Translations under genes and position numbers: made by a program
From: Staphylococcus phage AH12
Length of the DNA stretch: 64,000 nucleotides
Sequence record: OR455461.1
Strand: one strand, 5' to 3'
Shown: in pieces, positions 1 through 64,000 of the stretch
Layout: the number at the start of each line of letters is the position of its first letter
Numbering within the stretch: position 1 is the stretch's first letter
The notes under the pieces: generated by a model
What the model was told of the DNA's origin: nothing
What the model saw: the letters and a program-made list of their open reading frames with translations, nothing else
Database searches by the model: none

Positions 1-2141
1 CAAAGGTTAAAGTTTCTAGGATTTAATCTATGATAATATTCGTTACCATTTTCTGTTTCTTGATATGCTTTTACATATACTCTAATATTTTGTATTTTAA
101 ATTGATTAACTCTAGTATTAGGTAACAATATACCTTTTGTAGGTAACAATGAAGTTTGATTTTCATAATCATTACTTACTGTATGTTTAACCATTAATTT
201 TTCTGTTTGATATAGACTTCTAGATTTATTTGAAATAATAAAGTTATCATGTTTAGACAACTGTCTATCTTGAATAGTATACTCGTAATTCTTTTCATTC
301 ATATATTTCTTCATAGCTAAATGATTTACATATACATTAACTGAACCATCAAAATTATCTTTCTGTAATATATCATTTTTAAATATCTTATATCCATCAA
401 AATATACATCTGAATTAATTACATTAGTTTCAATTTGTCCTTCAGGATATTCATTACTTAGATCAATATATCTTCTAGAATCATAGTCTGGATAATCTAA
501 ATGCATATCCTCACTATTAATTCTTAATTTAGATGAAGGGTATATAACTTTTTCATTTACTAAATTAGATAACATTGATATGACTTTCTCATCTTCTGCT
601 CCATTAAAGATATCTTTTATATTAAGTTCTTCCGATATTGCATCAAAATAACTCTTTTCAGGTAATCTATCTTTAAATACTTCTGTACCTGTTAAGTGTC
701 TATACAAATCACTACCGATATTAGGATACTCTATATTATAGAATGTAACATAGTTATTTAAATTATCAATAGTAAATCTATAAAGCATTTCTCCATTTTC
801 TAATAATGATAATAATTTTTCATTATCAATATACTCAGATTTTCTTCCTAGTCTAATATACATATTTTTAACAGTGCCTTGCTGTTTATATATTTTAACA
901 TCAGAATTTTCTACTATATTAGAATCATCTGAATGACTTACATTAAATTTAACTCTATATTCACTTTGATCAAAGTTATTTAATTTATTCTCAGATAGTT
1001 TTACATTTAAGTTAATATATACTAATGGATCTTCAACCTTATCAAATCTATATTCTAATTTTTCACTAAGAATATCTATATTAGGTGGATTATACATCAC
1101 ATATTTATTAACTGGATTTAATTTAACTCCTTCAGGAAATACACCTGATTCTACAATATTCTTTTTATACTCTTCATCAATACTATCAAATAGAGAAATC
1201 ACCATAATGAAATCACTTATTGCTAATGACTTCACTAAAAAGTTATTTTTAAGTATTTCTTTTCTATCAAATTTAGTATTATATATTAATATATTATTAC
1301 TTCTATTTGAGAAAGTTATATAATCTCCATGAGACTTAATATAATCAATAGAAGATCCAGATTGATAAAATCTGTAAGAGATTGAATTAATCATATTATT
1401 GTAAATATCACTTCTATAAATTCTTCCTGAACGAGTAGAATAATATAGAGAGTTCTTGAACTTAAATATCCTTGTAATTTGATGTTGTATATCGTATTCA
1501 TATTCATTAATATTCTCATTTATTTTAAAATTCTGAGTGTATCTTTCTTCCTCAAAATCATATACTTGAATATAATATGGTTCACCGTAAAAACTAATAG
1601 CTAGACCATTTTCGTATAAGAAACTAAATCCTTCAATATTTTTATTGAATACAATAGTTTTAGTATATGCATCAGTTTTTATACTTCTAATTACTAAAGT
1701 ATCATTGGCTTCTTTAATACATATCATATCATTAAATAAAGAGTATGGTCTGTAATTTAACTCTTCACTAGATCTATAAAAGTTATAACTATATACAACT
1801 TCTGCATCTGGATTATTTATGTGTTCAGCTAAGTTATTCATGAAACATCTATAGTAACCTTTTTCACTTATAATTACTAGAATATTATCATACATCATAA
1901 TATCTTCTATAGTATCATCATCTAATTCTTCTTTAAGGAAATTTAACTCTAATACATGTTCTCCTTGAGTTGAATATCCTGTATATACATATATTTTATT
2001 ATCGTATCTAATCTCTAAAAGTAGATCATTATAAAATGTGTAAAAACTACCAGTAACTAATTCTTGAGTATTTTCTACTTTACTTAATCTGGTTTTATCT
2101 CTGAGATTATAATACAATTCATTATTTAATTTAATACTCAT
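1..2141 (-). CDS. large hypothetical (possibly structural) protein; gene starts at 2141 and runs off the window edge
   Basis: Continuous minus-strand reading frame of more than 710 codons from ATG (rc of 2139-2141), preceded by AAGGAGAG RBS at 2152-2158. Not in the supplied track because it is open at the window edge. Confidence 0.55.
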   Translation of the reverse strand, partial: MSIKLNNELYYNLRDKTRLSKVENTQELVTGSFYTFYNDLLLEIRYDNKIYVYTGYSTQGEHVLELNFLKEELDDDTIEDIMMYDNILVIISEKGYYRCFMNNLAEHINNPDAEVVYSYNFYRSSEELNYRPYSLFNDMICIKEANDTLVIRSIKTDAYTKTIVFNKNIEGFSFLYENGLAISFYGEPYYIQVYDFEEERYTQNFKINENINEYEYDIQHQITRIFKFKNSLYYSTRSGRIYRSDIYNNMINSISYRFYQSGSSIDYIKSHGDYITFSNRSNNILIYNTKFDRKEILKNNFLVKSLAISDFIMVISLFDSIDEEYKKNIVESGVFPEGVKLNPVNKYVMYNPPNIDILSEKLEYRFDKVEDPLVYINLNVKLSENKLNNFDQSEYRVKFNVSHSDDSNIVENSDVKIYKQQGTVKNMYIRLGRKSEYIDNEKLLSLLENGEMLYRFTIDNLNNYVTFYNIEYPNIGSDLYRHLTGTEVFKDRLPEKSYFDAISEELNIKDIFNGAEDEKVISMLSNLVNEKVIYPSSKLRINSEDMHLDYPDYDSRRYIDLSNEYPEGQIETNVINSDVYFDGYKIFKNDILQKDNFDGSVNVYVNHLAMKKYMNEKNYEYTIQDRQLSKHDNFIISNKSRSLYQTEKLMVKHTVSNDYENQTSLLPTKGILLPNTRVNQFKIQNIRVYVKAYQETENGNEYYHRLNPRNFNL

Positions 2142-2174
2142 TGATATTGATTCTCTCCTTTCTAAATAAAAATA

Positions 2175-2205
2175 AGTCAATCAACCTTAATGTAGTTGAT
2201 TGACT
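2175..2205 (-). terminator. stem-loop AGTCAATCAAC/GTTGATTGACT followed by T-run on the minus strand
   Basis: 11-bp perfect inverted repeat immediately after the stop of 2214..3113, with a U-run on the minus strand. Confidence 0.5.
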
Positions 2206-2213
2206 TTAATTGA

Positions 2214-3113
2214 TTAAAAGAAACTTCTATAACAGTTAATAATAATTTTATCATTAATAGCGTTTAATATAATAAATTCTTTATTAATTCCAGCATTAAC
2301 ATAAGCTGAGAATATTGTAACTAAAAATGAAGGCAAATGATCAATTGAAAGTATTGTCGTCTCTCCATACATTTTAGTGAAGTTTTCCACAAATGATCTA
2401 GATGAGAATTTATTAAAATTAGGATGTTTTTTAAATTCTTCAAATAATTTGAATATATTAATCATTGAAGATTGTCCATCAAACTTATTCTCCATCTCTT
2501 TAATTACTTCAAAATCAGTTCTATTATGACATGATTTGTAAGCTATTTGTTCTGTAGTATCGTCATTAGTTCTTCCTACAACACTTACTAAAAAGAATTT
2601 AGCAAACATATATGAAACTAAATCAGAGTCTCTTTTATTAATATTAGTTGCATAAAGTTTATCAATTACTTTTGTTGTTAATCTAGAATATATTTGACTA
2701 GCATAAATTAAAAGTTTAGCATTATTTCTAATTTTATTTGCATTTTCTTTAATTTTAATATTAATTAATCCTGCTTGAGCTAATCCAAATAAAGTATTAG
2801 GATTGATATTCATATTAGACTTAATATATGGAGTTATATTCACTAAAGATTTATTGCCTTGAATGTTTAATACTGGCATAAAGTTAGGTAATTTAACTTC
2901 CTTGGAGTTCATTAAGATAATATTACCATTTTCTAATTCATTAACAACTTCATTCTTTGAAGCTTGATTAACTCTATTTTTAATAATATTAAATGTATCA
3001 GATAATTGATCTTGTTGAACTAGATGTTCTCCTTTAATACTCTTTGTAATTTTATTAATATCTATTGGTAATTGTTTATAGATTTCAGATTCATTTAAAC
3101 CATAAGTTTTCAA
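2214..3113 (-). CDS. hypothetical protein
   Basis: 299-aa ORF. No recognisable motif. Confidence 0.55.
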   Translation of the reverse strand: MKTYGLNESEIYKQLPIDINKITKSIKGEHLVQQDQLSDTFNIIKNRVNQASKNEVVNELENGNIILMNSKEVKLPNFMPVLNIQGNKSLVNITPYIKSNMNINPNTLFGLAQAGLINIKIKENANKIRNNAKLLIYASQIYSRLTTKVIDKLYATNINKRDSDLVSYMFAKFFLVSVVGRTNDDTTEQIAYKSCHNRTDFEVIKEMENKFDGQSSMINIFKLFEEFKKHPNFNKFSSRSFVENFTKMYGETTILSIDHLPSFLVTIFSAYVNAGINKEFIILNAINDKIIINCYRSFF

Positions 3114-3153
3114 TATAATTTCACTCTTTCTTTAGTTTATTTTTATTTTCTTA

Positions 3154-3166
3154 ATATTAAATTGTT
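3154..3166 (-). promoter_or_regulatory. candidate late promoter AACA-N6-TAT (minus strand)
   Basis: Plus strand ATAttaaatTGTT is the reverse complement of AACAatttaaTAT, about 42 nt upstream of the 3113 start. Confidence 0.4.
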
Positions 3167-3402
3167 ACTATGGATTATATCATCTTTATATATTTTGTTT
3201 ATGTATCTCAAAATTTCTTTAATTTTAATTAATTAATTTTTAATAACATTTTTAATTACTATTATTTTTTATTAATTAAAATTTTATATAAATATATATT
3301 ATAAAATAGTAATATTAATTAATTTATTGAATTATATTTAGTAATATAATTATATTACCTAGGTTTTTTAAAAAAATTTGATTAAGAAAATTTTAGAAAA
3401 CC

Positions 3403-3447
3403 GAAAGAATAAAATATTATTAGAAAAAGAGGAGAGATTTGGATATG
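3403..3447 (+). promoter_or_regulatory. conserved upstream module AAAGAATAAAATATTAT ... GAGGAGAGATTTGGATATGAAAA (copy 1)
   Basis: Near-identical module also precedes the minus-strand gene at 8661. Includes RBS and start codon. Confidence 0.4.
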
Positions 3448-3945
3448 AAAATAAAATTTTTAATTACTAGTCCTTATGAAGTTAATGGACCTATTACAAA
3501 AGAAATTGAGTTTGATGAAGATAAGATGTATGAAGTTATTGGAAGAGAACTTAATCAAAATGAAGAAGATATTATTATGGATATAATGCCAGCACCTTTA
3601 CATTCAGTAGTTAGTTTTACTTATTTAGGGCATACAAAAGATAGATATACTTCAGATGATATAAACTTCTTAATGTTTGACAGTATACCTTGTTTTGATA
3701 AAGCTGCTTTTGCTTATTTAGAGTTTGATGAAAATAAAGAAGCTAATTTAGTTGATATTAGTGATGAATTGGCTAAAGCGGTTCATGAATATATTAAAAC
3801 TAATAGAGAGAATATCAGTGACGAGATTAAAGAAAAAATAGATGACAGTATTGAATCAGGTCATTTAGATGAATTAATTGATTATCTTAATGAAGATGAT
3901 AAAGAAAAAGAAATTAATGAATATGGTGATGAAGATCATGAATAG
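3439..3945 (+). CDS. hypothetical acidic protein
   Basis: 168-aa ORF with GAGGAGAG RBS. D/E-rich C-terminus. Confidence 0.55.
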   Translation: MDMKIKFLITSPYEVNGPITKEIEFDEDKMYEVIGRELNQNEEDIIMDIMPAPLHSVVSFTYLGHTKDRYTSDDINFLMFDSIPCFDKAAFAYLEFDENKEANLVDISDELAKAVHEYIKTNRENISDEIKEKIDDSIESGHLDELIDYLNEDDKEKEINEYGDEDHE

Positions 3946-4330
3946 GGATACATTAAAATTTATAATTGATAGCGAAAATAAAAAACTTGGAACAAGAAAA
4001 TCAAGATATGAATTTAAATATAAAGGATACAATGCATTCATAGTTAGACATGATACATTAGGACACTTAAATGGATATGTTGAGATTGGTGCAGGAAATT
4101 ATGATGAGAAATTAGAATATTATTCTCATGGAGGTATTACTTATAATGAAGGTGGTATAATTGGTTTTGATTGTGCTCATTCAGGAGATCTAATACCTGA
4201 AATATTTTTAAACGGTTTAATGGCGAACGAGAGTAATGATACTTATAAAAGTCTTAATTATGTAGAAAGTTGTATTAAAGAAATGATAGACTTTTTAGTG
4301 GAAAAGGAGCAATTTATTAATGGTGAATAA
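3938..4330 (+). CDS. hypothetical protein (GFDCAHSGD motif)
   Basis: Track ORF 3878..4330. The likely true start is ATG 3938 (MNRDTLKF), overlapping the upstream stop. Stop overlaps the start of the next gene. Confidence 0.45.
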   Translation: MNRDTLKFIIDSENKKLGTRKSRYEFKYKGYNAFIVRHDTLGHLNGYVEIGAGNYDEKLEYYSHGGITYNEGGIIGFDCAHSGDLIPEIFLNGLMANESNDTYKSLNYVESCIKEMIDFLVEKEQFINGE

Positions 4331-5465
4331 TATTTTTAAAACAGTGGCTATAGCAGATCTACATTATGGAAAGAAAAATCCTAAAAAATTAACTGATGAA
4401 CTTAATGAATACTTTGTTAAATATATAGAAGATAATAATGATATTGATATGGTTGTTATTTCAGGAGATCTATTTGATAGAGTTATTAGATTTAATGAAC
4501 CTGCTGGCAAAGAGGTATTAGAGTTCATGGATCGTATGTTCACTTTATCAGAAGAAAAGAACTTCTTATTACGTTTATTAAAAGGTACAAAAACACATGA
4601 CTTTAATCAACTTGATGTATTTAATCAAAATGAGTTAGAGTATAATAATTTTAAGATTATTAATACATTGGAATCTGAATTAGTTAAACATAATGGTAAA
4701 GAAGTTAATTTACTTTATATACCTGAAGAATATCCAGATGATAAGAAAGAATATTACAATGATCTTATATACTCTGTAGAGGATAATACGTATGATAATA
4801 TATTTGGTCATGGAATGATTGATTTCGTAACATTTGTTCCTGATGAAGATGATTCAGAAAATCCAGTTAAATCAGCACCTATATTAGAGTCTAAAGAGTT
4901 AATGAGAATTACTAAAGGTGTAACTGTATACGGTCATATTCATGACTTTCACGAATACAAAGATAAAGTATATTATTGTGGTTCATATTCAAGATATTCT
5001 TTTAAAGATACTGAAGATAAAGGATTCTTAGTTATTGAAAATAATCTTGATGAAGATGATTATAATGTAGAATTAATTTTAAATGAAAAAGCTCCAACTT
5101 ACGTTACTATAAATATGGATCAATATGAAAATCTAACGGAACAAAAGAAACTAGAAATAATCAATGAGTTACGTCAAGAAAATGATTATGTAAGATTTGT
5201 TTCAACGTCTAAGGATGATGTTGATATAATTAAGCAAATTTCTAGTTCCGATAAAAATATAAAAGTACAATTTAACAACAAAAATATTAAGGAAGTAAAA
5301 GTTGACGAGAAATACCAATTTATCTTAGATGATGAACTTGATGTACCTGAGACTATTATTAAATTTAACTCTATTAAACATGATAAAGATTTAGATTTAA
5401 AAGAAGTTAAAAATATAATTGATCCAGATTTTGAAGATTTAATTAATTTAGATAAAGAAAAATAA
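4320..5465 (+). CDS. SbcD/Mre11-like calcineurin-fold nuclease
   Basis: Phosphoesterase motifs in order: DLHYG, GDLFD, GTKTHD, GHGMIDF, YGHIHDF. Confidence 0.65.
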   Translation: MVNNIFKTVAIADLHYGKKNPKKLTDELNEYFVKYIEDNNDIDMVVISGDLFDRVIRFNEPAGKEVLEFMDRMFTLSEEKNFLLRLLKGTKTHDFNQLDVFNQNELEYNNFKIINTLESELVKHNGKEVNLLYIPEEYPDDKKEYYNDLIYSVEDNTYDNIFGHGMIDFVTFVPDEDDSENPVKSAPILESKELMRITKGVTVYGHIHDFHEYKDKVYYCGSYSRYSFKDTEDKGFLVIENNLDEDDYNVELILNEKAPTYVTINMDQYENLTEQKKLEIINELRQENDYVRFVSTSKDDVDIIKQISSSDKNIKVQFNNKNIKEVKVDEKYQFILDDELDVPETIIKFNSIKHDKDLDLKEVKNIIDPDFEDLINLDKEK

Positions 5466-5492
5466 TGACGTAATGGAGAGTGTATTAACGAT

Positions 5493-7241
5493 ATGGCATT
5501 TTTAGACAATAACATGACAAACCAGAACAACGGACAATCATACTTTATAGATGAAAATCAACAAATGATAAATTATGCAAATATAAGTATACCGTATAAT
5601 ACTTTAATGCAGATAATCAAGTATACAATTACAGAAAATAGACTTATTAATAATACAAATTTAAAAAGATTAAATAAATTCTTAGGAAATATAAATGAAG
5701 ATTTTGTTTATGATGAAGGTCAACAACATCAAAAAGATACAATTAAAGTATTAAAAGAATTAGTTAAAATTAGATTAGAAGAGTCTATAGAATCTCCTTC
5801 TATACTCTTAGAACACTTAGTAGATAAATTTAAGAGTCAAATGTCTGAATCACATTTATATGAAATTGTGAATAGTATTAAAATGTATTATGATGGTGAT
5901 CTAAAGAATTTATCTGATAAAGAAATTGATAATATTAATATGTATGTAAAAGAAAGATATGCTGCTTTAGAGCTATATCAAAAAGTGAATCTATTTAAAT
6001 ATGCATATGATCAATTAACTATGGATCGATTAAGTCCATCCGATTTATTAAAAGAAATATCTGAACCGATATCTCAAGTTAATAAAGTTATTAAAAGAAC
6101 TACAAATACTTCATCTAACACTAAAAATAGCTTTATTAACTTTTTAGAAACAGATATGGCAGTAGAAGTAATGGCGGACTCAATTGATAAATTAAGAAAC
6201 CCAACTAATAAACTTAAGACTGGATATAAGATGTTAAATAAAATGATTAATGGCGGTTTTGAAAATGGTCGTGTTTATTCATTCTTCGGAACACCTAAAT
6301 CATTCAAATCAGGTACTTTACTTAATATGTTAATGTCAGTTACTCTGGCTAACAAAGCAGTCGATATTAATAATTTAGATCCTAATAAAAAACCAGTAAT
6401 ATATTATTTGACTATGGAAAACTCTATGAGTGAATCTCTTGATAGACTTTATGAATATGTAACAGGTCATTCAATGAGTGAATCAAATCAATCACCACAA
6501 GAATGTGTAAATCAATTAATTGATTATACTTATAGACAAACTGGAATTAGTATTGTAGTTGAATATAAAAAGAATAATGAAGTGTCTACTGATTATCTTT
6601 ATGAAGTTTATGAAAACTTAGAAGATGAAGGATATCAATTAATGATGGTTGTACAAGACTATTTAAAACGTATTCGAGCTTCAGATCATATTGAAGACTT
6701 ACGTATACGCTTAGGTGCAATCTCTGATGAATTTACGGTGTTTGCTAAGGAAAAGGATATACCAGTAGTGACTGCAGCACAACTTAACAGAGAGGCATAC
6801 AGAAATGTAGAGAAAGCTATAAGTGAGAAAAAGACAGATATTGCTAAACAATTAGACAGAAGTCAAATTGCAGAATCAGCAATGATCATAGAGAACATAG
6901 ACTATGGTATCATCATAAATAGAGAGAATGCTAGTGATGAAAGTCAAGATGATCATTTATCATTTAAATTAATAGCTAGTCGTGGTAAGATGGGTGAAGA
7001 TAGAGTTGAATACTTCGCTCAACCATTTGATAATTCATTTAAACTTGCTGTTGATGAAGGAACACCTGAACTTAAAGGTGTAGAATCTATAGGATCAAAC
7101 TTAGAAAGTACTATAGATTCTGTGGCGGCTAAAACTAAAATGACTAATATCGCTAATCAATTTAAAAATGGTCCTATTGCTAATGAAAATACAAATAGTA
7201 ATGAAGAATTTGAACCTGGTAGTATTTTTCACGATTTTTAA
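5493..7241 (+). CDS. DnaB-like replicative DNA helicase
   Basis: Walker A GTPKSFKSGT. Helicase motif H4 AAQLNRE, with I..ESA and KMGE elements matching the DnaB C-terminal RecA domain. Confidence 0.7.
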   Translation: MAFLDNNMTNQNNGQSYFIDENQQMINYANISIPYNTLMQIIKYTITENRLINNTNLKRLNKFLGNINEDFVYDEGQQHQKDTIKVLKELVKIRLEESIESPSILLEHLVDKFKSQMSESHLYEIVNSIKMYYDGDLKNLSDKEIDNINMYVKERYAALELYQKVNLFKYAYDQLTMDRLSPSDLLKEISEPISQVNKVIKRTTNTSSNTKNSFINFLETDMAVEVMADSIDKLRNPTNKLKTGYKMLNKMINGGFENGRVYSFFGTPKSFKSGTLLNMLMSVTLANKAVDINNLDPNKKPVIYYLTMENSMSESLDRLYEYVTGHSMSESNQSPQECVNQLIDYTYRQTGISIVVEYKKNNEVSTDYLYEVYENLEDEGYQLMMVVQDYLKRIRASDHIEDLRIRLGAISDEFTVFAKEKDIPVVTAAQLNREAYRNVEKAISEKKTDIAKQLDRSQIAESAMIIENIDYGIIINRENASDESQDDHLSFKLIASRGKMGEDRVEYFAQPFDNSFKLAVDEGTPELKGVESIGSNLESTIDSVAAKTKMTNIANQFKNGPIANENTNSNEEFEPGSIFHDF

Positions 7242-7250
7242 AAATATAAT

Positions 7251-7303
7251 CCCCAATACCTATTAATTTAGGTATTGGGGAAATTTTATTATTTTTTTTT
7301 TTT
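7251..7303. terminator. bidirectional palindromic terminator element (CCCCAATACCTA ttaatt TAGGTATTGGGG plus T-run)
   Basis: 12-bp perfect stem between convergent genes 5493..7241 and 7302..8078. Member of a repeated element family. Confidence 0.65.
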
Positions 7304-8078
7304 ATAAAAGAGTACTTATTAAATCTGTTAAAAATCTTAATTGATTTTCATATGATAAATTACCATTTTTTAAATTATCTTCTAAATCTTCATCTATAAA
7401 AACTTTCATTGTGTTTAAGTCTATAATATATTCATTCTCTATAATATCTTTGTAATAACATGGTTCTAAATTATGATTTATCAAATTATTTTTAAATATT
7501 AGTAGTTTCTTGTAAAGATCTGTTTTATCTTTCTTTTTATCTTCCCAAAGACATTCAAATAAAAAATTAAATAAATATTTTTCATGATGTTCTTTAATTC
7601 CTTTCTGATAACCTTTAATTTCTATTCTATTATTATACAGATCAATATAATGTTCTTTATCTAATATATTGATGTAATTGTCAAATGTATCACTTTCAAC
7701 AAATCTAACATTATTCGATATTTTTAAATTATTACATTTTTTACCAATAACAAATATAGCATCTTTTTTTATACTTAAAATATCATTATCTGATAAATTA
7801 TTATTCATCATAAAAAATTTTCTAGCTATTTTAAATCCTTCTATTAGTGCATTATTCATATCTTTATTTTTTCTTAACATCTTACCAATGATTACATTTC
7901 TTTCGTACTTAGGTGTGTTTTTTAGCATATTGTAAGTTTCTTCATTTAACCAATTAGAATCATAAAGAATATTCATTCCTGCTGACTTTATATCATACTC
8001 AGTAATGATAGTATCTTTAATATATTTAACTTTAGATGTATAGTTCGTTTTTTGCCATAAATTAGACACTACCATCAC
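7302..8078 (-). CDS. hypothetical protein
   Basis: 258-aa ORF. Confidence 0.5.
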   Translation of the reverse strand: MMVVSNLWQKTNYTSKVKYIKDTIITEYDIKSAGMNILYDSNWLNEETYNMLKNTPKYERNVIIGKMLRKNKDMNNALIEGFKIARKFFMMNNNLSDNDILSIKKDAIFVIGKKCNNLKISNNVRFVESDTFDNYINILDKEHYIDLYNNRIEIKGYQKGIKEHHEKYLFNFLFECLWEDKKKDKTDLYKKLLIFKNNLINHNLEPCYYKDIIENEYIIDLNTMKVFIDEDLEDNLKNGNLSYENQLRFLTDLISTLL

Positions 8079-8094
8079 TCCTTTTCATATAATA

Positions 8095-8661
8095 TTATTG
8101 ATTAACAAATTTATGTTTAATCAAAGTTTTAATAAAGTCTTTTTCAGATAACCAATCTCCTGTATTATTATATACATTAATGTCAGTAACTTCATCTAGA
8201 TCTTCTTTTTCTTTAATCAAATCTTTTTCATTTCTTCCTTCACGTTTAATTTGATTATTTTCGTTAATAACTTGAATTGTTAATATATCTGATTCATTTC
8301 CGTATTTTTCTTTAATATCTCTTACAGAAGCGTCTCTACCTTCTCTATTTACAATGATTATATTTATATTGTATAAACCATTTTCTGGATATTTATAGCT
8401 TTGATCAATAGTACCATAATAATTTTCATAGAAATTGGTTTTAGCGATTAATTTATCTTTCATAGAATCATATTCTTCTTTATTTAAGAATACATAATCT
8501 TTTCCATCAATTTCATTATCTCTAATTGGTCTAGTTGTTACTTGATCTAATTTTTTGAAAGATAAATGTGGAAAATCTTTTTGGGTTACTAAATTCTCAG
8601 CCAAATAAGATTTTCCACTTCCTGAAACTCCACATAATAAAATAAATTTTTTCATATCCAA
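8095..8661 (-). CDS. guanylate kinase-like P-loop nucleotide kinase
   Basis: CGVSGSGKS Walker A. TTRPIRDNEIDGKDYVFL ... YGT matches the GMP-kinase signature. Confidence 0.6.
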   Translation of the reverse strand: MDMKKFILLCGVSGSGKSYLAENLVTQKDFPHLSFKKLDQVTTRPIRDNEIDGKDYVFLNKEEYDSMKDKLIAKTNFYENYYGTIDQSYKYPENGLYNINIIIVNREGRDASVRDIKEKYGNESDILTIQVINENNQIKREGRNEKDLIKEKEDLDEVTDINVYNNTGDWLSEKDFIKTLIKHKFVNQ

Positions 8662-8705
8662 ATCTCTCCTCAGAATTCAATTATTATAATATTTTATTCT
8701 TTGGA
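8650..8705 (-). promoter_or_regulatory. conserved upstream module (copy 2, minus strand)
   Basis: Reverse complement reads CCAAAGAATAAAATATTATAATAATTGAATTCTGAGGAGAGATTTGGATATGAAAA. Matches the module at 3403-3447. Confidence 0.4.
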
Positions 8706-8725
8706 AAATATAAAAAATTAATATC

Positions 8726-9487
8726 TTATTTTGCTTTAATACCATCATTTTCACGCAATTTTCCTATGAGATTAATAAATTCATTATAATTTTTATCTAC
8801 TACTTTTATATAATTGTATCCTGAATTTTTAGCAACTTCATCTTTTTTCTTTTCTTTAATTTCATCACGTTTTTGATAATGATTATTTTTACCTTTAATT
8901 TCTACTAATAAATTAAAATCAGGCATGTAAAAATCAGGCATGTAAAAATGTTCTTTATTAGCAAATTTATAAGGTAATGCTATATTTGATGGTGATAGTA
9001 CGTTATTTGATCTAAGATCCATTTGCGTATCTAAGAAGTTAAGGAAATCTTTTTCATAAGATCCTACATATTGAGTAGGCAATCCTTTGCCAGAACTCCA
9101 ATGATATTTACCTGAAATTCTTCTATTTTCTAACATTTTATTTTGCATATCTGGATCATTCAGTAAAGTTGTTTTACCGTATTTTTTATTCATTCTATCT
9201 TTAAATTGTTGTCTATATTTATCTTTACATATTTTATCGTGTACACGCTCATACTTTTCAGTCTGTTCATTAAATTTAGTTGGTTTTCCACATATAATAC
9301 ATGCACCATGAGTTTTTTTATTTCTATAATTAAAATATACATTTGCTGGAGATAAATCACCCAATTCTAAAGGATGTGTTTTTTCCATATGGTTATATAA
9401 ACCACTTTTGTTAATATACTTTTTATTACAGAAAGGACATTTATGATATTTTGTTGCCATTATTAAATTCACCGTTCTTTCTCTCAT
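8726..9487 (-). CDS. homing-endonuclease-like protein: N-terminal C2H2 zinc finger, C-terminal Vsr/DUF559-like PD-(D/E)XK domain
   Basis: CPFCNKKYINKSGLYNHMEKTH finger and LLVEIKGKNNHY motif (E-x-G-x-x-H) shared with the two other HE-like ORFs. Real start may be Met10 (9457), which has a GGTGA RBS. Contains a 15-bp tandem duplication (MPDFYMPDF). Confidence 0.5.
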   Translation of the reverse strand: MRERTVNLIMATKYHKCPFCNKKYINKSGLYNHMEKTHPLELGDLSPANVYFNYRNKKTHGACIICGKPTKFNEQTEKYERVHDKICKDKYRQQFKDRMNKKYGKTTLLNDPDMQNKMLENRRISGKYHWSSGKGLPTQYVGSYEKDFLNFLDTQMDLRSNNVLSPSNIALPYKFANKEHFYMPDFYMPDFNLLVEIKGKNNHYQKRDEIKEKKKDEVAKNSGYNYIKVVDKNYNEFINLIGKLRENDGIKAK

Positions 9488-9492
9488 TATTT

Positions 9493-9505
9493 ATAAGATG
9501 TTGTT
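9493..9505 (-). promoter_or_regulatory. candidate late promoter AACA-N6-TAT (minus strand)
   Basis: Plus ATAagatgtTGTT is the reverse complement of AACAacatctTAT, upstream of 8726..9487. Confidence 0.35.
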
Positions 9506-9581
9506 TCTATCGTTTATACATAAAAAATTAAGGATATATTATTTTATATAATATAATATTATATAGTATAAATATTGAAAG

Positions 9582-10034
9582 TTGGTGAATTATATCGCTA
9601 AAGATACAAAACATTTTAGAAAAGAAATATTTATGGCCCAAAATGTATATAACCGTCAAATGATGTTAGATGACATGGAAGCCATGGGACAGACGATACA
9701 GAATTTAATCATTATGAAACCTGGTACATATCCAAACACTCCTGGTTTAGGAGTTGGTATTGAAGATTATTTATTTGAAATTTTAGATAATGATACAATT
9801 ATGGATATAAGTGCCAATATAAATAATCAAATAACAAGATATATAGTTTCTCAGTCAGTAAATGTTGAAGTAAGAATAAGTAAATTGGAAAATAGTAATG
9901 CAAATATAAATAGTTTAAAAATAGATGTTAATTTATCTGATGTGTTAGATATAAATAACCAACAACTATTTTCATTTGTATTCGCTTCAAATAATTTAAC
10001 TAAGAAAATGATAACTAAATTAGTACTTGCTTAA
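9582..10034 (+). CDS. gp25/GPW-like baseplate wedge protein
   Basis: KPGTYPNTPGLGVGIEDYLFE matches the gp25-family core (rkGeR..P.fG..l..llFe). Start codon uncertain (TTG 9582 versus ATG 9633). Confidence 0.45.
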   Translation: MVNYIAKDTKHFRKEIFMAQNVYNRQMMLDDMEAMGQTIQNLIIMKPGTYPNTPGLGVGIEDYLFEILDNDTIMDISANINNQITRYIVSQSVNVEVRISKLENSNANINSLKIDVNLSDVLDINNQQLFSFVFASNNLTKKMITKLVLA

Positions 10035-10071
10035 ATATAAAATTAAAAGAAAAGAATGGAGAATATTATAA

Positions 10072-11523
10072 ATGGTAAGAAAAGCAGACAATAATGAACT
10101 TGATAACTTCATGTCAGAAGAGGAATTAAAAGAATTAGGCGTAGAAGCTGATAAAAAACAAGAAGAAACAAATAATAATCAAAATAAATCACAAAATAAT
10201 CGAAATAAAAATAATAATAGAAATAGTAATAAAAATAAACGTAAGAAAAATAATAATCAAAATAAATCGGCTATTCCGACTCAAAGAAATAAGAATAATC
10301 AAAAACAAGATGAAGAAGCTAAAACTGATCATATTGATTTTTCTCAACCAGAACCAGCTCAAAATTATAAAGACTATGATCATTTAACTCAAAAAGACGA
10401 AGAACCTAAATTATCTTCTCCAGCAGAAGATACTGAGTCTATGACTTTAGATCAATTTGAAAGTCATCAACAAGATCTTAATAAACATCAACAAAAAGTT
10501 CAAAAAGAAATTGAAGAACTTTCTAAAATTGATTCTAATGAAAGAAATAATATTTTAAGTAATATTAATGTAGATTTAAATAATATTGAAATTATTTCAG
10601 ATATTGACTATGATGTTAATAAAGAAAATACTAATTTTGTATTAAATAGTAAAGCTACTCATCAAGTAGTATTATCTCAATCAGCTTATATTGCTCATAT
10701 GGAAAGTTTACGTAACCAAGAAATTCTTTCTATTGCAGAATCTATTGATGATGATTATAATTCAGTTTTAAAAAGATATCAATTATACTTCCATAAAGTT
10801 AATACAAATTCATTAGGAATTAAAAACTTCTCAGATTTTGCTAAGTTAACTTCTGTATATGATGTTAGTACTTTAGAATACGGATTATATAATATCTCTT
10901 TCCCTGGTGAGACTAAGTTTGATATTAAATGTGGTAGTTGTAAAGAAGAACTTAAAGACGTTAAAATCTCTAACGATCAATTAATGTCATTTAAAGATGA
11001 AGAAGCTTATGAACATGTAACTAAAAATGTTCATAACATTACAACTAAAGAACAAAATGAAAAGCATTCACTAATTTCTAAAACTGAAAGAATCATGTTA
11101 AACGACTCTAAGATTATATTTGATATTATTACACCTACTATTGATAAACATTTAACTGTATTAGCAAGTATTCATACAGATGGATTGAGTCCAGAAGAAG
11201 CAGATAGATTTAAAAATAACTCAACTGCTTTAATGCATGTTAAAAATGTATACGTACCAGATCTAAAATCTCTTAAAGAAGATGGAAAACCTAAATTCCA
11301 AAAAATTCCTGAAGAATCACTTCAAGAAATTATGACAATTATTGAGAACTTATCTGTACGTGATGGGCATCAATTAACTGATAAGATATATGATTCTGTA
11401 GGTAAAAATGCTATAGAATATGCAATTAATGGAGCTAAATGTCCTAATTGTGGAAATGATCTTGGAAAAATTGATATCGATATGACAGAAGTACTTTTCA
11501 AGGAAGCTCTTCATTTGGTTTAA
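10072..11523 (+). CDS. hypothetical protein with N/K-rich N-terminus and C-terminal zinc ribbon
   Basis: Low-complexity NNNQNKSQNNRNKNNN stretch. CGSCKEE ... CPNCGND cysteine pairs. Confidence 0.55.
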   Translation: MVRKADNNELDNFMSEEELKELGVEADKKQEETNNNQNKSQNNRNKNNNRNSNKNKRKKNNNQNKSAIPTQRNKNNQKQDEEAKTDHIDFSQPEPAQNYKDYDHLTQKDEEPKLSSPAEDTESMTLDQFESHQQDLNKHQQKVQKEIEELSKIDSNERNNILSNINVDLNNIEIISDIDYDVNKENTNFVLNSKATHQVVLSQSAYIAHMESLRNQEILSIAESIDDDYNSVLKRYQLYFHKVNTNSLGIKNFSDFAKLTSVYDVSTLEYGLYNISFPGETKFDIKCGSCKEELKDVKISNDQLMSFKDEEAYEHVTKNVHNITTKEQNEKHSLISKTERIMLNDSKIIFDIITPTIDKHLTVLASIHTDGLSPEEADRFKNNSTALMHVKNVYVPDLKSLKEDGKPKFQKIPEESLQEIMTIIENLSVRDGHQLTDKIYDSVGKNAIEYAINGAKCPNCGNDLGKIDIDMTEVLFKEALHLV

Positions 11524-11591
11524 TCAATACTGTCGATAGTAAGCAATATAAGAAAAAAGTATATGAAGATGCCGCTTATCTTGCTTATCTA

Positions 11592-11789
11592 TTGGACCTC
11601 TTTGAAGGGCGTTTAAGTTTTAATGAAATACTTACTATGGATTTGAATATACTTAATTCAATGACAAAAGCTAAAGAAAAAGAAATGAAAAATAAACGAT
11701 TACAGCAGAAAAAGGTTGAATCTGCTACTAGAAAAGATTTTGATAATGGTATGCCTAAGTTGGATTTACCTAGACATCTTAATAGTTAA
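11592..11789 (+). CDS. small hypothetical protein
   Basis: 65-aa ORF, weak support. Confidence 0.3.
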   Translation: MDLFEGRLSFNEILTMDLNILNSMTKAKEKEMKNKRLQQKKVESATRKDFDNGMPKLDLPRHLNS

Positions 11790-11812
11790 TAAAGAAAGGA
11801 TGGATTTTCCAG

Positions 11813-12106
11813 ATGGTTCTTAGTACAAAAGAAAGTCAGAAAATCCTTCATATTTATGATTCACTAGTTGATAATGATGAAAATCTTTTATCATCTTTAT
11901 GTCATTCAAATAAAGGTTTACTTTTTGTAGACCTTTTATATGACATAGATTATAAAATTAAAGAAGGGTTTTCTAAAGATAATAATGAATTTAATTACAT
12001 TATATTAGAAACTGAAGAAAAAGAAAAATTAAAAGAAAAAGCTCTTTATAAAAAAAATTTAAAAATTGAAGACAACAAGGATTCTATAAGAATTTCAGTA
12101 GTATAA
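11813..12106 (+). CDS. small hypothetical protein immediately upstream of the chaperonin
   Basis: 97-aa ORF, GroES-sized, with no clear GroES motifs. Confidence 0.4.
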   Translation: MVLSTKESQKILHIYDSLVDNDENLLSSLCHSNKGLLFVDLLYDIDYKIKEGFSKDNNEFNYIILETEEKEKLKEKALYKKNLKIEDNKDSIRISVV

Positions 12107-12123
12107 AGGAGAGAATTGCTTAA

Positions 12124-13881
12124 ATGAGTGAACATAAGAAAAATAAAAAGTTGGTATCAAATATAGTAGATGAAGATTCATACAAAGAAATAGCTGAATT
12201 AACAATTGATACTATTTCTGGAACATTAATGAAATCATTAGGTTATTATGGTTCTACTACAATATTTGATGACGGTATTAGTAGATTTGTAACTAAAGAC
12301 GGATATAATATTTTAAAGAATATTAGATTTCAAGACACTATTGCTGCAGCAATATTAAACTTCATTAAAGAAGTTTCATTATCACTAGTTAAAACTGTAG
12401 GTGATGGATCTACTTCTTCAGTAATTAATTCTCAAGCTATGTTTAAAGAAATTAATGCTAGATTAAAAGAAAAAGATGATTTAGGTGGATTTTCTCGTAA
12501 AGAAATTTCAGATTCATTAAATAACATGAAAGATTTAATTACAGAAGGTTTAAAAGATAAATCTATAGAAATTAATGAAGATAATTTCTATAAATTAAAA
12601 AATATTGCTACAGTATCAAATAATAATGATGAAAAATTAGGTGAAATGGTTTACGAAATTTTTTCTCAAATAGGTAAAAATGGTTTTATCACACCTGAAA
12701 TTTCAGACAATGAAGAAGATTACTACTCATTAACTAAAGGTATTGAGAAAAATAATGCTCTATTAGATAATAAATTAATTAATGATAAAGAAAATCATTC
12801 AGTTGATTTTAATAAACCTCATGTAGTAGTAGTTAATGATAAACTAAAAGAAGAAGACATTAAATGGTGTAGTGAGATTGTTACTTCATTACAACCTTTC
12901 TCTAGTAAAGGTTTAGTATTTGTTGCACCTAGCTTTTCTAAAGAGTTTATTAGTTGGGTAAAAGTATTATTAAATGCTAACCGTAATAATGGAGGTTTAA
13001 AAGCAGCTGAAGCTGAATTTGAATTATCTGTAGCATCTTACAGTAAAGACCCTGAAGAATTAGAAGATCTTGCAATATATGTAGGTTCAAATGTTATTGA
13101 TATGACAATAGATCCAGAAGATTTTAAAAAGAATATTGTTGATAAATTAGAGGATTCTAGAAGTAATCCATTAAATTGGATGGAATTCCAACAACAATAT
13201 GTAGGGCGTACTGAAAGATTTGTAATTGATTCTTTTAAAACTCAAATCATTGAAGGTCATGGTAATAAAACTGAAACTGGTTCTAGAAGATTGAAAGATC
13301 GTATTGCAGAAATAAATAACGAAATTAGTTATTTTGCAGATATGAATTCAGAACAAGCTATTGGAGAGATTACTACATTACAACGTAGAGCTAATTCTTT
13401 AAATAGTGCAATTGCTAAATTATATGTGGGTGGTTCTTCTCAAGCAGAAAAAATCTCTCGTAAATACTTAGTGGAAGATTCAGTGCATGCTTCTAAATCA
13501 GCATTGAAATTTGGTTATGTATCTGGAGGAAATCTATCAGTAAATAAAGTTATCAAAGATATTGATACAGAAAAATTATCTGATTTAGATAGATTAGTCC
13601 TAGACTTAATTGATATTTCTTCTCGTGAAGTATATCACAAAGTATTAGAAAACTTTAATAGATTTAAAAAACCTGAAATAGAATCTATGACTCAGACTTG
13701 TATTAGTAAAGATGCAATTTATAATATTAAAACTGCCGAATATGAAGATGATGTAGAAACTGATATTATAAACTCTGTAGAAACAGATATTAAAATATTA
13801 GAAACTACAATTAGTATCATTGGTTTAATTTCATTAAGTAACCAATTCTTAACTAATTCTTTAATTATTCCACAAGATTAA
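12124..13881 (+). CDS. GroEL/Cpn60-family chaperonin-like protein
   Basis: TLG..G...I.D, TKDG and VGDGSTSSV (compare GroEL AGDGTTTATV), and C-terminal GYVSGGN (compare GVVAGGG), all in GroEL order. Confidence 0.6.
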   Translation: MSEHKKNKKLVSNIVDEDSYKEIAELTIDTISGTLMKSLGYYGSTTIFDDGISRFVTKDGYNILKNIRFQDTIAAAILNFIKEVSLSLVKTVGDGSTSSVINSQAMFKEINARLKEKDDLGGFSRKEISDSLNNMKDLITEGLKDKSIEINEDNFYKLKNIATVSNNNDEKLGEMVYEIFSQIGKNGFITPEISDNEEDYYSLTKGIEKNNALLDNKLINDKENHSVDFNKPHVVVVNDKLKEEDIKWCSEIVTSLQPFSSKGLVFVAPSFSKEFISWVKVLLNANRNNGGLKAAEAEFELSVASYSKDPEELEDLAIYVGSNVIDMTIDPEDFKKNIVDKLEDSRSNPLNWMEFQQQYVGRTERFVIDSFKTQIIEGHGNKTETGSRRLKDRIAEINNEISYFADMNSEQAIGEITTLQRRANSLNSAIAKLYVGGSSQAEKISRKYLVEDSVHASKSALKFGYVSGGNLSVNKVIKDIDTEKLSDLDRLVLDLIDISSREVYHKVLENFNRFKKPEIESMTQTCISKDAIYNIKTAEYEDDVETDIINSVETDIKILETTISIIGLISLSNQFLTNSLIIPQD

Positions 13882-13893
13882 AATTTAAACTCT

Positions 13894-13937
13894 ACCGAAA
13901 CCATTATGAATTTAATTAATGGTTTCGGTTTATTTTT
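13894..13937 (+). terminator. rho-independent terminator
   Basis: ACCGAAACCATTA / TAATGGTTTCGGT 13-bp stem followed by TTTATTTTT. Confidence 0.6.
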
Positions 13938-14056
13938 GCAAATCAATTAAAATTATATACATTTTTAAAATTTTGATTTTTATTAAACTTTTATTTGCTT
14001 TTTTATAAAATTTTTGTTATAATTAAAAATGTAGTAGAAAACAAGGAGGAATTTTA

Positions 14057-14824
14057 TTGGTTAATATGACAGCTTCACAATTCCTTAAAAACCCTACAGG
14101 AAAAGGTTCAGCTACAGTAGCTAGACGTGATCGTATTATTTTAGATATGAGAACACGATTTTCTTATCTATATAAGAAAAATAAAAGAAATTTTAAATTA
14201 AAGATATTTCTTCATCAAGAAAACTATTATTTCTATTTTCAAATACCTTCAGAAGATTACTTCAAAGATGAATTACATTATGACGTAATCATAGAATTCA
14301 GACCACCTAATGAAAAAGCAGCTAAAACTAAAGATCTTAATAATTATTTAATAAGATTTATAAGTAACTCTCCAAACTTTATGTTTACATATGGTTACTT
14401 ATATAATAAAGATGATTTACTTATTAGTTGGCTGAGTTATAAATTAGGTAAAAAAGCTTTAACTCAAGCTCCAGTTGTTAGAAACCCTAGACATGAATAC
14501 GGATTTGAGAAATCAGTTTATTTTGCACTATTGTATTTAGAAACAAATCCTAAAGCATTAAAAAATCCTTTACATTTAACATTACCAAATAGACAAAGAA
14601 TTAAGAAAACTTTTATGCCTTCAGATTTAAAGTTAAAAGAATACAATAGAATTAAAAAACAAAATACTCAAAAAGAAAAGAATAAAAATATTGTAACTAA
14701 GCAAATAAGTAATCAATTAGATAAAAGACGACAAGAACAGCAGAGGAAAACAAAACCAATCAATCGTAAATCCAAACCTATTGGAAAAGTTAAAAAGGTA
14801 AAGACTACCAAAAAGAGAAAATAA
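14057..14824 (+). CDS. hypothetical protein with strongly basic C-terminal tail
   Basis: TTG start 7 nt after AAGGAGGA. C-terminus is K/R-rich (RRQEQQRKTKPINRKSKPIGKVKKVKTTKKRK). Confidence 0.5.
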   Translation: MVNMTASQFLKNPTGKGSATVARRDRIILDMRTRFSYLYKKNKRNFKLKIFLHQENYYFYFQIPSEDYFKDELHYDVIIEFRPPNEKAAKTKDLNNYLIRFISNSPNFMFTYGYLYNKDDLLISWLSYKLGKKALTQAPVVRNPRHEYGFEKSVYFALLYLETNPKALKNPLHLTLPNRQRIKKTFMPSDLKLKEYNRIKKQNTQKEKNKNIVTKQISNQLDKRRQEQQRKTKPINRKSKPIGKVKKVKTTKKRK

Positions 14825-14914
14825 AGTTAAATATATATTATAAAAATGTATTTAATATAGTAATTTTAAATACGCTTATCATTTTATTAATTATCTAAGG
14901 AGAGTGTGTCTTAA

Positions 14915-16660
14915 TTGGAAAACAATAAAGTCGTAGAGAGAGAAGCTTTAAGAGAAGAAGATTTAAATTTGAATGAAATAGAAGAAAAGGTAGAAGAAAA
15001 GAAAGAAATACCTTTGTTATCTAGTAATGTTTTTAAATTAAAACCGGTTAAAGGTAATTTTGAGTTTACAAATAAGTATATTAATTCAATAGACTTAGAA
15101 ACTTATGAGAAAGAAGTAACTCAGAAAAATGGTAATAAGAAGATTGAAACTAAAATCATTCAGCGAGATGATATTGAAGAATTAATAAAATTTGTTGATG
15201 ATACTAATGATACATTATTCATTAATGTACATAAGATATTAAACAAACCTAATTTGAATACTGATTATGTTAATGACATATTTACAATCCAAATCAAACA
15301 ACGTTCTTATAAGAGTATATTAGAGTACATTGTCAATGACATGAATTTTATATTTAATGAAATACCACATATCATATTAAAATGTGCTAATATTTGTCAA
15401 AAAATATTTAGTAAAAAAGATGAATATAGTGAAGAAGAATTCTTCCAAGATATTCAAGATTTAATTGAAGATGAAGATTTAAGAAATGTTGTTTGTACTA
15501 TCGTTAATGATAATTATTCCATTGATTTAGATAAGACAAATGCTGAAGCAATGTTACAAAGTAAAAAAATCATTAAAAAAGATTTACAAGTTACAGACCA
15601 AGTCAATAAGTCATTTTTATCAACTGCATTATTGCAAAGATTTATTATACCTTTTATTAATCAGTATTATGTACTTACTAATAAATATCATTGTAAGAAT
15701 ACAGATGAAGATAAAGAGAGAACTAAGAATGGATATTTTAAAGCATTTAATTATTGTATGTGTATTACATCTTTAGATTATAATGTAGCTAATAATAATA
15801 AACTTTATAAGATAGTAGAACCTAAAGTAATTAAAACAAAATATAATGACAGAGTTATGTGGAAGTTTTTAGATTTACGTTCTATAGATCCAGATACAGT
15901 AATCAATAAAATAATGGATAAGATTATAAGACAAATAGTATGTAAATTATTAGTTGATACTTCTGCAGTATCTTATTTCACTTCTGTTATCAAATTCTCA
16001 ATAGATTATGAATTCCAATTCAAATATCCTATTAAGTTCAGATCAATTAAATTAACTACAGATGATGACGATGATGAAGATGGTTTTGATAAATTCCAAA
16101 TGAATAATTTCTTTAAGCAAAATGAAAGATTAGATATTGCTAATAAAATAACTATTGATCGTTATATCACTGAAAAATTAAAAGAATTAAATATCAGTGA
16201 AGAATATATTAAGCATTTATATGACAAATTTGATTATATAAATGATTTACAATCTCATTTAATTAAAGTTTATTTTGCTGAGCATTTTGATGTTAATACA
16301 AATGATAGAAAGAGCATTGTATCATTATTAGCAATTATGTCTAAAGAATTAATTGAAAATAATATGGATACTTTAGGTAAGATAGTTGCTTCAAAAGTAG
16401 TTTCTGGAACTAAAGCTAAGAATGTGGGTAAATTATCATTAGATGTTATTGCAGATAAATACTATGTATCTGCTTGGGATAAATATAAATTTATTAATGA
16501 TATTACTGAAAAAGATAATTTCATATTAAGAATTGCATTAGTTAATGGTTACAAGTTTAGTTATACTCCTGAAGATTTAAATTCTGAAGAAGAAGTAATT
16601 GCTGATATTGATAAAAAATATTTCATTTCTGAAGTATCACAATTTATATCAAATTATTAA
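14915..16660 (+). CDS. hypothetical protein
   Basis: 581-aa ORF. TTG start after AAGGAGAG. Confidence 0.55.
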   Translation: MENNKVVEREALREEDLNLNEIEEKVEEKKEIPLLSSNVFKLKPVKGNFEFTNKYINSIDLETYEKEVTQKNGNKKIETKIIQRDDIEELIKFVDDTNDTLFINVHKILNKPNLNTDYVNDIFTIQIKQRSYKSILEYIVNDMNFIFNEIPHIILKCANICQKIFSKKDEYSEEEFFQDIQDLIEDEDLRNVVCTIVNDNYSIDLDKTNAEAMLQSKKIIKKDLQVTDQVNKSFLSTALLQRFIIPFINQYYVLTNKYHCKNTDEDKERTKNGYFKAFNYCMCITSLDYNVANNNKLYKIVEPKVIKTKYNDRVMWKFLDLRSIDPDTVINKIMDKIIRQIVCKLLVDTSAVSYFTSVIKFSIDYEFQFKYPIKFRSIKLTTDDDDDEDGFDKFQMNNFFKQNERLDIANKITIDRYITEKLKELNISEEYIKHLYDKFDYINDLQSHLIKVYFAEHFDVNTNDRKSIVSLLAIMSKELIENNMDTLGKIVASKVVSGTKAKNVGKLSLDVIADKYYVSAWDKYKFINDITEKDNFILRIALVNGYKFSYTPEDLNSEEEVIADIDKKYFISEVSQFISNY

Positions 16661-16677
16661 AAAAAAAATAATTTTAA

Positions 16678-16727
16678 ATCCCATACACTCAATTATAGAG
16701 TGTATGGGATATTTTTGTTTTTTTTTT
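16678..16727. terminator. bidirectional terminator hairpin (ATCCCATACACTC / GAGTGTATGGGAT)
   Basis: 13-bp stem flanked by an A-run and a T-run, between convergent genes. Confidence 0.6.
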
Positions 16728-17868
16728 AGTTTCTGTTAATTTCTCCTTCAAATAAATAATCTATATTTATAAATGAATTTATAAATAATTCATCATTAAG
16801 TCTTTTTATTTCTAAGGGATCATTAAAATCTATTATTTGAGAAGATAAAATATTTTGTATCTTACTCCCATCAATTTCATCAACAATGTGTTTTTGATCA
16901 AATAACTTAAAGCGTTTGATTAACTCTTCTAATTTTTCTTCTTTTAAATAATCTTTAAAAGTATCTCTTAAAAGTGTCTCATTATTATATTCTTTTAAAG
17001 GAGATAATTTTGTATCTTCTATCATTCTATCTAATAGTTTAATTGTAGTTACTGGACCATATCCAGATATAGATTTGTATTCTTGATCTTTATGATCTGA
17101 AAATAAGTTAAAAATATCTATGATACCAGAATCAATATTCATAAAATCATTAATATCTTTCTTTGTACTGGAACTGAATATTTCCCCTTTTATATTTTCT
17201 TTAGATATAACCTTGCTCTTTTCAGACCCTCGTAATTCTAAAAGTAATAGTCTATCTTTATAATCTAATAATTGTCTATATATTTTATCATTACTTACAA
17301 TTAAAGAATAATCATTTTCATTATCTATAGTTGTTTTTTCCATAATATAATAAGGTAATATAGTAGGTTCTATTTTATAAGTATCAATATAATATGCATT
17401 AGGTATATACTTTACGATTGTTTTAACTAATTCTAATGTTATTGATATAGTCTTATTTATATCTCTATAAGTTATATTATCTTCATTCATTTTCTTGTAG
17501 TATTCTTTTTTATAATCAGGATCAAATGAAGTGTGATATATTGATTCTTTATCTGAATAGAATAAAAAGAATCTAGAATGCATATTTAATCTACTTGCAA
17601 AGAAATGTCTATAATGTCCTATAATATTTACTAATTCAACAACTAAATTTAATCTATTTTTAGTTTTTAAATGAGTAAAATTCTCTGAAACTTGAGGAGA
17701 ATATAATTGCTTAATAACATTATTAATGTCTATATAAATGGTTACATTGTTGTTATTAGTATTTCCTCTAAATCTTCCTCCTTCTATATAAGGTCTAACC
17801 AATTCTGTCATTTTATTGTAATTTAATTTTTTAGAATTTATTATTCTTTCAATTATTTCTACATCCAT
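16726..17868 (-). CDS. T4 RNase H-like 5'-3' exonuclease / flap endonuclease
   Basis: Colinear similarity to T4 rnh: YIDIN block, DKESIYH..DPDYKKEYYKK (compare DNAKSGYWRRDFAYYYKKNR), SLIVSNDKIYRQL (compare ILIISSDGDFTQL). Confidence 0.45.
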   Translation of the reverse strand: MDVEIIERIINSKKLNYNKMTELVRPYIEGGRFRGNTNNNNVTIYIDINNVIKQLYSPQVSENFTHLKTKNRLNLVVELVNIIGHYRHFFASRLNMHSRFFLFYSDKESIYHTSFDPDYKKEYYKKMNEDNITYRDINKTISITLELVKTIVKYIPNAYYIDTYKIEPTILPYYIMEKTTIDNENDYSLIVSNDKIYRQLLDYKDRLLLLELRGSEKSKVISKENIKGEIFSSSTKKDINDFMNIDSGIIDIFNLFSDHKDQEYKSISGYGPVTTIKLLDRMIEDTKLSPLKEYNNETLLRDTFKDYLKEEKLEELIKRFKLFDQKHIVDEIDGSKIQNILSSQIIDFNDPLEIKRLNDELFINSFINIDYLFEGEINRN

Positions 17869-17948
17869 TGATTATCTACATCCTTTCAGTATTATAATAT
17901 ATAATTAATTATTCATTTGTAAATTTATAAAAATCCATGTATAGCAAT

Positions 17949-17961
17949 AACATCATTTTAT
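17949..17961 (+). promoter_or_regulatory. candidate late promoter AACA-N6-TAT
   Basis: AACAtcatttTAT 8 nt before ATG 17969. Confidence 0.35.
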
Positions 17962-17968
17962 TAATGAT

Positions 17969-19261
17969 ATGAAGAAGAAAGTCGGTGAAAAAGAGTTGAT
18001 AGAAAGTTTAGTAAGTAAGAAATTGTTTAATATAAAACTTATAGCATTATATTCTGATGGAACAACAGAAGATATTTCTCAGTATGTTAAACGTTCTAGA
18101 ATTGAAATGAACTTCCAAGAGTACATTATGCCTTATTATAGATTTATATTAAGACCTCCTAAAGAGACTATTATAAAAATAAATACAGATAGAGAAAAAG
18201 TTGTATTTTCATTTAGTTCTAATATGACAACTAATGATACAGAAGATGTTAAATTAGATGTTCCTTTTCATGAAGAAATAATTTTAAAACCCTTAATGGA
18301 TTTAAATAATATTATTGATTATGATGATAGAATTACTAAAGATGATAATGATCGTAAAAATCTATTTGATAGATATGAAATGGTTGCAATATCAGAAGAA
18401 ATATTAAAAACAAATAAACCTATAGTATCTGGTATATACAATAATTGTACTGTAAGTGAAGTAGTTACTGATTTATTATCTCAATTTAATAATAGGGATA
18501 TATATTTTCATGAAGTTGATAATAATAGAATATATGAACAGATAATGTTATTACCTGCAAATATATATGATAATCTTAAATTCATAGATGACGTTTATGG
18601 AATATATGACAGAGAGATAAAATTATTTAATCATCATACAGGTTTAAATATATTACCTATGTCAGGATTTGATCCTAATACAATTGGTAAAGTTAAAATA
18701 CAAGTTAGGTTTCCATCAAATCAAACTGATGAAGAAATAATAGAAGGTAGTTACGAACAGATAAATCAATTAGATGATACTATAAGAAATAAAAACATAA
18801 TAACTAAAATTAATAATGTTAGTTTAGTGGATAATACAAGATTATTTAATGAACTAGTTGGATCTGAAATAAATCTGTTTGGAATAGATAATGAAAATGA
18901 AGGAACAAAATTATCTACATACAGAAGAAAAATAGAAGATCGTAATGGAGAAGTTAATAAAGTTAAAGTATATGATGATATATTTGATAACGATTACAGT
19001 TTAAAGAAAGAATTCAATAATAGTAAAGATATAATATTAAGAATGCAATTAAATGATGTAGACCTAACATTAGAAGATACATTTAAACAATTTGACATAG
19101 AATTCTTTAATGATTACTATAAACATTATAATGGAATATATGAACTTCTTGGAGTTAATCAAGAGTTTAAAAATGCTAGTAAAGCATTAGTTTTAAGTAG
19201 CTTTATAACTTTAAGAAAAGTATCAGATCATTCTTTTACAAAAAATAATCCCAATACCTAA
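17969..19261 (+). CDS. hypothetical protein
   Basis: 430-aa ORF. Stop codon lies inside the terminator hairpin. Confidence 0.55.
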   Translation: MKKKVGEKELIESLVSKKLFNIKLIALYSDGTTEDISQYVKRSRIEMNFQEYIMPYYRFILRPPKETIIKINTDREKVVFSFSSNMTTNDTEDVKLDVPFHEEIILKPLMDLNNIIDYDDRITKDDNDRKNLFDRYEMVAISEEILKTNKPIVSGIYNNCTVSEVVTDLLSQFNNRDIYFHEVDNNRIYEQIMLLPANIYDNLKFIDDVYGIYDREIKLFNHHTGLNILPMSGFDPNTIGKVKIQVRFPSNQTDEEIIEGSYEQINQLDDTIRNKNIITKINNVSLVDNTRLFNELVGSEINLFGIDNENEGTKLSTYRRKIEDRNGEVNKVKVYDDIFDNDYSLKKEFNNSKDIILRMQLNDVDLTLEDTFKQFDIEFFNDYYKHYNGIYELLGVNQEFKNASKALVLSSFITLRKVSDHSFTKNNPNT

Positions 19262-19282
19262 TTTTAATTAAAGGTATTGGGA
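19249..19282. terminator. palindromic terminator element (TCCCAATACCT ... AGGTATTGGGA)
   Basis: Family member. Overlaps the last codons of 17969..19261. Confidence 0.55.
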
Positions 19283-19288
19283 TTTAAA

Positions 19289-20110
19289 TTATTGAAATGC
19301 TTTATTTCTTTGGGCATTTTCAGTTTCTACTAATTTTACACTTACACCAAAGTTAACAATAATGTTACTTAGAATGTAGTCTTGTTTTAAGAATTGTGTT
19401 GAAGCTTGACGATTCATACTGAATAATTTATTTGCTCTAGTAACGTAAGTTTTTTGTTCGTTTATTTTTTCTTTTCGGTCAGTTTTTCCTTTTTCTAATT
19501 CTTTGATTTCACCAATAGCAATTTTACTATCTTTTTGGATATCATCTTTTAGTTGTTTACATGTTTTAGCAGCACCTTTAGAGAATTTTACAAGTTGTTC
19601 ACTTTGTTTCAGTAATGTTTCAACATTTTTTAAATTACCTAAAGCGATGTGATCATCTTCTTCATTCGCACTGTTATTTTTCAATTCATCGTATTCTTTA
19701 TCAAAATCATCTGAATAGATCTTATTACTTAAATCAGTTAATTTCTTATAATTTTCTGATTTAGCTAATTTACCAATCGGTATTTCCATTTGTGATTTAG
19801 ATGCAACAAAATCTGCAATTAATTTTTTGTCTTGTTTAAGTTTAGCTAGAACTGTTGCAGCTAATTCATGTAATTTAGTTACTTTACCAAAATGTGCTAC
19901 AAAGAAAGTAGAGAATTTTTTCATAGCTTCTTGGATTGCCTTAACAATCTTAACAAAGAATTCTTTTAATTTTTTAACCGTTTTTTTAATGTTAGAATCT
20001 TTTTTATCTTTAACAACTTCTTGAACTGCTTCATTCATAGAAATTGATTCTGTAACTATTTCTATTTCTTCATTTAAAAAACTTTCTTCAATACTGACAT
20101 TTTTAATCAT
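19289..20110 (-). CDS. helical protein, paralog family member A
   Basis: Shares the motif KK.K.FF.KI.KA..EA.KKF.TFFV with 20943..21749 and 20129..20737. Confidence 0.55.
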   Translation of the reverse strand: MIKNVSIEESFLNEEIEIVTESISMNEAVQEVVKDKKDSNIKKTVKKLKEFFVKIVKAIQEAMKKFSTFFVAHFGKVTKLHELAATVLAKLKQDKKLIADFVASKSQMEIPIGKLAKSENYKKLTDLSNKIYSDDFDKEYDELKNNSANEEDDHIALGNLKNVETLLKQSEQLVKFSKGAAKTCKQLKDDIQKDSKIAIGEIKELEKGKTDRKEKINEQKTYVTRANKLFSMNRQASTQFLKQDYILSNIIVNFGVSVKLVETENAQRNKAFQ

Positions 20111-20128
20111 CTTATATTTCCACCTTTT

Positions 20129-20737
20129 TTATTTTATATATTCTTCAACTTTACTTAATAACTCATTATGACTTTTTAATGAATTATTAATGACTTTTCT
20201 ATATAATATATTTAATTTGTTCAAGTCATTAACAAGTCTTTGATTTTCTTTTATTTTTTCAGCTTCAATTTCTTTAGTAGCAAATTTAATTGAAGTTTCG
20301 GAAGCACCTTTCATAGTGTCTGAAGATATTTTAAAAGATTTAGCAAAATTCTTTGAAGCATTAAACTGTTCAAATGATTTTTCAACTACATATTTTAAAT
20401 CTAATGACATTGTTAAAGGTATTTCTAAATAATGATTATTCTCATTTAGATCCATTTCAAATTCTTTGTATTTTAAATCAAAACTACTCTTACCTGCATG
20501 TTTTAATACATCTTCATATTTCTTAAGATCTTTAGCTTTCCATATATAAAATATAGATGCTGAACCAGATAAATTACTCATTGCAACATTTATATTTTCT
20601 TTATTCTTTTCTATTTTCTTAAGTATACTTTTTGTTTTTAGTGTAGTTCTATTAAAATGCGTATTAAAGAATTTCATAAATTTAACTAATGCATTCTTAA
20701 TAAGTGATAGTATATTTAGAAAGAATTCTTTAACCAT
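20129..20737 (-). CDS. helical protein, paralog family member B (N-terminus uncertain)
   Basis: In-frame open sequence upstream of ATG 20737 resembles the N-termini of paralogs A and C but has no start codon. Confidence 0.45.
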   Translation of the reverse strand: MVKEFFLNILSLIKNALVKFMKFFNTHFNRTTLKTKSILKKIEKNKENINVAMSNLSGSASIFYIWKAKDLKKYEDVLKHAGKSSFDLKYKEFEMDLNENNHYLEIPLTMSLDLKYVVEKSFEQFNASKNFAKSFKISSDTMKGASETSIKFATKEIEAEKIKENQRLVNDLNKLNILYRKVINNSLKSHNELLSKVEEYIK

Positions 20738-20896
20738 TTCAAAGAAATCACCAACAGGGGATTCGTTTAAAGAATTTATATTTTCATTAAATAATATTGA
20801 TTCATTAACTATATTAATTTCTTCTTTAAGAATATCTTCCGTATAATTTTTATTAGATAATAAAATTTTAATACCCCTTTCTTATAAAAATAAATT

Positions 20897-20927
20897 GACC
20901 TAATACCCAATTTAAAGGTATTAGGTC
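20897..20927 (-). terminator. hairpin GACCTAATACC / GGTATTAGGTC
   Basis: 11-bp stem, a variant of the palindromic element family, after the stop of 20943..21749. Confidence 0.5.
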
Positions 20928-20942
20928 AATAAAAATTATTTA

Positions 20943-21749
20943 TTATGCAGTTGCTGGTTTAGTTTCTTTTTTATCACTTTTTTTCCCGGCAGCATTGATA
21001 GCTTTAGCAGCCGAGAATGCAGTAGCTAAAGTTTGGTTAGAAAGTTTAATTGATTTAGATACAGCTGTACGAGATAATGAGTTAGCTTTACTAGCATTAG
21101 ATGCTACACGTTTTTTCTCATTAATAGCTTCTTTATCTTCTTTGGCAGCAGCAGCTACACCATCTTTAGCAGCTTGTTGAGCTGATTTATTAGTTTGAGA
21201 AACTAAGCTAGCTGCAGCCTTAACTTGTTTAACTGAACCGGCAGCAGCTTTAGCAGCCTTATCAGCTTCAGAGATTGTTTTAATTGAACCTTTTACAACA
21301 TTTGCCTCATCATTAAGACCAGATTTAGCATTTTCAAATCCACGATCAAAATGAGGACTATCAGCTTTAGCTAATTCTTGTAAGTTTTTCAAAGCACTTG
21401 GAGCTAATAAAGAATATTCTCTAGCTTCACTTAATTTAGCACCAGATTTAACTCCACTAATATATTTTTGAACGTTAACTACACGAGATTCTAATTTTTT
21501 ATACATTTCTACAAAGAAAGTAGTGAATTTTTTAAATGCTTCTGCAACAGCTTTAGCAATTTTAATAAAGAAATCTTTAGCTTTCTTAGCAAGTTCTCCT
21601 GCTTTTGAAGCTCCTTTTTCTTCTTCATCAGCTTCGTTTAAAGCATTAACGCTTTCTAAAACAAAAAGTTCTGTTTGAGATGCAGAAAGTTCTTCTTGTA
21701 AGAAAGACATTTCAAATGATTGATTTTGCAACATTATATTTTCCTCCAT
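20943..21749 (-). CDS. Ala/Lys-rich helical protein, paralog family member C
   Basis: N-terminal motif shared with A and B. Long A/K-rich low-complexity C-terminus. Confidence 0.55.
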   Translation of the reverse strand: MEENIMLQNQSFEMSFLQEELSASQTELFVLESVNALNEADEEEKGASKAGELAKKAKDFFIKIAKAVAEAFKKFTTFFVEMYKKLESRVVNVQKYISGVKSGAKLSEAREYSLLAPSALKNLQELAKADSPHFDRGFENAKSGLNDEANVVKGSIKTISEADKAAKAAAGSVKQVKAAASLVSQTNKSAQQAAKDGVAAAAKEDKEAINEKKRVASNASKANSLSRTAVSKSIKLSNQTLATAFSAAKAINAAGKKSDKKETKPATA

Positions 21750-21783
21750 TTATTTTTAATTTATTTTTAATTTATTTTGATAT

Positions 21784-22896
21784 TTAGAATTTAATATCAA
21801 AATCATTTTCTAATTCTTTACTGATTTCAGAATCTATTTTTTCAGATTCAGATCTAGCTTGAACTTCAGCTACACCGTCCTCAATATCTATTTTATCAGC
21901 TAATTTACTTAATCTTTCAGCCATTTTTTCCTGTTTCTCACGTGTTGTTTTATCAATATTATTATCTTTTTCACCTTCAATAATACTAACAGCGTCACGT
22001 AAGTATTCAGCAAAATCTGAACGGAATTTAATAAATTTAATATATGCTTGCTTTGTTGCCCACATTACTAACATGGACACAGCTAATGCACCAATACTAC
22101 CAAAGATAACTAAAGATGCTTTTTGAGATCTATTTAGTGCTGTTCCAGCTTCTTTTGCTTTATTTATTGTATCTTTGCTAATATCTGCATCCATAACTTT
22201 ACCAAAATTTTCTTTATATTTATCTTTATTTTTCATAAATGATTTATACATACTATCGAAGCTCTCATTAGTATTAACAATAGAGCCATCAATTTTAAAG
22301 ATATCTCTAAATTTTTTATTTTTTTCTATCATTAATATATTATTTAAAGTCTTTAATTCAATTGAATCTTTATTCTTCAATTTATTATTAGTAATTTCTA
22401 ATATTCCTTTTTCATTTTTCTCAAAACCTAAAAAGAATATTTGAGTCACAACTAATAAAGCTGAAGCTGCAATTGATGCATATGTTATCTGACCAATTTC
22501 ATTTCCATTAGTAAAACTTTTTTTGAAATCACTTTTATATTTTTCAAGCAATTTTACAGAATTCTCAACTGTATCAAAAGCAGAAACAATGGTAGGATTA
22601 AAACCTTTAGATTTTTGAACTTTTATGTAATTAAAAGTTTTTTCAAAATCTTTATATGCTTTAATTTTCTTAAAATCACCTTTACTAGAAAGAATTGATT
22701 TTAAGTTTTTGTTTCCAGATTTTTTCAACATTTTTTCAGACATTTTAGATAAAGAATTAGCGAATGCTTCCGCTTGTTCTTCAGGTTCTAAACGTTTAAA
22801 AGGTCTGAAGGGTAAAGAGAATTCCTGTAAAACTTTTTGAGACATCGCATTTTCATTCAAGAGATGTTTACGTTCAAGTTCCACAGAGAATTCCAC
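21784..22896 (-). CDS. membrane protein with two predicted TM helices
   Basis: Hydrophobic segments ITYASIAASALLVVTQIFFLGF and LVIFGSIGALAVSMLVMWA. Confidence 0.55.
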   Translation of the reverse strand: MEFSVELERKHLLNENAMSQKVLQEFSLPFRPFKRLEPEEQAEAFANSLSKMSEKMLKKSGNKNLKSILSSKGDFKKIKAYKDFEKTFNYIKVQKSKGFNPTIVSAFDTVENSVKLLEKYKSDFKKSFTNGNEIGQITYASIAASALLVVTQIFFLGFEKNEKGILEITNNKLKNKDSIELKTLNNILMIEKNKKFRDIFKIDGSIVNTNESFDSMYKSFMKNKDKYKENFGKVMDADISKDTINKAKEAGTALNRSQKASLVIFGSIGALAVSMLVMWATKQAYIKFIKFRSDFAEYLRDAVSIIEGEKDNNIDKTTREKQEKMAERLSKLADKIDIEDGVAEVQARSESEKIDSEISKELENDFDIKF

Positions 22897-22978
22897 TTCC
22901 TTTCTAGTGTTAATTTATAATAAAAATAAAAATATAGAATCACTACACGCTAATATAATTTTTCTAATTTTATATTTT

Positions 22979-22991
22979 ATAAATAAATGTT
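22979..22991 (-). promoter_or_regulatory. candidate late promoter AACA-N6-TAT (minus strand)
   Basis: Plus ATAaataaaTGTT is the reverse complement of AACAtttattTAT, about 85 nt upstream of the 22896 start. Confidence 0.35.
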
Positions 22992-23061
22992 TAAAGTAAA
23001 TAAACCTTAATTTTCTTCGTTTTAAGATTTTGTATATATTTTTTAACTAAAACTTTCTAAT

Positions 23062-24591
23062 TTATCTTTTTAGTAATTTTTCTAATGCTTTTGAATCTAA
23101 ATCACCTTTTTTACTATCACTACTAACTTTAAGTGCACCAAGTTTATTTTGCTTAATGACTTCAAATTTACGATGATCTGGAAGGTATTTATAAACTATT
23201 TCTCTAGCTTCATCAATTACAATAAATTCTAATAAGAAGAATTCTTTATAGATTTTATCTACTGCACGTCTATCTGAAATTAAATCAATACCTGTCTTAC
23301 GCTTAACTTCTTGAACTTCATCAATACTAATCATTAATGCTGTTGTAGGAATATAGTTACCTGATCTAGAACGAGTAATACCACTAGCTCTATCAACTGT
23401 ATAAATAGAATTTAATTTATTCCAAATAGCTCCAGTACGTCCACGTTTAGAATCTCTAGCAATTTTCTTAGTTCTTTCAGTATCTAATAATAGATCTTTG
23501 AATAATCTTAATTCACCTGTAGTAAATTTAACTAATTTAGTTACAAGATTAGATTTTCTAGATTTATCAGATAGATAGAAAATTACATCTTCAGTTTTAA
23601 CAGGATGAACTACTGTCTTAACACCAAATTTAACTTGTTTAGTTGGATGTTTTACACCTTGTATTGCTTCACCTTTAGAATCTGTTAATAAGAATGTAAC
23701 TTCTGTAGTGACCATTGTAGGTAATGAAGAATTTAATTTATCTTTCTGAATAGTTGTAGTAGATCCAAATTTTTCAGAATACTCTTGTTGCATGTTATTA
23801 GTAACACCTTGCAGTTGTTCTAAACGTTCTTTGAATGCTTGAGCTAAAGGAAAACTGCCGTATGCAAAAGTAGTCCCATTATCTGCTTTCACTTCACGTG
23901 ATTCTTTTAATATATCAAATAATGAACGTGTACTATTGTCTCCTGTTTCTTTTAGATTTTTAAAGACAAATATCTCTTGTTCTCCTTTCTTCGTATCTAC
24001 ATAAATCGTAGCATCATAAGTATTATCATTTCTAGGATCTAAAGATTTCAAAAGTTCTTGTGTATCAAATTCAATAGATATTAAAGTTCCTTCTTCTTGA
24101 GGGTAGTCGTAATTAACAACCTCTTCATTTAATAAATCCATCTCTTCTTTAGTAATTGACATATCATTAATAGATGATAAATTAAATTTTTCATCCGGAG
24201 TTTCTATTAAATAATCATTGACACGTTTTATATCATTTGTTGTACTTTCGTTAAAGTTTACATTATTATGCAAATTACCCATAAATGAAGTAGAATCTTT
24301 AGGATTATATTCTTGTACTGCAGTATTAGTCAGTACAAAATCGAATTCATATGCTCTTTCTAATTCTAATTGATTTCTCATTAATTCTACTGTATCATTA
24401 TCAATAGAATCAGAAGTTACAAGTGGAAATTGTAATATGAAATCACCAGCTTTTCCTCTTAGTGATCTATCAAATGGTCTTTTTCGTTTATTGTTGTTTT
24501 TATAGTTACTGCTTACGTTACCAGGAGTTGTATCCTTAAGTAAACCAATAACATCTGAAAGTATATTTACTTTTTTAGCCAAAACTTTCAC
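23062..24591 (-). CDS. hypothetical protein (GTG start)
   Basis: 509-aa ORF. Confidence 0.55.
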   Translation of the reverse strand: MKVLAKKVNILSDVIGLLKDTTPGNVSSNYKNNNKRKRPFDRSLRGKAGDFILQFPLVTSDSIDNDTVELMRNQLELERAYEFDFVLTNTAVQEYNPKDSTSFMGNLHNNVNFNESTTNDIKRVNDYLIETPDEKFNLSSINDMSITKEEMDLLNEEVVNYDYPQEEGTLISIEFDTQELLKSLDPRNDNTYDATIYVDTKKGEQEIFVFKNLKETGDNSTRSLFDILKESREVKADNGTTFAYGSFPLAQAFKERLEQLQGVTNNMQQEYSEKFGSTTTIQKDKLNSSLPTMVTTEVTFLLTDSKGEAIQGVKHPTKQVKFGVKTVVHPVKTEDVIFYLSDKSRKSNLVTKLVKFTTGELRLFKDLLLDTERTKKIARDSKRGRTGAIWNKLNSIYTVDRASGITRSRSGNYIPTTALMISIDEVQEVKRKTGIDLISDRRAVDKIYKEFFLLEFIVIDEAREIVYKYLPDHRKFEVIKQNKLGALKVSSDSKKGDLDSKALEKLLKR

Positions 24592-24619
24592 TGCCTTCCT
24601 TATTTTTATTAAGATTTTT

Positions 24620-24632
24620 ATAAAATTATGTT
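24620..24632 (-). promoter_or_regulatory. candidate late promoter AACA-N6-TAT (minus strand)
   Basis: Plus ATAaaattaTGTT is the reverse complement of AACAtaatttTAT, about 30 nt upstream of the 24591 start. Confidence 0.4.
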
Positions 24633-25361
24633 TGATGATGATTTTTAGTAAAAAAAGTAAAAAAAAAATTAGCTATTAATGACTCCATTTAAGGAATCAC
24701 TAATAGCTAATTTAAGATGAGCTGTTTTTAAATACTGTTATATTTAAGAAGGTTATCGCTTTGGGCTTTCGCCTGCCATACACTAGAAGCGATAAAATAC
24801 GTATATGACTACTTTCCTGTTTTCCGATACAGTTCCGTTCATTAAGTTTATCTATATTAATTAATATATTAAATATCTCTAAATTTCTTAGGAATATATA
24901 ATAATTCATCTAAAATAAAATTTTCTGTACTCATATTTTTATCTTTATTCTTTATCTCACTGTGAACACTTTCATTCTTCTTTCTTAATTCCTTAATTTC
25001 TTCTAATGTCATTTATTTTTATTCCCCTATACAAGCAACATATCTCTTACGCTATCTTATAAACATGTGTAGACTATATTAATTTTTCAATTAATATACC
25101 TAAATATAACAGTATAACTTTTTGATTATCGAGTATTTCATCGATTTGGAAATCTTTTATTTAACTCATTTGTCTACAATTGGCGTTTATTTCCTATTCG
25201 ATAACTGGGAGGTCCCAGACCTTCTTCTCAATACTTTATAGGGTAAAGTAATAAGTCAGGCATATTTATAGACTAGTTATAAGAGCGAAGAAAGATGACA
25301 TTCTCTCTTCCATTATTATAATATAAATTTAAAAATTAAATTAAAATAATAAGTGTGCTTT

Positions 25362-25374
25362 AACATGTACTTAT
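25362..25374 (+). promoter_or_regulatory. candidate late promoter AACA-N6-TAT
   Basis: AACAtgtactTAT 17 nt upstream of ATG 25390. Confidence 0.45.
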
Positions 25375-25389
25375 TAAAATTTTAAGAAA

Positions 25390-26379
25390 ATGAATGGTGG
25401 TGAAGAAAGATTGGCTGAAGATGATAAAAGCTTAGAAACTTCTTTTAAGGAAGAAATCAAAAAAGAAGGTAATGTAAAAGAAATAGAATCCTTTAACCCT
25501 TATAGAATGAAGGATAAAAATTCAGAAATATTTAATAAAGGTTTACCTTATATTTTCTTTACTGCTCCTCGTTTAAATTTAGTAGATGGTAATATAAATA
25601 GAGATAGTTTCTTTTCATATCTTAAAAGTGTTAAACCAAAATTATTAGAAACTTTAAATTTTAGTAATTTAAATGCTATAAGTTCAGGTAAACCTTTTAT
25701 TCCAATCCTTTCAAATAGATTTATGGGTATATCTATACCCGATACACAAACTACAATGAAAGAATTCCATGAAACATTCTACGGATATAAACAACACTTA
25801 CCGGTAGGAACAGTTAATTCAGTTGCTGGTGGAGAAATTGCTGTTGACTTTGAAGAAAATAAAAATATAGACATTATACATTTAATAAAAGCTTGGAGTG
25901 AATATATTGAAGGAGTTACTAGAGGTTATATGTATCCTTCAGAAGATGCGAAAAGTAAAAGGTATATAGATTATACTAGCTCTATATATTATTTCTTATT
26001 AGATTTTGATGGAGAAACTGTTTTACATTATTCTAAATACACAGGTTGTTTCCCTATTAATGTACCATATGATATATTCTCTCAAAATGTTGGTGAAGAT
26101 GTAGATGTTCCACATGTATCAGTTAACTTTGCTTATTCGTATAAAGAAGATATGAATCCAGATACCTTAGTTGATTTTAATACAGTATCAACAATGGGAA
26201 GTTCAGTTGCAAATGCTTCAGGTGCTTCTCCTATAAGAGCTAATATAAATGCAGTAACAATGGGTGTTAAACTCAAATACGATGAAATGTATCCTATTAA
26301 TACAGGTAGTCCTTATATTGCAATGGGATCAAGAAGTGAAGATGGATCACAAAATAAATATAGATTAAGATTTTTATAA
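25390..26379 (+). CDS. hypothetical (probably virion) protein
   Basis: 329-aa ORF behind a late-type promoter, co-directional with the two large ORFs downstream. Confidence 0.55.
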   Translation: MNGGEERLAEDDKSLETSFKEEIKKEGNVKEIESFNPYRMKDKNSEIFNKGLPYIFFTAPRLNLVDGNINRDSFFSYLKSVKPKLLETLNFSNLNAISSGKPFIPILSNRFMGISIPDTQTTMKEFHETFYGYKQHLPVGTVNSVAGGEIAVDFEENKNIDIIHLIKAWSEYIEGVTRGYMYPSEDAKSKRYIDYTSSIYYFLLDFDGETVLHYSKYTGCFPINVPYDIFSQNVGEDVDVPHVSVNFAYSYKEDMNPDTLVDFNTVSTMGSSVANASGASPIRANINAVTMGVKLKYDEMYPINTGSPYIAMGSRSEDGSQNKYRLRFL

Positions 26380-26402
26380 GAAAGTGAGTTGAAATTAATA
26401 AA

Positions 26403-29393
26403 ATGGCTATAACACAGTATTTCTCTAACGAACAAGAGAAATTAGATTTTTTAAATAATGCTAAGATAGATACGGATAGTGTTATTAAAATAGGAAGTAC
26501 TTCATACGATGTTAAAGAAAAATGGTTTAATATGGCTAGCAAATTCTTTGAAATTGATACTGAAAATACTCCTATTGATGATAATGAAAATGAAGAACTT
26601 ATTAGTTTACTTAAAGCAGGTTTATTTGGTTATATTAATGAGATTAATTCTCATGAAGTTAAAAATGCTATATATCATAGAAACGTTTTGTATGATGAAT
26701 TATTCTTAAATACAGCATCAATACCAATGTCAATTTATAACTTTGCTAAATTATATAATGTACCTATTCAAATGGCCACACCTGCTAACTTTAAAGTAGA
26801 TTTAGTAGTTAGAAAAGAAGATATATTAAAACTTCCAACTAAAGAGATTATATCTACTAAAACTATTGATAAAGAAAAATCTCTAAAAACATACGAAGCA
26901 ACTATATCTAAAAAACAAGATTTCACTATAGGTAACTTTAAATATAGCTTACCTTATGATGTTTCTATTATATTAAAACAATATCCAGTTACTAAAGATG
27001 GTAAAGAATTAATTGATTATAAAATATCAGCTAATTATAATATAGATAACAACTTATTTAAATTCTCATCTATACTAGACAATAACGTTAAAGTAACTAA
27101 AAATATTTCTAATGGAATAGATTATTTATTCTTTAGTTTAGATCTATATCAAATTGATAGAGTTGAAAAAGAATTTAATATTACAAGTAATGATATTGCA
27201 GAAAATATTTATCTAGATAGTAGTTATGAAGGTCAATTAGCTGGATTTAATGTATTTTATGAATATATGGGTGAAAGAATTCCTATGGAAACTTATTTCA
27301 ATAATACATTTACTCCAGATACGGATAATCCTTTCTGTTATTACAATTTTAAAGAGGAAAATAAATTAGAAATATCTTTCTCTAATATTGCTAATTCATT
27401 TAGACCTAAAGCAAATAGTAGAGTTGTAATTGAAACTTTAACTACTAGAGGTGAACAGGGTAACTTTAATTATAATGATGCATTAAATGTATCATTAGAA
27501 TCTGGAATTAGTACATTTGAAAAAATACCAGTTACAGTATTACCTAAAGGAAATTCTGTTAACGGTAGAAATAAACCTACAGTAAATTCAGAAAAAAGAC
27601 GTATTATTAATAAAGCTATAACTAGAGATAATATTATTACAGATTTTGATATTAAAAATTATTTTAATGAAGTTAATGACAGTAATAATATTAATAATTC
27701 ATTTATTAATTTTGTTAAGAAACGTAATGATCTATATACACGTATGTATAATGCATTCTTATTATTAAGAGATAGTAATAATAAAGTTATGCCTACAAAC
27801 ACTGCACCTTATTTAGATTTCCCTAAGCAATACTTCATTGGAAATACTTCTTTAGGAAATGAAGAAAATGGTTATGTTATTCCAGAAAATAGTCTATTTA
27901 AATACGATCATGAAGAAAAAGAATATGTCCATATACCTGATGGTTTAGATGATAAAGATGAAAAAGAAAAATTTGAAAAAGATAAAGATTCTTTATATTA
28001 TGTAAATCCTTTCTTAATCAAGATTAATAAGTATCCTTTCTTATCTTCCAACTATTATAAACTTCATGTAAATGATTTATTCTCAACTGAGTATAAATAC
28101 ATTAATGATTTAATACCTAGTAATATAACTACAACTGATTTATATGTAGAAAAATTAAATGATTTCAAAAATACATTAGAATCAGATACATTTAAATTTA
28201 GTGTAGAAATTGGTATGGATACATCATTACAAGAAATGAAAGATTTATTAAGTGTTAGAGTAGTTCTATTATCTCAAGAAACTGGAGAGAAGTATGGTTA
28301 CTTTGAATTAAAACCAGAAGAAAATATTGAATCTGAAAATAATATTATTGATGACAGTGATAGTAGTGTTGATAAATCTTCACTATATACAGGAATGATA
28401 TCTACAAACAGATCTTTCCATGAAGGAAAACTAGCAATCACAGATTCATTATATGATTCAAAAGGTATTGTACAAGATAATGTATTTATAGATGAGAAAT
28501 TTGTAGTTAAAATTGGAATTATGTATAAAGATGAAGATATGAGATATTTTAATGAATTAGATTATTCTGATGAAATGAATTTCTTTAAAGATGCTTTTCC
28601 TAATCATGAAGATAATGTAATTAATGACTATACATTAGCTTGTTCTATGGAAACTTTTGAAGGAGTATCTATCTATAAAGATATGTCAAATGTAATGAAT
28701 AGTACAATATCTATGGATGATTCTAAATGTAGAGTAGAATTAATACCAATGTTCTCATTAGGTTACTTCATGAATAATTATGAAGAAGTATATAACGTAT
28801 TAGATAGTTATAAAGATATACTAGAAGATGCTATTCCTAGATTACAAAATAATACTAGTATAGATATGAAACTGTATAATACAAAAGGTCCTTCTAATAA
28901 TTATTATTTAGATACTAAATTAAATGATGATAATGTAGAAAATAAATATATCTCTAGAACTGATATATTACTAGATCTAAATATAACACTATACGCTCCA
29001 ATTAATGATTTCTTAGATAAAGAAATTAAAAGATATATATCAGATTTTATTGAAGCATGTAATGAAAATGGTATTATACCTATATCGAATTTAATAAGAT
29101 TATTAGAACAAAATTTTGATATCATTAAATATATTGTATTTAATGGAATTTCAGGCAAATATGCAGAGAAAGTTGATAATCACTATCAAAAACTTCTTAA
29201 CACTAATTTAGGTTATAACGATCTAAATAAACAAGAAATTATCGAATATGTTCCAGAATATATAAACATTAAAAAGAATCTTAGAGATAATAAAGTAGAA
29301 ATTGAAAATGAAGATAATTCAACAGGGACTACAGTTATAGATTTAGGATTAACTTATGATGATGTTGTAAATATTACTTATTCAGTTTCTTAA
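26403..29393 (+). CDS. large hypothetical virion protein
   Basis: 996-aa ORF with no recognisable enzymatic motifs. Confidence 0.6.
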   Translation: MAITQYFSNEQEKLDFLNNAKIDTDSVIKIGSTSYDVKEKWFNMASKFFEIDTENTPIDDNENEELISLLKAGLFGYINEINSHEVKNAIYHRNVLYDELFLNTASIPMSIYNFAKLYNVPIQMATPANFKVDLVVRKEDILKLPTKEIISTKTIDKEKSLKTYEATISKKQDFTIGNFKYSLPYDVSIILKQYPVTKDGKELIDYKISANYNIDNNLFKFSSILDNNVKVTKNISNGIDYLFFSLDLYQIDRVEKEFNITSNDIAENIYLDSSYEGQLAGFNVFYEYMGERIPMETYFNNTFTPDTDNPFCYYNFKEENKLEISFSNIANSFRPKANSRVVIETLTTRGEQGNFNYNDALNVSLESGISTFEKIPVTVLPKGNSVNGRNKPTVNSEKRRIINKAITRDNIITDFDIKNYFNEVNDSNNINNSFINFVKKRNDLYTRMYNAFLLLRDSNNKVMPTNTAPYLDFPKQYFIGNTSLGNEENGYVIPENSLFKYDHEEKEYVHIPDGLDDKDEKEKFEKDKDSLYYVNPFLIKINKYPFLSSNYYKLHVNDLFSTEYKYINDLIPSNITTTDLYVEKLNDFKNTLESDTFKFSVEIGMDTSLQEMKDLLSVRVVLLSQETGEKYGYFELKPEENIESENNIIDDSDSSVDKSSLYTGMISTNRSFHEGKLAITDSLYDSKGIVQDNVFIDEKFVVKIGIMYKDEDMRYFNELDYSDEMNFFKDAFPNHEDNVINDYTLACSMETFEGVSIYKDMSNVMNSTISMDDSKCRVELIPMFSLGYFMNNYEEVYNVLDSYKDILEDAIPRLQNNTSIDMKLYNTKGPSNNYYLDTKLNDDNVENKYISRTDILLDLNITLYAPINDFLDKEIKRYISDFIEACNENGIIPISNLIRLLEQNFDIIKYIVFNGISGKYAEKVDNHYQKLLNTNLGYNDLNKQEIIEYVPEYINIKKNLRDNKVEIENEDNSTGTTVIDLGLTYDDVVNITYSVS

Positions 29394-29421
29394 TATAAAA
29401 TAAAAAGGAGAATTTAAACTT

Positions 29422-30402
29422 ATGTCTAAACCATTCATCTCAAAATATCGTCAAAGTCAAGCTGACTTAAATAAAAAAGCTAATACAGCTTTAGAACAGA
29501 AAAAATACAACGATATGGTCAATGAAGAATTACAAGTTTCAAAAGAGAAAGATTTAATTTCAGGAAGAAATAACCAAATCAAGGCTACAAATAAAAGAGC
29601 TATAGATAACGCTAAAAATAAAAATGATAGAGATTTATTATCATTAAACACTCAAACTATTATGACTACTCTTTTTTCAGCATTAGTATTTAATACTTTC
29701 CCTAACAAAATTGCTGATAAAAGTAAATTACGTGACCATATTGTAAACAAGAGTCGTGTTTTCTTTAATGAAGCAATTGATGCTGAATTAGCTGATTATC
29801 AAGGTAGTGAAGTATTTAAAAATGCAAAATTCAATGCTGCAACTTATGCTAAAGACGCTCATGGAGTTATTGATCCTAAAGACTCAATTAAAGGAGCTAA
29901 AGTAGTTTATAAAAAAGGTAGTACTGAATTTGACTACTTAGTAAATGTAGTTGCTAAGAAAATTGAATCTGCTGTAATCAGAGAATCAGAACTAGTTGAT
30001 GTACGTGAAAAATTAAACGAAGGTATTGCTGATACTCATAAAAAACAAAGTAAAACATTTTTCCGTACATTACATGAAATGGCAATTAATGATATTGTAA
30101 ATAATGAAGAATATCTTAAAGAAGAAATTTCTGCTGAAGAAGTTAATATGAATGCGTTAACTGAAGCTGTTTTAGACTATACTATTATGGAATTAGTTCA
30201 TACAGCTAAATTAAGTACATTTAATATGTCAGAAGTTCAAAAATCTATTAAAAATGGATCATTGAAAGTTAATACATCTCAATCTTCTAAAGTAAATCCT
30301 GAGAATGGTTCTACTAAACCATCTGGCGATGGTGTAAAACCTAGAGTCAGAGATAATGAAAATAAACCGAAGTCAGGAAAAGTTCAATTAAACGAAGAAT
30401 AA
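29422..30402 (+). CDS. hypothetical protein
   Basis: 326-aa ORF with AAGGAGAA RBS. Confidence 0.55.
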   Translation: MSKPFISKYRQSQADLNKKANTALEQKKYNDMVNEELQVSKEKDLISGRNNQIKATNKRAIDNAKNKNDRDLLSLNTQTIMTTLFSALVFNTFPNKIADKSKLRDHIVNKSRVFFNEAIDAELADYQGSEVFKNAKFNAATYAKDAHGVIDPKDSIKGAKVVYKKGSTEFDYLVNVVAKKIESAVIRESELVDVREKLNEGIADTHKKQSKTFFRTLHEMAINDIVNNEEYLKEEISAEEVNMNALTEAVLDYTIMELVHTAKLSTFNMSEVQKSIKNGSLKVNTSQSSKVNPENGSTKPSGDGVKPRVRDNENKPKSGKVQLNEE

Positions 30403-30422
30403 AAAAAAAAATAATAAAATTT

Positions 30423-30452
30423 CCCCAATACCTATTAATTTAGGTATTGGGG
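30423..30452. terminator. bidirectional palindromic terminator element (CCCCAATACCTA ttaatt TAGGTATTGGGG)
   Basis: Flanked by A10 and ATTATATTTTT, between convergent genes. Confidence 0.65.
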
Positions 30453-30461
30453 ATTATATTT

Positions 30462-30932
30462 TTAAATAGATTTTTGATACTCATTTCTTTCTTTTACATA
30501 TAGTGTTAATTTGTAGTACATTATATCTAATATAATATTTGGTAATTCTTCATTATCATAAACTTTATAGAGTTTTTTCTTAAAATCTTCAGATATATAA
30601 CTCATGTATCTATTATAAACATCTTCCAATATTGTATTCTTTCTTTGTTCCGTAATACTTACATTAGAAAATTTCATAGATGGATTTTCTAAATATACAT
30701 CTAGATATATTTCTTCTATTGTTATATCAAAAGTAGGTTTTAAGAAGTTATCAATAGAATAATCTAAATCATCAATAATACTTTTACCATCAAATTTATC
30801 TTCCATATCTTTTACTTTATATTGGAGTTGATTAACATTTTTTAAGCTTTGTTTATACTTATAATAATAATGTCCTATGAATATACCTAGAAGTATACAT
30901 ATAAATATTAAAGCTGTAACTAAAAACCACAT
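30462..30932 (-). CDS. membrane-anchored protein
   Basis: N-terminal TM helix MWFLVTALIFICILLGIFIGHYYY. Confidence 0.5.
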   Translation of the reverse strand: MWFLVTALIFICILLGIFIGHYYYKYKQSLKNVNQLQYKVKDMEDKFDGKSIIDDLDYSIDNFLKPTFDITIEEIYLDVYLENPSMKFSNVSITEQRKNTILEDVYNRYMSYISEDFKKKLYKVYDNEELPNIILDIMYYKLTLYVKERNEYQKSI

Positions 30933-30937
30933 TCATT

Positions 30938-31093
30938 TCACCTCCTTTTTATTCTTCTTAATTTATTGAATCTTTTTCTTTTATTCTTAATTTTAATTTT
31001 TTCACTACGTTCTTTTTTAAGAATATCATTTGAAATATTTGACACTATAAGTAATACTAAAGATATTATGAAAACCATTACAATATAAATCAT
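30938..31093 (-). CDS. small membrane peptide (51 aa; one TM helix plus highly basic tail)
   Basis: Manual translation gives MIYIVMVFIISLVLLIVSNISNDILKKERSEKIKIKNKRKRFNKLRRIKRR. TAATG overlap with the upstream gene. Below the 60-aa cutoff of the track. Confidence 0.3.
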   Translation of the reverse strand: MIYIVMVFIISLVLLIVSNISNDILKKERSEKIKIKNKRKRFNKLRRIKRR

Positions 31094-31647
31094 TACAGTT
31101 CACCATCTTTAATTCTAATGAAGTTAACATTATTTTCTATTAATAAATCCATAACAGGTTCATAATCATCATAGAGTTCATTAAAGTAAACTGTTTTTAT
31201 TCCTGAAGCTATGATATTCTTAGCACAATTGTAACATGGTGAATGTGTGCAATATAAATCAAGTCCTTCTGTAGATATTCCTTTTTTACTCATTTTAGTC
31301 AACGCATTTATTTCTGCATGAACTTCATTAAGTAATGACCATTTATGATGAAGTTCTTGATCTTCGCATTCTATTAGCTCATCTCCATTAATTTCATACC
31401 AAACATTATCTTTTTTCTTAAATATTTCATTACAATTAACTTTACCAGGAAATGATCCATTTACTCCTATAGAATATATTGAAGAATTATCTGCAATAAT
31501 TGAACTAACTTTTTTAGCTGCACACTTACTCAATTCAGAAGCTTCTTTACAATATTTCATACATAATATGTTCCATTTATTGATTTCATAAAAATCATTA
31601 AATTCATTATCATTAAAATCTATTTTTGTAGTCATAATTAAATTCAT
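31093..31647 (-). CDS. dCMP (deoxycytidylate) deaminase
   Basis: HAEINAL ... CTHSPCYNCAKNI zinc-binding cytidine/dCMP deaminase signature. Confidence 0.75.
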   Translation of the reverse strand: MNLIMTTKIDFNDNEFNDFYEINKWNILCMKYCKEASELSKCAAKKVSSIIADNSSIYSIGVNGSFPGKVNCNEIFKKKDNVWYEINGDELIECEDQELHHKWSLLNEVHAEINALTKMSKKGISTEGLDLYCTHSPCYNCAKNIIASGIKTVYFNELYDDYEPVMDLLIENNVNFIRIKDGEL

Positions 31648-31656
31648 AAACTCCTT

Positions 31657-32268
31657 TTATTTTAAATTATTAACAAATTCAGTTATTTTCTCTATAATAT
31701 AATCATATGAATAAGCTTCATCATTATTTTCATAAGCGAGTAATTTTCCTTTATTTGCATATTCATCAGCTAATTCATTGTATTTTGAATCTTGGTCAAT
31801 TGATTTATTATGTCCTTTTGTCCATGATAAATTTATATTAAACCTCATTCCTAAATTATATTTTATATCATCTATTAATGACCATAGTTCTTTATTTTTT
31901 ATAGGAGCTCCTGTATTTGTTAACCAACCATTTTCTGACCATTTTGAAAGATATTTATTAAAACCATCAACAACATATCTAGAATCTGTTTTAATATTTA
32001 TATTTAATTTTCCCTCACCTTTATACGTTTCTATAGCAAATAGAACGGAAAATATAAATGATAATATTTCTAAATTGTTATTAGTTAATTTTTCATCCAT
32101 CACAGGTATTCCCATAGAATCAAAAGGTCTATCTTCTTCAGGCAAATATATACCTAACCCACCATATTTAGTTCCTTTAGATTTAACACCTTTTATTGCA
32201 CCATCACAATAAATTATTACTTTATCACTGTTTTTATCTAAATATTTTTTAAAGTCTATCAAATTCAT
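31657..32268 (-). CDS. RNase HI-like ribonuclease H
   Basis: RNase H motifs in order: YCDGA, TNNNLEILS (TNN.aEL), DSRYVV, W..NGW. Confidence 0.65.
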   Translation of the reverse strand: MNLIDFKKYLDKNSDKVIIYCDGAIKGVKSKGTKYGGLGIYLPEEDRPFDSMGIPVMDEKLTNNNLEILSFIFSVLFAIETYKGEGKLNINIKTDSRYVVDGFNKYLSKWSENGWLTNTGAPIKNKELWSLIDDIKYNLGMRFNINLSWTKGHNKSIDQDSKYNELADEYANKGKLLAYENNDEAYSYDYIIEKITEFVNNLK

Positions 32269-32299
32269 ACACCGTCCTAGAATTTATAAAAAAAAATAA

Positions 32300-32326
32300 A
32301 TGAAGAGAGATTAGATCTCTCTTCAT
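32300..32326. terminator. perfect palindrome ATGAAGAGAGAT tag ATCTCTCTTCAT
   Basis: 12-bp stem with a 3-nt loop downstream of 32368..34440, followed by a T-run on the minus strand. Confidence 0.5.
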
Positions 32327-32367
32327 CCTTTATATAATTAAAAAGTTTTTACCATTTATTAATTTTA

Positions 32368-34440
32368 TTAAACCATAAATGAATCTAAGATCTCTTCATC
32401 TAAAGATTTAACATCAGTTTCTTCACCAGTAATTAATTTAACTAAATCTTCGTCACTATCTAAATCTTTATTAGTAACTTTAATTCTAATGTCTTCTAAA
32501 GTATCTGTTCCTTCAAGAACATCAATATAATCACTAACAAATTGAACTTCACCATCAATATTAGTAACTTTAATAGTATGACTATCCGAGAACTCTACGC
32601 TATCTACGAAAGCAAATTTAGTATTATCATTAATTAATTTATTAATGAATAATTTACGTTTAGCGATTTCTAATTCAATATCGCCTTTACGAATTTTATC
32701 AATTCTATGTGTAGAACCTGCATATTTAAACGATACATCCTTAGTGAATTTGTTTTCTTTAATAATTTGATATGTCATATTTAATTTCTCCTCTTTATTA
32801 TCATTTTTAGTTTCTTTTACATTTTTTATAGTAGATTCTTTTGATTTAATTTCTTCCTGTACCTCTTTTAATTCATCTTCATTATTAATTTCAATAATAC
32901 TTTCTTTTTCAGGTTTAGTAAATGCATATTTTCCTTCAATTATATTTTGATATTGATTAGTAAATGCATCAACGTAATTTTTATCCTCATCAAATATGTT
33001 ATCCAATGAAGATTTTAAACTTAGTTTTAGATTTGAATATCTATGTGAAGTTGTATCAATACGTTTACTACTATTAAATATATCTTTTCTTGAAGTAAAG
33101 ACATTTTTAATATCTTCATTAAAATCAGTGTTATTATTTTCAAAAGTAATGAATTTCATTAATTTTATAACATTGAAATCATCAAGTTTTATAGTTTGGT
33201 TACTTGATTGTATATATTCAAATAAGAAGTTATTGAATAAAGTATAACCTACTATATGAGTACTAGTGCTTAATGTTTCTGATATGTTCATTTTTAATGG
33301 ATATTCATTTTTCTTCTTCTTAGTATAACCACGTTTATTTTCTGAATTCAATAAATATGATTTGGAAGTGAATTCATTAACATTCCCTTTAGAGTATATT
33401 CCTGAATAAACACCTTGAAGAAGTTCAAATGTAAATCTTTTTAAAGTATACTCAATATTTTCTATGCCTAAGAAACTTAAGAATAAATCATATATCAATG
33501 TCTCTCTAATAGGATGGTCATAACTAACTGACAAGAAGCGTTGTCTAAATGGATTGAAATATAAATTTTCTCTAGTTAAGATATTTGTATCTCTTATTTT
33601 TTGTTCTTTTCCATTTGTACATATAAATAAATCTAATCTAGTATCATCCCTTGCATCACTTACTTTTGGAATATTGAATAATGGATTACTAGCGAAATAA
33701 TAATCTGAACGTTGACTAAATGTAAACACTTCAGAATATGTTCTATTTGAAAATATATCATTTCTTTCAATCTTTCCAGTCAATTTACCTTCTTTACTTC
33801 TAATATTTATATTAGCATCCATTAGTAAATCAAAATAATTAATTGCGTCATAAGATTTATTTAATAGCTCCTCATTGTTTAATGAAATTAAATAACTACC
33901 TAAATTATCTACACTTAATTCTTTATACGCTGCCATAATAGAATCTTTATTAATTTCAGCAATTAAATCGTATAATGTATTTCTTTCATAATTACCAAAA
34001 CTGCTTAGTTTTTTATGGAAACTAAAATCTGCAGTTTTATAAAATTTATAAACCATTAAATTGTCAACGATACTTGATTTAATAAATTTTAATAATGCAT
34101 CTACATTTACATCACTATTTTTATCTTTAACATTCATTTTTGGACCATATACTCTAGTAACAAAAGGAATACTATCAATTGAATAAATGATAAAAATATT
34201 TCTAGATTCTTCATTATTATCATTAGAAATAAATCTAAACATTGTATCTGTTATTTTATTTTCTTTCATAATATTAATAACGCCATCAAAAAGATTATTT
34301 ACATTATTTACATAATTTTCATCATTTACCATTTTAGATGGTTGATTAACATCTATTTCTTTCTTAAACCAACGTTTAACTTCCTTTAAACTGATATTAC
34401 TTTCTGACAAATTGTTTTTCTTTAGTATTATTCTACTCAT
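32368..34440 (-). CDS. hypothetical protein
   Basis: 690-aa ORF. Confidence 0.55.
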   Translation of the reverse strand: MSRIILKKNNLSESNISLKEVKRWFKKEIDVNQPSKMVNDENYVNNVNNLFDGVINIMKENKITDTMFRFISNDNNEESRNIFIIYSIDSIPFVTRVYGPKMNVKDKNSDVNVDALLKFIKSSIVDNLMVYKFYKTADFSFHKKLSSFGNYERNTLYDLIAEINKDSIMAAYKELSVDNLGSYLISLNNEELLNKSYDAINYFDLLMDANINIRSKEGKLTGKIERNDIFSNRTYSEVFTFSQRSDYYFASNPLFNIPKVSDARDDTRLDLFICTNGKEQKIRDTNILTRENLYFNPFRQRFLSVSYDHPIRETLIYDLFLSFLGIENIEYTLKRFTFELLQGVYSGIYSKGNVNEFTSKSYLLNSENKRGYTKKKKNEYPLKMNISETLSTSTHIVGYTLFNNFLFEYIQSSNQTIKLDDFNVIKLMKFITFENNNTDFNEDIKNVFTSRKDIFNSSKRIDTTSHRYSNLKLSLKSSLDNIFDEDKNYVDAFTNQYQNIIEGKYAFTKPEKESIIEINNEDELKEVQEEIKSKESTIKNVKETKNDNKEEKLNMTYQIIKENKFTKDVSFKYAGSTHRIDKIRKGDIELEIAKRKLFINKLINDNTKFAFVDSVEFSDSHTIKVTNIDGEVQFVSDYIDVLEGTDTLEDIRIKVTNKDLDSDEDLVKLITGEETDVKSLDEEILDSFMV

Positions 34441-34500
34441 ATCCGATTCACTCTCCTAGTGTAATTTTTATGAAATACTATTAGCTAATTAGTACTTCAC

Positions 34501-34519
34501 TTTTATAATATATATTTAA
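34501..34519 (-). promoter_or_regulatory. class-A motif TTTAAATATATATTATAAA (minus strand)
   Basis: Reverse complement of plus TTTATAATATATATTTAAA, upstream of 32368..34440. The same 19-mer core recurs at 37681, 40048 and 61060. Confidence 0.35.
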
Positions 34520-34571
34520 AAATTGATATAAAACGGTAATATGTAACTCATATAGTTTAAAATATTATGAT

Positions 34572-34584
34572 AACATATTATTAT
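34572..34584 (+). promoter_or_regulatory. candidate late promoter AACA-N6-TAT
   Basis: AACAtattatTAT 36 nt upstream of ATG 34619. Confidence 0.35.
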
Positions 34585-34618
34585 AATAATACAAACAAAA
34601 TTATTCAGAAAGAAGGTC

Positions 34619-35311
34619 ATGAAATCTATGCAAATGCCAAAAGTAGATAAAAAAGACCTGCCAAAATTAATAGAAACAATAGAGTTAAATGTAGATGAAA
34701 CTAAAAAATTTGATATGTACAATACTGAAGATGAAATCAAGTCTGAAGAGACTTTTAATAAATATGTAGAAAAAATAATTAGAAGCTCATTTGAATATAA
34801 ATCATTTATTAAAGCTTTGAAAACTGAAATGGATCTAACTAAATGTAAATTTATTCCAGAGGTAGATATAAATGATGATAAAAAGCTTACTATTGAGATG
34901 CATCACTATCCACTTTCATTGTACGACATCGTTTCTAGTTATCGTGAAAAATTAAAAACTAATTATGAATATAAACAGTCATATGAAAGTTTTACTGTAG
35001 CAGAAGATGTTATTAAAATGCATTTTGAAGGTAATATAGGTATTGTACCATTATCATATACTGCACATGAGTTAGCTCATAATGGTGATCTGTTTATACC
35101 ATTAAATGAAGAATTTGTTTTTGGTAATTTTGAAGGTCTTTTTGATCAGATTGAGTTAGAAGCTCCTTTAGAAAATAAAATAGAAGCAGTTAAGAAAATG
35201 ACTAAGAAATATGAAGAAGATCCGTCTCTATATGAGTCAGAGGTTCTTGATAAAGTTAAAACTGAAATAAAAATGAAAAATGAAGTTAAACCAAATAAGA
35301 TAATACAATAA
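34619..35311 (+). CDS. hypothetical protein
   Basis: 230-aa ORF. Confidence 0.5.
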   Translation: MKSMQMPKVDKKDLPKLIETIELNVDETKKFDMYNTEDEIKSEETFNKYVEKIIRSSFEYKSFIKALKTEMDLTKCKFIPEVDINDDKKLTIEMHHYPLSLYDIVSSYREKLKTNYEYKQSYESFTVAEDVIKMHFEGNIGIVPLSYTAHELAHNGDLFIPLNEEFVFGNFEGLFDQIELEAPLENKIEAVKKMTKKYEEDPSLYESEVLDKVKTEIKMKNEVKPNKIIQ

Positions 35312-35327
35312 AAAAAATAATAAAATT

Positions 35328-35355
35328 CCCCTAACCTATTAATTTAGGTTAGGGG
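35328..35355. terminator. palindromic terminator element variant (CCCCTAACCTA ttaatt TAGGTTAGGGG)
   Basis: Same flanks (A-run, ATAATAAAAT ... ATATATTTTTAA) as the copies at 30423 and 58843. Stem carries compensatory substitutions. Confidence 0.6.
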
Positions 35356-35367
35356 ATATATTTTTAA

Positions 35368-37626
35368 TCATTCAAATATAAAATTAGTTGAACCTGTATC
35401 ATATACTTTATTTATATAAGTTTTATTTTTATCAATCTTATGTCTTATATAACTATCATTACTTGTACCTTTTAAGAAAGTCTTTTCAATAGGTAATTCA
35501 TTACCTACTTTATACATTCCAAATTTCTCAAATTTATAACATGTATATGAATCAGATTTTACATTAAAAGTTAGACTTGGAAATATCTTTTTAATTTTAA
35601 TTAAATCTGCGTCTGTATTTAAAAGTGAAATAAAATTATGTGATACATTAGTCTTATTATTAAAAGAAAATGCACAAATAATATAACCTTTATAATAAAG
35701 AGCGAAGAAGTCAGAATCTTTCCCATAAAAGTCTTCTGTTGAATGATTTTCAAAGAAATCTTTAAATGTAAAGAATCCCATAGATTTAATTTTTATATCA
35801 CCATAATCTAATACAGAATAATCATCTTTAAATAGTAACAATTGATGTAAGAATTTAGCATAATTCTTACCATCAATTCTTTTAGTTTCATTACGGATAT
35901 CATCATCAAATAAATTAAGAAGATGGTACCCTTTTTCTTTAAGTTCATTGTATTTCTTAAGTTGATGATATTTAGCATTTATATCAGATTTAGTTTCATT
36001 GGAATGATATTTAACTCCATTAACTTCAATAGCCAATTTATACTTTTCAGAGAGTATATCAATTTCTTTACCATCTAACAAATCTCTATTCTGTCTTTCT
36101 ATATCAAAACCTAAATATTTCATTTCATCAGATACTTTTGATTCAGCAATAGAAGATTTTCCATTACTACATGACGGACAATTAATACCTTTTTCTATTA
36201 AATCATTTGCATTTATTTTAAATTCACCATGGTCTTTACATATTACTATTGATCTTTCATATTTATCGTTAGGTCTAAATTTACTCATATTATATTTATC
36301 TTTACCATGTTTAATATTTGCAAGTGTTTGATATACTTCAGTCTTTTCTTCTTCAGTATAATCAAAGTTATTAAGATTTTTAATCTTAGTATTAAGTGAC
36401 TTTATACGTTTATACTCTTTTAATTCCTGAACAGAATATTTTCTCTTATTCTTTATTTTTGGTATTGATACTGATACTGAAACTATTTCTTTTTGATCTT
36501 CATTTGAATCTTTAACTTTATCTTTAACTTTATCTTTAACTTTATCTTTAACTTTATCTTTAATATTATCCTTAACTTTATCAATATCAAAATTATTAGA
36601 GATTTCTCTTTCTATATTTTCTTTCTTCATATTCTTTTTAATTTTCGGTGTTTTCTTTATACCTTTAAGTAATTTCTCAGTTTCTTCTTCACGTTTCTTT
36701 TTATTATTCTCTACGATTTTTTCCCAGTCTTTATCTATACTAAGTTTTTCTTCTTCACATTTAGGACAAGCTAATTTTTTATCAAATAACATTTCGTGTA
36801 TAGATGTTTTAAATTCACCATGTTTTTCACATATAATTGGTTGAATATCTTTTTCGTTAATAGGTCTAAATTTAGAAAAATCATAGTTTGTATTATTAGC
36901 TTTATTTAGAGCTAAATCATAAATATGGTTTTTCTCATCTTCTGTATAATCTTTAGTCAATTCTAAAAATAAATCAGGATCTATGTCTTTTAAATTATTA
37001 AAGATATTTTCAGTAGTTGCAACTTCTCCATCTTTCTTACAACCTGGACAGCCATCAAGATTATTTATAAGAAAATTTTTAACTGAACTTTTAAAGCTAC
37101 CATGTTTTTCACAGACTATATTTTGTTTAGTATTTATACTGTTCGGTTTAAAATTAGATACATCATAAGGAGAATATAGTCCATATTTAGCTATTGTAAT
37201 ATTATAGAAGAATAAATATTTTTCTTCTTTACTTTTATTCTTTAAATATCTAACTTTATCTTTCATTTTAGTAGAGCTATTTAAGAAAAATGTATAAGGT
37301 TCTAAAAATTCATTAGGATCTTCTACCATAGGAGATTCAAGTCGCTTAGTTCTTTCTTTATTTTTTAAAAATTTCTCAGCGTTAACTTTATTTTCATTTT
37401 CTCCTGATTCAATTATTCTTAAACAGCTTTCAAAATAATTATCGAACCATTCTTTACTTTTAGTATATTTAATCATTCTTATTTTAAAATCTTCAGATAT
37501 TTTTCCTTTATATGTTACTTTTACTTTATCTTCATTTATTTGATAATCTTTATCATTATCTATATTAAATGTATAGTCATTACCTAATTTTTCTTTAAAG
37601 CTTTCTCTTAATTTTTTACCTAACAT
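35368..37626 (-). CDS. homing-endonuclease-like protein: three CxxHG...CPxC zinc-ribbon modules, KDKV tandem repeat, Vsr/DUF559-like nuclease domain
   Basis: Repeated CEKHG(S/E)FK ... CP(G/K/S)C modules three times. LAIEVNGVKYHS motif shared with the other HE-like ORFs. Confidence 0.5.
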   Translation of the reverse strand: MLGKKLRESFKEKLGNDYTFNIDNDKDYQINEDKVKVTYKGKISEDFKIRMIKYTKSKEWFDNYFESCLRIIESGENENKVNAEKFLKNKERTKRLESPMVEDPNEFLEPYTFFLNSSTKMKDKVRYLKNKSKEEKYLFFYNITIAKYGLYSPYDVSNFKPNSINTKQNIVCEKHGSFKSSVKNFLINNLDGCPGCKKDGEVATTENIFNNLKDIDPDLFLELTKDYTEDEKNHIYDLALNKANNTNYDFSKFRPINEKDIQPIICEKHGEFKTSIHEMLFDKKLACPKCEEEKLSIDKDWEKIVENNKKKREEETEKLLKGIKKTPKIKKNMKKENIEREISNNFDIDKVKDNIKDKVKDKVKDKVKDKVKDSNEDQKEIVSVSVSIPKIKNKRKYSVQELKEYKRIKSLNTKIKNLNNFDYTEEEKTEVYQTLANIKHGKDKYNMSKFRPNDKYERSIVICKDHGEFKINANDLIEKGINCPSCSNGKSSIAESKVSDEMKYLGFDIERQNRDLLDGKEIDILSEKYKLAIEVNGVKYHSNETKSDINAKYHQLKKYNELKEKGYHLLNLFDDDIRNETKRIDGKNYAKFLHQLLLFKDDYSVLDYGDIKIKSMGFFTFKDFFENHSTEDFYGKDSDFFALYYKGYIICAFSFNNKTNVSHNFISLLNTDADLIKIKKIFPSLTFNVKSDSYTCYKFEKFGMYKVGNELPIEKTFLKGTSNDSYIRHKIDKNKTYINKVYDTGSTNFIFE
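36501..36575. repeat. 12-bp coding tandem repeat (CTTTATCTTTAA x ~6) encoding (KDKV)n
   Basis: Direct tandem repeats visible in the sequence, inside 35368..37626. Confidence 0.7.
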
Positions 37627-37680
37627 ATCATGTTCATCTCCATATTATAATATTAAGATTATATTTTAATAATCTCAAAT

Positions 37681-37698
37681 TTATAATATATATTTAAA
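37681..37698 (-). promoter_or_regulatory. class-A motif TTTAAATATATATTATAA (minus strand)
   Basis: About 55 nt upstream of the HE-like gene start at 37626. Confidence 0.35.
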
Positions 37699-37714
37699 AC
37701 GTAAAATAAAATAA

Positions 37715-37744
37715 TCCCAATATCTAATTTAATAGATATTGGGA
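37715..37744. terminator. palindromic element variant (TCCCAATATCTA atttaa TAGATATTGGGA)
   Basis: 12-bp stem, same family. Confidence 0.45.
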
Positions 37745-37758
37745 AATATGTATAAATT

Positions 37759-37806
37759 AACCCTAACCTCTTCGACTAATTCAAAATCAATCTGTAGGTT
37801 AGGGTT
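37759..37806. other. long-range hairpin AACCCTAACCT ... AGGTTAGGGTT with 26-nt loop
   Basis: 11-bp stem. Stem sequence related to the 35328 variant. Confidence 0.4.
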
Positions 37807-38180
37807 AATGTTACTTTTACGAGAAAAGTATAAAGTTGCTTTAATAATTTTTTATATCCTATAAAGCATAAGAAGGATTAAAGAAACCAATATATGCATG
37901 GAACATATTAGGAATCTTATAGTGATATTTTAATAGTCTAGTTTTTCTTATATTAGGAACTAAAACTAGAAAACCTAAAGTGTATTAAAGTCAGATACTT
38001 ATCACAAATTAATGTAAAATAAGTCCTCTTTAATACTTCTTTTTTAATACTTTTTTACAACTAAAGATATGCCTTAACTTTAGTTGAATCTAATAAATTA
38101 AGTTTGGCATATCACTTAATTTATATTTTATTTATAGCAGGTCTGCAGCCAAGCTATAAGGATGATTAATCCTATAGGGT

Positions 38181-38265
38181 TGTTCCTAATGAGATTCGAA
38201 CTCATAACCTACAGATAAATTTTAATTCATAAATCTGTACGCTCTGACCATTGAGCTATAGGAAC
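38181..38265 (-). tRNA. tRNA-like gene with aberrant anticodon arm (16-20 nt loop); isotype not assignable
   Basis: Canonical acceptor stem (GTTCCTA/TAGGAAC), D-arm GCTC-AATGGTCA-GAGC and T-arm ATGAG-TTCGAAT-CTCAT. The anticodon stem TACAGAT/ATCTGTA encloses a 16-nt loop. Confidence 0.45.
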
Positions 38266-38625
38266 ATAGAAATTTAAAAAAAAATTAAAAGAGTACATTT
38301 ATCATCTATGCACTCTTTTAAGTAAATAAATATATAATAATATCTATTAATTTTTAATTATACGTAAGGAGGCGTATGGATTTCTATTTAAAACCATGAC
38401 ATATTAAAAATAGAAACAAGAGAAACCAAAGAAACATTTTTAAACCAACAACGAGTGACAAAGTAAGTTATAATAGAATTTAATCTATTATATTTTTTAG
38501 TTAAATCAAAAACTAAAAAAAATCTATAATAATTTGACGAGAATCATTATAGATTTATACTATATAGTTAATTAATATTTTTAAATAAAATTTTTTTAAT
38601 AAATAGGAATTTTAGACCAAAAAAA

Positions 38626-38695
38626 AGCTTATCCGAGGGATCGAACCCCGGACACATGATGAAAATCATTGCTCTACCAACTGAGCTAGATAAAC
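38626..38695 (-). tRNA. tRNA gene (short anticodon arm: 4-bp stem and 6-nt loop; isotype uncertain), followed by T7 run
   Basis: Acceptor stem GTTTATC/GATAAGC, D-arm GCTC-AGTTGGTA-GAGC, T-arm CGGGG-TTCGATC-CCTCG. The anticodon region is ATGA-TTTTCA-TCAT. Confidence 0.5.
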
Positions 38696-38742
38696 TTTCT
38701 TCATTATTATAATATATGTTTATATTTCACTATATTACGCTT

Positions 38743-38792
38743 TTAATAAATATAATCTTCTATATCAATTTCATTTTGTTTAATTGTCATAT
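38743..38792 (-). repeat. 50-bp duplicate of the beta-prime gene 3' end (encodes MTIKQNEIDIEDYIY*), differing from copy 40063-40112 only at 3 wobble positions
   Basis: Direct comparison of the two 50-mers: identical except for ata/att, gac/gat and atc/ata, all synonymous. Confidence 0.7.
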
Positions 38793-40027
38793 ATTCCTGA
38801 ATTATGATAATACAATTTTCTTTTATTATCAAAAATTTTCATGGGTTCTTTGATTTCTATTTTATCTTTCATTTTTAAATAATGACTATATTTCATATTA
38901 TCTAAAGAATTTGTTTTTACTTCTTTTTTGATAATATTTTCTAATTTTTCTTTTAAATTATAATTTTCATTCTCATATAAAAATACAGTAGAAAATTTAT
39001 TTTCTAAAAGAAATAGAGCTTTTTCTTGATGATAATATTTATCTTTAAATATTTCTGAATGCCAGTAAGCTCCATTACATTCGATAGCTATTTTTTCTTT
39101 AATATCATCAATATATAAAATTATATCAATTTCTCTTTTACCAATAAATTTATTATTTTCAATATGATAACTATAATTTTCGTTGTCTAAAATTTCTTTT
39201 AATTCATCCAATACATTAATTTCAAATAATGAACGTTGTTTAGAATTACATTTACAACCTCTAGGACGATATCTATCATAATTTATATAATCTTTAAAAA
39301 TAGTATTACATTTATTACATCTAAATGAATATATAAATTCTGAATTTATACCTTTAAATTCATCATAAGTGTTTAAAATGTCTATATCATATTTTTTTAA
39401 TAAATTCTTTAAATTATAATAAGTTTTATTTTTTCTAATTTTATTTAATTTTTCTTTTATGGTGTCATTTTTCATAGGATTGTCTACACCATATCTATTG
39501 ATAAAAGATTCTTTTATTATATTTGACATATTAGGTATTTCATAAATATTATTAGCATCAAATTTATTTTTTATTTGATCTTTAATATTTATGAAATTCC
39601 CATTATTTTTTAAAGTATTATGTGATTTAGAAGATATTACTTTATTTTTCATAGGATTGTCTACACCATATTTATCAATAAAAGCTTTCTTTCTTTTAAT
39701 ATTAAAATCTTCTATTTTATTCATATTGCTTGTTCCATACTTATCTTTTAAAGTTTTTCTTCCTTTTTCATATTTTTCAGGATCTTTCATAGAACAACTT
39801 CTAGAACAATATACTCCTAATTTATGTTTATTTTTTACAAATTTAACTTTATTTTTTCTACAATACTTACAGTAAATTACAGAATTTATATCATTTCTTA
39901 TATAGTACATTCTTTCAGATAAATTTACATCTTTAAATTCATTTAAAAAATCAGTGTATTTAATAATATCATTTTTATATTTATTTAAAGCAGGTCCTTT
40001 TATTTTCTTAATTTGTTCTAATTGCAT
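38780..40027 (-). CDS. homing-endonuclease-like protein with three (K/R)YGVDNPMKN repeats and a Vsr/DUF559-like nuclease domain
   Basis: AIECNGAYWHS motif. Repeated DKYGVDNPMKN modules. Its stop codon lies inside the duplicated 50-mer. Confidence 0.5.
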   Translation of the reverse strand: MQLEQIKKIKGPALNKYKNDIIKYTDFLNEFKDVNLSERMYYIRNDINSVIYCKYCRKNKVKFVKNKHKLGVYCSRSCSMKDPEKYEKGRKTLKDKYGTSNMNKIEDFNIKRKKAFIDKYGVDNPMKNKVISSKSHNTLKNNGNFINIKDQIKNKFDANNIYEIPNMSNIIKESFINRYGVDNPMKNDTIKEKLNKIRKNKTYYNLKNLLKKYDIDILNTYDEFKGINSEFIYSFRCNKCNTIFKDYINYDRYRPRGCKCNSKQRSLFEINVLDELKEILDNENYSYHIENNKFIGKREIDIILYIDDIKEKIAIECNGAYWHSEIFKDKYYHQEKALFLLENKFSTVFLYENENYNLKEKLENIIKKEVKTNSLDNMKYSHYLKMKDKIEIKEPMKIFDNKRKLYYHNSGIYDN

Positions 40028-40047
40028 ATTATCACCCTTTCTAAAAT

Positions 40048-40064
40048 GATAATATATATTTATT
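40048..40064 (-). promoter_or_regulatory. class-A-like motif AATAAATATATATTATC (minus strand)
   Basis: 20 nt upstream of the 40027 start. Overlaps the beta-prime stop. Confidence 0.3.
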
Positions 40065-40458
40065 AATAAATATAATCTTCGATGTCTATTTCATTTTGTT
40101 TAATTGTCATATCATGGAAAGACTTCATAGAGCTTGTTACAATTGCTTGAGCTACCTGATTGACTAATAAACCAATATTTTCTATACCTAATTTGTAAGG
40201 GAGTTCTCCTGCACATTTACTACAGATATCTTCACTTGCACAATACATAGGACTTCTGAAGTTCAATACTTTCCCAATATGCTCATCTACATTTGAAGTA
40301 GTTAACAGTGTTAATTGACCTTTTCTTCCTGAATTATCTTCAAAATATCTATAAAGTAAAAGATTCGCATTATCTTTAGTTAAAGTTAATTTTAATGTAT
40401 GTTTTGTTCTACAATCAGAACCTTGTTTATCTAATACAGTTGTTTGGAAAGCAGACAT
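40063..40458 (-). CDS. multisubunit RNAP beta-prime-like subunit, distal C-terminal exon
   Basis: RSPMYCASEDICSKCAG (compare RSPLTCE..GVCAKCYG) and GLLVNQVAQAIVTSSMKSFH (compare [21 protein letters not shown]). The reading frame is open upstream to 40479. Confidence 0.65.
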   Translation of the reverse strand: MSAFQTTVLDKQGSDCRTKHTLKLTLTKDNANLLLYRYFEDNSGRKGQLTLLTTSNVDEHIGKVLNFRSPMYCASEDICSKCAGELPYKLGIENIGLLVNQVAQAIVTSSMKSFHDMTIKQNEIDIEDYIY

Positions 40459-40482
40459 AAGTTTTTTAGCTTGATCATTTTA

Positions 40483-40603
40483 TTATCTATATTTTATTAT
40501 AGATTAGACTATATCTTATGAATTTAATCATTTCTATATTTAGTCGTTGAACAACTTAATAAAGTTGATGCTAGTTAGTTTTTAACATTCTAGCAATTAA
40601 TAG
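40483..40603 (-). mobile_element. group I intron-like element B (P TTAATTGCTAG, Q CTAGCATC, R GTTCAACGACTAAAT, S GATATAGTCT)
   Basis: All four core elements present in order on the minus strand. The P/Q pairing GCTAG:CTAGC covaries relative to GCTGA:TCAGC in the other four copies. Confidence 0.5.
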
Positions 40604-40644
40604 AATTTATTGTGAGCATCTAATTTACCCACCTTCTTGAGTCA

Positions 40645-40816
40645 TTTATGTTAATCTATATTAATTTAATATAGATCAGACTATATCAAAAACTCTTTAT
40701 GAGTTTAATTATATTTAGTCGTTGAACAATCATTCTGATTGATGCTGATTAAGTTTATCTCTTCTCAGCAATTAATAATTTTTCTATTATTACATTACTA
40801 TAATAAAGGGCATTCA
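40645..40816 (-). mobile_element. group I intron-like element A, with 5' region ATGCCCTTTATTATAGTAATGTAATAATAGAAAAAT shared with the intron at 45210
   Basis: P, Q, R and S elements in order (rc of 40764-40775, 40741-40752, 40713-40727, 40678-40688). The upstream exon ends ...GGTATATGA. Confidence 0.5.
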
Positions 40817-41617
40817 TATACCTAAAGCACGTCCAGCTGAACCAGCAGTCATAATGTCTCCAAACATATATAGTTCTTCTGGATCAATTCCATCAGCTAA
40901 AGAACTCTTAGCAATACGTATTTTACTAGGATCAGCGAAGTTTTTATTTGCTCCACGTATTAATGCAGTTAACTTGAAGTTATTTCCAAAACTACCTCTT
41001 GATCCACTATCATAAATATCAAGGTCTGCTAAACCTTCTAATTCTTCTTTACTTAACTTAATTAATTCTTTTTCAATAGCACTAATAGCATTCAATTCTT
41101 CACCAGGAGTATTTAATGCTTTACCATATTTCTCTAGTAATTCTTCTTTCTTTTGTTTAACTTTATCAGGAGCAACCATCATTGTAGTTGTCAAACTAGA
41201 ATTAATAAATCCTGCTATAGAGAAACCAAGCCATTGAAGTTTATCAATATACATATTCATATCTTTAGTTGTAATAACATCATTAAGTAATAAACTAGAT
41301 AACTCAGATTGTAGATTTCCTACACCTGATCCTCCCATATCTTTATTCATATATCCTATAATAGGTCCTATTTTATTGTCTAATATAAATTTATTAAATA
41401 TATATCTTCCAACTGTTGTTCTTTCATCTTTACTATTATAAACTAAATCTTTTTTAAGTTTAAATCTATCGCTAGGATTAAACATTGGTTGTGTATTTTG
41501 TCTAAATGCAAATAATTCTTTAAGTTTATCAAGAGTAATATCTTCTTTTTTTATACTTAATAAAGTTGATACTTCTTTCTCAGATAAATCTTTTTTATCA
41601 TAAGTCATATTAACCAA
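40814..41617 (-). CDS. multisubunit RNAP beta-prime-like subunit, proximal C-terminal exon
   Basis: DSGSRGSFGNNFKLTALIRG (compare [21 protein letters not shown]) and TAGSAGRALG (compare STHGARKGLADT). Confidence 0.65.
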   Translation of the reverse strand: MVNMTYDKKDLSEKEVSTLLSIKKEDITLDKLKELFAFRQNTQPMFNPSDRFKLKKDLVYNSKDERTTVGRYIFNKFILDNKIGPIIGYMNKDMGGSGVGNLQSELSSLLLNDVITTKDMNMYIDKLQWLGFSIAGFINSSLTTTMMVAPDKVKQKKEELLEKYGKALNTPGEELNAISAIEKELIKLSKEELEGLADLDIYDSGSRGSFGNNFKLTALIRGANKNFADPSKIRIAKSSLADGIDPEELYMFGDIMTAGSAGRALGI

Positions 41618-41648
41618 TTTAATTTCACTTCTTTCATATATTATTTGT

Positions 41649-41661
41649 AATATTTGAATGT
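41649..41661 (-). promoter_or_regulatory. candidate late promoter AACA-N6-TAT (minus strand) for the beta-prime C gene
   Basis: Plus ATAtttgaaTGTT is the reverse complement of AACAttcaaaTAT, 33 nt upstream of the 41617 start. Confidence 0.45.
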
Positions 41662-41886
41662 TATCGTCAATTTTATATTTTTGTAATTTATAAAAATATC
41701 TCGTAAAAAATTTGAAAACGCCCGGAATATTATATTTATATAATAATATAATTATTATAATATATTAAAATATTTAAATATTTTAATATATAAAAAATAT
41801 AATATTAGAGGGGGTATATTTAGATTTTGATTATATCAAAATCTAATAAATTATTTCTTCTTAAATTACATAAGAAAGATAAAGAA

Positions 41887-41899
41887 AACAAGTACATAT
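41887..41899 (+). promoter_or_regulatory. candidate late promoter AACA-N6-TAT for the beta gene
   Basis: AACAagtacaTAT 36 nt upstream of the GTG 41934 start. Divergent from the 41649 motif across a ~300-bp AT-rich region. Confidence 0.45.
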
Positions 41900-41933
41900 A
41901 TAAATTTATTAAATGAAAGGAATTGAATAATAA

Positions 41934-44900
41934 GTGAAGTATCTTAATAGATTAAAGAATTTAAAATTCTATTCAATTTCAGGATATAAGATTAAAGCTA
42001 TAGATGAAAATATTAAGGATCAAAAGAAAAACCAATTAATAATTTATAAAGGTTTTAAAGAAAATTCATTTATAGAATTCTTAAATAGTGGTATATTATA
42101 TTATCAAAATTTCAAGAATATTTATACTCCTAGAATATATAGAACAGCAAATAGAAAATCAAGATTAATTACTAATATTTCAGATTATCAACAAGAAATT
42201 AAAAGTAAATCAATTAAATCTTATAGAGTTGAAAGAAATGAGAAATTATTTAAAGGAAGAAACTATATAGTTGATTCAAGTAAATTTATCAATCTTGAAG
42301 ATAAATCTTTAATGACTAAGAATTTTAAAACTGTATCAGATTCAATTAAAAATACTTATAATAATTTAAATAATCCAGAAGAATATGAAAATTTATTATA
42401 TGTAATTAATGTAGATGGATACAATAAATCTTCTCAAGAAGCTATTAGACCAAATACAAAAGATTTTATGTCAAGTTTATTTATGATGATTAAGAATCAG
42501 GAAGAATTACCTCATAAAGAAAATCAAAATGTAGTAGCTTTATTTATTTCTATTGAGAACGGTATAATGTTTAAATTTGATTTTAAAGATTATAATAAAT
42601 TCAATAATAGATTAAGACAAAGATTAAGAAGAGCTATTGATTTAAATACACAACAAATAGATACAGATGAAATTTCTAATGTTGAAGATGATGATAATAC
42701 AGAAGCTATAGATTCAACTATTAAAAAGAAATCATTTAGCAATGTTAAAGATATTGATCCAGTTGAATTACAAGATAAGAATGAAGATGAAGTTAATCAG
42801 GATATTGAAGATTCTAAGATGGAAAAAATATCTAAGAAAATAGATGATACATTAAGATATATTAAATCTAATGATAATATTGATATGGATATTAATGATG
42901 AATATAATATTGCAATGATAATTGAAAAAGAATTAAACAATAATAATGATCTTATTGATATTGATGAAGATACATTATACAATGATGTACTTGATAAGAA
43001 TGATTCATTTAAATCAATTAAAAGAGATATTAAAAATAAATCATATATTGGAGACACTGCATTAAAGAATTCTAAAAAGATATTATCACTAGCTAAAAAT
43101 CAAGATGAATATCTTGAAAAATTAGAAGATTTTAGTTTCTCTGAAGATAGTATTATTGATAGAGAAATTAATGAAAATGTCAATAGTATTAATGATGAAG
43201 CAATAAACAATGTATCTTCAAATGATTTTGACTTATCTTATATGAAAAAGACATTTAATAAAGACTTTGTAAATATTATGAAGAGTTTTAATGATAAGGA
43301 AGAAATACCAGTATTCATTAACAAAATGAATGTAGAAGATAATTCAGATTCTCAATCATTAAAGAATACTGTAAAAGTTCAATTTAAGAGTCCTGATGGA
43401 ATTAACCATAATGTAAAATTTGATGTACCTAAAATTATTGATGGTAAATATTTAAAATTAAATGGTGGTAAAAAGGTTCTAACTAAACAATTAATGATGT
43501 ATCCTATTGTTAAATATAGACCAGATACAGTTTGGATTACAACTAATTATAATAAATTTATCATTGAAAAATTTGGTACTAAAGAGAATTCTGAAACTGA
43601 ATGGCTTAAAAAAGTTATTGAAGATAAACAAGTACTAGAATACATTAAAGATAAAAATGATATTAATATTCAAAAAGGTAACTCATCTTTAATTAATAAA
43701 GAATATTTAACTTCTGTGTTGTATAATAATTTATCTAAAAATATATTAAGATTCTCTAAAGATGATTTGATAATTGATTTTAATCAAAGAAATCTTAAAA
43801 AAGTTATTTCAGAAAGTAAAACTTTAAGTGAAATTGATTATGATAAAGATAAATACTATCCTATCGGTTATAGTTCAAACAAATCTAAATTAATATTGTC
43901 AAATACTACAGAATCTATTATTTTTAAAGCTACTAAAAGTAATATAGAATCTATGAATATTAATATTACAGATTATATTATTGAACAACTTGAAGATAAT
44001 ATTGATTTTAGTCTAATAGATAAAAAATTCAGTAAAAATATTCAAGCTAGTAAAACAATGGCATTTTCTCGTGTTAAAATTACTAATAAATTAATTCCTA
44101 CAATAGTATTATTAGGTTTCTATAAAGGTTTAACTAGTATTCTTGATCTTTATGAAGTTGATTATAAGTTTGTTGAAGAAAATGAAAGAATAACTATTAA
44201 AGATAAGAAGAATAAAATTAAATTCCAAAATGGTTATCTTATTTATTCAACAGATAAATTAAGATATGATTTATTATTATCAGGATTAAATACTATTCCT
44301 ACTTCACAATATGACTTTGAAGAATTTAATAGTGAAACACCTTACTTAGAATACTTTAATGATAAGTTCTATAGTCGTAATGTTGGTAAAGGAATTAAAA
44401 ATGCATTAGATTTAGCAATGGATCCTATTACAGAAGATGTATTAAGAGATTTAAAATTACCTGAAACTATGGTTGAGTTATTACTCTTAGCTAATACCAT
44501 GCTAGAAGATGTAACTGCTAGAGAACACAATGACATGGGAATATATCGTGTACGTGGTCCAGAACAAGTTAATGCTTTAATGTATAAAATGATTGCAAAT
44601 GCATATAAAGAATATTCTGACTCTTACAATAATAAGAATCCTAAGAATATTTCAGTTAAACAAGACCAATTAATTAAAACTATTATGGAACAACCTACTG
44701 TAGATGAAGTATCTGATCTTAATCCATCTTTAGAGATTGATAAGATGACTTCAGTAACTTTTAAAGGTCCAGCAGGACGTAATAATGAACAATCATATGA
44801 ACCTGATATTCGTTCATATAGTGAAAGTATGCAAGGCGTATTAGGAATATCTAGTCCTGATAGTAATAAAATTGGGGTAGTTAGACAGCTTTCATATAAT

Positions 44901-45050
44901 TCATTAATTAAATCTACTAGAGGTTATACTGATGGCGGTAAAAAAGATGCTAATGATACATCTCTATACACTCCATTAGAATTACTTAACCCTTATTCTA
45001 GTAGACATGCCGATAATCAAACATGGATAGTCGGCTTAAAAACTATTTAA
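41934..45050 (+). CDS. multisubunit RNAP beta-like subunit, exon 1
   Basis: C-terminal KGPAGRNNEQSYEPDIRSYS ... SPDSNKIGVVRQLSYNS matches [25 protein letters not shown] ... TPEGPNIGLINSLS. The stop TAA is the first triplet of the P element. Confidence 0.65.
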   Translation: MKYLNRLKNLKFYSISGYKIKAIDENIKDQKKNQLIIYKGFKENSFIEFLNSGILYYQNFKNIYTPRIYRTANRKSRLITNISDYQQEIKSKSIKSYRVERNEKLFKGRNYIVDSSKFINLEDKSLMTKNFKTVSDSIKNTYNNLNNPEEYENLLYVINVDGYNKSSQEAIRPNTKDFMSSLFMMIKNQEELPHKENQNVVALFISIENGIMFKFDFKDYNKFNNRLRQRLRRAIDLNTQQIDTDEISNVEDDDNTEAIDSTIKKKSFSNVKDIDPVELQDKNEDEVNQDIEDSKMEKISKKIDDTLRYIKSNDNIDMDINDEYNIAMIIEKELNNNNDLIDIDEDTLYNDVLDKNDSFKSIKRDIKNKSYIGDTALKNSKKILSLAKNQDEYLEKLEDFSFSEDSIIDREINENVNSINDEAINNVSSNDFDLSYMKKTFNKDFVNIMKSFNDKEEIPVFINKMNVEDNSDSQSLKNTVKVQFKSPDGINHNVKFDVPKIIDGKYLKLNGGKKVLTKQLMMYPIVKYRPDTVWITTNYNKFIIEKFGTKENSETEWLKKVIEDKQVLEYIKDKNDINIQKGNSSLINKEYLTSVLYNNLSKNILRFSKDDLIIDFNQRNLKKVISESKTLSEIDYDKDKYYPIGYSSNKSKLILSNTTESIIFKATKSNIESMNINITDYIIEQLEDNIDFSLIDKKFSKNIQASKTMAFSRVKITNKLIPTIVLLGFYKGLTSILDLYEVDYKFVEENERITIKDKKNKIKFQNGYLIYSTDKLRYDLLLSGLNTIPTSQYDFEEFNSETPYLEYFNDKFYSRNVGKGIKNALDLAMDPITEDVLRDLKLPETMVELLLLANTMLEDVTAREHNDMGIYRVRGPEQVNALMYKMIANAYKEYSDSYNNKNPKNISVKQDQLIKTIMEQPTVDEVSDLNPSLEIDKMTSVTFKGPAGRNNEQSYEPDIRSYSESMQGVLGISSPDSNKIGVVRQLSYNSLIKSTRGYTDGGKKDANDTSLYTPLELLNPYSSRHADNQTWIVGLKTI

Positions 45051-45145
45051 TTGCTGAAATTACTTTAAAGTTAATCAGCATCAATCAAATTGTTCAACGA
45101 CTAAATAATAGATACTAATTATATAATTAGTAATGATATAGTCTC
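45048..45145 (+). mobile_element. group I intron-like element 1 (P 45048, Q 45071, R 45092, S 45135)
   Basis: TAATTGCTGAAA ... TTAATCAGCATC ... GTTCAACGACTAAAT ... GATATAGTCT in order. About 100 nt. Confidence 0.45.
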
Positions 45146-45209
45146 AACTATGTATAAAGTATATAGAAATAAGATAATGTCTCCACGTATTGGAATGACT
45201 GGTATATGA
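45141..45209 (+). CDS. putative micro-exon (VSTMYKVYRNKIMSPRIGMTGI)
   Basis: Open frame between elements 1 and 2. NKIMSP loosely resembles NRALMG of beta. Ends GGTATATGA, exactly as the beta-prime exon before element A does. Confidence 0.3.
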   Translation, partial: VSTMYKVYRNKIMSPRIGMTGI

Positions 45210-45410
45210 ATGCCCTTTATTATAGTAATATAATAATAGAAAAATCTTTAATTGCTGAGAAAATAATAATTAAGTTAATCAGCATCAATCAAATTGTTCA
45301 ACGACTAAATAAGATTATACCTAAACGGTATTTGATATAGTCTCAGCTTTAATTTATTTTAAAGAAGTTCATTAAGAACTAATACACAATAAACAAAGTG
45401 TATTAAGATA
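45210..45410 (+). mobile_element. group I intron-like element 2 (P 45249, Q 45272, R 45293, S 45334) with shared 5' region
   Basis: ATGCCCTTTATTATAGTAATATAATAATAGAAAAAT followed by P, Q, R and S in order. Confidence 0.45.
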
Positions 45411-45865
45411 ATCTGACTCAAGCCAAGCACGTAATTCCAACAAAAACTAATAGTAAACCATTAGTTGGATCTGGTGTTGATAAATCTTTAGCTTATCAAT
45501 TATCAGATACATTTGCTTTTAAAGCTAAACAAGATGGTAAAGTATTAAAAATTAACGAGAAAACTGGTTTAATGACAGTAGAATATATCAATGGTGAAAA
45601 AGATATTGTTGATATATCTGAAAAATTAGCCAAAAACTCTAACTCAGGTTTTTATCAATCTAATAAACTTGATCCACAATTTAATGTAGATGACACTTTT
45701 AATAAAGGTCAAATACTTGCTAAAAATAATAATTTCTTTGCTGGATCCGGTAAAGATAATGATATTCAATTTACTTCAGGTAAATTATCTAAAGTATCTG
45801 TAGCTAGCTCATATGGTATTATAAATGCCTTTCATTATAGTAATGTAATGTCAAAAAATTATTAA
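45407..45865 (+). CDS. RNAP beta-like subunit, exon 3
   Basis: NLTQAKHVIPTKTNSKPLVGSGVDKS ... KAKQDGKVLKI matches [23 protein letters not shown] ... AKRGGVVQYV. Track ORF 45572..45865 is the ATG-limited part of this open frame. Confidence 0.55.
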   Translation, partial: DNLTQAKHVIPTKTNSKPLVGSGVDKSLAYQLSDTFAFKAKQDGKVLKINEKTGLMTVEYINGEKDIVDISEKLAKNSNSGFYQSNKLDPQFNVDDTFNKGQILAKNNNFFAGSGKDNDIQFTSGKLSKVSVASSYGIINAFHYSNVMSKNY

Positions 45866-45992
45866 TTGCTGAGAAATATTAAATTAATCAGCATCTCTAC
45901 ATTTATAGAGTTCAACGACTAAATATGATTATTCATTAATACTAATGAATTTGATATAGTCTAATCTATTATAAAAATATAATAGCTAATAT
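45866..45992 (+). mobile_element. group I intron-like element 3 (~127 nt; P4/P5, P6, P7, P8 and P9 hairpins assignable)
   Basis: TAATTGCTGAG ... TTAATCAGCATC, CTCTA/TAGAG hairpin, GTTCAACGACTAAAT, ATTCATTA/TAATGAAT hairpin, GATATAGTCT, CTATTATA/TATAATAG hairpin. Confidence 0.5.
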
Positions 45993-45994
45993 AA

Positions 45995-46756
45995 ATGACT
46001 TATGAAGATAGTTCTATTATTTCTAGTAGTATGTCTGAAGCAATGTCTACTAAAGTTACTATGAAGAAAACAGTAAATATTCCATCAAACACAAATATTC
46101 AATATATAGTTAAAGAAGGTCAGAAAGTACGTACAGGTGATCCTTTAATGATATTTGAAACTTCATTTGATGAAGAAGGTATTGGTTCTTTATTAGATAA
46201 AATCGGTAGTGAATTTGAACAAGATATTCAAGATATAGCTAATCGAGCTGTTAGAAGTAAATATACAGGTAATATTAAAAAGATTAATATTTATTATAAT
46301 GATGATATTGAAAATATGACTGATAGTTTAGCTAAATTAGTTAATAATTACATTAAAAAATCAAATGATAAATATAAAGAATATAAATCTGGAGTTAAAA
46401 ATAATAAAGAAACTTTACCTGGTATTGATGTAGATATTGCAGCTGTAGAGAAAATTAATACAGAGAAAATTAAAGGAGAAAAAGTTGACGGAGTTCTTAT
46501 TGAAATCTTCACTGAATATGAAGATGATATGAGTGTTGGAGATAAAATTAGTTTCTACGGAGCTTGTAAAACTGTAGTTGCTGATGTAACTCCTCCAAAT
46601 GAATCACCTTATTCTGAATATAGATCTGATGAAGAAGTTGAAGCTGTATTCTCTCCATTAAGTATTGTCTCTCGTATGACAGTTGATATTTATATGATGT
46701 TATTCACAAATAAAGCTTTAATAGAATTAAAACGTAAAGTAAAAGATATGGTATAA
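45995..46756 (+). CDS. RNAP beta-like subunit, exon 4
   Basis: EGQKVRTGDPLM (compare GEPVERGDVLADG) and GDKISFYGACKTVVADVTPP ... SPLSIVSRMTV (compare GDKMAGRHGNKGVISKINP ... NPLGVPSRMNIGQ). Confidence 0.6.
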   Translation: MTYEDSSIISSSMSEAMSTKVTMKKTVNIPSNTNIQYIVKEGQKVRTGDPLMIFETSFDEEGIGSLLDKIGSEFEQDIQDIANRAVRSKYTGNIKKINIYYNDDIENMTDSLAKLVNNYIKKSNDKYKEYKSGVKNNKETLPGIDVDIAAVEKINTEKIKGEKVDGVLIEIFTEYEDDMSVGDKISFYGACKTVVADVTPPNESPYSEYRSDEEVEAVFSPLSIVSRMTVDIYMMLFTNKALIELKRKVKDMV

Positions 46757-46763
46757 AATTTAT

Positions 46764-46799
46764 AAGATGATTAATATCTATTTAATCATCTTTTTTTTA
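46764..46799 (+). terminator. rho-independent terminator after the beta gene
   Basis: AAGATGATTAA / TTAATCATCTT 11-bp stem followed by T8. Confidence 0.55.
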
Positions 46800-46803
46800 T
46801 TTT

Positions 46804-46816
46804 AACACTATAATAT
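46804..46816 (+). promoter_or_regulatory. candidate late promoter AACA-N6-TAT
   Basis: AACActataaTAT 32 nt upstream of ATG 46847, directly after the terminator. Confidence 0.45.
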
Positions 46817-46846
46817 TAATAAACATATAGAAAAGAGGAAAATATA

Positions 46847-48109
46847 ATGAATTTGGAATCATTGGAAGAATCATTAGATAAAGAATTTAATTTAACTAAT
46901 GAAGAATTAGAACGTAAGGTAGATACTGATAAAGAAGAGCCTATTTGTGAGGATTGTGGTTCTAAAAATTTATCTCTTAACGAATCAAATCAATTAGTAT
47001 GTGAAGATTGTGGTTCTGAGAACAGTAAAGTAGTCAAAGAAGAATTATTAACTGAAGGAATTAGTGAATTCTTTGCTAAACATGATGTTAAGAAAATAAC
47101 TAAAAAAGCAATTAAAAGAGGTGCTACTAAAGTTGTAGTTAAAGAAATTGCAGATTTAGATATGATTGAAAAACTTAAGAAAGATAGAAGAATCAAAAAG
47201 TTACTACCATTAATAGGTGTAGTTGGTATGGCAATAAATAAGAAAAGTCCAGCTCAGATCGTAGCAAATATCGCAATTATTGGGTTGGGTGCAGCACATA
47301 GTGAAATATCTTCTAAAACTGAAGCAGGTAAAGATAAAGGATTAACAATTACTTTCACTAATGAGGAAAAAGAACTTGTTCAGTCAATTGTTTTTACAAC
47401 CACTGGATTAGACTTTAATAAAGCTGATGTAAAGAAAACTATTAAATCTTATATTGATAAGAAAGATAAAGAATTAATTGTAGAAAATATGAATAAATTA
47501 AATGAGCTAGATGGTTTGATGGAAGATATTTATATTCAAGAAGGTAAAAAATTAGATAAAGCTAAAAAAGTGGCTAGAAAAATTTTTGTGGGATTAACTC
47601 CTGAAGAAATTAAAGAAAAATTTGCTATACGTGTAGCTAAAAAGAAATATAATATTGAAGTTAAAAAAGGCTATAAGATAAATTATTCTGACGCTAAATT
47701 GTTTACACATGCAACTACACGTAAGGATTCACATACTATAGATTACGAATTAAGTTTAGTATTTTCTTTTACTAAACCTAATGGTAAGAAAAGTTTCTTG
47801 GATAGAAGCGTTTTCATTTATAATCGTTTCTCAACAATGCAAGAAGCTGTATCATTCCAAAATAAACATGGAAAAGATTTATTAAAAATATTTAAAACAA
47901 CTAAAGCAGATAAAAAACCTAAGAAATCTAAATCAGTTAATGAAGGCATGGAAGAATTAGGTATTAATGAAGATTTTGAAGACAAATTATTTGAATATTT
48001 AGAAGGCGTTACAGAGCAAATCTTATCTGAAGAAAATAAAGAAGAACAACAAACTAATGAAGATATTACATCTTTAGAAGAATCTTTAGATAAAGAATTC
48101 AGTTTATAA
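46847..48109 (+). CDS. zinc-ribbon protein with terminal LEESLDKEF repeats
   Basis: CEDCGSKNLSLNESNQLVCEDCGS. The N- and C-termini repeat (S/T)LEESLDKEF(N/S)L. Paralogous to part of 49542..51458. Confidence 0.55.
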   Translation: MNLESLEESLDKEFNLTNEELERKVDTDKEEPICEDCGSKNLSLNESNQLVCEDCGSENSKVVKEELLTEGISEFFAKHDVKKITKKAIKRGATKVVVKEIADLDMIEKLKKDRRIKKLLPLIGVVGMAINKKSPAQIVANIAIIGLGAAHSEISSKTEAGKDKGLTITFTNEEKELVQSIVFTTTGLDFNKADVKKTIKSYIDKKDKELIVENMNKLNELDGLMEDIYIQEGKKLDKAKKVARKIFVGLTPEEIKEKFAIRVAKKKYNIEVKKGYKINYSDAKLFTHATTRKDSHTIDYELSLVFSFTKPNGKKSFLDRSVFIYNRFSTMQEAVSFQNKHGKDLLKIFKTTKADKKPKKSKSVNEGMEELGINEDFEDKLFEYLEGVTEQILSEENKEEQQTNEDITSLEESLDKEFSL

Positions 48110-48115
48110 TATTTA

Positions 48116-48145
48116 TCCCAATACCTAAATTAATAGGTATTGGGA
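48116..48145. terminator. palindromic terminator element (inverted orientation; loop aattaa)
   Basis: TCCCAATACCTA aattaa TAGGTATTGGGA. Confidence 0.6.
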
Positions 48146-48164
48146 TTTTATTAAATTTCAAGTT

Positions 48165-48177
48165 AACATTAACATAT
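48165..48177 (+). promoter_or_regulatory. candidate late promoter AACA-N6-TAT
   Basis: AACAttaacaTAT 39 nt upstream of ATG 48215. Confidence 0.45.
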
Positions 48178-48214
48178 CGTATAAATAATAATAATAAGAA
48201 AGTGAGGAAAATTA

Positions 48215-49483
48215 ATGGGTTATTTTATTAGTAATGATGATCTTCAACCGAAAGATATTGTAAATAGTTATGTATCTTCATATCTTTCAGGTACTGAAAA
48301 GTATAGTAAATTCCAAGCTGGAGCTCCTAGTTTTGTTACTTATTACAGTAAAGATCATGAGAACTCAACCTCAGATAGATCGTTAGATAATGTTGAAGAA
48401 ATTATTGGTGATAATTCACCACTTAAATATAATAAATTAAAAGATTTTCCATTATATTCTGTTACTGAAATGACACCTGGTATGGAATGGGATGAAGAAT
48501 GGGGAGTTGATAAAGATCTTGAAAGTGAAGCGGTTATATTACCAGGTACTATTGAACCTCTTCCAGATGATTTTATTGTATTTCAATATCAAACTAAAGA
48601 GAATTCAACTAGTAGAATATATCGTATAACTAATGTAGAAATTAGTTCTTTAGAAAATTCATCATATTATAAAATAAGTTACCAGAATTTTAATGTAAAT
48701 ACAGATGATATAGAGAGACAAGTTACTAACACTTATAGAACTGTATTTTCTAATATTGGTACAGATAATAAATCATTAATATTAGAAGAAGATTTCTATC
48801 AAGTTAATAATAGTATTAAATACTCCGATGAAATATCTGCATTAATTATTGATAATTTCTATAATTCTTCACTAAATACATTCATTTATTATGAAGATGA
48901 AATTAGTGCAGTAGCAAATGTAAAATATATAGATTTAAATTTATCTAGATTTATATACGATAATAATTTATTAGTAAAGTCTAGTACCTATTTATCAAAC
49001 ATAATGCCTTATAAAGATAAAAATCCTAAAAATGAAAGAATAAACCAAAAGAATTATAAATATTCTCTATATGAAAGATTGAAAGATAGAAAAGAATTAC
49101 CTAATATAATAACTTTAAATGAAACTAAAGATAATTTTTTAAAGATGTTTAGAGAAAAATATTTAGAGATTAACTTTATGAATAAAGCTCTTCATGATAC
49201 AAAAATATTAAATGATATGAATGATTTCACTGAATTATCTAATATAAGTAAAATTAATAGAATTAATGAAGATTATCAAGGTGTAAATAGTTTAACTGAT
49301 CTTGATGAACGTTATAAATTAATTGTACTATATTTACAAAAAGATAATATTGATGAAAAAATTCTTGATAAAATATTTAAGTATTACGATGATAAGTTTG
49401 AATTAGATATGGAAGATTATATATTATTACCATGTATATTATTTATTATAAAGAATAATATTGAATCTAAATTTAAAAAATAA
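48215..49483 (+). CDS. hypothetical protein
   Basis: 422-aa ORF with GTGAGGAAA RBS. Confidence 0.55.
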   Translation: MGYFISNDDLQPKDIVNSYVSSYLSGTEKYSKFQAGAPSFVTYYSKDHENSTSDRSLDNVEEIIGDNSPLKYNKLKDFPLYSVTEMTPGMEWDEEWGVDKDLESEAVILPGTIEPLPDDFIVFQYQTKENSTSRIYRITNVEISSLENSSYYKISYQNFNVNTDDIERQVTNTYRTVFSNIGTDNKSLILEEDFYQVNNSIKYSDEISALIIDNFYNSSLNTFIYYEDEISAVANVKYIDLNLSRFIYDNNLLVKSSTYLSNIMPYKDKNPKNERINQKNYKYSLYERLKDRKELPNIITLNETKDNFLKMFREKYLEINFMNKALHDTKILNDMNDFTELSNISKINRINEDYQGVNSLTDLDERYKLIVLYLQKDNIDEKILDKIFKYYDDKFELDMEDYILLPCILFIIKNNIESKFKK

Positions 49484-49541
49484 TATATTATAAATCAAAA
49501 GAATTAACTATAAAATACAGAAAATAAAGGAGAATTTTAAT

Positions 49542-51458
49542 ATGTCTAAAGAAATAAATAAAACAGATTTAAATGAAGAAGATATGTTTTTATATGAAGG
49601 AAATGATTTAGATAGTAATGATGAGGAATTAGAAAGAGATATTCCTGAAGATGAGGAAGAAATTGAAGAAACTTTCAATAAATTAATCAATGAAGAAGAA
49701 ATTGATGATAAAGAAACTGATGATCTTGATGAAATAGAAGATGCTGAAGAAGAAGATGATGTAAAAGTTATTGATTCTGATGATCCTGAATACGACAGTC
49801 CTATTATCTTAGATAAAGATGATGTAGTTGATGATGATACCGCAAATAATGATGTTCAAGAAAATCTTTTATTTAATGAAGATGATAAAGAAGATGAAGA
49901 AGAAACACAACCTGGTTATACTGAATTAAGAGCTAAATTCTTAGATTCTCAAATGGTAGTTCCTACTACTTTTGGTCCTCATTCAACTTATGGAGTTAAT
50001 ACATCTAGTGCAAGTACTTCAGCATCTTCTGTTAGTGATGGAGGAATGTCAACAGCTAACGGTACAGCTAGTGTTGGTGGAGCAGTTACTGAAACTTATT
50101 TATACAATAAAGATCCTAAACCTGAATTTACTTTTGTAGATTTAAAAAATGCTTTGTTAGATACCGATGCCGAAGTAGGATATACAATAGGTACACCTGA
50201 ATCTAGTGAAGTAAAAAATCAAAGTAAAAATATTGTTGCTAATGAAGCTTATGTAGATGAGGAAAATAAAGCATTTCCTTTTGTTAAAGTAAATGAAAAT
50301 TACGATACTGCAATTGTAAAAGCTTTTAACGGTGAAGTTAAGAAAATTAATGAATCCATTTTAAATACTTTTAAATTAGAATCTAAAAGTAGAAAACAAA
50401 TTTTTGTTACTAATGAATCAATTGAAACTATGCGTAGACTATTAAATGAAACTGGAAAAATTAAAAATGGTCAACAAATTTGTGAAGATTGTGGCAGTAA
50501 ACTTTCTCTTAATGAATCTAATGAATTAATCTGTGAAAGTTGTAGCAAAGATATAAATGAAGCAATTAAACAAGAAAAAGAAGTTGGAGAAGTTATCTGT
50601 AATGAGTGTGGTGTACAAGAAGAAGTTGACCCTAACGTTAATGAAGCTGAATTAGTTTGTGAAAATTGTGGTTCTGATGATGTTGAATTTAAAACTAAAG
50701 TTATTAATGAATTTGAAACTAATGAAGAATTTTCACCTAAAGATTTATTAAGATATGCAACTACAATTTCCGAATCATTGGGTAAACGTGTAGATATAGT
50801 TGTGTCTAAAGAATCTTATTCACAAATTCCTTCTGTATATGATCCATCTTCTTTACTTGTAGATAAAGTTGACTTTGGTAAAGGATTTAAAAAAGTAATT
50901 GTTGTATCTCCTAAAGGAAATAAATTACTTAAAGAACTTTACACTAGTAATGAAATTAATTTTGATTCACTTAAAGAAGAATTCAATAATCAATTAATAC
51001 AACGTGTTACTAATGAATCACTAAATGGAATTTTAGAAAACTTTTTAAATCCTTTAGATGAAGTTAATCATAGTGTAAAAGAAGAACTTAATAATAATGA
51101 AGTTGATCTAGAACAATTAGAAGAATCAATTAATAATGAAATGAAAAATAAAGATGAAGTATTATATGAAGGTCATGAAGAGTCTTTAGAAGAATTTTAT
51201 GAAGATATTGTTTTTGAAGCTTATGAAAATGTACCTAATATAGATGAAGAAAAATTCAAAAAAGCTTTAAGTGAAAATATCAATGATCTTAATGTTAATA
51301 AAGAAATTAAAGTTAGTGAATCATCATTAATTATCAATGGAAAAACTATTGATTTTGAAGATAAAAATGAAAAAGAATTAAAAGAAATGCTAATGAATGA
51401 AGATAGATTAGAACAAAACCTATTAAACGAAAATATTTTTAAAATTATTAATGGTTAG
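49542..51458 (+). CDS. acidic protein with four CxxC zinc-ribbon motifs
   Basis: D/E-rich N-terminus. ICEDCGSKLSLNESNELICESCS, VICNECG and LVCENCGS motifs. Confidence 0.55.
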   Translation: MSKEINKTDLNEEDMFLYEGNDLDSNDEELERDIPEDEEEIEETFNKLINEEEIDDKETDDLDEIEDAEEEDDVKVIDSDDPEYDSPIILDKDDVVDDDTANNDVQENLLFNEDDKEDEEETQPGYTELRAKFLDSQMVVPTTFGPHSTYGVNTSSASTSASSVSDGGMSTANGTASVGGAVTETYLYNKDPKPEFTFVDLKNALLDTDAEVGYTIGTPESSEVKNQSKNIVANEAYVDEENKAFPFVKVNENYDTAIVKAFNGEVKKINESILNTFKLESKSRKQIFVTNESIETMRRLLNETGKIKNGQQICEDCGSKLSLNESNELICESCSKDINEAIKQEKEVGEVICNECGVQEEVDPNVNEAELVCENCGSDDVEFKTKVINEFETNEEFSPKDLLRYATTISESLGKRVDIVVSKESYSQIPSVYDPSSLLVDKVDFGKGFKKVIVVSPKGNKLLKELYTSNEINFDSLKEEFNNQLIQRVTNESLNGILENFLNPLDEVNHSVKEELNNNEVDLEQLEESINNEMKNKDEVLYEGHEESLEEFYEDIVFEAYENVPNIDEEKFKKALSENINDLNVNKEIKVSESSLIINGKTIDFEDKNEKELKEMLMNEDRLEQNLLNENIFKIING

Positions 51459-51508
51459 AATTTTATAACATTATTATATAATATTAATTATTTTTCGCTG
51501 TTTTAAAT

Positions 51509-51591
51509 AAAACCCTAATACATTACTAAACGATGAGCCAATTTAAAAATAAGAAACTCTCATCAGTTTAAAAAATGTATTAGGGGGTTTT
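51509..51591 (+). other. nested RNA structure: 16-bp long-range stem enclosing a GATGAG/CTCATC hairpin
   Basis: AAAACCCTAATACATT pairs with AATGTATTAGGGGGTTTT across 50 nt. Lies between 49542..51458 and 51628..52782. Confidence 0.35.
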
Positions 51592-51627
51592 ATTTGAAAA
51601 AATTAAACAGAAAGTAGGAGAAAACTT

Positions 51628-52782
51628 TTGAATAACGAAGATGGTAAAGTTTTAATAACGGTTCCCCATAGAACATATATACCTAATAAAGGGATGGGTC
51701 CAATAAATAAACCCTTTTATGTTAATAAAGATATTTTAAAATTGTATGACTTAATGAATATACAATATAAGAGAATAACTGAGTATGATTATGTAGATAT
51801 AAATGAAGATGGAAAATATGAAGTTGAAGAAATTAAATCAGTAGAAGATTATATTGAAATGAAGTACTTACAGGTTAATGAAATACTTAAACAGATAAAA
51901 ATTATATCTAATGACAGTGAAAAGATTAATAACGAAATGGAAGACAAATTTAAAAAAGTTAAAGAAAATTTAATCGATACTGACAATCTTAATGAATATT
52001 TAAGTGACCTTGATAAATTTAAATATAATATAGAAGATAAAAAATTAGATCTTCAATCTGAAAAAGAAGATGTTATTTCAACAATAGAAGATATGAATAA
52101 TAAATTGAGTAATATGAAAGATACTTTATCAGATTTTGAAAAAGTAAGAGAACAGTTCAATAGTAATTATAATAATACAATGAGTCTTAATGATGAAATG
52201 CAGAATCTAAGTGAAACTGCAAATTATATTAAGAATATGGAAAATGATGTAGTTAAGGTTGAAGAAAAATTAAATCTTATAAAAAATAAATCTGAAGAAC
52301 TAAAATCTTCACAAGATTCATTTAATAATAAAATAGATGATTTTGAAAATAAATTATTAGATTATAAAGAAAATCTTAAAAATTATATGATAGAAAATGC
52401 TGAAAAGTATAAAGGTGATCCAGGTATGCAAGGTCCAAGAGGTGAACCTTTCAAATATTCCGATTTTACTCAAGAGCAATTAGCTGAGTTAAAAGGAGAT
52501 AAATTCACATACGAAGATTTTACTCAAGATCAATTAGACTTATTAAAAGGTGAAAAAGGTGATAAATTAACTTTTAGTGATTTAACTACTGAAGATAAAA
52601 AAGAACTAAAAGGTGATAAAGGGGATAAATTAACTTTTAATGATCTGTCTAGTGAAGATAAAGAAGAATTAAAAGGTGAACAAGGAGATAAGGGTGATTC
52701 AGCTCCTCCTAAAGTATTCACTAGAGATGAGTATGATACTTTAGAAGAAAAAGATCCTAATACGCTTTACTTTATTATATAG
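51628..52782 (+). CDS. tail-fibre-like protein with coiled-coil region and collagen-like/KGDKGDK repeats
   Basis: GDPGMQGPRGEPF, then repeated LKG(D/E)KGDKLTF.DL units. The N-terminal ~55 aa is shared with 56573..57136. Confidence 0.5.
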   Translation: MNNEDGKVLITVPHRTYIPNKGMGPINKPFYVNKDILKLYDLMNIQYKRITEYDYVDINEDGKYEVEEIKSVEDYIEMKYLQVNEILKQIKIISNDSEKINNEMEDKFKKVKENLIDTDNLNEYLSDLDKFKYNIEDKKLDLQSEKEDVISTIEDMNNKLSNMKDTLSDFEKVREQFNSNYNNTMSLNDEMQNLSETANYIKNMENDVVKVEEKLNLIKNKSEELKSSQDSFNNKIDDFENKLLDYKENLKNYMIENAEKYKGDPGMQGPRGEPFKYSDFTQEQLAELKGDKFTYEDFTQDQLDLLKGEKGDKLTFSDLTTEDKKELKGDKGDKLTFNDLSSEDKEELKGEQGDKGDSAPPKVFTRDEYDTLEEKDPNTLYFII

Positions 52783-52787
52783 AAAGG

Positions 52788-53618
52788 ATGATTGAAATGT
52801 TAAATATAGGAAGTCTTAAATCATCTTTTCTATATAAAGGTGATAATTTAATTTATCCCAATCCTATTAAAGATGGTTTAATACTATGGTATGATTTTGC
52901 AGGAATGAAAAATGATAGTGTTAATAAAAATATTACAAAAGATTTAACAAAGAATACAAATGAAAGTGCTAAACACTTTAATTTTTTATACAATTCTCAA
53001 AGTGGATATAATAAAGGAATAAAGTTTGATGGTATTGATGATAGAATTATTCCAATAGCGAAACATGTAGATGATGGTACAACAGGTCAATTGGATATGA
53101 AAAAAATAAATAATGGACAACTTTTCTCCGTTGAAATGACAATAAAGATGTCTGACACGCTTATAGAACAAGGCTCAGAAATATTTATGACTAGTAAGAC
53201 ATACGGTAGATTTTGGTTACAATTTTTGAAAGATAATAACCACACTGAATCCGATGAGTTTGTTATATCCACTTCAACATATTATGGAAATGAAGGCGGA
53301 AGAAGTACTTACGTATTTAGTAAAGAAGAATCATATAAATATGGAGATGAATTTCATTTAACTGCTACATTAGATAAAAATGATAAAATCATATTATATG
53401 TAAATGGAATAAAAAAAGACGAAAAACCTTTAGACGATATCAAAATTACAACTCCTCAAGAACAAGACTTCTTAGTCTATATGGGTCAAGGAGATTCAAG
53501 TGCGTATTATCGTAGATTTGACCATGAACTATACTCAATGAAAATATACGACAGAGTTCTTACTGAAGAAGAAATCCAATATAATTATCAATTAGAAAAA
53601 GAAAGATGGGAGTTATAA
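52788..53618 (+). CDS. LamG/concanavalin-like jelly-roll protein (probable receptor-binding/tail-fibre component)
   Basis: Paralog of 53606..54349 at both ends (YPNPIKDGLILWYDF ... EEIQYNYQLEKERWEL). Confidence 0.45.
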   Translation: MIEMLNIGSLKSSFLYKGDNLIYPNPIKDGLILWYDFAGMKNDSVNKNITKDLTKNTNESAKHFNFLYNSQSGYNKGIKFDGIDDRIIPIAKHVDDGTTGQLDMKKINNGQLFSVEMTIKMSDTLIEQGSEIFMTSKTYGRFWLQFLKDNNHTESDEFVISTSTYYGNEGGRSTYVFSKEESYKYGDEFHLTATLDKNDKIILYVNGIKKDEKPLDDIKITTPQEQDFLVYMGQGDSSAYYRRFDHELYSMKIYDRVLTEEEIQYNYQLEKERWEL

Positions 53619-54349
53619 TTATGAGTATAATTAAATTAGGCAATGATCCCATATCTTTTGTTTATCAAGGTAATGAGTTGTTATATCCTAATCCAGTTAA
53701 AGACGGTTTATTATTATGGTATGATTTTAAAGGTATAAAGAATGACATGAATAAAGATGTTGCTATAGATTTAAGTGGAAACGAGAACAATGGGACTTTA
53801 CAAAATTTTGCTTATACAAGCGATAGTGGATATGATGACGGATTGAAATTTGACAATATCGATGATAGATTGGTTACAAATACTAATATTGAGTCTAATT
53901 CATTTACTTTATCTATGACTATTGATATAAAAAATCAAAAAGATATAAATTTTTTATTTGGTGGCAATATTTCTGCGTTTTATATGAGAAAAAATTACAA
54001 TGATTTACACGCTTCTATTTTTACTGACAAACAAGTAACTTCTTCATCCGGAAATAAATTCTTCTATAATCTATTTAATGAAGGTAAATCAAAATGTCAG
54101 GTTATATTAAAAGTCGATGACGATAATAAGACACTTTCAATATTAGGTAATGGAATATTGCTTGATGAAAGAATATTTGAAGGTATAATAAATAAATGGA
54201 GGGTAACTAGTTTGGGAGCATGGTCATCATCATCTAATAATGACAATCTCAATGGTAAACTTTTATCATCCCATCTTTACAATAGAGCATTATCTCTAGA
54301 AGAAATAAAACATAACTTTGAGTTAGAAAAAGAAAGGTGGAACTTGTAA
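53606..54349 (+). CDS. LamG-like paralog
   Basis: YPNPVKDGLLLWYDF ... EEIKHNFELEKERWNL. Overlaps the previous gene by 13 nt. Confidence 0.45.
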   Translation: MGVIIMSIIKLGNDPISFVYQGNELLYPNPVKDGLLLWYDFKGIKNDMNKDVAIDLSGNENNGTLQNFAYTSDSGYDDGLKFDNIDDRLVTNTNIESNSFTLSMTIDIKNQKDINFLFGGNISAFYMRKNYNDLHASIFTDKQVTSSSGNKFFYNLFNEGKSKCQVILKVDDDNKTLSILGNGILLDERIFEGIINKWRVTSLGAWSSSSNNDNLNGKLLSSHLYNRALSLEEIKHNFELEKERWNL

Positions 54350-54570
54350 TGAAGTTTGTAATTGCAGATGTGGAATTTTTTGAAAGATTGGGTTATAGCA
54401 CTAAATATTGGAGAAAATCTGTAGACGGAAATAAAACTATATGTCATCTAGAATATGCAGAAATTTTAGATAACGGTATTCAAGAAGAAGAAGATGTTTT
54501 AGTCGTTGATGCAACTGAAGCTCAAGATATTATGAATACGGAAGAATGGTCTAGTAAAGAAGAAGAATAA
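54337..54570 (+). CDS. small acidic protein
   Basis: 77-aa ORF overlapping the stop of the upstream gene. Confidence 0.4.
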   Translation: MELVMKFVIADVEFFERLGYSTKYWRKSVDGNKTICHLEYAEILDNGIQEEEDVLVVDATEAQDIMNTEEWSSKEEE

Positions 54571-54571
54571 G

Positions 54572-54584
54572 AACAAGTAAATAT
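54572..54584 (+). promoter_or_regulatory. candidate late promoter AACA-N6-TAT
   Basis: AACAagtaaaTAT 29 nt upstream of ATG 54612. Confidence 0.45.
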
Positions 54585-54611
54585 AATAAAAATAAATGGA
54601 GGAAATTTTTT

Positions 54612-55574
54612 ATGGCTAAAAAACATATCGGTACATGGAACGGTGTTCCTGTTTATACTGATTTTTTACCAATAGGTACACGTAGAGCTGGAGATAAGCT
54701 TAACGGACCTAAATTTATTGTTGCTCATGACACAGGAAACCCTAACACTACTGCTCAAAATAATGTCGATTACTATCGTAATTCATATAATATCGACTGG
54801 AACTATACTGCTTCAGCACATATTTTTGTTGATGATAAAGAATGTATTATCTGTGTTCCTTTAGATGAAAAAGCATGGCATGTTATGTATAATACACCAA
54901 CTGACAATGCTTGGTATGGAGCAGATGCAAACGATGCAGCTATTGGTGTTGAAGGATGTTACTTCTCTAATAGAAGTCGTTCATTAAAATCATTTGATAA
55001 CTATTGTCGTATTCTTGCTTTCTTATGTAAAGAATATAAAATTAATGCAAGCACAAATATGCCTGGTCACCAAGATATTCAGGCAGATAAACAAGATCCA
55101 GGTAACTTATTAGCTGCATGCGGTATGTCTCGTAGTGTTTCTAATGTAGATAAAAAAGTTCTAGCTTATATGAAAACTGGTGCTACTTCTACAGCTAAAA
55201 CTTCAACAGCAACTAAAGTTGCTACTAAAGAAGAAGTTGCTAAGAAAGCTCCAGCTAAACCAGCTAAAACTTCAACTGCAACTTCTAAAACTTGGAAACG
55301 TAATTCTGCAGGTATTCTATGGAAAACTGAAAAAGCTACATTTAAATGTGGTGTTGCAGTAGGTATTAAAACACGTAAAGGTGGTCCATGGACTGGATGG
55401 CCGCAAGGTCCATTTATGGCTAAAGGAGATACTATTAAATATGATGAAATTCAAGATTTTGATGGATATATTTGGGTATCAGGTAACTTTAAAGGCCAAT
55501 ACGTTTATGTACCGGTTGGTAAATCAACAGGAAATGGTAAACGTGTAGGTCCAGCATGGGGTACATTTAGTTAA
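54612..55574 (+). CDS. endolysin: N-acetylmuramoyl-L-alanine amidase (Amidase_2/PGRP) plus C-terminal SH3b
   Basis: FIVAHDTGNPNTTAQNNVDYY ... WHV amidase_2 core. C-terminal WKRNSAGILWKTEKATF ... GWPQGPF ... YDEIQDFDGYIWVSG ... AWGTFS closely resembles lysostaphin-type SH3b. Confidence 0.8.
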   Translation: MAKKHIGTWNGVPVYTDFLPIGTRRAGDKLNGPKFIVAHDTGNPNTTAQNNVDYYRNSYNIDWNYTASAHIFVDDKECIICVPLDEKAWHVMYNTPTDNAWYGADANDAAIGVEGCYFSNRSRSLKSFDNYCRILAFLCKEYKINASTNMPGHQDIQADKQDPGNLLAACGMSRSVSNVDKKVLAYMKTGATSTAKTSTATKVATKEEVAKKAPAKPAKTSTATSKTWKRNSAGILWKTEKATFKCGVAVGIKTRKGGPWTGWPQGPFMAKGDTIKYDEIQDFDGYIWVSGNFKGQYVYVPVGKSTGNGKRVGPAWGTFS

Positions 55575-55589
55575 TTCATTAATTTAATT

Positions 55590-55618
55590 GTCCTAACGTT
55601 CATATAGAGCGTTAGGAC
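55590..55618 (+). terminator. terminator hairpin GTCCTAACG / CGTTAGGAC
   Basis: 9-bp stem followed by TTATTTCTTT. Confidence 0.5.
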
Positions 55619-55636
55619 TTATTTCTTTAATAGAAG

Positions 55637-55649
55637 AACAGGTTATTAT
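55637..55649 (+). promoter_or_regulatory. candidate late promoter AACA-N6-TAT
   Basis: AACAggttatTAT 42 nt upstream of ATG 55690. Confidence 0.45.
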
Positions 55650-55689
55650 AAATATATAAAATGGAATAAAGAAAGGATTTGAATTCTAT

Positions 55690-56487
55690 ATGAAAACAAA
55701 AACTCAAGCTCTTGATTGGGTTAATAATCGTATTGGTCGCAGACTAGACTTTGATGGTTGGTATGGAGCTCAGTGTATGGATTTAACTATAGGTTACTGT
55801 GATTATATTTCAGGAGGTTCATTCCGTCCTTGGGGTAATGCAATTAATCTTAAAGACAATACAATGCCAGCTGGATGGGAATTAATTAAAAATACTACAT
55901 CATTCCTACCTCAACCTGGTGATATTGCTATTTGGGCTTATGCACCTTACGATGTTTATGGTCATACAGGTATTATTACTTCAGCTAACTTAAATAATTT
56001 CTATTCAATTGATCAGAACTGGTTTAACGCAGGAAGTAATGGTTCACCTGCTGCTAAAGTATTTCATGATTATACAGGTTTCTGGGGAGTAATTCGTCCA
56101 GCTTTTGGTAGTACAACTACTAAGAAAGCAGTTACTAAGGAAGTCGCTACTAAGAAAGCAGTTGTTAAGAAAGCAACTCCTAAGAAAGCAACTACAACAG
56201 CTACTTGGAAACGTAACTCTGCAGGCATTCTATGGAAAACTGAAAAAGCTACATTTAAATGTAATGTATCTTCAGGAATCATTACACGTAAAAATGGTCC
56301 ATGGACTGGATGGGCTCAAGGTCCATTTATGAAGAAAGGCGATAGTATTAAATATGACGAAATTCAAGATTTTGATGGTCATGTTTGGGTATCAGGTAAA
56401 TTTAAAGGACAATATGTATACGTGCCAATTGGTAAATCAAATGGTAAAGGACAACGTATTGGTGCCGCATGGGGTACATTTAGTTAA
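55690..56487 (+). CDS. second lysin: CHAP-domain peptidase plus C-terminal SH3b
   Basis: GWYGAQCMDL (catalytic Cys) ... YGHTGII (His). The SH3b is paralogous to that of 54612..55574. Confidence 0.8.
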   Translation: MKTKTQALDWVNNRIGRRLDFDGWYGAQCMDLTIGYCDYISGGSFRPWGNAINLKDNTMPAGWELIKNTTSFLPQPGDIAIWAYAPYDVYGHTGIITSANLNNFYSIDQNWFNAGSNGSPAAKVFHDYTGFWGVIRPAFGSTTTKKAVTKEVATKKAVVKKATPKKATTTATWKRNSAGILWKTEKATFKCNVSSGIITRKNGPWTGWAQGPFMKKGDSIKYDEIQDFDGHVWVSGKFKGQYVYVPIGKSNGKGQRIGAAWGTFS

Positions 56488-56572
56488 TTAAGTTTTTAAA
56501 GGGATTTTTATAAAATCCCTTTCTAACTTTTTTATATAATAAAATAATAAAGATGAAAGGAAAGAAAATTAT

Positions 56573-57136
56573 ATGTTAAAATTTAATGAAGATAATAATT
56601 TCATTATTATTAATGAAAAAGCATTTGTACCTGGTAAAGGTAAAGGTCCTTTTGTTAAACCATTTATAGCTACAGGATCTCAAATTCGTTTATATAGACG
56701 TTTAGGTTTACAAGTAACAGTAGTAGATGAAGATTATGAATATCCTAGTGATAAAGATAATAAAAAAGAAGAAAAAGCTGAAAAGAATGAAAAAGTCAGT
56801 GTTGAAAAAAGTAATGATACAACAACTGAAACAAAGAAAGATGAGAAAAGTGACTCTTCAGAAAGCAAAGAAGAGAGCGAAGTTTCTGAAGAAAGTAATG
56901 AAGAACAGTCAGTTGATGACAAAGTAGATGAACCTCAAGAAGATTCTAATGAAGAAAAAGAATCTGATAAAGTTGAAGAAGATAGTTCTGAAGAAGAATC
57001 AGAAATTAGTGAAGAAGATTTAAATGAATTCACTGTAGCTGAACTTAAAGAAGAATTAGATTCAAAAGGCGTTGAATATCCAAATAATGCACGTAAAAAA
57101 GATTTAATTGAATTATTAAAAGAAAACTCAAAATAA
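56573..57136 (+). CDS. acidic S/E-rich protein with C-terminal SAP-like motif
   Basis: N-terminal PGKGKGPFVKPF ... LY shared with 51628..52782. C-terminal FTVAELKEELDSKGVEYPNNARKKDLIELL fits LxxLxVxELRxELxxRGL. Confidence 0.5.
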   Translation: MLKFNEDNNFIIINEKAFVPGKGKGPFVKPFIATGSQIRLYRRLGLQVTVVDEDYEYPSDKDNKKEEKAEKNEKVSVEKSNDTTTETKKDEKSDSSESKEESEVSEESNEEQSVDDKVDEPQEDSNEEKESDKVEEDSSEEESEISEEDLNEFTVAELKEELDSKGVEYPNNARKKDLIELLKENSK

Positions 57137-57156
57137 GAAAGGAAGTTTAACTGATA

Positions 57157-58824
57157 ATGGCAACTACTAACTTTTATAAAGTGAAAGTATTAGATGAAAA
57201 AATAATTCCATTTTTAGGTTATAAAGAATACGGTCCTAGAGAAAATGTTATTCTTTCTGGTAGTGATTTAGCTAGTTTAAAACAAGCTGGTTGGACTATT
57301 ACTGATGTTACACCTTTACCGGAAACTGGAAAAATTAAATATGATAGACGTACTATTTATTTCAAAACTGAAGGAGAACAAGGTAAATTTATTAATGTTC
57401 CTTTCTATGTAAATCCTGTTGATGCTCGTGATGTATTTGGTTTACTTAAACTTGATTTAATCAAATTATCTGATGAAACAGTTGTAAGTACACATAATGT
57501 TAAAGATATTAAAAATGAAATATTAAGTATACCTACTTCTGATCTTGAAATTGGTGAAGAATATAAATTAAGATTATACTTCCCTAAAGATGCAGATGAA
57601 GATTATGATATAGCTATTTCTGAAGGTCATAAAGATCTTTTTGAAAGAGTTCATGATGAAGTAACTATTAAAGTAAAAGAATATGGTAAAATTACAGGTC
57701 GTCTTGTTCAATTACAACAAGATATTAATGTATATAAAGAATCTGTATTACCTTTAGAGAAAATTGTAGGATATAAAGACTTTGATTCTAAAGAGGTAAC
57801 TCCTATAAGTAAAGAGAATTTATTACAATTATTATCAGTTGAAGTTAGTGATACTAGCTTTGCTAAATTTGAACGTAATAAAAATCGCTTATTCTTCTAT
57901 AGTAAAGAAGGAAAAATAGTTGTTAAAGTTATTGAAAAGAATATTCAAGACAATATCATTAACTTTAACGTACGTATTTTAAGTGAAGAAACAGCACAAA
58001 AAGAAATTGATAAAAAACTTGAATATTCTGTTTATAATCCTGAAGATGGAAAATTTGAAAGCATTAATCAAACTAAAAGTATAACTGTTACTCCAGAGAC
58101 AGTTAATATTGAAGCTGAAGGAACTCAAAAATTAGAAGTTACTACTGAACCAGAAGGAAGAAAAGTGAGCTTTGAGTTAAAAGACGGTTCTGAATTTGCT
58201 TCATTAGATAATAAAGGAAATATTACTGGTATTTCTGAAGGAACTGCAACTGTTACAGTTAAATCAGATAATGTTTCTAAAGATGTAAAGGTTAATGTAA
58301 GCCGTTTAAAGACTAAGAGTCTAACTGTTACTCCAGAAGAAATTAACATAGATGCAGAATCAACTCAACAGTTAGACGTTAAAATTCAACCAACTACAAA
58401 CTCTGTAAGTTATTCTATTACTGAAGGATCTGAATTTGCTTCAGTTAATAACAGTGGTCTTGTAACTGCTAAAGCTGTAGGAACTGCTAAAGTTAAAGTA
58501 AGTTCTGATTCCATTAGTAAGACAGTTAATGTTAATGTAACTAGAGTAAAAACTAAAACTCTAAATGTTACTCCTAATAGTGTTGATATTAAAGATAATG
58601 AAACACAACAATTAACGGTAACTACGGATCCTAAAGGAAACCCTGTAAGCTATTCTATCTCTGAAGGATCTGAATTTGCTTCAGTTAATAATAGTGGTCT
58701 TGTAACCGCTATATCTGAAGGAACTGCTAAAGTTAAGGTTGTTTCTGATAGTGTAAGTAAAGATGTTAGTATTAACATATCTACTTCACAAGTAGAAGAA
58801 TCTCCTGAAGAACCTTTAGAATAA
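57157..58824 (+). CDS. virion surface protein with four Big_2 (bacterial Ig-like) repeats
   Basis: Four ~90-aa repeats containing ITEGSEFASVNNSGLVTA ... GTAKVKV. Confidence 0.6.
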   Translation: MATTNFYKVKVLDEKIIPFLGYKEYGPRENVILSGSDLASLKQAGWTITDVTPLPETGKIKYDRRTIYFKTEGEQGKFINVPFYVNPVDARDVFGLLKLDLIKLSDETVVSTHNVKDIKNEILSIPTSDLEIGEEYKLRLYFPKDADEDYDIAISEGHKDLFERVHDEVTIKVKEYGKITGRLVQLQQDINVYKESVLPLEKIVGYKDFDSKEVTPISKENLLQLLSVEVSDTSFAKFERNKNRLFFYSKEGKIVVKVIEKNIQDNIINFNVRILSEETAQKEIDKKLEYSVYNPEDGKFESINQTKSITVTPETVNIEAEGTQKLEVTTEPEGRKVSFELKDGSEFASLDNKGNITGISEGTATVTVKSDNVSKDVKVNVSRLKTKSLTVTPEEINIDAESTQQLDVKIQPTTNSVSYSITEGSEFASVNNSGLVTAKAVGTAKVKVSSDSISKTVNVNVTRVKTKTLNVTPNSVDIKDNETQQLTVTTDPKGNPVSYSISEGSEFASVNNSGLVTAISEGTAKVKVVSDSVSKDVSINISTSQVEESPEEPLE

Positions 58825-58842
58825 AAAAAAAATAATAAAATT

Positions 58843-58872
58843 CCCCAATACCTAAATTAATAGGTATTGGGG
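58843..58872. terminator. bidirectional palindromic terminator element (CCCCAATACCTA aattaa TAGGTATTGGGG)
   Basis: Flanks identical to the copy at 30423. Confidence 0.65.
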
Positions 58873-58881
58873 ATTATATTT

Positions 58882-59730
58882 TTAACCTCTAATAATATCA
58901 TCATCAGAAAGTTCTATTTTAGAACTTGCATCCATTTTATTTATTTCATCTGTATCTATTGTTTCTTTAATGAATTCTATTTTTAAATTCATTCCTAAAG
59001 AATTGATAACTGTTTCCATAGTCTTCCAAGTTAATTTTCCTTGTTTGATCATTTTATCTAAAGATGATTTTAGTTTACTTACTACATTAACTTCATCTGA
59101 ATTCTTTTCTATCTCACCAAATAACATTTCAAATGTATAACCTTCATTACCTAATATTTCTAAGAAATCCACAAATTCTAGTATATATTCTTCATATAAA
59201 ACATCTGGCATTAATTTAAATCCTAGTTTACCTGAAAATTTAGATGTCTTAGTTTTTCTTTTAGGATTATATAAAGTTAATTCATCTTTATCTTTAAATT
59301 CCTCTGAAACTAATGAAGCTTTATATCCAATTACTTCACAAATACTAATTAATGAATGTATAGTAAATACTTTACTACTCTTCAATCTATACATAGTGTT
59401 TTTAAATGAATCGATTTCACCTTCACCATATACTTTAGCATATCTTTCAAAATATTCTTCGAAAGTCATTCCTTCTTTATCGCCTACAATATTTTCCATA
59501 AATTGAATTACCTTTTTACCTAAATAAGGTAATTTATCATATTCTTCTTTAGTAACAATTCCTTGTATACTACCATGATATTTTGAAGAATTTGATTGTT
59601 CTTCTTGATCTTCCATTTCATCATTTAATTCAGTATATCTGACATCTTTAAATACCGATTTAACATCAACTTCGTCTACATTAGATATAATTCTTTCTAA
59701 TTCGTCTGAAACATCTCTATTGTTTTTCAT
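58882..59730 (-). CDS. hypothetical protein
   Basis: 282-aa ORF. Confidence 0.5.
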   Translation of the reverse strand: MKNNRDVSDELERIISNVDEVDVKSVFKDVRYTELNDEMEDQEEQSNSSKYHGSIQGIVTKEEYDKLPYLGKKVIQFMENIVGDKEGMTFEEYFERYAKVYGEGEIDSFKNTMYRLKSSKVFTIHSLISICEVIGYKASLVSEEFKDKDELTLYNPKRKTKTSKFSGKLGFKLMPDVLYEEYILEFVDFLEILGNEGYTFEMLFGEIEKNSDEVNVVSKLKSSLDKMIKQGKLTWKTMETVINSLGMNLKIEFIKETIDTDEINKMDASSKIELSDDDIIRG

Positions 59731-59772
59731 TTACATAATCTCCTTACAGTATATAAAAAATAAATATAATAT

Positions 59773-59802
59773 TGGTATAATGTGAAATTAATCACATTAT
59801 AC
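59773..59802. other. perfect 12-bp inverted repeat GGTATAATGTGA aattaa TCACATTATACC
   Basis: Lies between 59811..61016 and 58882..59730. Terminator or operator. Confidence 0.45.
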
Positions 59803-59810
59803 CGTATTTA

Positions 59811-61016
59811 TTAAATTCCTAAATCATCATCTTTATCTAATTCTTTACTTTTACTTGTAAATTTATCTAATAACGATTTTGATCTACCTTGGTCTTCTTC
59901 ATTTTCTTCATTTACATTATTCGATAAGTCTTCCATAGATCCAGATTCTTTATTAACCTCTGCATCTTTAAACATTGTAGATTTATCAATTTGTCTATCT
60001 TCTTGTTGATTTTTAACTTCTGTTTTATCAGCAAAAGGTAAATCGTCATCAGTAATGTTATTCGCTGCACCAAAAGGATTTTCTGGAGTACTTTGTTGTT
60101 GATTTTGAGGTGTATTATTTACATTGCCGAAAGGATTTGGATTTGATTGTTGCTGTTGTTGAGGTTGATTAAAATTACCAAATTGATTATTTGATTGTTG
60201 AGGAGCATTATTCTGTTGTTGATTAAATCCTCCATTATTATTACCAAAATTTCCAAAACCATTATTTTGTTGATTAAATCCACCTGAGTTATTTTGTTGT
60301 CTTGGAGCGTTATTATATGAAGCTTTCTCATCCATATGGTGATTAGACATATCAGTTGGTAAACCTTGAGCTCTTAGTAATCCTTTAAGTAATTGATTAT
60401 TCTCAATTTCTTTAGCTTGCATTTCAGCTTGTACACATTGATTTCTAAATGTTAAAGGATCATTAGTAATTCTAACTAATAAATTAACTAAATTAATAAA
60501 AGCATTTGCTGAAATGAAATCATATTTATTATTATCATTTACAATAATAGCAAAACCGATTTCAGTTGAATTAGTACGTTTATTAACAATTGTAGTTGGA
60601 GCGAAAGCAATACCTTTACCTGAAACTAAGCTAGGTGATTGCCAAATATGATTTTGATACTCAGCAGTTACTTGATTATTTTGGAAAATACTATTAAAGT
60701 TTTCACCAATACTCTTGTAAGTAGCTTTTAAGAAATTATTAAATTCTTGTAAGTGTGGATAACTAATTAATACATCCTCTGAAATAGGTGCTTGACCTTG
60801 TTGGAATTTACTGTAAGAGAATGAAATATAATGGTTGCCGTTATTTTCAATTTCACTTAAAAATGGAATATTGTTATACTGACTTGATTTATAAGTATTG
60901 ATATATTCACCATTAATAGCATTACCAGTGTTTTTATTCTTTCTAGCAAATAGTGTGTAAATTGAAACTGAAACATTTTGTCCTCGGTATAGATGGTCTT
61001 TGAAATTTGTTAACAT
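59811..61016 (-). CDS. protein with globular N-terminal domain and Q/N-rich FG-repeat-like low-complexity region
   Basis: GFGNFG, NQFGNF, NPFGN and NPFGAA embedded in a ~100-aa Q/N tract. Confidence 0.55.
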   Translation of the reverse strand: MLTNFKDHLYRGQNVSVSIYTLFARKNKNTGNAINGEYINTYKSSQYNNIPFLSEIENNGNHYISFSYSKFQQGQAPISEDVLISYPHLQEFNNFLKATYKSIGENFNSIFQNNQVTAEYQNHIWQSPSLVSGKGIAFAPTTIVNKRTNSTEIGFAIIVNDNNKYDFISANAFINLVNLLVRITNDPLTFRNQCVQAEMQAKEIENNQLLKGLLRAQGLPTDMSNHHMDEKASYNNAPRQQNNSGGFNQQNNGFGNFGNNNGGFNQQQNNAPQQSNNQFGNFNQPQQQQQSNPNPFGNVNNTPQNQQQSTPENPFGAANNITDDDLPFADKTEVKNQQEDRQIDKSTMFKDAEVNKESGSMEDLSNNVNEENEEDQGRSKSLLDKFTSKSKELDKDDDLGI

Positions 61017-61059
61017 AATAAAATCTCTCCTAATAAAATAATTTTTGTATTACTACTTT

Positions 61060-61080
61060 TATATAATATATATTTAAAAT
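61060..61080 (-). promoter_or_regulatory. class-A motif ATTTTAAATATATATTATATA (minus strand)
   Basis: About 44 nt upstream of the 61016 start. Confidence 0.35.
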
Positions 61081-61081
61081 T

Positions 61082-61690
61082 TTAGTCTAAAATTTTTGCT
61101 TTCTTAATGAATGACAATAATAATGATGCAATTGATAATGATGAATCAGTCATAGATTCATTTGTTCCCATTAATTCTTCTGCATAAGAATAATCGCCAT
61201 CTTTAATACTAGACATTCTTACTACTGATTTCACATCAATAGGTTGGAAATCAATGTATGAAGGAAATTCATAAGTGTTATCTGAAGATCCACCGTATAC
61301 CAATTCAATTAATTGACTCCATAAAGTTATTTCATCTATCCAGAAAACTAATTTATCTGCATATTCAGAAAGTCCTTCAAAATAATCTCTAATACGTTGA
61401 ACTTGAATAACCGTATCATCTTTAACTAATCTCAAGTTATAATCATCTAATGTTTTATCAATCTTAGTATAGCTAGACAATTGACCTTTTTCATATGCAT
61501 CTTTAAGCATTTCATTCTTAAATACTTCATTTAGATCTATATCTGAGAACTCTAAATACAAGTCTTTAAATTTAGGACTATCTACCATGAATGTCATATT
61601 GATAAATTCAGTATTAGTTTTAGGTGAAGTAGTTACCGCTGAAACTATTACATTTAACGCTGGCAATTTTTCTTCAATATATTCTATCAA
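61082..61690 (-). CDS. hypothetical protein
   Basis: 202-aa ORF. Confidence 0.5.
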   Translation of the reverse strand: MIEYIEEKLPALNVIVSAVTTSPKTNTEFINMTFMVDSPKFKDLYLEFSDIDLNEVFKNEMLKDAYEKGQLSSYTKIDKTLDDYNLRLVKDDTVIQVQRIRDYFEGLSEYADKLVFWIDEITLWSQLIELVYGGSSDNTYEFPSYIDFQPIDVKSVVRMSSIKDGDYSYAEELMGTNESMTDSSLSIASLLLSFIKKAKILD

Positions 61691-61692
61691 TC

Positions 61693-62406
61693 TTATAACC
61701 TACCTTCATATTTAATGTAAAATTCAAAACCATATTCATTTTTAAAATACTGTAAGAAATCATTTATCTTATTCATAATGAAATCTTTATTAGCAAATCT
61801 GAAGTCATATTTACTAATTGTATCTTTTTCTTTTTGAAGAGAGTTTAATTCTTTATTATTCTTATCCAATAACTCTTCATTACTAGATATTCTCTCTTTT
61901 AATTCATTTACTTCTTTTTTAAGTTTAAATGAATTATTCATACCTACTAGATTTAATAATGCATTAGATAAAGAACCTAGTTTAATTTTTTCATCTAGTT
62001 CATTATTTTTATCTTCTAATTCTCTATTATATTTTTTATTATTTCTATTCATAGTTGCAATAGCATTTTTTCTGGTATCTATTTTATTTTCTAATATATT
62101 TATTTGATTATTAATTGATTCTTTTAAAAAATCAATATTCTCTTCTAAGCTATATAAGAATATAATACCTTCATAAATATCAAATTCAATAAATTTGTTC
62201 AAGATTAAAAGAGATATATTATTTTTATTCTCAACTATATCAAAATTAGATTTAATATTTTTAATAATAGATGATTTAAAACTAGTGTGGTTAATTTTAA
62301 ATATCTCATCTGACAAAAAGTTATTAATATCTTTTCTTACATTTATAAATAATTCGTTGAGGTATTGATAATTATCAATTGCCTCTTTACGAGATATATG
62401 TGACAC
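61693..62406 (-). CDS. coiled-coil hypothetical protein
   Basis: 237-aa ORF. K/E/N-rich heptad-like sequence. Confidence 0.5.
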   Translation of the reverse strand: MSHISRKEAIDNYQYLNELFINVRKDINNFLSDEIFKINHTSFKSSIIKNIKSNFDIVENKNNISLLILNKFIEFDIYEGIIFLYSLEENIDFLKESINNQINILENKIDTRKNAIATMNRNNKKYNRELEDKNNELDEKIKLGSLSNALLNLVGMNNSFKLKKEVNELKERISSNEELLDKNNKELNSLQKEKDTISKYDFRFANKDFIMNKINDFLQYFKNEYGFEFYIKYEGRL

Positions 62407-62426
62407 AATACCTCAACTACCTTTCC

Positions 62427-63983
62427 TTATTTTAACTTAAAATCAGTAACGTTTAAAGCCTTTTTCTTAAATACATTTTTTAATCTATTATTAGCTTGTG
62501 TTACTAGTTTTTTAAATCCATGATCGACAAAATCAAAATACATCAATTTTTCATTTTCAATATAGCGTAATCTTCCCATTATCTGTATAACTTTACTTTC
62601 AGATGATAATGGAACTGTATTAATGACAGCTTTGAGACCAGGTATATCTATACCTGTTCCTAAAGATAAATCTGTAGTAATTATTAGATTAGATTCTAAT
62701 ACTTTAGATTTTTCTTCTTTATCAATTCCATCATAGTAGCGAATACAGTTTAGAAATTCTAATCCTTCTTTACCTAATTTTTCTTCTAAATAGTAATAAA
62801 ACTCATCTATCATATTTTTCAATTTAAACATAACGACAGTTTTTCTTATTTCTTTTTTCATAATAACTTCATTAATGATATTAAATATCATATCAAAATA
62901 TTCATCTTTTCTCTTATCTTTATCTATAAGATATTTACTGTAATGATTTATATTAAGACCATTTCTTCTTGATGCTGAAACAAAATCAGCTAGTTCTGTT
63001 TCACTAGGTTCACTATTGTAGCGTATAATGAACACATCATGATATTTAGATGGTATCTTTCTATTAGAAGCTATTTGTCTATCATAATTATCTGATCTAA
63101 ACATTGGTACGTTAAGGAATATATTACTGAATACCATATTCTCTGATTTATCAGATCTTTCAGGAGTTGCAGAAAGATATATAGATGGTAAATCTGTTTG
63201 TATATCTATATTTGTTAAACTTCTAAAGTCTAAATGTGCTTCATCAAATATTTTAATAGATACTTTAGTTTTAAATATTAGTTCTTGTAATTTTTCAATG
63301 TCGTCTTCTATAAATGAATTTAATGTCTTATACATAACTATATAGAAATCTATTTTACTACGTTCATCAGACTTCATTTTAAATAATTTATTAATACTTG
63401 ATTTACCTTGAATAATATATATTCTTTCGTCATCAATATTGGTATATTCTTTAATTTTATCAAACCATTGTTCTTTAAGTTTGTTATTATTAACAAATAT
63501 CATAGGAACTAGCTGACGATCAATAACACTTTTTAAAGCACAAAAAGTTTTACCTTCACCAGTTTTAAGTGATAAAAATTTCTGGGTTGAAGCTTCATAT
63601 ATACTAAAAGCGTTTAAGAATTCAATAGATTTCTTTTGTAATAAATCTCTTGGTTTAAAATTCATTTCCACATCATAATTCTTTTTAGGTTTAAAATATA
63701 AATTGTCTACTTTTCTAAAATCTTGAAAATCTACTTCTCCATGATTTTGTAATGACTGAATTAATATCTTCATATTTATTCCAGCAGGAAATGATATAGT
63801 TTTCTCTTCCTCATTATATATGAAAGCTTTATAAGTATATTTAAAGTATATTTTATCCCATACAGATAGATACTTCTCTATTGCTGAGCAATATCCTAGT
63901 TCATAATTTTCAACAAGAATTCGTGTCGGATAAACCGACACTTTTATTTTTCTTGTCTTATTTAAAACTACCATAAATTTCAA
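62427..63983 (-). CDS. SF2 DEAH-box DNA helicase (UvsW / type III res-like)
   Basis: Motif I TGEGKT, motif II FDEAH, motif III LSATPE, motif VI QIMGRLRY, in order. Confidence 0.75.
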   Translation of the reverse strand: MKFMVVLNKTRKIKVSVYPTRILVENYELGYCSAIEKYLSVWDKIYFKYTYKAFIYNEEEKTISFPAGINMKILIQSLQNHGEVDFQDFRKVDNLYFKPKKNYDVEMNFKPRDLLQKKSIEFLNAFSIYEASTQKFLSLKTGEGKTFCALKSVIDRQLVPMIFVNNNKLKEQWFDKIKEYTNIDDERIYIIQGKSSINKLFKMKSDERSKIDFYIVMYKTLNSFIEDDIEKLQELIFKTKVSIKIFDEAHLDFRSLTNIDIQTDLPSIYLSATPERSDKSENMVFSNIFLNVPMFRSDNYDRQIASNRKIPSKYHDVFIIRYNSEPSETELADFVSASRRNGLNINHYSKYLIDKDKRKDEYFDMIFNIINEVIMKKEIRKTVVMFKLKNMIDEFYYYLEEKLGKEGLEFLNCIRYYDGIDKEEKSKVLESNLIITTDLSLGTGIDIPGLKAVINTVPLSSESKVIQIMGRLRYIENEKLMYFDFVDHGFKKLVTQANNRLKNVFKKKALNVTDFKLK

Positions 63984-64000
63984 CTACTTTCTTATTTATT

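What the first reader, a model, noticed from the sequence alone, without database searches (positions are those of the whole stretch)
38743..40112. Homing-endonuclease cassette flanked by a synonymously recoded 50-bp duplicate of the beta-prime gene 3' end
The last 16 codons of the beta-prime gene (MTIKQNEIDIEDYIY plus stop, 40063-40112) are repeated 1.27 kb downstream at 38743-38792. The two copies differ only at three consecutive third-codon positions. An HE-like ORF (Vsr/DUF559-like nuclease, YGVDNPMKN repeats) lies exactly between them.

Wobble-only divergence means both copies evolved as coding sequence. This is the signature expected when an HE cassette moves in together with a cleavage-resistant version of its target flank, leaving the displaced original behind. 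The cluster of differences (GAAATAGACATCGAAGAT versus GAAATTGATATAGAAGAT) would mark the HE recognition site.
Basis: seen in the sequence. Interest (0 to 1): 0.75.

Follow-up and report, generated by a model that had tools for sequence, protein, structure and literature searches.

The report
Truncated homing-endonuclease insertion duplicating a gene end
A selfish nuclease gene has inserted just after a Staphylococcus jumbo phage's RNA polymerase beta-prime gene, leaving a second 50-base copy of the gene's end; the pattern is real but a one-off, of a kind known from fungal mitochondria, and the nuclease gene is itself cut short at the junction.

Summary
Bases 40063-40112 and 38743-38792 are a 50-nt direct repeat, 47/50 identical. 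All three differences are third-codon positions of consecutive codons. A 415-aa nuclease ORF lies between the copies.

The window is an AR9/PBS1-like Staphylococcus jumbo phage. All six relatives I aligned (PB50, Machias, S6, LY01, Madawaska, SA1) have one copy and no insert. PB50 and Machias show a clean empty site.

The ORF belongs to the Hef-like / DUF7487 homing-endonuclease family with a Vsr-like nuclease core. Its best fold match is the I-Bth0305I catalytic domain. It has its own AR9-type early promoter motif and ribosome-binding site.

- Every allele at the three sites also occurs in endonuclease-less relatives.
- The ORF is 3'-truncated: all 55 aligned homologues run about 140 aa further. 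Its last three codons and stop lie inside the downstream copy.

I read this as a one-sided, partly illegitimate recombination event, not a purpose-built resistant flank. No second genome carries the cassette.

Both endonuclease-less clade members read GATATC, while the two copies read GACATC and GATATA.

I file it as a new member of a known kind, of modest interest.

The parts
40063..40112 (-). Copy 1 of the 50-nt repeat. It is the functional 3' end of the virion-type RNA polymerase beta-prime (mid-domain) gene: 2 nt, then the last 15 codons (MTIKQNEIDIEDYIY), then TAA.
   Evidence: D13. The PHROG 2962 'RNA polymerase beta subunit' profile is matched to its last position, 310-432 of 433. Removing both introns conceptually gives a 1227-nt CDS, the same length as the intron-less S6 gene.
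40049..40061 (-). AAATATATATTAT, an exact match to the AR9 early (virion RNA polymerase) promoter element. It starts one base after the beta-prime stop codon and is the left end of the insert.
   Evidence: The AR9 consensus is AAATATATATTAT-(6N)-G (PMC5312081). The window has 7 such motifs, all upstream of genes. Six have G at 6N+1; this one has A, then G.
40031..40042 (-). Shine-Dalgarno-like AGAAAGGGTGAT, ahead of the endonuclease ATG at 40025-40027.
   Evidence: Read directly from the sequence. That it would pair with the 16S rRNA 3' end rests on general knowledge; this was not tested.
38780..40027 (-). Endonuclease ORF of 415 aa. It has an N-terminal zinc-ribbon, DUF7487 repeats (YGVDNPMKN twice), a second zinc-ribbon and a Vsr-like PD-(D/E)xK nuclease core. 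It retains only the first ~60 residues of the family's ~200-residue C-terminal domain.
38993..39232 (-). Nuclease core, about residues 266-345 (...EIDIILY...IAIECNGAYWHS...YYHQEK...).
   Evidence: D301, E316, G319, Y332, H333 and K336 are invariant in the 56-sequence alignment, and E269, E299, H323 and S324 are conserved in at least 90% of sequences. The best PDB fold match is 3r3p_B, the I-Bth0305I catalytic domain.
38792..38793 (-). Right-hand junction. Endonuclease-specific sequence ends at ...AATTCAGGAAT (38793) and copy 2 begins at ATATGACA (38792). This is an illegitimate join inside the endonuclease gene.
   Evidence: Homologues continue a median of 140 aa past this point. Model confidence is below 50 for residues 377-415.
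38743..38792 (-). Copy 2 of the 50-nt repeat, a relic of the beta-prime 3' end. It is non-coding for beta-prime and supplies the endonuclease's last three codons and stop in another frame. Empty-site sequence follows it directly.
38625..38742 (-). Resident downstream flank: an early-promoter-like motif (AAACATATATTAT-6N-G) and a tRNA-like gene. In HE-less PB50 and Machias this flank follows the single beta-prime end directly.

Best explanation
A free-standing homing-endonuclease gene sits at the 3' end of the beta-prime (mid-domain) gene of the phage's virion-type RNA polymerase.

Shown:
- The insert is 1270 nt plus one 50-nt copy. It is absent from all six sequenced relatives I aligned.
- It begins with a phage early-promoter element and a ribosome-binding site.
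- It encodes a Hef-like/DUF7487 protein with an intact Vsr-like nuclease core.
- The protein lacks about 140 residues of the family's C-terminal domain.
- The reading frame runs into the downstream repeat copy and stops there.

Inferred mechanism:
- The donor was an unsampled phage of the same clade. It carried a full-length endonuclease gene directly after its beta-prime stop codon.
- A double-strand break in an endonuclease-less genome was repaired from this donor.
- On the left, repair was by homology within beta-prime. It copied the donor's gene end (copy 1), promoter and endonuclease gene.
- On the right, the broken end still carried the recipient's last 50 nt of beta-prime. It joined illegitimately inside the endonuclease gene.
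- A single event of this kind explains four things: the duplication, the two different wobble haplotypes, the truncation, and the empty-site sequence directly after copy 2.

Consequences:
- Beta-prime stays intact, so the insertion is silent.
- Copy 2 is a relic.
- It is unknown whether the truncated enzyme still cuts.
For: - Clean presence/absence: PB50 and Machias align colinearly, and their single 50-mer matches both window copies (alignment). Each of the four more distant relatives also has a single copy of the beta-prime end.
- PB50 (T,T,C) and Machias (A,T,C) cannot be deletion products of the window's two copies (A,C,C upstream; T,T,A downstream). Such a product would take its 3' part from copy 2 (by inference).
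- Endonuclease identity: DUF7487 at 4.8e-10; PHROG 3339 'homing endonuclease' at 4e-26; tblastn hits are annotated Hef-like homing endonucleases such as F-LimVIII, CP81 hef-4 and RaK2; catalytic columns are invariant; the top PDB fold hit is I-Bth0305I, probability 1.0, TM 0.64 on the target.
- Truncation: the PHROG profile is matched only over 40-355 of 536 positions. All 55 homologues extend 63-155 aa (median 140) beyond the ORF's end. Annotated family members are 569-596 aa. Residues 377-415 have pLDDT below 50 in a model with mean 85. The stop codon lies inside copy 2.
- Own expression signals: an exact AR9 early-promoter element one base after the beta-prime stop.
- Precedent: one-sided homing in T4 gives illegitimate junctions at microhomology with extensive degradation (PMC2988022).
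- The flanks nearest the insert are PB50-like, and copy 2 matches PB50 at two of three sites. This weakly fits copy 2 being the resident copy.
Against: - The donor with a full-length gene has not been found. No relative above about 34% protein identity exists in any collection searched.
- The lineage assignment of the two copies rests on 2-3 informative sites and is not significant.
- No cleavage data exist. The break may not have been made by this enzyme.
- The promoter's +1 G is displaced by one base relative to the other six motifs.
- Both copies have lost the GATATC present in both HE-less clade members. The rival resistance model predicts this and mine does not.
Confidence: 0.6

Rival explanations
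1. The mobile unit is the endonuclease gene plus a synonymously recoded, cleavage-resistant beta-prime end. It replaces the native end, which stays behind. The three clustered wobble differences mark the recognition site.
For: - All differences are synonymous and lie in three consecutive codons.
- HE-less PB50 and Machias both read GATATC there, whereas copy 1 reads GACATC and copy 2 reads GATATA. Both copies in the HE-carrying genome would therefore be immune if the target is centred on that hexamer.
- The same architecture is documented for endonuclease ORFs in fungal mitochondria: Allomyces atp6, and Glomus atp6, atp9, cox2 and nad3. The Glomus atp9 case involves about 51 nt (PMC3630166).
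Against: - Site 1 is polymorphic between the two HE-less clade members. Every allele of both copies occurs in HE-less relatives.
- The background private-substitution rate of about 2% already predicts about one change per 50 nt. Adjacency of the two private changes has roughly a 1-in-8 chance.
- The endonuclease gene is truncated at the junction and borrows its stop from copy 2. This is not expected of a cassette selected to move as a unit.
- The cassette occurs in one genome only.
- Seven homologous endonuclease loci show no flanking gene-end duplication.
Confidence: 0.2
2. The duplication arose in place. The endonuclease fragment was captured at a break as filler DNA, and the resident 50 nt were copied on both sides, so the copies were initially identical. 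They diverged later by mutation or by short conversion patches from co-infecting relatives.
For: - The beta-prime region is a dense mosaic of PB50-like and Machias-like substitutions, showing frequent recombination.
- The endonuclease fragment is truncated, like captured filler DNA.
- Both copies carry the clade-specific ending EDYIY* rather than the ESYIE* of more distant relatives.
Against: - Three differences, all at wobble positions, need either three synonymous hits in copy 1 or very short conversion patches. Homology to HE-less partners ends 18-25 nt from the variable sites.
- The intact promoter, ribosome-binding site and complete nuclease core suggest a functional gene copied from its start rather than a random fragment.
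Confidence: 0.1
3. The duplication comes from a transposon target-site duplication or from integrase-mediated site-specific integration that restores a gene end.
For: The only evidence is that a direct repeat flanks an insert.
Against: - The insert has no transposase or integrase. Its only ORF of 100 aa or more is the nuclease, and the single shorter ORF (94 aa, opposite strand, inside the nuclease gene) was not searched.
- The repeat finder's list of the 25 longest inverted-repeat pairs in 36000-42000 contains none that brackets the insert.
- A 50-nt non-identical repeat is unlike a target-site duplication.
- The right junction lies inside the nuclease gene.
Confidence: 0.02

Closest known systems
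Mobile endonuclease ORFs (mORFs) of fungal mitochondria that create hybrid genes with a duplicated C-terminus: Allomyces macrogynus atp6; Glomus sp. atp6, atp9, cox2 and nad3; Rhizopus atp9; Mortierella cox2 (PMC3630166)
   Same: - The order is the same: gene with a functional end, then the endonuclease ORF, then a redundant second copy of the gene end.
- The two ends differ mainly by synonymous changes.
- Close relatives have a single end.
- The scale is similar to Glomus atp9, which has about 51-52 nt copies.
   Different: - The host is a phage rather than an organelle.
- The endonuclease family is different: Vsr-like/DUF7487, not LAGLIDADG or GIY-YIG.
- Here the copies differ by only 3 nt, so foreign versus native origin cannot be assigned.
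- The endonuclease ORF is truncated at the downstream copy.
- The ORF has its own promoter and is not fused in frame to the host gene.
Free-standing homing endonuclease genes of T4-like phages (seg, mob, hef; PMC2988022). This includes 'Hef-like' genes such as F-LimVIII, CP81 hef-4 and RaK2 ORF158.
   Same: - It lies between conserved genes and has its own promoter.
- It is present or absent among close relatives.
- It belongs to the same protein family as the Hef-like annotations.
- It sits next to an essential conserved gene.
   Different: - Seven homologous loci checked have no flanking gene-end duplication. Four of those loci are annotated, and their proteins are full length, 569-596 aa.
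- This one is 415 aa, and its activity is untested.
I-Bth0305I and the Vsr-like (EDxHD) homing endonuclease family (PDB 3R3P; family described with the 'fractured genes', PMC2677866)
   Same: It is the best structural match of the predicted nuclease core. It has a PD-(D/E)xK/Vsr-like fold with conserved acidic and histidine residues.
   Different: Only the ~100-residue catalytic domain matches, at 22% identity and Foldseek E = 0.012. The DNA-binding part (DUF7487 repeats, zinc ribbons) and the genomic setting differ.
One-sided, illegitimate double-strand-break repair during intron homing in phage T4 (Parker et al. 1999, as summarised in PMC2988022)
   Same: Repair is homologous on one side and joins at microhomology on the other after nucleolytic degradation. 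It was proposed as the route by which mobile elements reach new sites.
   Different: That was an experimental system with engineered limited homology. Here the event is only inferred from the junction anatomy.

Membership tests
Free-standing phage homing endonuclease gene | Presence/absence polymorphism at one locus among close relatives, with a clean empty site | tested here: met
   PB50 and Machias are colinear, with a single 50-mer followed directly by the downstream flank. Each of the four further relatives also has a single copy of the beta-prime end.
Free-standing phage homing endonuclease gene | Encodes a nuclease homologous to known homing endonucleases | tested here: met
   PHROG 3339 at 4e-26. 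Hef-like annotated homologues. The top fold hit is I-Bth0305I.
Free-standing phage homing endonuclease gene | Own expression signals outside any intron or intein | tested here: met
   An exact AR9-type early promoter element and a Shine-Dalgarno-like sequence precede the ATG. Promoter activity was not measured.
Free-standing phage homing endonuclease gene | Cleaves the endonuclease-less allele and is copied into it with flanking markers | not testable with these tools
   This needs enzyme assays and mixed infections. No excess of private substitutions next to the insert was seen.
Vsr-like / Hef-like (DUF7487) endonuclease family | DUF7487 repeats above Pfam's curated threshold | tested here: met
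   40.1 bits against a cutoff of 27.
Vsr-like / Hef-like (DUF7487) endonuclease family | Conserved catalytic core of the PD-(D/E)xK/Vsr-like nuclease | tested here: met
   D301, E316, G319, Y332, H333 and K336 are invariant; E269, E299, H323 and S324 are conserved in at least 90% of 56 sequences. Pfam MTES_1575 scores only 19.8 bits against a cutoff of 38.2.
Vsr-like / Hef-like (DUF7487) endonuclease family | Full-length architecture, including the ~200-residue C-terminal domain | tested here: not met
   The ORF ends about 140 residues early, and the remnant is predicted to be disordered.
mORF-type hybrid gene with duplicated C-terminus (Allomyces atp6 type) | Order is functional gene end, endonuclease ORF, then redundant second gene end, with the upstream end in frame and complete | tested here: met
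mORF-type hybrid gene with duplicated C-terminus (Allomyces atp6 type) | The downstream (native) copy is closer to relatives than the upstream (imported) copy | tested here: inconclusive
   Copy 2 differs from PB50 by 1 nt and from Machias by 2 nt. Copy 1 differs from PB50 by 2 nt and from Machias by 1 nt. The nearest flanks are PB50-like, but the stretches are short.
mORF-type hybrid gene with duplicated C-terminus (Allomyces atp6 type) | The endonuclease cleaves the uninterrupted gene near the junction | not testable with these tools
   No biochemical data.
Transposon or integrase insertion | Recombinase gene, terminal inverted repeats, identical short target duplication | tested here: not met
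   The only ORF of 100 aa or more in the insert is the nuclease; the one shorter ORF, 94 aa on the opposite strand, was not searched. None of the 25 longest inverted-repeat pairs listed for 36000-42000 brackets the insert. The repeat is 50 nt and non-identical.

The most novel reading that the evidence does not exclude
The truncated enzyme may still be active, and the whole 3' half of beta-prime may move as one co-converting unit. That unit would comprise the two ORF-less group I introns (40475-40625 and 40643-40819), the imported gene end and the endonuclease gene.

The endonuclease would target the intron-less or endonuclease-less allele. The target would be either the intron insertion site ('collaborative homing', as for F-CphI/psbA and mobE/nrdB; PMC3984707) or the GATATC wobble cluster. 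This would be a natural snapshot of how a free-standing endonuclease, ORF-less introns and a replacement gene end become one mobile module in an essential jumbo-phage polymerase gene.
Probability: 0.1. Interest if true: 0.6.

Novelty: new member of a known kind. Interest (0 to 1): 0.3.

Why it matters
If the enzyme is active, this locus offers a compact natural test of how a free-standing endonuclease of the little-studied Hef-like/DUF7487 family finds its target.
- Three nearly identical substrates differ at known bases: the PB50/Machias end, copy 1 and copy 2.
- The setting is an essential virion RNA polymerase gene that also carries two mini group I introns.

It also shows that the 'hybrid gene with duplicated C-terminus' outcome, known from fungal mitochondria, can arise in a phage. 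The truncated junction suggests how: one-sided, partly illegitimate break repair.

For annotation, there are three practical points.
- The downstream 50-mer is a relic, not a gene.
- The 415-aa ORF is a shortened family member.
- The beta-prime gene should be joined from three exons.

Beyond that it is a single, probably recent and possibly dead-end insertion, not a new mechanism.

Tried and rejected
- Searches for a second genome with the cassette, or for a donor, all came back empty:
  - blastn and tblastn against 50,697 phage records found no endonuclease relative in any Staphylococcus phage, and none above about 30% identity anywhere;
  - exact-protein look-ups for the endonuclease and the beta-prime exon-3 product found nothing on record;
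  - the 5.8-billion-protein search gave a best identity of about 34-36%;
  - back-translated patterns in IMG/VR found three loci at 27% identity;
  - exact degenerate 48-mer scans of viral, metagenome and genome contigs gave zero hits.
- I looked for a co-conversion tract, meaning an excess of window-private substitutions next to the insert. Density is about 2% near and far, so there is no signal.
- I tried to assign resident and imported copies from flanking haplotypes. There are too few informative sites.
- I tested whether gene-end duplication is a habit of this endonuclease family. None was seen in seven homologous loci.
- I first assumed that short (~240 aa) Hef-like enzymes exist, because tblastn matches were about 700 nt long. 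The annotated genes are in fact 569-596 aa, so I dropped that argument for activity.
- The sigma-70 promoter scan was uninformative in this AT-rich DNA: 27 found against 21 expected.
- The PDB sequence search with the endonuclease gave no hit. Only the fold search did.
- The first Rfam pass over 8.6 kb missed the introns. A focused pass found them.
- Transposon and integrase explanations were rejected on anatomy.
Full report
**What the window is.** DNA searches place it in the AR9/PBS1-like Staphylococcus jumbo phages. The region 38600-41700 matches phage Machias at 96.6% and PB50 at 93.5%. It matches S6, PALS_2, DC4, LY01, Madawaska, MarsHill and SA1 at about 80-82%. In those records the gene ending at 40063 is annotated as the viral RNA polymerase beta-prime subunit, mid-domain. 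Its two large ORF products match PHROG 2962 'RNA polymerase beta subunit' over profile positions 39-294 and 310-432 of 433. The last part also matches the solved AR9 polymerase chain 7S00_D weakly, at E = 0.0027.

- The two 50-mers, 40063-40112 and 38743-38792, are 47/50 identical and spaced 1320 nt (D13). A self-BLAST of the window gives E = 3e-14.
- On the minus strand, copy 1 is AT followed by the last 15 codons and the stop of beta-prime.
- The differences are 40087/38767 A/T, 40084/38764 C/T and 40081/38761 C/A. These are the third positions of the consecutive codons Ile, Asp, Ile.
- Identity ends sharply on both sides of the 50-mer.
- Between the copies lie 1270 nt containing one ORF of 100 aa or more, 38780-40027(-), 415 aa.

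**The insert is an endonuclease gene with its own signals.**
- The protein matches Pfam DUF7487 above threshold (4.8e-10) and a PD-(D/E)xK restriction-endonuclease-like model below threshold (MTES_1575, 8.6e-4). It matches PHROG 3339 'homing endonuclease' at 4e-26.
- Its tblastn relatives, all at or below about 30% identity, are genes annotated as Hef-like homing endonucleases in Campylobacter, Dickeya, Salmonella and Klebsiella phages.
- In a 56-sequence alignment the catalytic columns D301, E316, G319, Y332, H333 and K336 are invariant.
- An AlphaFold model has mean pLDDT 85. Its best PDB match is the catalytic domain of the homing endonuclease I-Bth0305I: 3r3p_B, probability 1.0, TM-score 0.64 on the target, 22% identity, E = 0.012.
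- One base after the beta-prime stop the insert starts with AAATATATATTAT. This is the exact early-promoter element that the AR9 virion polymerase recognises (consensus AAATATATATTAT-6N-G; PMC5312081).
- The window holds seven such motifs, all upstream of genes. Six have G at 6N+1. This one has A, then G.
- A Shine-Dalgarno-like AGAAAGGGTGAT precedes the ATG.

**Relatives lacking the gene have a single copy.** PB50 and Machias are colinear with the window on both sides. Their one 50-mer aligns to both window copies and is followed directly by AAGCGTAATATA..., an early-promoter-like motif and a tRNA-like gene. The same sequence follows copy 2 in the window. S6, LY01, Madawaska and SA1 also have one copy.

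A deletion between the two window copies would take its 5' part from copy 1 (A,C,C) and its 3' part from copy 2 (T,T,A). It could not produce PB50's T,T,C or Machias's A,T,C. Those are therefore true empty sites, not excision products of this allele (inference).

**The three differences are ordinary polymorphisms.**

| Sequence | Site 1 | Site 2 | Site 3 |
|---|---|---|---|
| Copy 1 | A | C | C |
| Copy 2 | T | T | A |
| PB50 | T | T | C |
| Machias | A | T | C |
| S6 | A | T | A |
| LY01 | A | T | A |
| Madawaska | A | C | A |
| SA1 | T | T | A |

(All values.)
- Every allele of either copy occurs in an endonuclease-less phage.
- Site 1 differs between the two closest endonuclease-less phages.
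- A three-way comparison shows that the window carries about 2% private substitutions throughout this region. They sit in a dense mosaic of PB50-like and Machias-like sites. About one private change per 50 nt is therefore the background expectation.
- Wobble-only change fits two alleles that both evolved as coding sequence, but with three sites the chance value is about 1/27.
- Copy 2 is 1 nt from PB50 and 2 nt from Machias. Copy 1 is the reverse.
- The flanks closest to the insert (40153-40191 and 38606-38742) are PB50-like. This weakly favours copy 2 as the resident, but the stretches are too short to be significant.

Within the clade, both endonuclease-less phages read GATATC across sites 2 and 3. 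Copy 1 reads GACATC and copy 2 reads GATATA. If the enzyme's target were centred there, both copies in the carrier genome would be protected, which self-immunity requires. It is not statistically compelling, since adjacency of two private wobble changes has roughly a 1-in-8 chance, and it is untested.

**The endonuclease gene is cut short at the junction.**
- Endonuclease-specific sequence ends at ...AATTCAGGAAT (38793).
- The next base is the first base of copy 2. The frame reads three more codons and TAA from the duplicated beta-prime sequence.
- PHROG 3339 is matched only over positions 40-355 of 536.
- All 55 aligned homologues continue 63-155 residues (median 140) beyond the ORF's end. 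They continue through a conserved domain of which this protein keeps only about the first 60 residues.
- Annotated family members are 569-596 aa.
- Residues 377-415 are the only long low-confidence stretch of the model.
- The right-hand junction is therefore an illegitimate join inside the gene. It is not the natural end of a cassette.
- Seven homologous endonuclease loci from other phages show no flanking gene-end duplication. The duplication is not a habit of the family.

**Most likely history (inferred).**
1. An unsampled phage of the same clade carried a full-length gene directly after its beta-prime stop. Both copies encode the clade-specific ending EDYIY*, which places the donor in this clade.
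2. A break in an endonuclease-less genome was repaired from it.
3. On the left, repair by homology within beta-prime copied the donor's gene end (copy 1), promoter and endonuclease gene.
4. On the right, the end still carried the recipient's last 50 nt and joined inside the endonuclease gene.

One event of this kind accounts for the duplication, the two haplotypes, the truncation and the empty-site sequence after copy 2. Such one-sided homing, with junctions at microhomology after extensive degradation, was shown experimentally in T4 (summarised in PMC2988022).

If the break was made by this enzyme, the cut lay at or upstream of position -50, not necessarily in the wobble cluster. The window-private synonymous changes in the last 70 nt of beta-prime (40129 and 40084) would then be the candidate immunity sites.

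**Comparison with what is known.**
- The architecture, a functional gene end followed by an endonuclease ORF and a redundant gene end, is well described for mobile endonuclease ORFs in fungal mitochondria. Examples are Allomyces atp6 and Glomus atp6, atp9, cox2 and nad3. These include mostly synonymous differences between the copies and a case with about 51-nt copies (PMC3630166).
- Free-standing endonuclease genes next to essential genes are standard in T4-like phages (PMC2988022).
- My searches of the held literature did not turn up a phage example with a duplicated gene end. That is a limited search, not proof of absence.
- I therefore file this as a new member of a known kind.

**Limits.**
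- There are no cleavage or transcription data.
- The donor is unknown.
- Only one genome carries the insert.
- Whether the truncated enzyme is active is open.

**Seen in passing.** The beta-prime gene is interrupted by two compact group I introns separated by a 17-nt micro-exon. An endonuclease gene sitting just downstream of ORF-less introns recalls 'collaborative homing' (PMC3984707). I list that as the most novel reading not excluded.

Noticed in passing
window 40475-40625 and 40643-40819 (minus strand), with the micro-exon at 40626-40642: The beta-prime gene carries two tandem, ORF-less, very compact group I introns of about 151 and 177 nt, separated by a 17-nt micro-exon (ACTCAAGAAGGTGGGTA, encoding TQEGG-Y). 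Removing both conceptually restores a 1227-nt CDS, the same length as the intron-less genes of S6, Madawaska and SA1. PB50 has only the second intron; Machias has both. Rfam Intron_gpI matches each over the full model at E about 5e-5 but below the gathering score (27 bits against 50). An 8.6-kb Rfam scan missed them.
   Followed up: partly
window 45038-45343 and 45814-46007 (plus strand gene): Sequences 75-85% similar to the beta-prime introns recur in the interrupted beta subunit gene. This suggests a family of mini group I introns spread through the polymerase genes. In Machias that gene is annotated as four joined exons with a homing endonuclease nearby.
   Followed up: no
window 38178-38266 and 38625-38696 (minus strand): There are two tRNA-like genes (Rfam tRNA, 60 and 46 bits) for which ARAGORN cannot name an anticodon. 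One has a 4-6-nt anticodon loop (AUGAU-UUUC-AUCAU). The other has an elongated anticodon arm, as if it carried an insert. Machias annotates the equivalents as pseudo tRNA-Asn. Each is preceded by, or lies close to, an early-promoter-like motif.
   Followed up: partly
window 3290, 14829, 34517, 37695, 38721, 40061, 61075 (motif starts): Seven copies of the AR9 early-promoter element AAA(T/C)ATATATTAT occur, six with G exactly 6 nt downstream. The virion-polymerase promoter code of Bacillus phage AR9 therefore appears to be conserved in these Staphylococcus jumbo phages.
   Followed up: partly
window 35368-37626 (minus strand), with tandem repeats at 36493-36619: A 752-aa ORF belongs to the same endonuclease superfamily (PHROG 3339 at 4e-19; DUF723; weak DUF559). 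It has zinc-finger modules and a 12-nt tandem repeat encoding (KDKV)n. Unlike the 415-aa gene, it is conserved in PB50 and Machias.
   Followed up: no
window 7238-7308, 30396-30466, 35302-35367, 48106-48153, 58815-58885: A repeated intergenic element of about 70 nt (84-96% identical, in both orientations) sits at gene ends. It is probably a shared terminator or regulatory hairpin.
   Followed up: no
window 55290-55576 and 56203-56489: A 287-nt direct repeat (85% identical) forms the 3' parts of two adjacent ORFs (54612-55574 and 55690-56487). This looks like a tandem gene duplication unrelated to the endonuclease.
   Followed up: no

Follow-up and report, generated by a model that had tools for sequence, protein, structure and literature searches.

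Probable tandem mini group I introns around a 16-nt micro-exon in the virion RNA polymerase beta-prime gene of a Staphylococcus jumbo phage

Background

What interrupts the virion RNA polymerase beta-prime gene of Staphylococcus phage AH12, and how could one continuous protein still be made from it? In the stretch of DNA analysed here (64,000 nt of sequence record OR455461.1, hereafter the window), the gene appears as two minus-strand ORFs, 40814-41617 and 40063-40458, that lie 355 nt apart (gap 40459-40813). A first, sequence-only reading of the window had placed two tandem sets of group I intron core elements in this gap, on the minus strand. Both sets are present and complete, and the core of that reading, tandem group I introns of one family, is supported by the sequence comparisons described below. 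The locus is very probably explained by two independent, ORF-less mini group I introns, 16 nt apart, in the virion beta-prime gene. They represent a known kind of element and not a new kind.

The window (G+C ~24%) is related to the AR9/PBS1-like Staphylococcus jumbo phages, which encode multisubunit RNA polymerases. Over positions 39000-47000 the best relative is phage Machias at 96.6% identity, followed by PB50 at 94.9%, by LY01, Madawaska, MarsHill, PALS_2, DC4 and S6 at ~82%, and by SA1 at 79.5%. The minus-strand gene (41617-40063) carries the label "viral RNA polymerase beta-prime subunit, mid-domain" in the relatives, so the name beta-prime C first given to the gene piece does not hold; the divergent plus-strand gene starting at 41934 is labelled "viral RNA polymerase beta subunit". 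Judged against bacterial beta-prime, the interrupted stretch is presumably the bridge helix.

Exon-intron organization of the beta-prime gene

The proposed layout is as follows:

Exon 1, 41617-40820, minus strand: 798 nt, ends GCT TTA GGT (GRALG); from tblastn with the intact SA1 protein
Intron A, 40819-40643, minus strand: 177 nt, predicted group I; absent exactly here in PB50, Madawaska and SA1
Micro-exon, 40642-40627, minus strand: 16 nt, ACTCAAGAAGGTGGGT; codes for T-Q-E-G-G and the first base of Tyr
Intron B, 40626-40476, minus strand: 151 nt, predicted group I; alone in PB50, absent in Madawaska and SA1
Exon 3, 40475-40063, minus strand: 413 nt, begins AT CAA GCT, completing Tyr; from tblastn with SA1

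The end of exon 1 at 40820 is also obtained by alignment with the intron-less Madawaska gene, and the joins from tblastn with intact SA1 proteins are the same as those from the alignment (A1), in which Madawaska reads without interruption ...GCACTAGGA ACTCAAGAAGGCGGGT ACCAAGCTAAG.... The micro-exon is colinear with ACTCAAGAAGGCGGGT of Madawaska and with TQEGG in SA1, DC4 and other homologues. Intron A falls between codons and intron B after the first base of the Tyr codon, the exon 3 product continuing as QAKKLMSAF.... When both introns are taken out, the coding sequence is 1227 nt long, in frame and without an internal stop; it reads ...AGSAGRALG-TQEGG-YQAKKLMSAF... and matches Madawaska, SA1 and DC4.

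These boundaries correct those first assigned to the two elements, and they change what counts as exon. A micro-exon between A and B had been suspected and does exist, but at 16 nt instead of ~45 nt; the longer candidate, LKKVGKLDAHNKFY, is read out of frame and extends into intron B, colinearity with the intron-less alleles being limited to 16 nt. The identical exon end GGTATATGA ascribed to both polymerase genes is exon in its GGT only, the other 6 bases being intron. Neither intron A nor intron B contains an ORF of 40 aa or more, hence no intron-encoded homing endonuclease. A twintron was considered and rejected: both cores are complete and lie side by side with coding sequence between them, and B occurs alone in PB50.

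Natural alleles at the two insertion sites

Three kinds of allele are found among the relatives: i) no intron at either site, in Madawaska, MarsHill, SA1, PALS_2, S6, DC4 and AR9; ii) intron B only, in PB50, where the micro-exon is fused to exon 1; and iii) both introns, in the window, Machias, LY01 and the metagenomic contig L132. The Machias copies of introns A and B show 99.1% identity to those of the window. At the DNA level the intron-less alleles lack precisely the two proposed introns, and the single-intron allele precisely intron A; these alleles thus define the exact excision points that restore the conserved GRALG-TQEGG-YQAK. No allele with A only was found among those examined; a candidate, P0004/L132, was rejected since both of its sites are occupied, and another contig (P0005/L133) is cut by its end at this region.

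Contig L132 carries a different intron, ~320 nt, at site A, followed by the same 16-nt micro-exon and, at site B, by a group I intron with the guide GCCCAC. Several metagenome homologues stop at the same places: P0004 at site A, P0003, P0005, P0097 and P0107 at site B, and P0112 and P0115 at a third site a few codons upstream. Together with L132, these protein ends mark a short stretch of the gene as a recurrent insertion hot spot.

The GenBank records of the close relatives treat the region differently. The Machias beta-prime CDS is a join of 2 pieces; a two-exon annotation cannot represent three exons, and the 16-nt micro-exon thus appears to be missing from that record, judged solely from its "joined from 2 pieces" flag. 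In PB50 and LY01 the beta-prime pieces are annotated as separate proteins. The two-piece join would also fit a single composite intron of ~344 nt, everything from GRALG to QAKK being removed at once, and phage group I introns are reported to cause exon skipping (PMC11878797, citing Twort orf142). Such an event is nevertheless highly improbable here. Removal of 344 nt in one step shifts the frame, 16 not being a multiple of 3, and deletes the conserved TQEGGY; PB50 has B by itself with the micro-exon already joined to exon 1; and each element has a P1, a core and a terminal G of its own. Two separate introns account for the same records, and the frame shift on joint removal implies that they must leave separately.

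Group I features of introns A and B

Five exact copies of the R element GTTCAACGACTAAAT are found in the window, at 40552, 40727, 45092, 45296 and 45910; when up to 2 mismatches are allowed there are six sites, as against 0.17 expected by chance. Every exact copy is preceded by AATTGCT.. (P) and followed 37-43 nt later by GATATAGTCT (S). The first two lie in introns B and A.

The splice sites have the expected form. U precedes each 5' splice site and the last intron base is G in both, intron A ending ...AAAUG and intron B ...AAAAUG. P1 of intron A is formed by GGU/AU (the slash here and below marks a junction) with AUGCC and contains only 3 exon base pairs; P1 of intron B is formed by GUGGGU with GCUCAC. 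In both, the exon U pairs with G. P10 of intron A, with the micro-exon start ACUCA, has 4 of 5 pairs when counted by script, and that of intron B, with AUCAAG, has 3 contiguous pairs and 2 more, the LY01 version being a perfect 6-bp helix. Eleven of the 16 micro-exon bases are consequently engaged, 5 by P10 of the upstream intron and 6 by P1 of the downstream one. In a sister intron of the beta gene (b1, below), the exons of the window and of Madawaska differ by synonymous substitutions, and the guide has changed along with them, in P1 as well as in P10.

Helices P3-P9 can be drawn in both introns, and P2 in A and none in B. The predicted guanosine site is an invariant G-C, the second pair in P7, which follows a bulged C. 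Minimum free energy folding, unaided, yields P1, P2 (A only), P4/5, P6, P7, P8 and P9, with z-scores of -3.6 for intron A and -3.56 for intron B; P3 is absent from these folds because it forms a pseudoknot with P7.

Rfam model RF00028, in a local search, aligns both elements end to end, most of the model's P8 and parts of its P5 and P6 appearing as deletions, but at 27.3 bits (A) and 26.9 bits (B), with E ~1e-4 for both, below the gathering score of 50, which is a detection cut-off and not a biological feature. At the gathering threshold Rfam returned two tRNA matches and no intron in the whole window. A covariance model made for this analysis (R1) scores intron A at 126.6 bits and intron B at 104.7 bits.

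Both introns are ~21% G+C and lack the peripheral helices P2.1, P5abc, P7.1/7.2 and P9.1. These helices stabilise most self-splicing introns. Being very small, AT-rich and without peripheral domains, the two RNAs may need a protein helper or unusual conditions. They could even be group I-derived without being autocatalytic, excised only when a protein cofactor from phage or host assists, or excised inefficiently so that the polymerase subunit is limited or regulated. Their lengths of 151 and 177 nt, their base composition and their scores below the Rfam threshold all lean that way, as does the precedent of four Bastillevirinae introns that were spliced only in infected cultures and not in vitro (PMC11878797). 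Set against this, no copy shows any change in the P7 G-C next to the bulge, in J8/7, in J4/5 or in the terminal G, and such an intact core, together with guides that track exon changes, points to selection on ribozyme function. Dependence on a cofactor is taken as a real, though fairly unlikely, alternative to the self-splicing introns proposed here.

Covariation of the predicted RNA structure

Nineteen distinct copies from the window, Machias, PB50, Madawaska and LY01 were aligned with MAFFT (alignment A2), and pairs were counted on a hand-drawn P3-P9 structure with P7 treated as a pseudoknot. Standard pairs are found in 88.3% of the cells, compared to 29-48% when the partners are slid by 1-3 columns, and 22 pairs have changed on both sides, although many of the 19 copies are close relatives and cell counts overstate the independent events. 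None of 500 shuffles equalled the observed covariation score. Most of the variable pairs show 3-5 different standard pair types, and in an alignment fitted to R1 pairing rises to 90.1% with the picture unchanged. By helix the values are:

P3: 99% paired; 5 of 6 pairs compensated
P4: 2 pairs compensated, both of the variable ones
P6: 96% paired; 4 of 5 pairs compensated
P7: 100% paired; 0 compensated (invariant)
P8: 87% paired; 6 of 6 pairs compensated

The P4 change was the observation from which the functional-RNA argument had started, and it stands: intron B has UGCUAG with CUAGCA where the other four copies in the window have UGCUGA with UCAGCA, that is, G-C to A-U plus A-U to G-C at adjacent pairs. 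The argument that compensatory change indicates a functional RNA is borne out by the pairing and the double changes among the 19 copies. Further covariation was sought in P3, P7 and P9; P3 and P9 are supported, whereas P7 never varies and is therefore uninformative either way. Overall the covariation supports the predicted helices P3, P4, P6, P8 and P9. A core in which P3 and P7 could not fold would have spoken against group I introns; the core is present, and the 3' strand of P3 lies between both strands of P7 in 19 of 19 copies.

These data bear on a further explanation, in which nothing is spliced: the ORFs 40814-41617 and 40063-40458 would be translated separately, their products would assemble, and the intron motifs would be remnants in decay. 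In jumbo phages the beta and beta-prime subunits are naturally divided among several genes (PMC7598289), and the PB50 and LY01 annotations follow that pattern. The downstream ORF, however, starts at a Met inside a conserved stretch and so loses TQEGGYQAKKL, close relatives have one continuous protein, and relics would not keep 88% pairing, compensatory changes and exon-matched guides. Hardly any weight can be given to a split gene, and the reading with two excised introns is retained.

Related introns in the beta gene and in other phages

The other three copies lie in the virion RNA polymerase beta gene:

Intron b1, 45015-45179, plus strand: 165 nt; 36.1 bits with Rfam
Micro-exon of the beta gene, 45180-45203, plus strand: 24 nt, SPRIGMTG
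Intron b2, 45204-45415, plus strand: 212 nt; context GGT/ACTCAAG
Intron b3, 45818-45997, plus strand: 180 nt; context GGT/ACTTATG

Searching the 64-kb window with R1 gave no copies beyond the five known. SPRIGMTG is a 100% tblastn match to residues 1025-1032 of the intact SA1 beta protein, and RF00028 scores two of the beta-gene copies at 36.1 and 31.5 bits. The beta gene thereby mirrors beta-prime, with b1 and b2 in tandem around a 24-nt micro-exon; PB50 annotates the beta pieces as three separate proteins. The 5' segment said to be common to element A and the second beta element is real, 41 of the first 42 intron bases being identical. The idea of one family in similar contexts also holds, since site A, b2 and b3 all have GGT/ACT, and site A and b2 share GGT/ACTCAAG.

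A blastn search with the segment from intron A through intron B has matches only in Staphylococcus jumbo phages, many per genome:

Machias: at least 27 places
LY01: at least 28 places
PB50: 20 places
Madawaska: 12 places
MarsHill: 8 places

With R1, the first 149 kb of Machias yield 16 strong copies, of which several are in tandem. One Machias pair (MW349128, contig L128, ~2823-3180) lies in the non-virion beta-prime gene and flanks the 6 nt GCCGAT. The intron-less SA1 allele reads GGT GCA GAC TAT GAT GGC GAT, or G-A-D-Y-D-G-D, so that the Machias micro-exon encodes the "AD" of this motif, which we take to be the catalytic aspartate motif of beta-prime. Annotation of the Machias CDS stops at 2822, at the first intron, so that the motif is missing from it. 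Tandem mini group I cores are also seen in Machias contig L129, at 1772-2092 and 8236-8565, in the prohead protease and large terminase genes. Tandem mini-introns occur on uncultured jumbo phage contigs in IMG/VR as well, at 3405-3726 of L082 and 6174-6520 of L093, and five core matches lie within 2.7 kb of another such contig (L023, 33-2672). The spacing between the cores in the tandem pairs of L129, L082 and L093 is 21-36 nt.

Neighbouring endonuclease genes and repeats

Directly downstream of beta-prime lies a homing endonuclease-like ORF (38780-40027, minus strand, 415 aa; phrog_3339, with a weak PD-(D/E)XK REase match). It is flanked by a duplication of the last 50 nt of beta-prime, 94% identical, at 38743-38792 and 40063-40112. 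The beta-prime stop (40063) is where homology to Machias and PB50 sets in, and so the 1.3-kb cassette is not there in them; their tRNA follows 47 nt after that stop, the same distance as from the downstream repeat copy to the tRNA here. The gene looks like a recent free-standing endonuclease insertion that brought its own copy of the beta-prime 3' end. A link between it and the introns is unsupported, Machias having both introns without this gene at that position. A second homing endonuclease-like ORF (35368-37626, minus strand, 752 aa; phrog_3339/559) has treble-clef zinc-finger motifs and an internal 12-nt tandem repeat encoding (KDKV)n at 36494-36591.

Two tRNA-like genes (38625-38696 and 38178-38266, minus strand) have abnormal anticodon arms, one with too short a loop and the other with ~14 extra nt in the anticodon loop region. 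ARAGORN assigns no anticodon to either, and the Machias counterparts are annotated as tRNA-Asn pseudogenes. Intergenic copies of a G+C-rich palindrome, CCCCAATACCTA...TAGGTATTGGGG, with A/T runs on either side, lie at 7231, 30403, 35307, 37695, 48117 and 58823; they are probably shared bidirectional terminators.

A model for splicing and mobility

In the proposed mechanism each transcript element would fold into a group I core, P3-P9 with the P3/P7 pseudoknot. The guide of intron A would pair with the last three exon bases, GGU, and that of intron B with GUGGGU, the six bases that end the micro-exon. Each intron would then excise itself by two guanosine-initiated transesterifications, the first attack falling at the P1 U.G pair, and the exons would be ligated after the terminal G while P10 holds the downstream exon. 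Separate removal of the two introns, the micro-exon being kept, would restore the frame ...GRALG-TQEGG-YQAKKLMSAF.... The spliced product would carry a peptide spanning GRALGTQEGGYQAK, and the RNA would contain the junctions GGT/ACTCAAGAAGGTGGGT/ATCAAG. Autocatalysis, any order of the two splicing events, any route of mobility and retention of the micro-exon are all inferred.

The tandem pair most likely reflects two mobile introns that were acquired independently and overlap at one highly conserved site. Candidate routes of mobility are DNA-level homing, aided by free-standing homing endonucleases, which are numerous in these phages, and reverse splicing into GGU/ACU-like sites.

A broader reading, doubtful at present, is that these introns form a minimal high-copy ORF-less group I family of ~150-210 nt, with dozens of copies per genome, which spreads by itself into guide-matched sites of the GGU/ACU type and piles up in tandem at polymerase catalytic motifs. 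If so, it would spread for example by reverse splicing, leaving behind micro-exons of 24, 16 and even 6 nt, and few natural self-splicing group I ribozymes would presumably be smaller than intron B at 151 nt. In exons of such length, the same few nucleotides would have to serve P10 of one intron and P1 of the next, either jointly or by being handed over, and an order of splicing would thereby be imposed.

Comparison with known systems

Introns in AR9-like jumbo phages were predicted by Korn et al. from protein alignment to intact homologues (bioRxiv 10.1101/2020.12.14.422802). That work covers the same lineage (AR9, MarsHill, Madawaska, Machias) and the same genes without analysis of RNA structure, guide sequences or covariation, all three of which are given here. 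The layout described here also departs from the published Machias annotation, in which the 16-nt micro-exon and the second ribozyme are unrepresented. In DC4, a related phage, Rfam identified no intronic sequences (PMC10638138).

The "Jug" jumbo gut phages have introns of ~206 nt, ~18.5 per genome, whose splicing is supported by metatranscriptomes (Sci Adv 2026, PMC12880540). According to the parts of that report consulted, these introns resemble the present ones in being ORF-less, ~200 nt long and numerous in each genome, and they interrupt essential genes alongside many free-standing homing endonuclease genes. The Jug phages are of a different clade and host (Bacteroides), and tandem pairs with micro-exons, as found here, are not described in those parts of the report.

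Several group I introns per phage gene, as in beta-prime here, are found in Twort and the Bastillevirinae, where it took cDNA sequencing to reveal a small exon between two introns; the set comprises Twort orf142, phiNIT1 rNDPL and SIOphi TerL (NAR 2025, PMC11878797). In those cases as in the present one, the first 5' splice site might mistakenly be joined to the second 3' splice site, but exon skipping here, unlike there, would be out of frame. The Bastillevirinae and Twort introns average ~800 nt and mostly contain endonuclease ORFs, in contrast to the 151-177 nt and ORF-less introns A and B. Collaborative (trans) homing of ORF-less introns by free-standing endonucleases has been reviewed (PMC3984707); those systems share with the window the ORF-less introns, the conserved sites and genomes rich in free-standing endonuclease genes.

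Significance

Default Rfam thresholds miss introns A and B entirely, and the beta-prime mid-domain is encoded as one continuous protein only if the 16-nt exon is recognised. The Machias record with its two exons and the PB50 and LY01 records with their separate proteins all drop conserved residues of the putative bridge helix. The locus offers a well-resolved case of two independently gained mini-introns crowded together where an RNA polymerase is most conserved. The alleles with none, B only or both could be ready-made controls for splicing and homing, and the cores, very small and yet complete, might serve as minimal ribozymes, provided that they self-splice.

What the first reader, a model, noticed from the sequence alone, without database searches (positions are those of the whole stretch)
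41934..46756. RNAP beta-like gene interrupted by three miniature group I intron-like elements and a micro-exon
Four protein-coding segments align colinearly to bacterial RNAP beta, from the GPGG ... TPEGPNIGL region to GDKM ... PSRMNIG. They are separated by three 100-200 nt inserts. Each insert carries the canonical group I P, Q, R and S core sequences in order, with P4 and P7 complementarity. Element 3 also has assignable P5, P6, P8 and P9 hairpins.

Every upstream exon frame terminates in, or immediately before, the P element. The open segment 45141-45209 between elements 1 and 2 encodes ~22 aa with weak similarity to the NRALMG region. At 100-130 nt these would be among the smallest group I introns, and they lack HE ORFs. 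The multiplicity inside one polymerase gene is striking.
Basis: partly seen in the sequence, partly recalled or inferred. Interest (0 to 1): 0.8.

Follow-up and report, generated by a model that had tools for sequence, protein, structure and literature searches.

The report
Compact group I introns splitting phage RNA polymerase genes
A Staphylococcus jumbo phage's RNA polymerase beta gene is interrupted by three small (165-212 nt) group I introns and a 24-nt micro-exon; the reading is correct, but this is a documented feature of these phages, not a new kind of element.

Summary

**What is there**
- The window comes from an S6/Machias/PB50-like Staphylococcus jumbo phage.
- The uninterrupted 1417-aa homologue of phage S6 maps onto four exactly abutting pieces. 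This defines intron I1 at 45015-45179 (165 nt), I2 at 45204-45415 (212 nt) and I3 at 45818-45997 (180 nt).
- The micro-exon is 24 nt, at 45180-45203, and encodes SPRIGMTG.
- Each intron follows a U that forms a U·G pair in P1, and each ends in G.
- Each intron has P1, P3-P9 and the conserved core sequences.
- A covariance model finds exactly five copies in the window. Its helices covary strongly across 71 distinct family members.
- The other two copies (177 and 151 nt) split the neighbouring beta-prime gene around a 16-nt micro-exon.

- The introns are 165-212 nt, not 100-130 nt.
- The micro-exon is 8 codons, not about 22.
- Rfam's model matches all three below its gathering score.

**Novelty**
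- I3 is identical, and I2 is 210/212 identical, to introns already annotated as exon joins in phage Machias.
- Introns in jumbo-phage RNA polymerase genes are published.
- Three introns with a 23-nt exon are published for phage Twort.
- Group I introns averaging about 206 nt are published for huge gut phages.

Splicing itself was not tested here. Interest is modest.

The parts
41934..45014 (+). Exon 1 of the virion RNAP beta-like gene (GTG start; ends ...SSRHAD, phase 0)
   Evidence: S6 aa 1-1023 map here at 78% identity. The ORF reads on into the intron to a TAA at 45048-45050.
45015..45179 (+). Intron I1, 165 nt, group I, no P2, no ORF. P1 is exon GCCGAU paired with the internal guide sequence (IGS) GUCGGC, with U·G at the splice site. 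It ends ...GAUAAUG.
   Evidence: RF00028, 36.1 bits; 104 bits. It is 163/165 identical to the PB50 insert. LY01 has exon GCGGAU paired with IGS GUUCGC, a compensatory change in P1.
45180..45203 (+). Micro-exon, 24 nt, TCTCCACGTATTGGAATGACTGGT = SPRIGMTG. It is the counterpart of bacterial beta NRALMGAN.
   Evidence: 100% identical to S6 aa 1024-1031. It aligns without gaps to PDB RNAP beta.
45204..45415 (+). Intron I2, 212 nt, group I, with P2 (GUAA loop) and two extra 3' hairpins after P9, no ORF. P1 is GGU|AU paired with AUGCC.
   Evidence: 31.5 bits; 113.8 bits. It is 210/212 identical to the intron annotated by a CDS join in Machias.
45416..45817 (+). Exon 3 (134 aa, TQAKHVIP...VASSYG)
   Evidence: S6 aa 1032-1165 map here at 78% identity. 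There is no in-frame start codon before 45572.
45818..45997 (+). Intron I3, 180 nt, group I, with P2 (GUAA loop), no ORF. P1 is GGU|AU paired with AUGCC. It ends ...AUAAAUG.
   Evidence: 15.9 bits; 90.7 bits; z = -2.8; the MFE fold shows P1, P2, P4/5, P6, P7/8 and P9. It is 180/180 identical to the Machias intron.
45998..46756 (+). Exon 4 (TYEDSSII... to the stop codon)
   Evidence: S6 aa 1166-1418 map here at 86% identity.
40820..41617 (-). Exon 1 of the neighbouring virion RNAP beta-prime (mid-domain) gene, ending ...GSAGRALG
   Evidence: S6 BDE75639 aa 1-266 map here.
40643..40819 (-). Beta-prime intron bp_I1, 177 nt, group I. Its first 58 nt are 55/58 identical to I2, and the target site is GGT^ACTCAAG, as for I2.
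   Evidence: (117.8 bits).
40627..40642 (-). Beta-prime micro-exon, 16 nt (ACTCAAGAAGGTGGGT; encodes TQEGG plus the first base of a Tyr codon)
   Evidence: The spliced product reads ...RALGTQEGGYQAKKLMSAFQ, matching uninterrupted S6 ...RALGTQEGGYQAKQLMSAFQ.
40476..40626 (-). Beta-prime intron bp_I2, 151 nt, group I without P2. It is the smallest in the window. P1 is GUGGGU paired with GCUCAC.
   Evidence: 85 bits; z = -3.2. It is 99.3% identical to Machias within its joined beta-prime CDS.
40063..40475 (-). Beta-prime exon 3 (..QAKKLMSAFQTT... to the stop codon)
   Evidence: S6 aa 273-399 map here. The spliced ORF is 408 aa.

Best explanation
The region is one gene for the C-terminal beta-like subunit of the phage's virion RNA polymerase. 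It is transcribed as a precursor carrying three compact, ORF-less group I introns.

**Inferred mechanism**
- Each intron folds into a stripped-down P1-P9 core. I1 lacks P2, and P5, P6, P8 and P9 are 3-8 bp hairpins.
- An exogenous guanosine attacks after the U of the P1 U·G pair.
- The terminal G then docks in P7 and the exons are ligated. This restores a 1421-aa reading frame.
- Adjacent introns use different internal guide sequences (I1 GUCGGC, I2 UGCC). This should keep the 24-nt micro-exon from being skipped.

**Origin**
- The introns belong to a multi-copy family. There are 5 copies in this window and about 7-25 BLAST-detectable places per related genome.
- The family sits in the most conserved catalytic motifs of essential genes.
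- It is gained and lost between related phages, probably by recombination during co-infection. That may be helped by homing endonucleases encoded in sister introns or by free-standing genes.

**Shown:** anatomy, exact junctions, presence/absence polymorphism, covariation.
**Inferred:** splicing chemistry, autonomy of splicing, mode of spread.
For: - **Junctions.** Intron-less S6 maps onto four exactly abutting pieces. The same holds for the beta-prime gene.
- **Presence/absence among relatives**. S6 and SA1 have none. Madawaska has I1. PB50 has I1 and I3. Machias has an endonuclease-bearing intron after aa 976, plus I2 and I3. LY01 has five introns. MarsHill and PALS_2 have an ORF-bearing intron 7 nt upstream of the I2 site.
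- **Splice-site rules.** All junctions obey the U(-1)·G and terminal-G rules.
- **P1 compensation.** The pairing is GCCGAU/GUCGGC in the window and GCGGAU/GUUCGC in LY01.
- **Rfam.** RF00028 gives full-length local hits at E = 3e-7 and 7e-6.
- **RNAalifold** finds P4, P6, P7, P8 and P9, with 13 of 29 pairs compensated.
- **Covariance model R1.** It gives five hits in the window and nothing else, and 212 hits in relatives and IMG/VR large phages.
- **Covariation.** 95.5% of cells are paired, and the covariation score is 0.79 against 0.07-0.15 for slid controls.
- **Folding.** MFE folds recover the helices, with z = -3.2 and -2.8.
- **Protein.** The spliced product aligns without gaps to bacterial RNAP beta across the junctions.
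- **Annotation and literature.** Machias and Madawaska CDSs are annotated as joins. Korn et al. report that RNAP genes of these phages and of AR9 are intron-disrupted.
Against: - No RNA data or splicing assay was available, so excision is inferred.
- All three introns score below Rfam's gathering threshold. I3 alone is not significant (15.9 bits, E = 0.37).
- The introns lack the usual peripheral stabilisers. There is no P5abc or P7.1/7.2, L9 is not a GNRA loop, and two members lack P2. GC content is about 20%, so autonomous folding at physiological Mg2+ is uncertain.
- P1 of I2 and I3 uses only 3 exon nucleotides.
- The covariation alignment was fitted to the model, which inflates pairing percentages.
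Confidence: 0.92

Rival explanations
1. True split gene. The four segments would be translated separately and assembled as subunits, as other jumbo-phage RNAP subunits are. The inserts would be intergenic spacers.
For: - Jumbo-phage beta and beta-prime are naturally divided into N- and C-terminal genes.
- PB50, LY01 and PALS_2 records annotate the pieces as separate CDSs.
- An ATG sits immediately before exon 4.
Against: - The 24-nt segment has no start codon and encodes 8 residues.
- The conserved coding sequence of exon 3 begins 52 codons upstream of its first possible start.
- The ATG before exon 4 is the family-wide AAAUG intron terminus. The same sequence ends bp_I1 and the LY01 introns at unrelated sites.
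- Close relatives have one uninterrupted ORF.
- The spacers carry a covarying ribozyme core.
Confidence: 0.03
2. The inserts are decayed, non-functional intron relics or other small insertions, and the gene is a pseudogene in this phage.
For: The Rfam scores are sub-threshold, the elements are extremely small, and they encode no endonuclease.
Against: - The virion RNAP is needed for early transcription in this phage group.
- All core sequences are intact and identical among the five copies.
- The helices keep pairing through compensatory change.
- The exons remain open and conserved exactly up to the junctions.
- The same introns persist at 97-100% identity in viable isolates Machias and PB50.
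Confidence: 0.03
3. This is a refinement rather than an alternative. The elements are group I introns but are not autonomous ribozymes, and efficient splicing in vivo needs a host or phage protein (chaperone or maturase-like cofactor) because peripheral tertiary contacts have been lost.
For: - The stems are very AT-rich and short. There is no L9 GNRA loop or receptor, and P2 is absent in I1 and bp_I2.
- MFE frequencies in the ensemble are below 1%.
- Minimal group I introns generally depend on direct compact contacts, while others recruit proteins (PMC2813881).
Against: - Phage group I introns studied so far, such as those of T4 and Twort, self-splice in vitro (own knowledge).
- Related compact introns in huge gut phages are spliced in metatranscriptomes, though that does not address cofactors.
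Confidence: 0.3

Closest known systems
Intron-interrupted virion RNAP beta gene of Staphylococcus phage Machias (CPT_Machias_170, MW349128), and the Madawaska and MarsHill homologues (Korn et al., bioRxiv 10.1101/2020.12.14.422802)
   Same: It is the same gene and the same I2 and I3 sites. I3 is 180/180 identical and I2 is 210/212 identical. The CDS is annotated as a join of 4 exons. Madawaska carries an intron at the I1 site.
   Different: - Machias lacks I1, so it has no 24-nt micro-exon. It has an extra endonuclease-bearing intron after aa 976.
- The authors predicted exon boundaries by protein alignment only. They did not describe ribozyme structure, size or micro-exons.
Staphylococcus phage Twort orf142: three self-splicing group I introns with a 23-nt exon and exon skipping (Landthaler & Shub 1999, as summarised in PMC10136302)
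   Same: There are three group I introns in one phage gene of a Staphylococcus phage. A very short exon (23 nt, against 24 nt here) is flanked by two introns.
   Different: - It is a different gene and a different phage lineage.
- Twort introns 2 and 3 are highly similar to each other and skip the exon. Here the flanking introns I1 and I2 are 64% identical and have different guide sequences.
- Splicing is demonstrated for Twort and not here.
Introns in RNAP and other genes of Bacillus jumbo phage AR9 (Lavysh et al. 2016, cited)
   Same: It is a related uracil-DNA jumbo phage in which RNAP subunit genes are interrupted by introns. Mature mRNA was determined experimentally.
   Different: Intron positions and numbers differ between AR9 and the Staphylococcus phages. 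The AR9 paper itself could not be read here.
Compact group I introns of huge gut 'Jug' phages (Sci Adv 2026, PMC12880540)
   Same: There are many small ORF-less group I introns per genome (mean about 206 nt, 18.5 per genome) fragmenting essential genes, with splicing seen in metatranscriptomes. The pattern scan and the model from this window both pick up many large IMG/VR phage contigs.
   Different: The hosts (Bacteroides) and genes emphasised (terL, nrdD, DNA polymerase) differ. Whether the IMG/VR hits are Jug phages was not established.
Azoarcus pre-tRNA-Ile group I intron (about 205 nt), the usual reference for a minimal self-splicing group I ribozyme (own knowledge)
   Same: It has a minimal P1-P9 architecture without large peripheral domains.
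   Different: - The introns here are 151-212 nt and about 20% GC. They lack the two GNRA-receptor contacts that stabilise Azoarcus, and two of them lack P2.
- They sit in protein-coding genes, not in a tRNA.

Membership tests
Group I intron (Rfam RF00028) | Score at or above Rfam's gathering threshold (50 bits) | tested here: not met
   No hit at the gathering threshold. A local scan gives 36.1, 31.5 and 15.9 bits, full length over model positions 1-253, with E = 3e-7, 7e-6 and 0.37. The shortfall comes from large deletions in P2, P5, P6, P8 and P9 relative to the model.
Group I intron | 5' splice site after a U that forms a U·G wobble in P1 with an internal guide sequence | tested here: met
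   Junctions set independently by S6 protein colinearity fall after GCCGAU (guide GUCGGC) for I1 and after GGU (guide UGCC) for I2 and I3. In LY01, exon and guide sequence change together.
Group I intron | Terminal (omega) G at the 3' splice site | tested here: met
   All five window introns, and all relatives' introns examined, end in G at the colinearity-defined junction.
Group I intron | Conserved core helices P3-P4-P6 and P7-P3-P8, in order, with the P/Q/R/S sequences | tested here: met
   - Exact motif hits are present in order.
- RNAalifold finds P4, P6, P7, P8 and P9.
- P3, P4, P6, P8 and P9 are 92-100% paired, and 25 of 29 pairs show double-sided changes across 71 distinct sequences.
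- P7 is invariant, so it is uninformative.
Group I intron | Guanosine-dependent self-splicing and exon ligation | not testable with these tools
   No RNA or biochemical data were available. Support is indirect only: restoration of the ORF, and splicing reported for AR9 and for compact introns of huge phages.
Mobile (homing) group I intron | Intron-encoded homing endonuclease | tested here: not met
   - I1-I3 are 165-212 nt. The only ORFs of 20 aa or more lying within them are 22-23 aa, and the two longer ones (31 and 44 aa) start in the flanking exon.
- Sister introns do carry ORFs: Machias after aa 976, LY01 after aa 528, and MarsHill/PALS_2 in the Met-1029 codon.
- A free-standing DUF7487/REase-like ORF lies next to the beta-prime gene.
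Mobile (homing) group I intron | Presence/absence polymorphism at identical sites among related genomes | tested here: met
   Relatives carry 0 to 5 introns in this one gene, always at the same precise sites.
Bacterial-type multisubunit RNAP beta subunit (host gene) | Sequence similarity to RpoB catalytic regions | tested here: met
   phmmer against PDB hits RpoB at E = 6.5e-7. It covers the [10 protein letters not shown]...PLVGTG and GDKM...PSRMN regions. Pfam finds nothing, so this is a very divergent member. Relatives annotate it as viral RNA polymerase beta subunit, C-terminal.

The most novel reading that the evidence does not exclude
- The P2-less members (151 nt in beta-prime, 165 nt I1) could be the smallest natural, protein-independent self-splicing group I ribozymes. 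They would be well below the roughly 205-nt Azoarcus benchmark.
- The family could spread without an endonuclease, by reverse splicing into short GGU^ACU-type sites. I2 and bp_I1 share 55/58 of their first nucleotides and the target GGT^ACTCAAG in two different genes.
- Micro-exons of 16-24 nt, and about 14 nt in IMG/VR relatives, would show how little exon two neighbouring ribozymes need.
Probability: 0.2. Interest if true: 0.55.

Novelty: new member of a known kind. Interest (0 to 1): 0.3.

Why it matters
**Annotation.** The three pieces must be joined into one 1421-aa virion RNAP beta subunit. The beta-prime pieces must likewise be joined into one 408-aa protein. Several public records of related phages (PB50, LY01, PALS_2) still list them as separate genes.

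**Biology.**
- It adds one more allele to a well-documented picture of selfish group I introns packed into the catalytic motifs of jumbo-phage polymerases.
- Three different insertion sites lie within the same 24 nt among relatives.

**Possible wider value.** These are unusually stripped-down ribozymes of 151-212 nt and about 20% GC, belonging to a large family with strong covariation. If they self-splice, they would be attractive minimal models.

Tried and rejected
- **Rfam at gathering threshold:** only two tRNAs were found.
- **Whole-window Rfam scan at E <= 1:** it lost the intron hits because the filters are stricter on long input. The local scan recovered them.
- **Pfam on the spliced beta and beta-prime proteins:** no family was found, because they are too divergent. 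PDB phmmer was used instead.
- **Possible ORF-bearing intron at 16.6-17.4 kb:** this was suggested by single motif hits. Neither Rfam nor R1 supports it.
- **Literature on the smallest group I intron:** the searches returned nothing usable. The size comparison with Azoarcus therefore rests on my own knowledge.
- **Papers not held:** the AR9 genome paper and the Twort orf142 paper were unavailable. Their content is cited second-hand.
- **P5:** it was left out of the covariance model because MAFFT placed it in different registers. It is seen only in single-sequence folds.
- **P10:** no convincing pairing with the 3' exon was found by eye.
- **Alternatives rejected:**
  - Inteins: the inserts are closed by stop codons in the exon frame — within 6-36 nt for I1 and I2 and at nt 46-48 of I3 (the TAA at 45863-45865) — and S6 colinearity places them outside the protein.
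  - Translational bypassing: a covarying ribozyme core accounts for the inserts.
  - Subgroup assignment (IA/IC): not attempted, because no subgroup models were available.

Full report
**Source of the window.** Megablast of 44400-46800 against phage genomes hits only Staphylococcus jumbo phages. The best are PB50 (95%) and Machias (97%). LY01, Madawaska, S6, UFV_DC4, PALS_2, MarsHill and SA1 match at 82-87%. These are AR9-like phages that carry virion and non-virion multisubunit RNA polymerases.

**Checking the observation.** In phage S6 the homologous gene is a single 4254-nt ORF. tblastn of its product on the window gives four pieces that abut perfectly in the query:
- aa 1-1023 = 41934-45014
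- aa 1024-1031 = 45180-45203 (SPRIGMTG, 8/8 identical)
- aa 1032-1165 = 45416-45817
- aa 1166-1418 = 45998-46756

This defines the inserts:
- I1 = 45015-45179 (165 nt)
- I2 = 45204-45415 (212 nt)
- I3 = 45818-45997 (180 nt)
- micro-exon = 45180-45203 (24 nt)

The joined ORF is 1421 aa with no internal stop. Its C-terminal part matches bacterial RpoB chains in the PDB at E = 6.5e-7. The alignment runs without gaps through both micro-exon junctions: HADSPRIGMTGTQAKHVIP against [19 protein letters not shown]. Pfam does not recognise the protein.

**Are the inserts group I introns?**
- *Rfam.* Nothing appears at gathering threshold. A local scan gives three full-length RF00028 alignments of 36.1, 31.5 and 15.9 bits, with E = 3e-7, 7e-6 and 0.37.
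- *Core motifs.* TTAATTGCTG, TTCAACGACTAAA and GATATAGTCT occur exactly, once each and in order, in every insert.
- *Splice sites.* The junctions come from protein colinearity alone, yet they obey the group I rules.
  - I1 follows GCCGAU, which pairs with GUCGGC in the intron and leaves U·G at the cleavage site.
  - I2 and I3 follow GGU, which pairs with UGCC.
  - All three introns end in G.
- *Compensation in P1.* In LY01 the I1-site exon reads GCGGAU and the guide sequence reads GUUCGC. This is a compensatory change across the exon/intron boundary.
- *Folding.* Unconstrained MFE folding recovers several helices:
  - P1;
  - P2 (with a GUAA loop, in I2 and I3);
  - P4/P5, P6, P7 enclosing P8, and P9.
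  - Z-scores are -3.2 and -2.8. P3 is a pseudoknot partner and cannot appear in such folds. By inspection it pairs in all copies, with changes such as CUAUU/AAUAG against AAUCUU/AAGAUU.
- *RNAalifold.* On nine copies it finds P4, P6, P7, P8 and P9, with 13 of 29 pairs compensated.

**A family-specific model.**
- I built a covariance model of the core from nine copies.
- With filters off it finds five hits in the 64 kb and nothing else, at E = 1e-12 to 1e-18.
- A motif-pattern scan of IMG/VR returned more than 120 stretches, nearly all from contigs of 100-400 kb.
- Run over 80 of those loci plus the relatives' loci, the model gave 212 hits.
- On 71 distinct sequences, 95.5% of cells form standard pairs. 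The covariation score is 0.79, against 0.19 for shuffles and 0.07-0.15 for slid partners. All pairs of P3, P6, P8 and P9 show double-sided changes.
- The alignment was fitted to the model, so the percentages are optimistic. The contrast with the slid controls is nevertheless large.

**Two more introns and a second micro-exon.**
- The other two model hits lie on the minus strand, in the adjacent beta-prime (mid-domain) gene.
- bp_I1 is 40819-40643 (177 nt) and bp_I2 is 40626-40476 (151 nt). They flank a 16-nt micro-exon at 40642-40627.
- The spliced product reads ...RALGTQEGGYQAKKLMSAFQ.... Uninterrupted S6 reads ...RALGTQEGGYQAKQLMSAFQ....
- Machias annotates this gene as a join as well.
- bp_I2 uses P1 GUGGGU/GCUCAC and lacks P2.

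**Variation among relatives**.

| Phage | Introns in the beta gene |
|---|---|
| S6, SA1 | none |
| Madawaska | I1-site intron |
| PB50 | I1 (163/165 identical) and I3 (177/180) |
| Machias | 1.4-kb endonuclease-bearing intron after aa 976, I2 (210/212), I3 (180/180) |
| LY01 | five: after aa 528 (ORF-bearing), 976, 1023, 1031 and 1165 |
| MarsHill, PALS_2 | 1.3-kb ORF-bearing intron after the second base of the Met-1029 codon |

- The MarsHill/PALS_2 intron uses P1 GGGAU/GUCCC.
- Three different insertion sites therefore fall inside the 24 nt that form the micro-exon here. This segment encodes the counterpart of the bacterial NRALMG active-site motif.
- BLAST with the 151-nt intron finds 7-25 places per related genome.
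- I2 and bp_I1 share 55 of their first 58 nt. They sit in identical 10-nt targets, GGT^ACTCAAG, in two different genes. This points to ectopic spread or recombination between copies.

**Rivals.**
- *Split gene.* This is excluded for practical purposes.
  - The micro-exon has no start codon.
  - The first 52 conserved codons of exon 3 precede any in-frame start.
  - The ATG before exon 4 is the family's conserved AAAUG terminus.
- *Pseudogene.* This is unlikely given the intact, covarying cores and the persistence of the introns in viable isolates.
- *Open question.* Such AT-rich, peripheral-less RNAs may or may not splice without protein help.

**Comparison with what is known.**
[quoted passage not shown] They annotated the joins.
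- Phage Twort's orf142 has three group I introns and a 23-nt exon that can be skipped. Coxiella 23S rRNA has a 34-nt exon between two introns.
- Huge gut phages carry on average 18.5 group I introns of about 206 nt, many shown to be spliced in metatranscriptomes.
- An IMG/VR contig found here carries five cores within 950 nt of what looks like a beta-prime gene around NADFDGD. One micro-exon there is about 14 nt.

**Verdict.**
- Corrections: the sizes are 165, 212 and 180 nt, the micro-exon is 24 nt (8 aa), and the novelty was overstated.
- This is a new allele of a documented phenomenon. Two of the three introns are essentially identical to ones already annotated.
- Residual interest lies in the extreme compactness (down to 151 nt) and in the tiny exons. 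These would matter only if autonomous self-splicing is shown.

Noticed in passing
window 40476-40819 (minus strand): Two further compact group I introns (177 and 151 nt) interrupt the neighbouring virion RNAP beta-prime gene. They are separated by a 16-nt micro-exon. The 151-nt intron lacks P2 and is the smallest in the window.
   Followed up: yes
window 38743-40112 (minus strand): A 415-aa ORF (38780-40027) matches DUF7487 and, weakly, a REase_MTES_1575 nuclease domain. It is flanked by a 50-bp direct repeat (47/50 identical) of the 3' end of the beta-prime gene, at 40112-40063 and 38792-38743. This looks like the footprint of a free-standing homing-endonuclease cassette inserted at the gene's end.
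   Followed up: partly
window 45180-45203 and relatives L006/L007: Among related phages, three different introns are inserted within the same 24 nt. The sites are after Asp-1023, after the second base of the Met-1029 codon (MarsHill/PALS_2, ORF-bearing), and after Gly-1031. This is an insertion hot spot in the most conserved beta motif.
   Followed up: yes
window 45204-45261 and 40819-40762: I2 (beta gene) and bp_I1 (beta-prime gene) share 55/58 identical 5' nucleotides (P1-P2-P3-P4) and the same 10-nt target GGT^ACTCAAG. They diverge in P5, P6, P8 and P9. This suggests mosaic introns, arising from ectopic transposition or inter-intron recombination.
   Followed up: partly
L046 12380-13325; L039 856-4205 (IMG/VR large-phage contigs): Tandem arrays of five to seven compact group I cores lie within 1-3.4 kb of single genes, with gaps of 37-72 nt between cores. 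One inferred micro-exon is about 14 nt, and the catalytic NADFDGD motif of a beta-prime-like gene appears to be split.
   Followed up: partly
L003 (PB50), L004 (LY01), L007 (PALS_2): Public records annotate the exon pieces of this gene as separate 'RNA polymerase beta subunit' or 'hypothetical protein' CDSs with spurious starts. LY01 actually has five introns in the gene.
   Followed up: partly
window 38181-38265 and 38626-38695 (minus strand): Two tRNA genes lie just downstream of the beta-prime/endonuclease region (Rfam, 60 and 45.8 bits).
   Followed up: no
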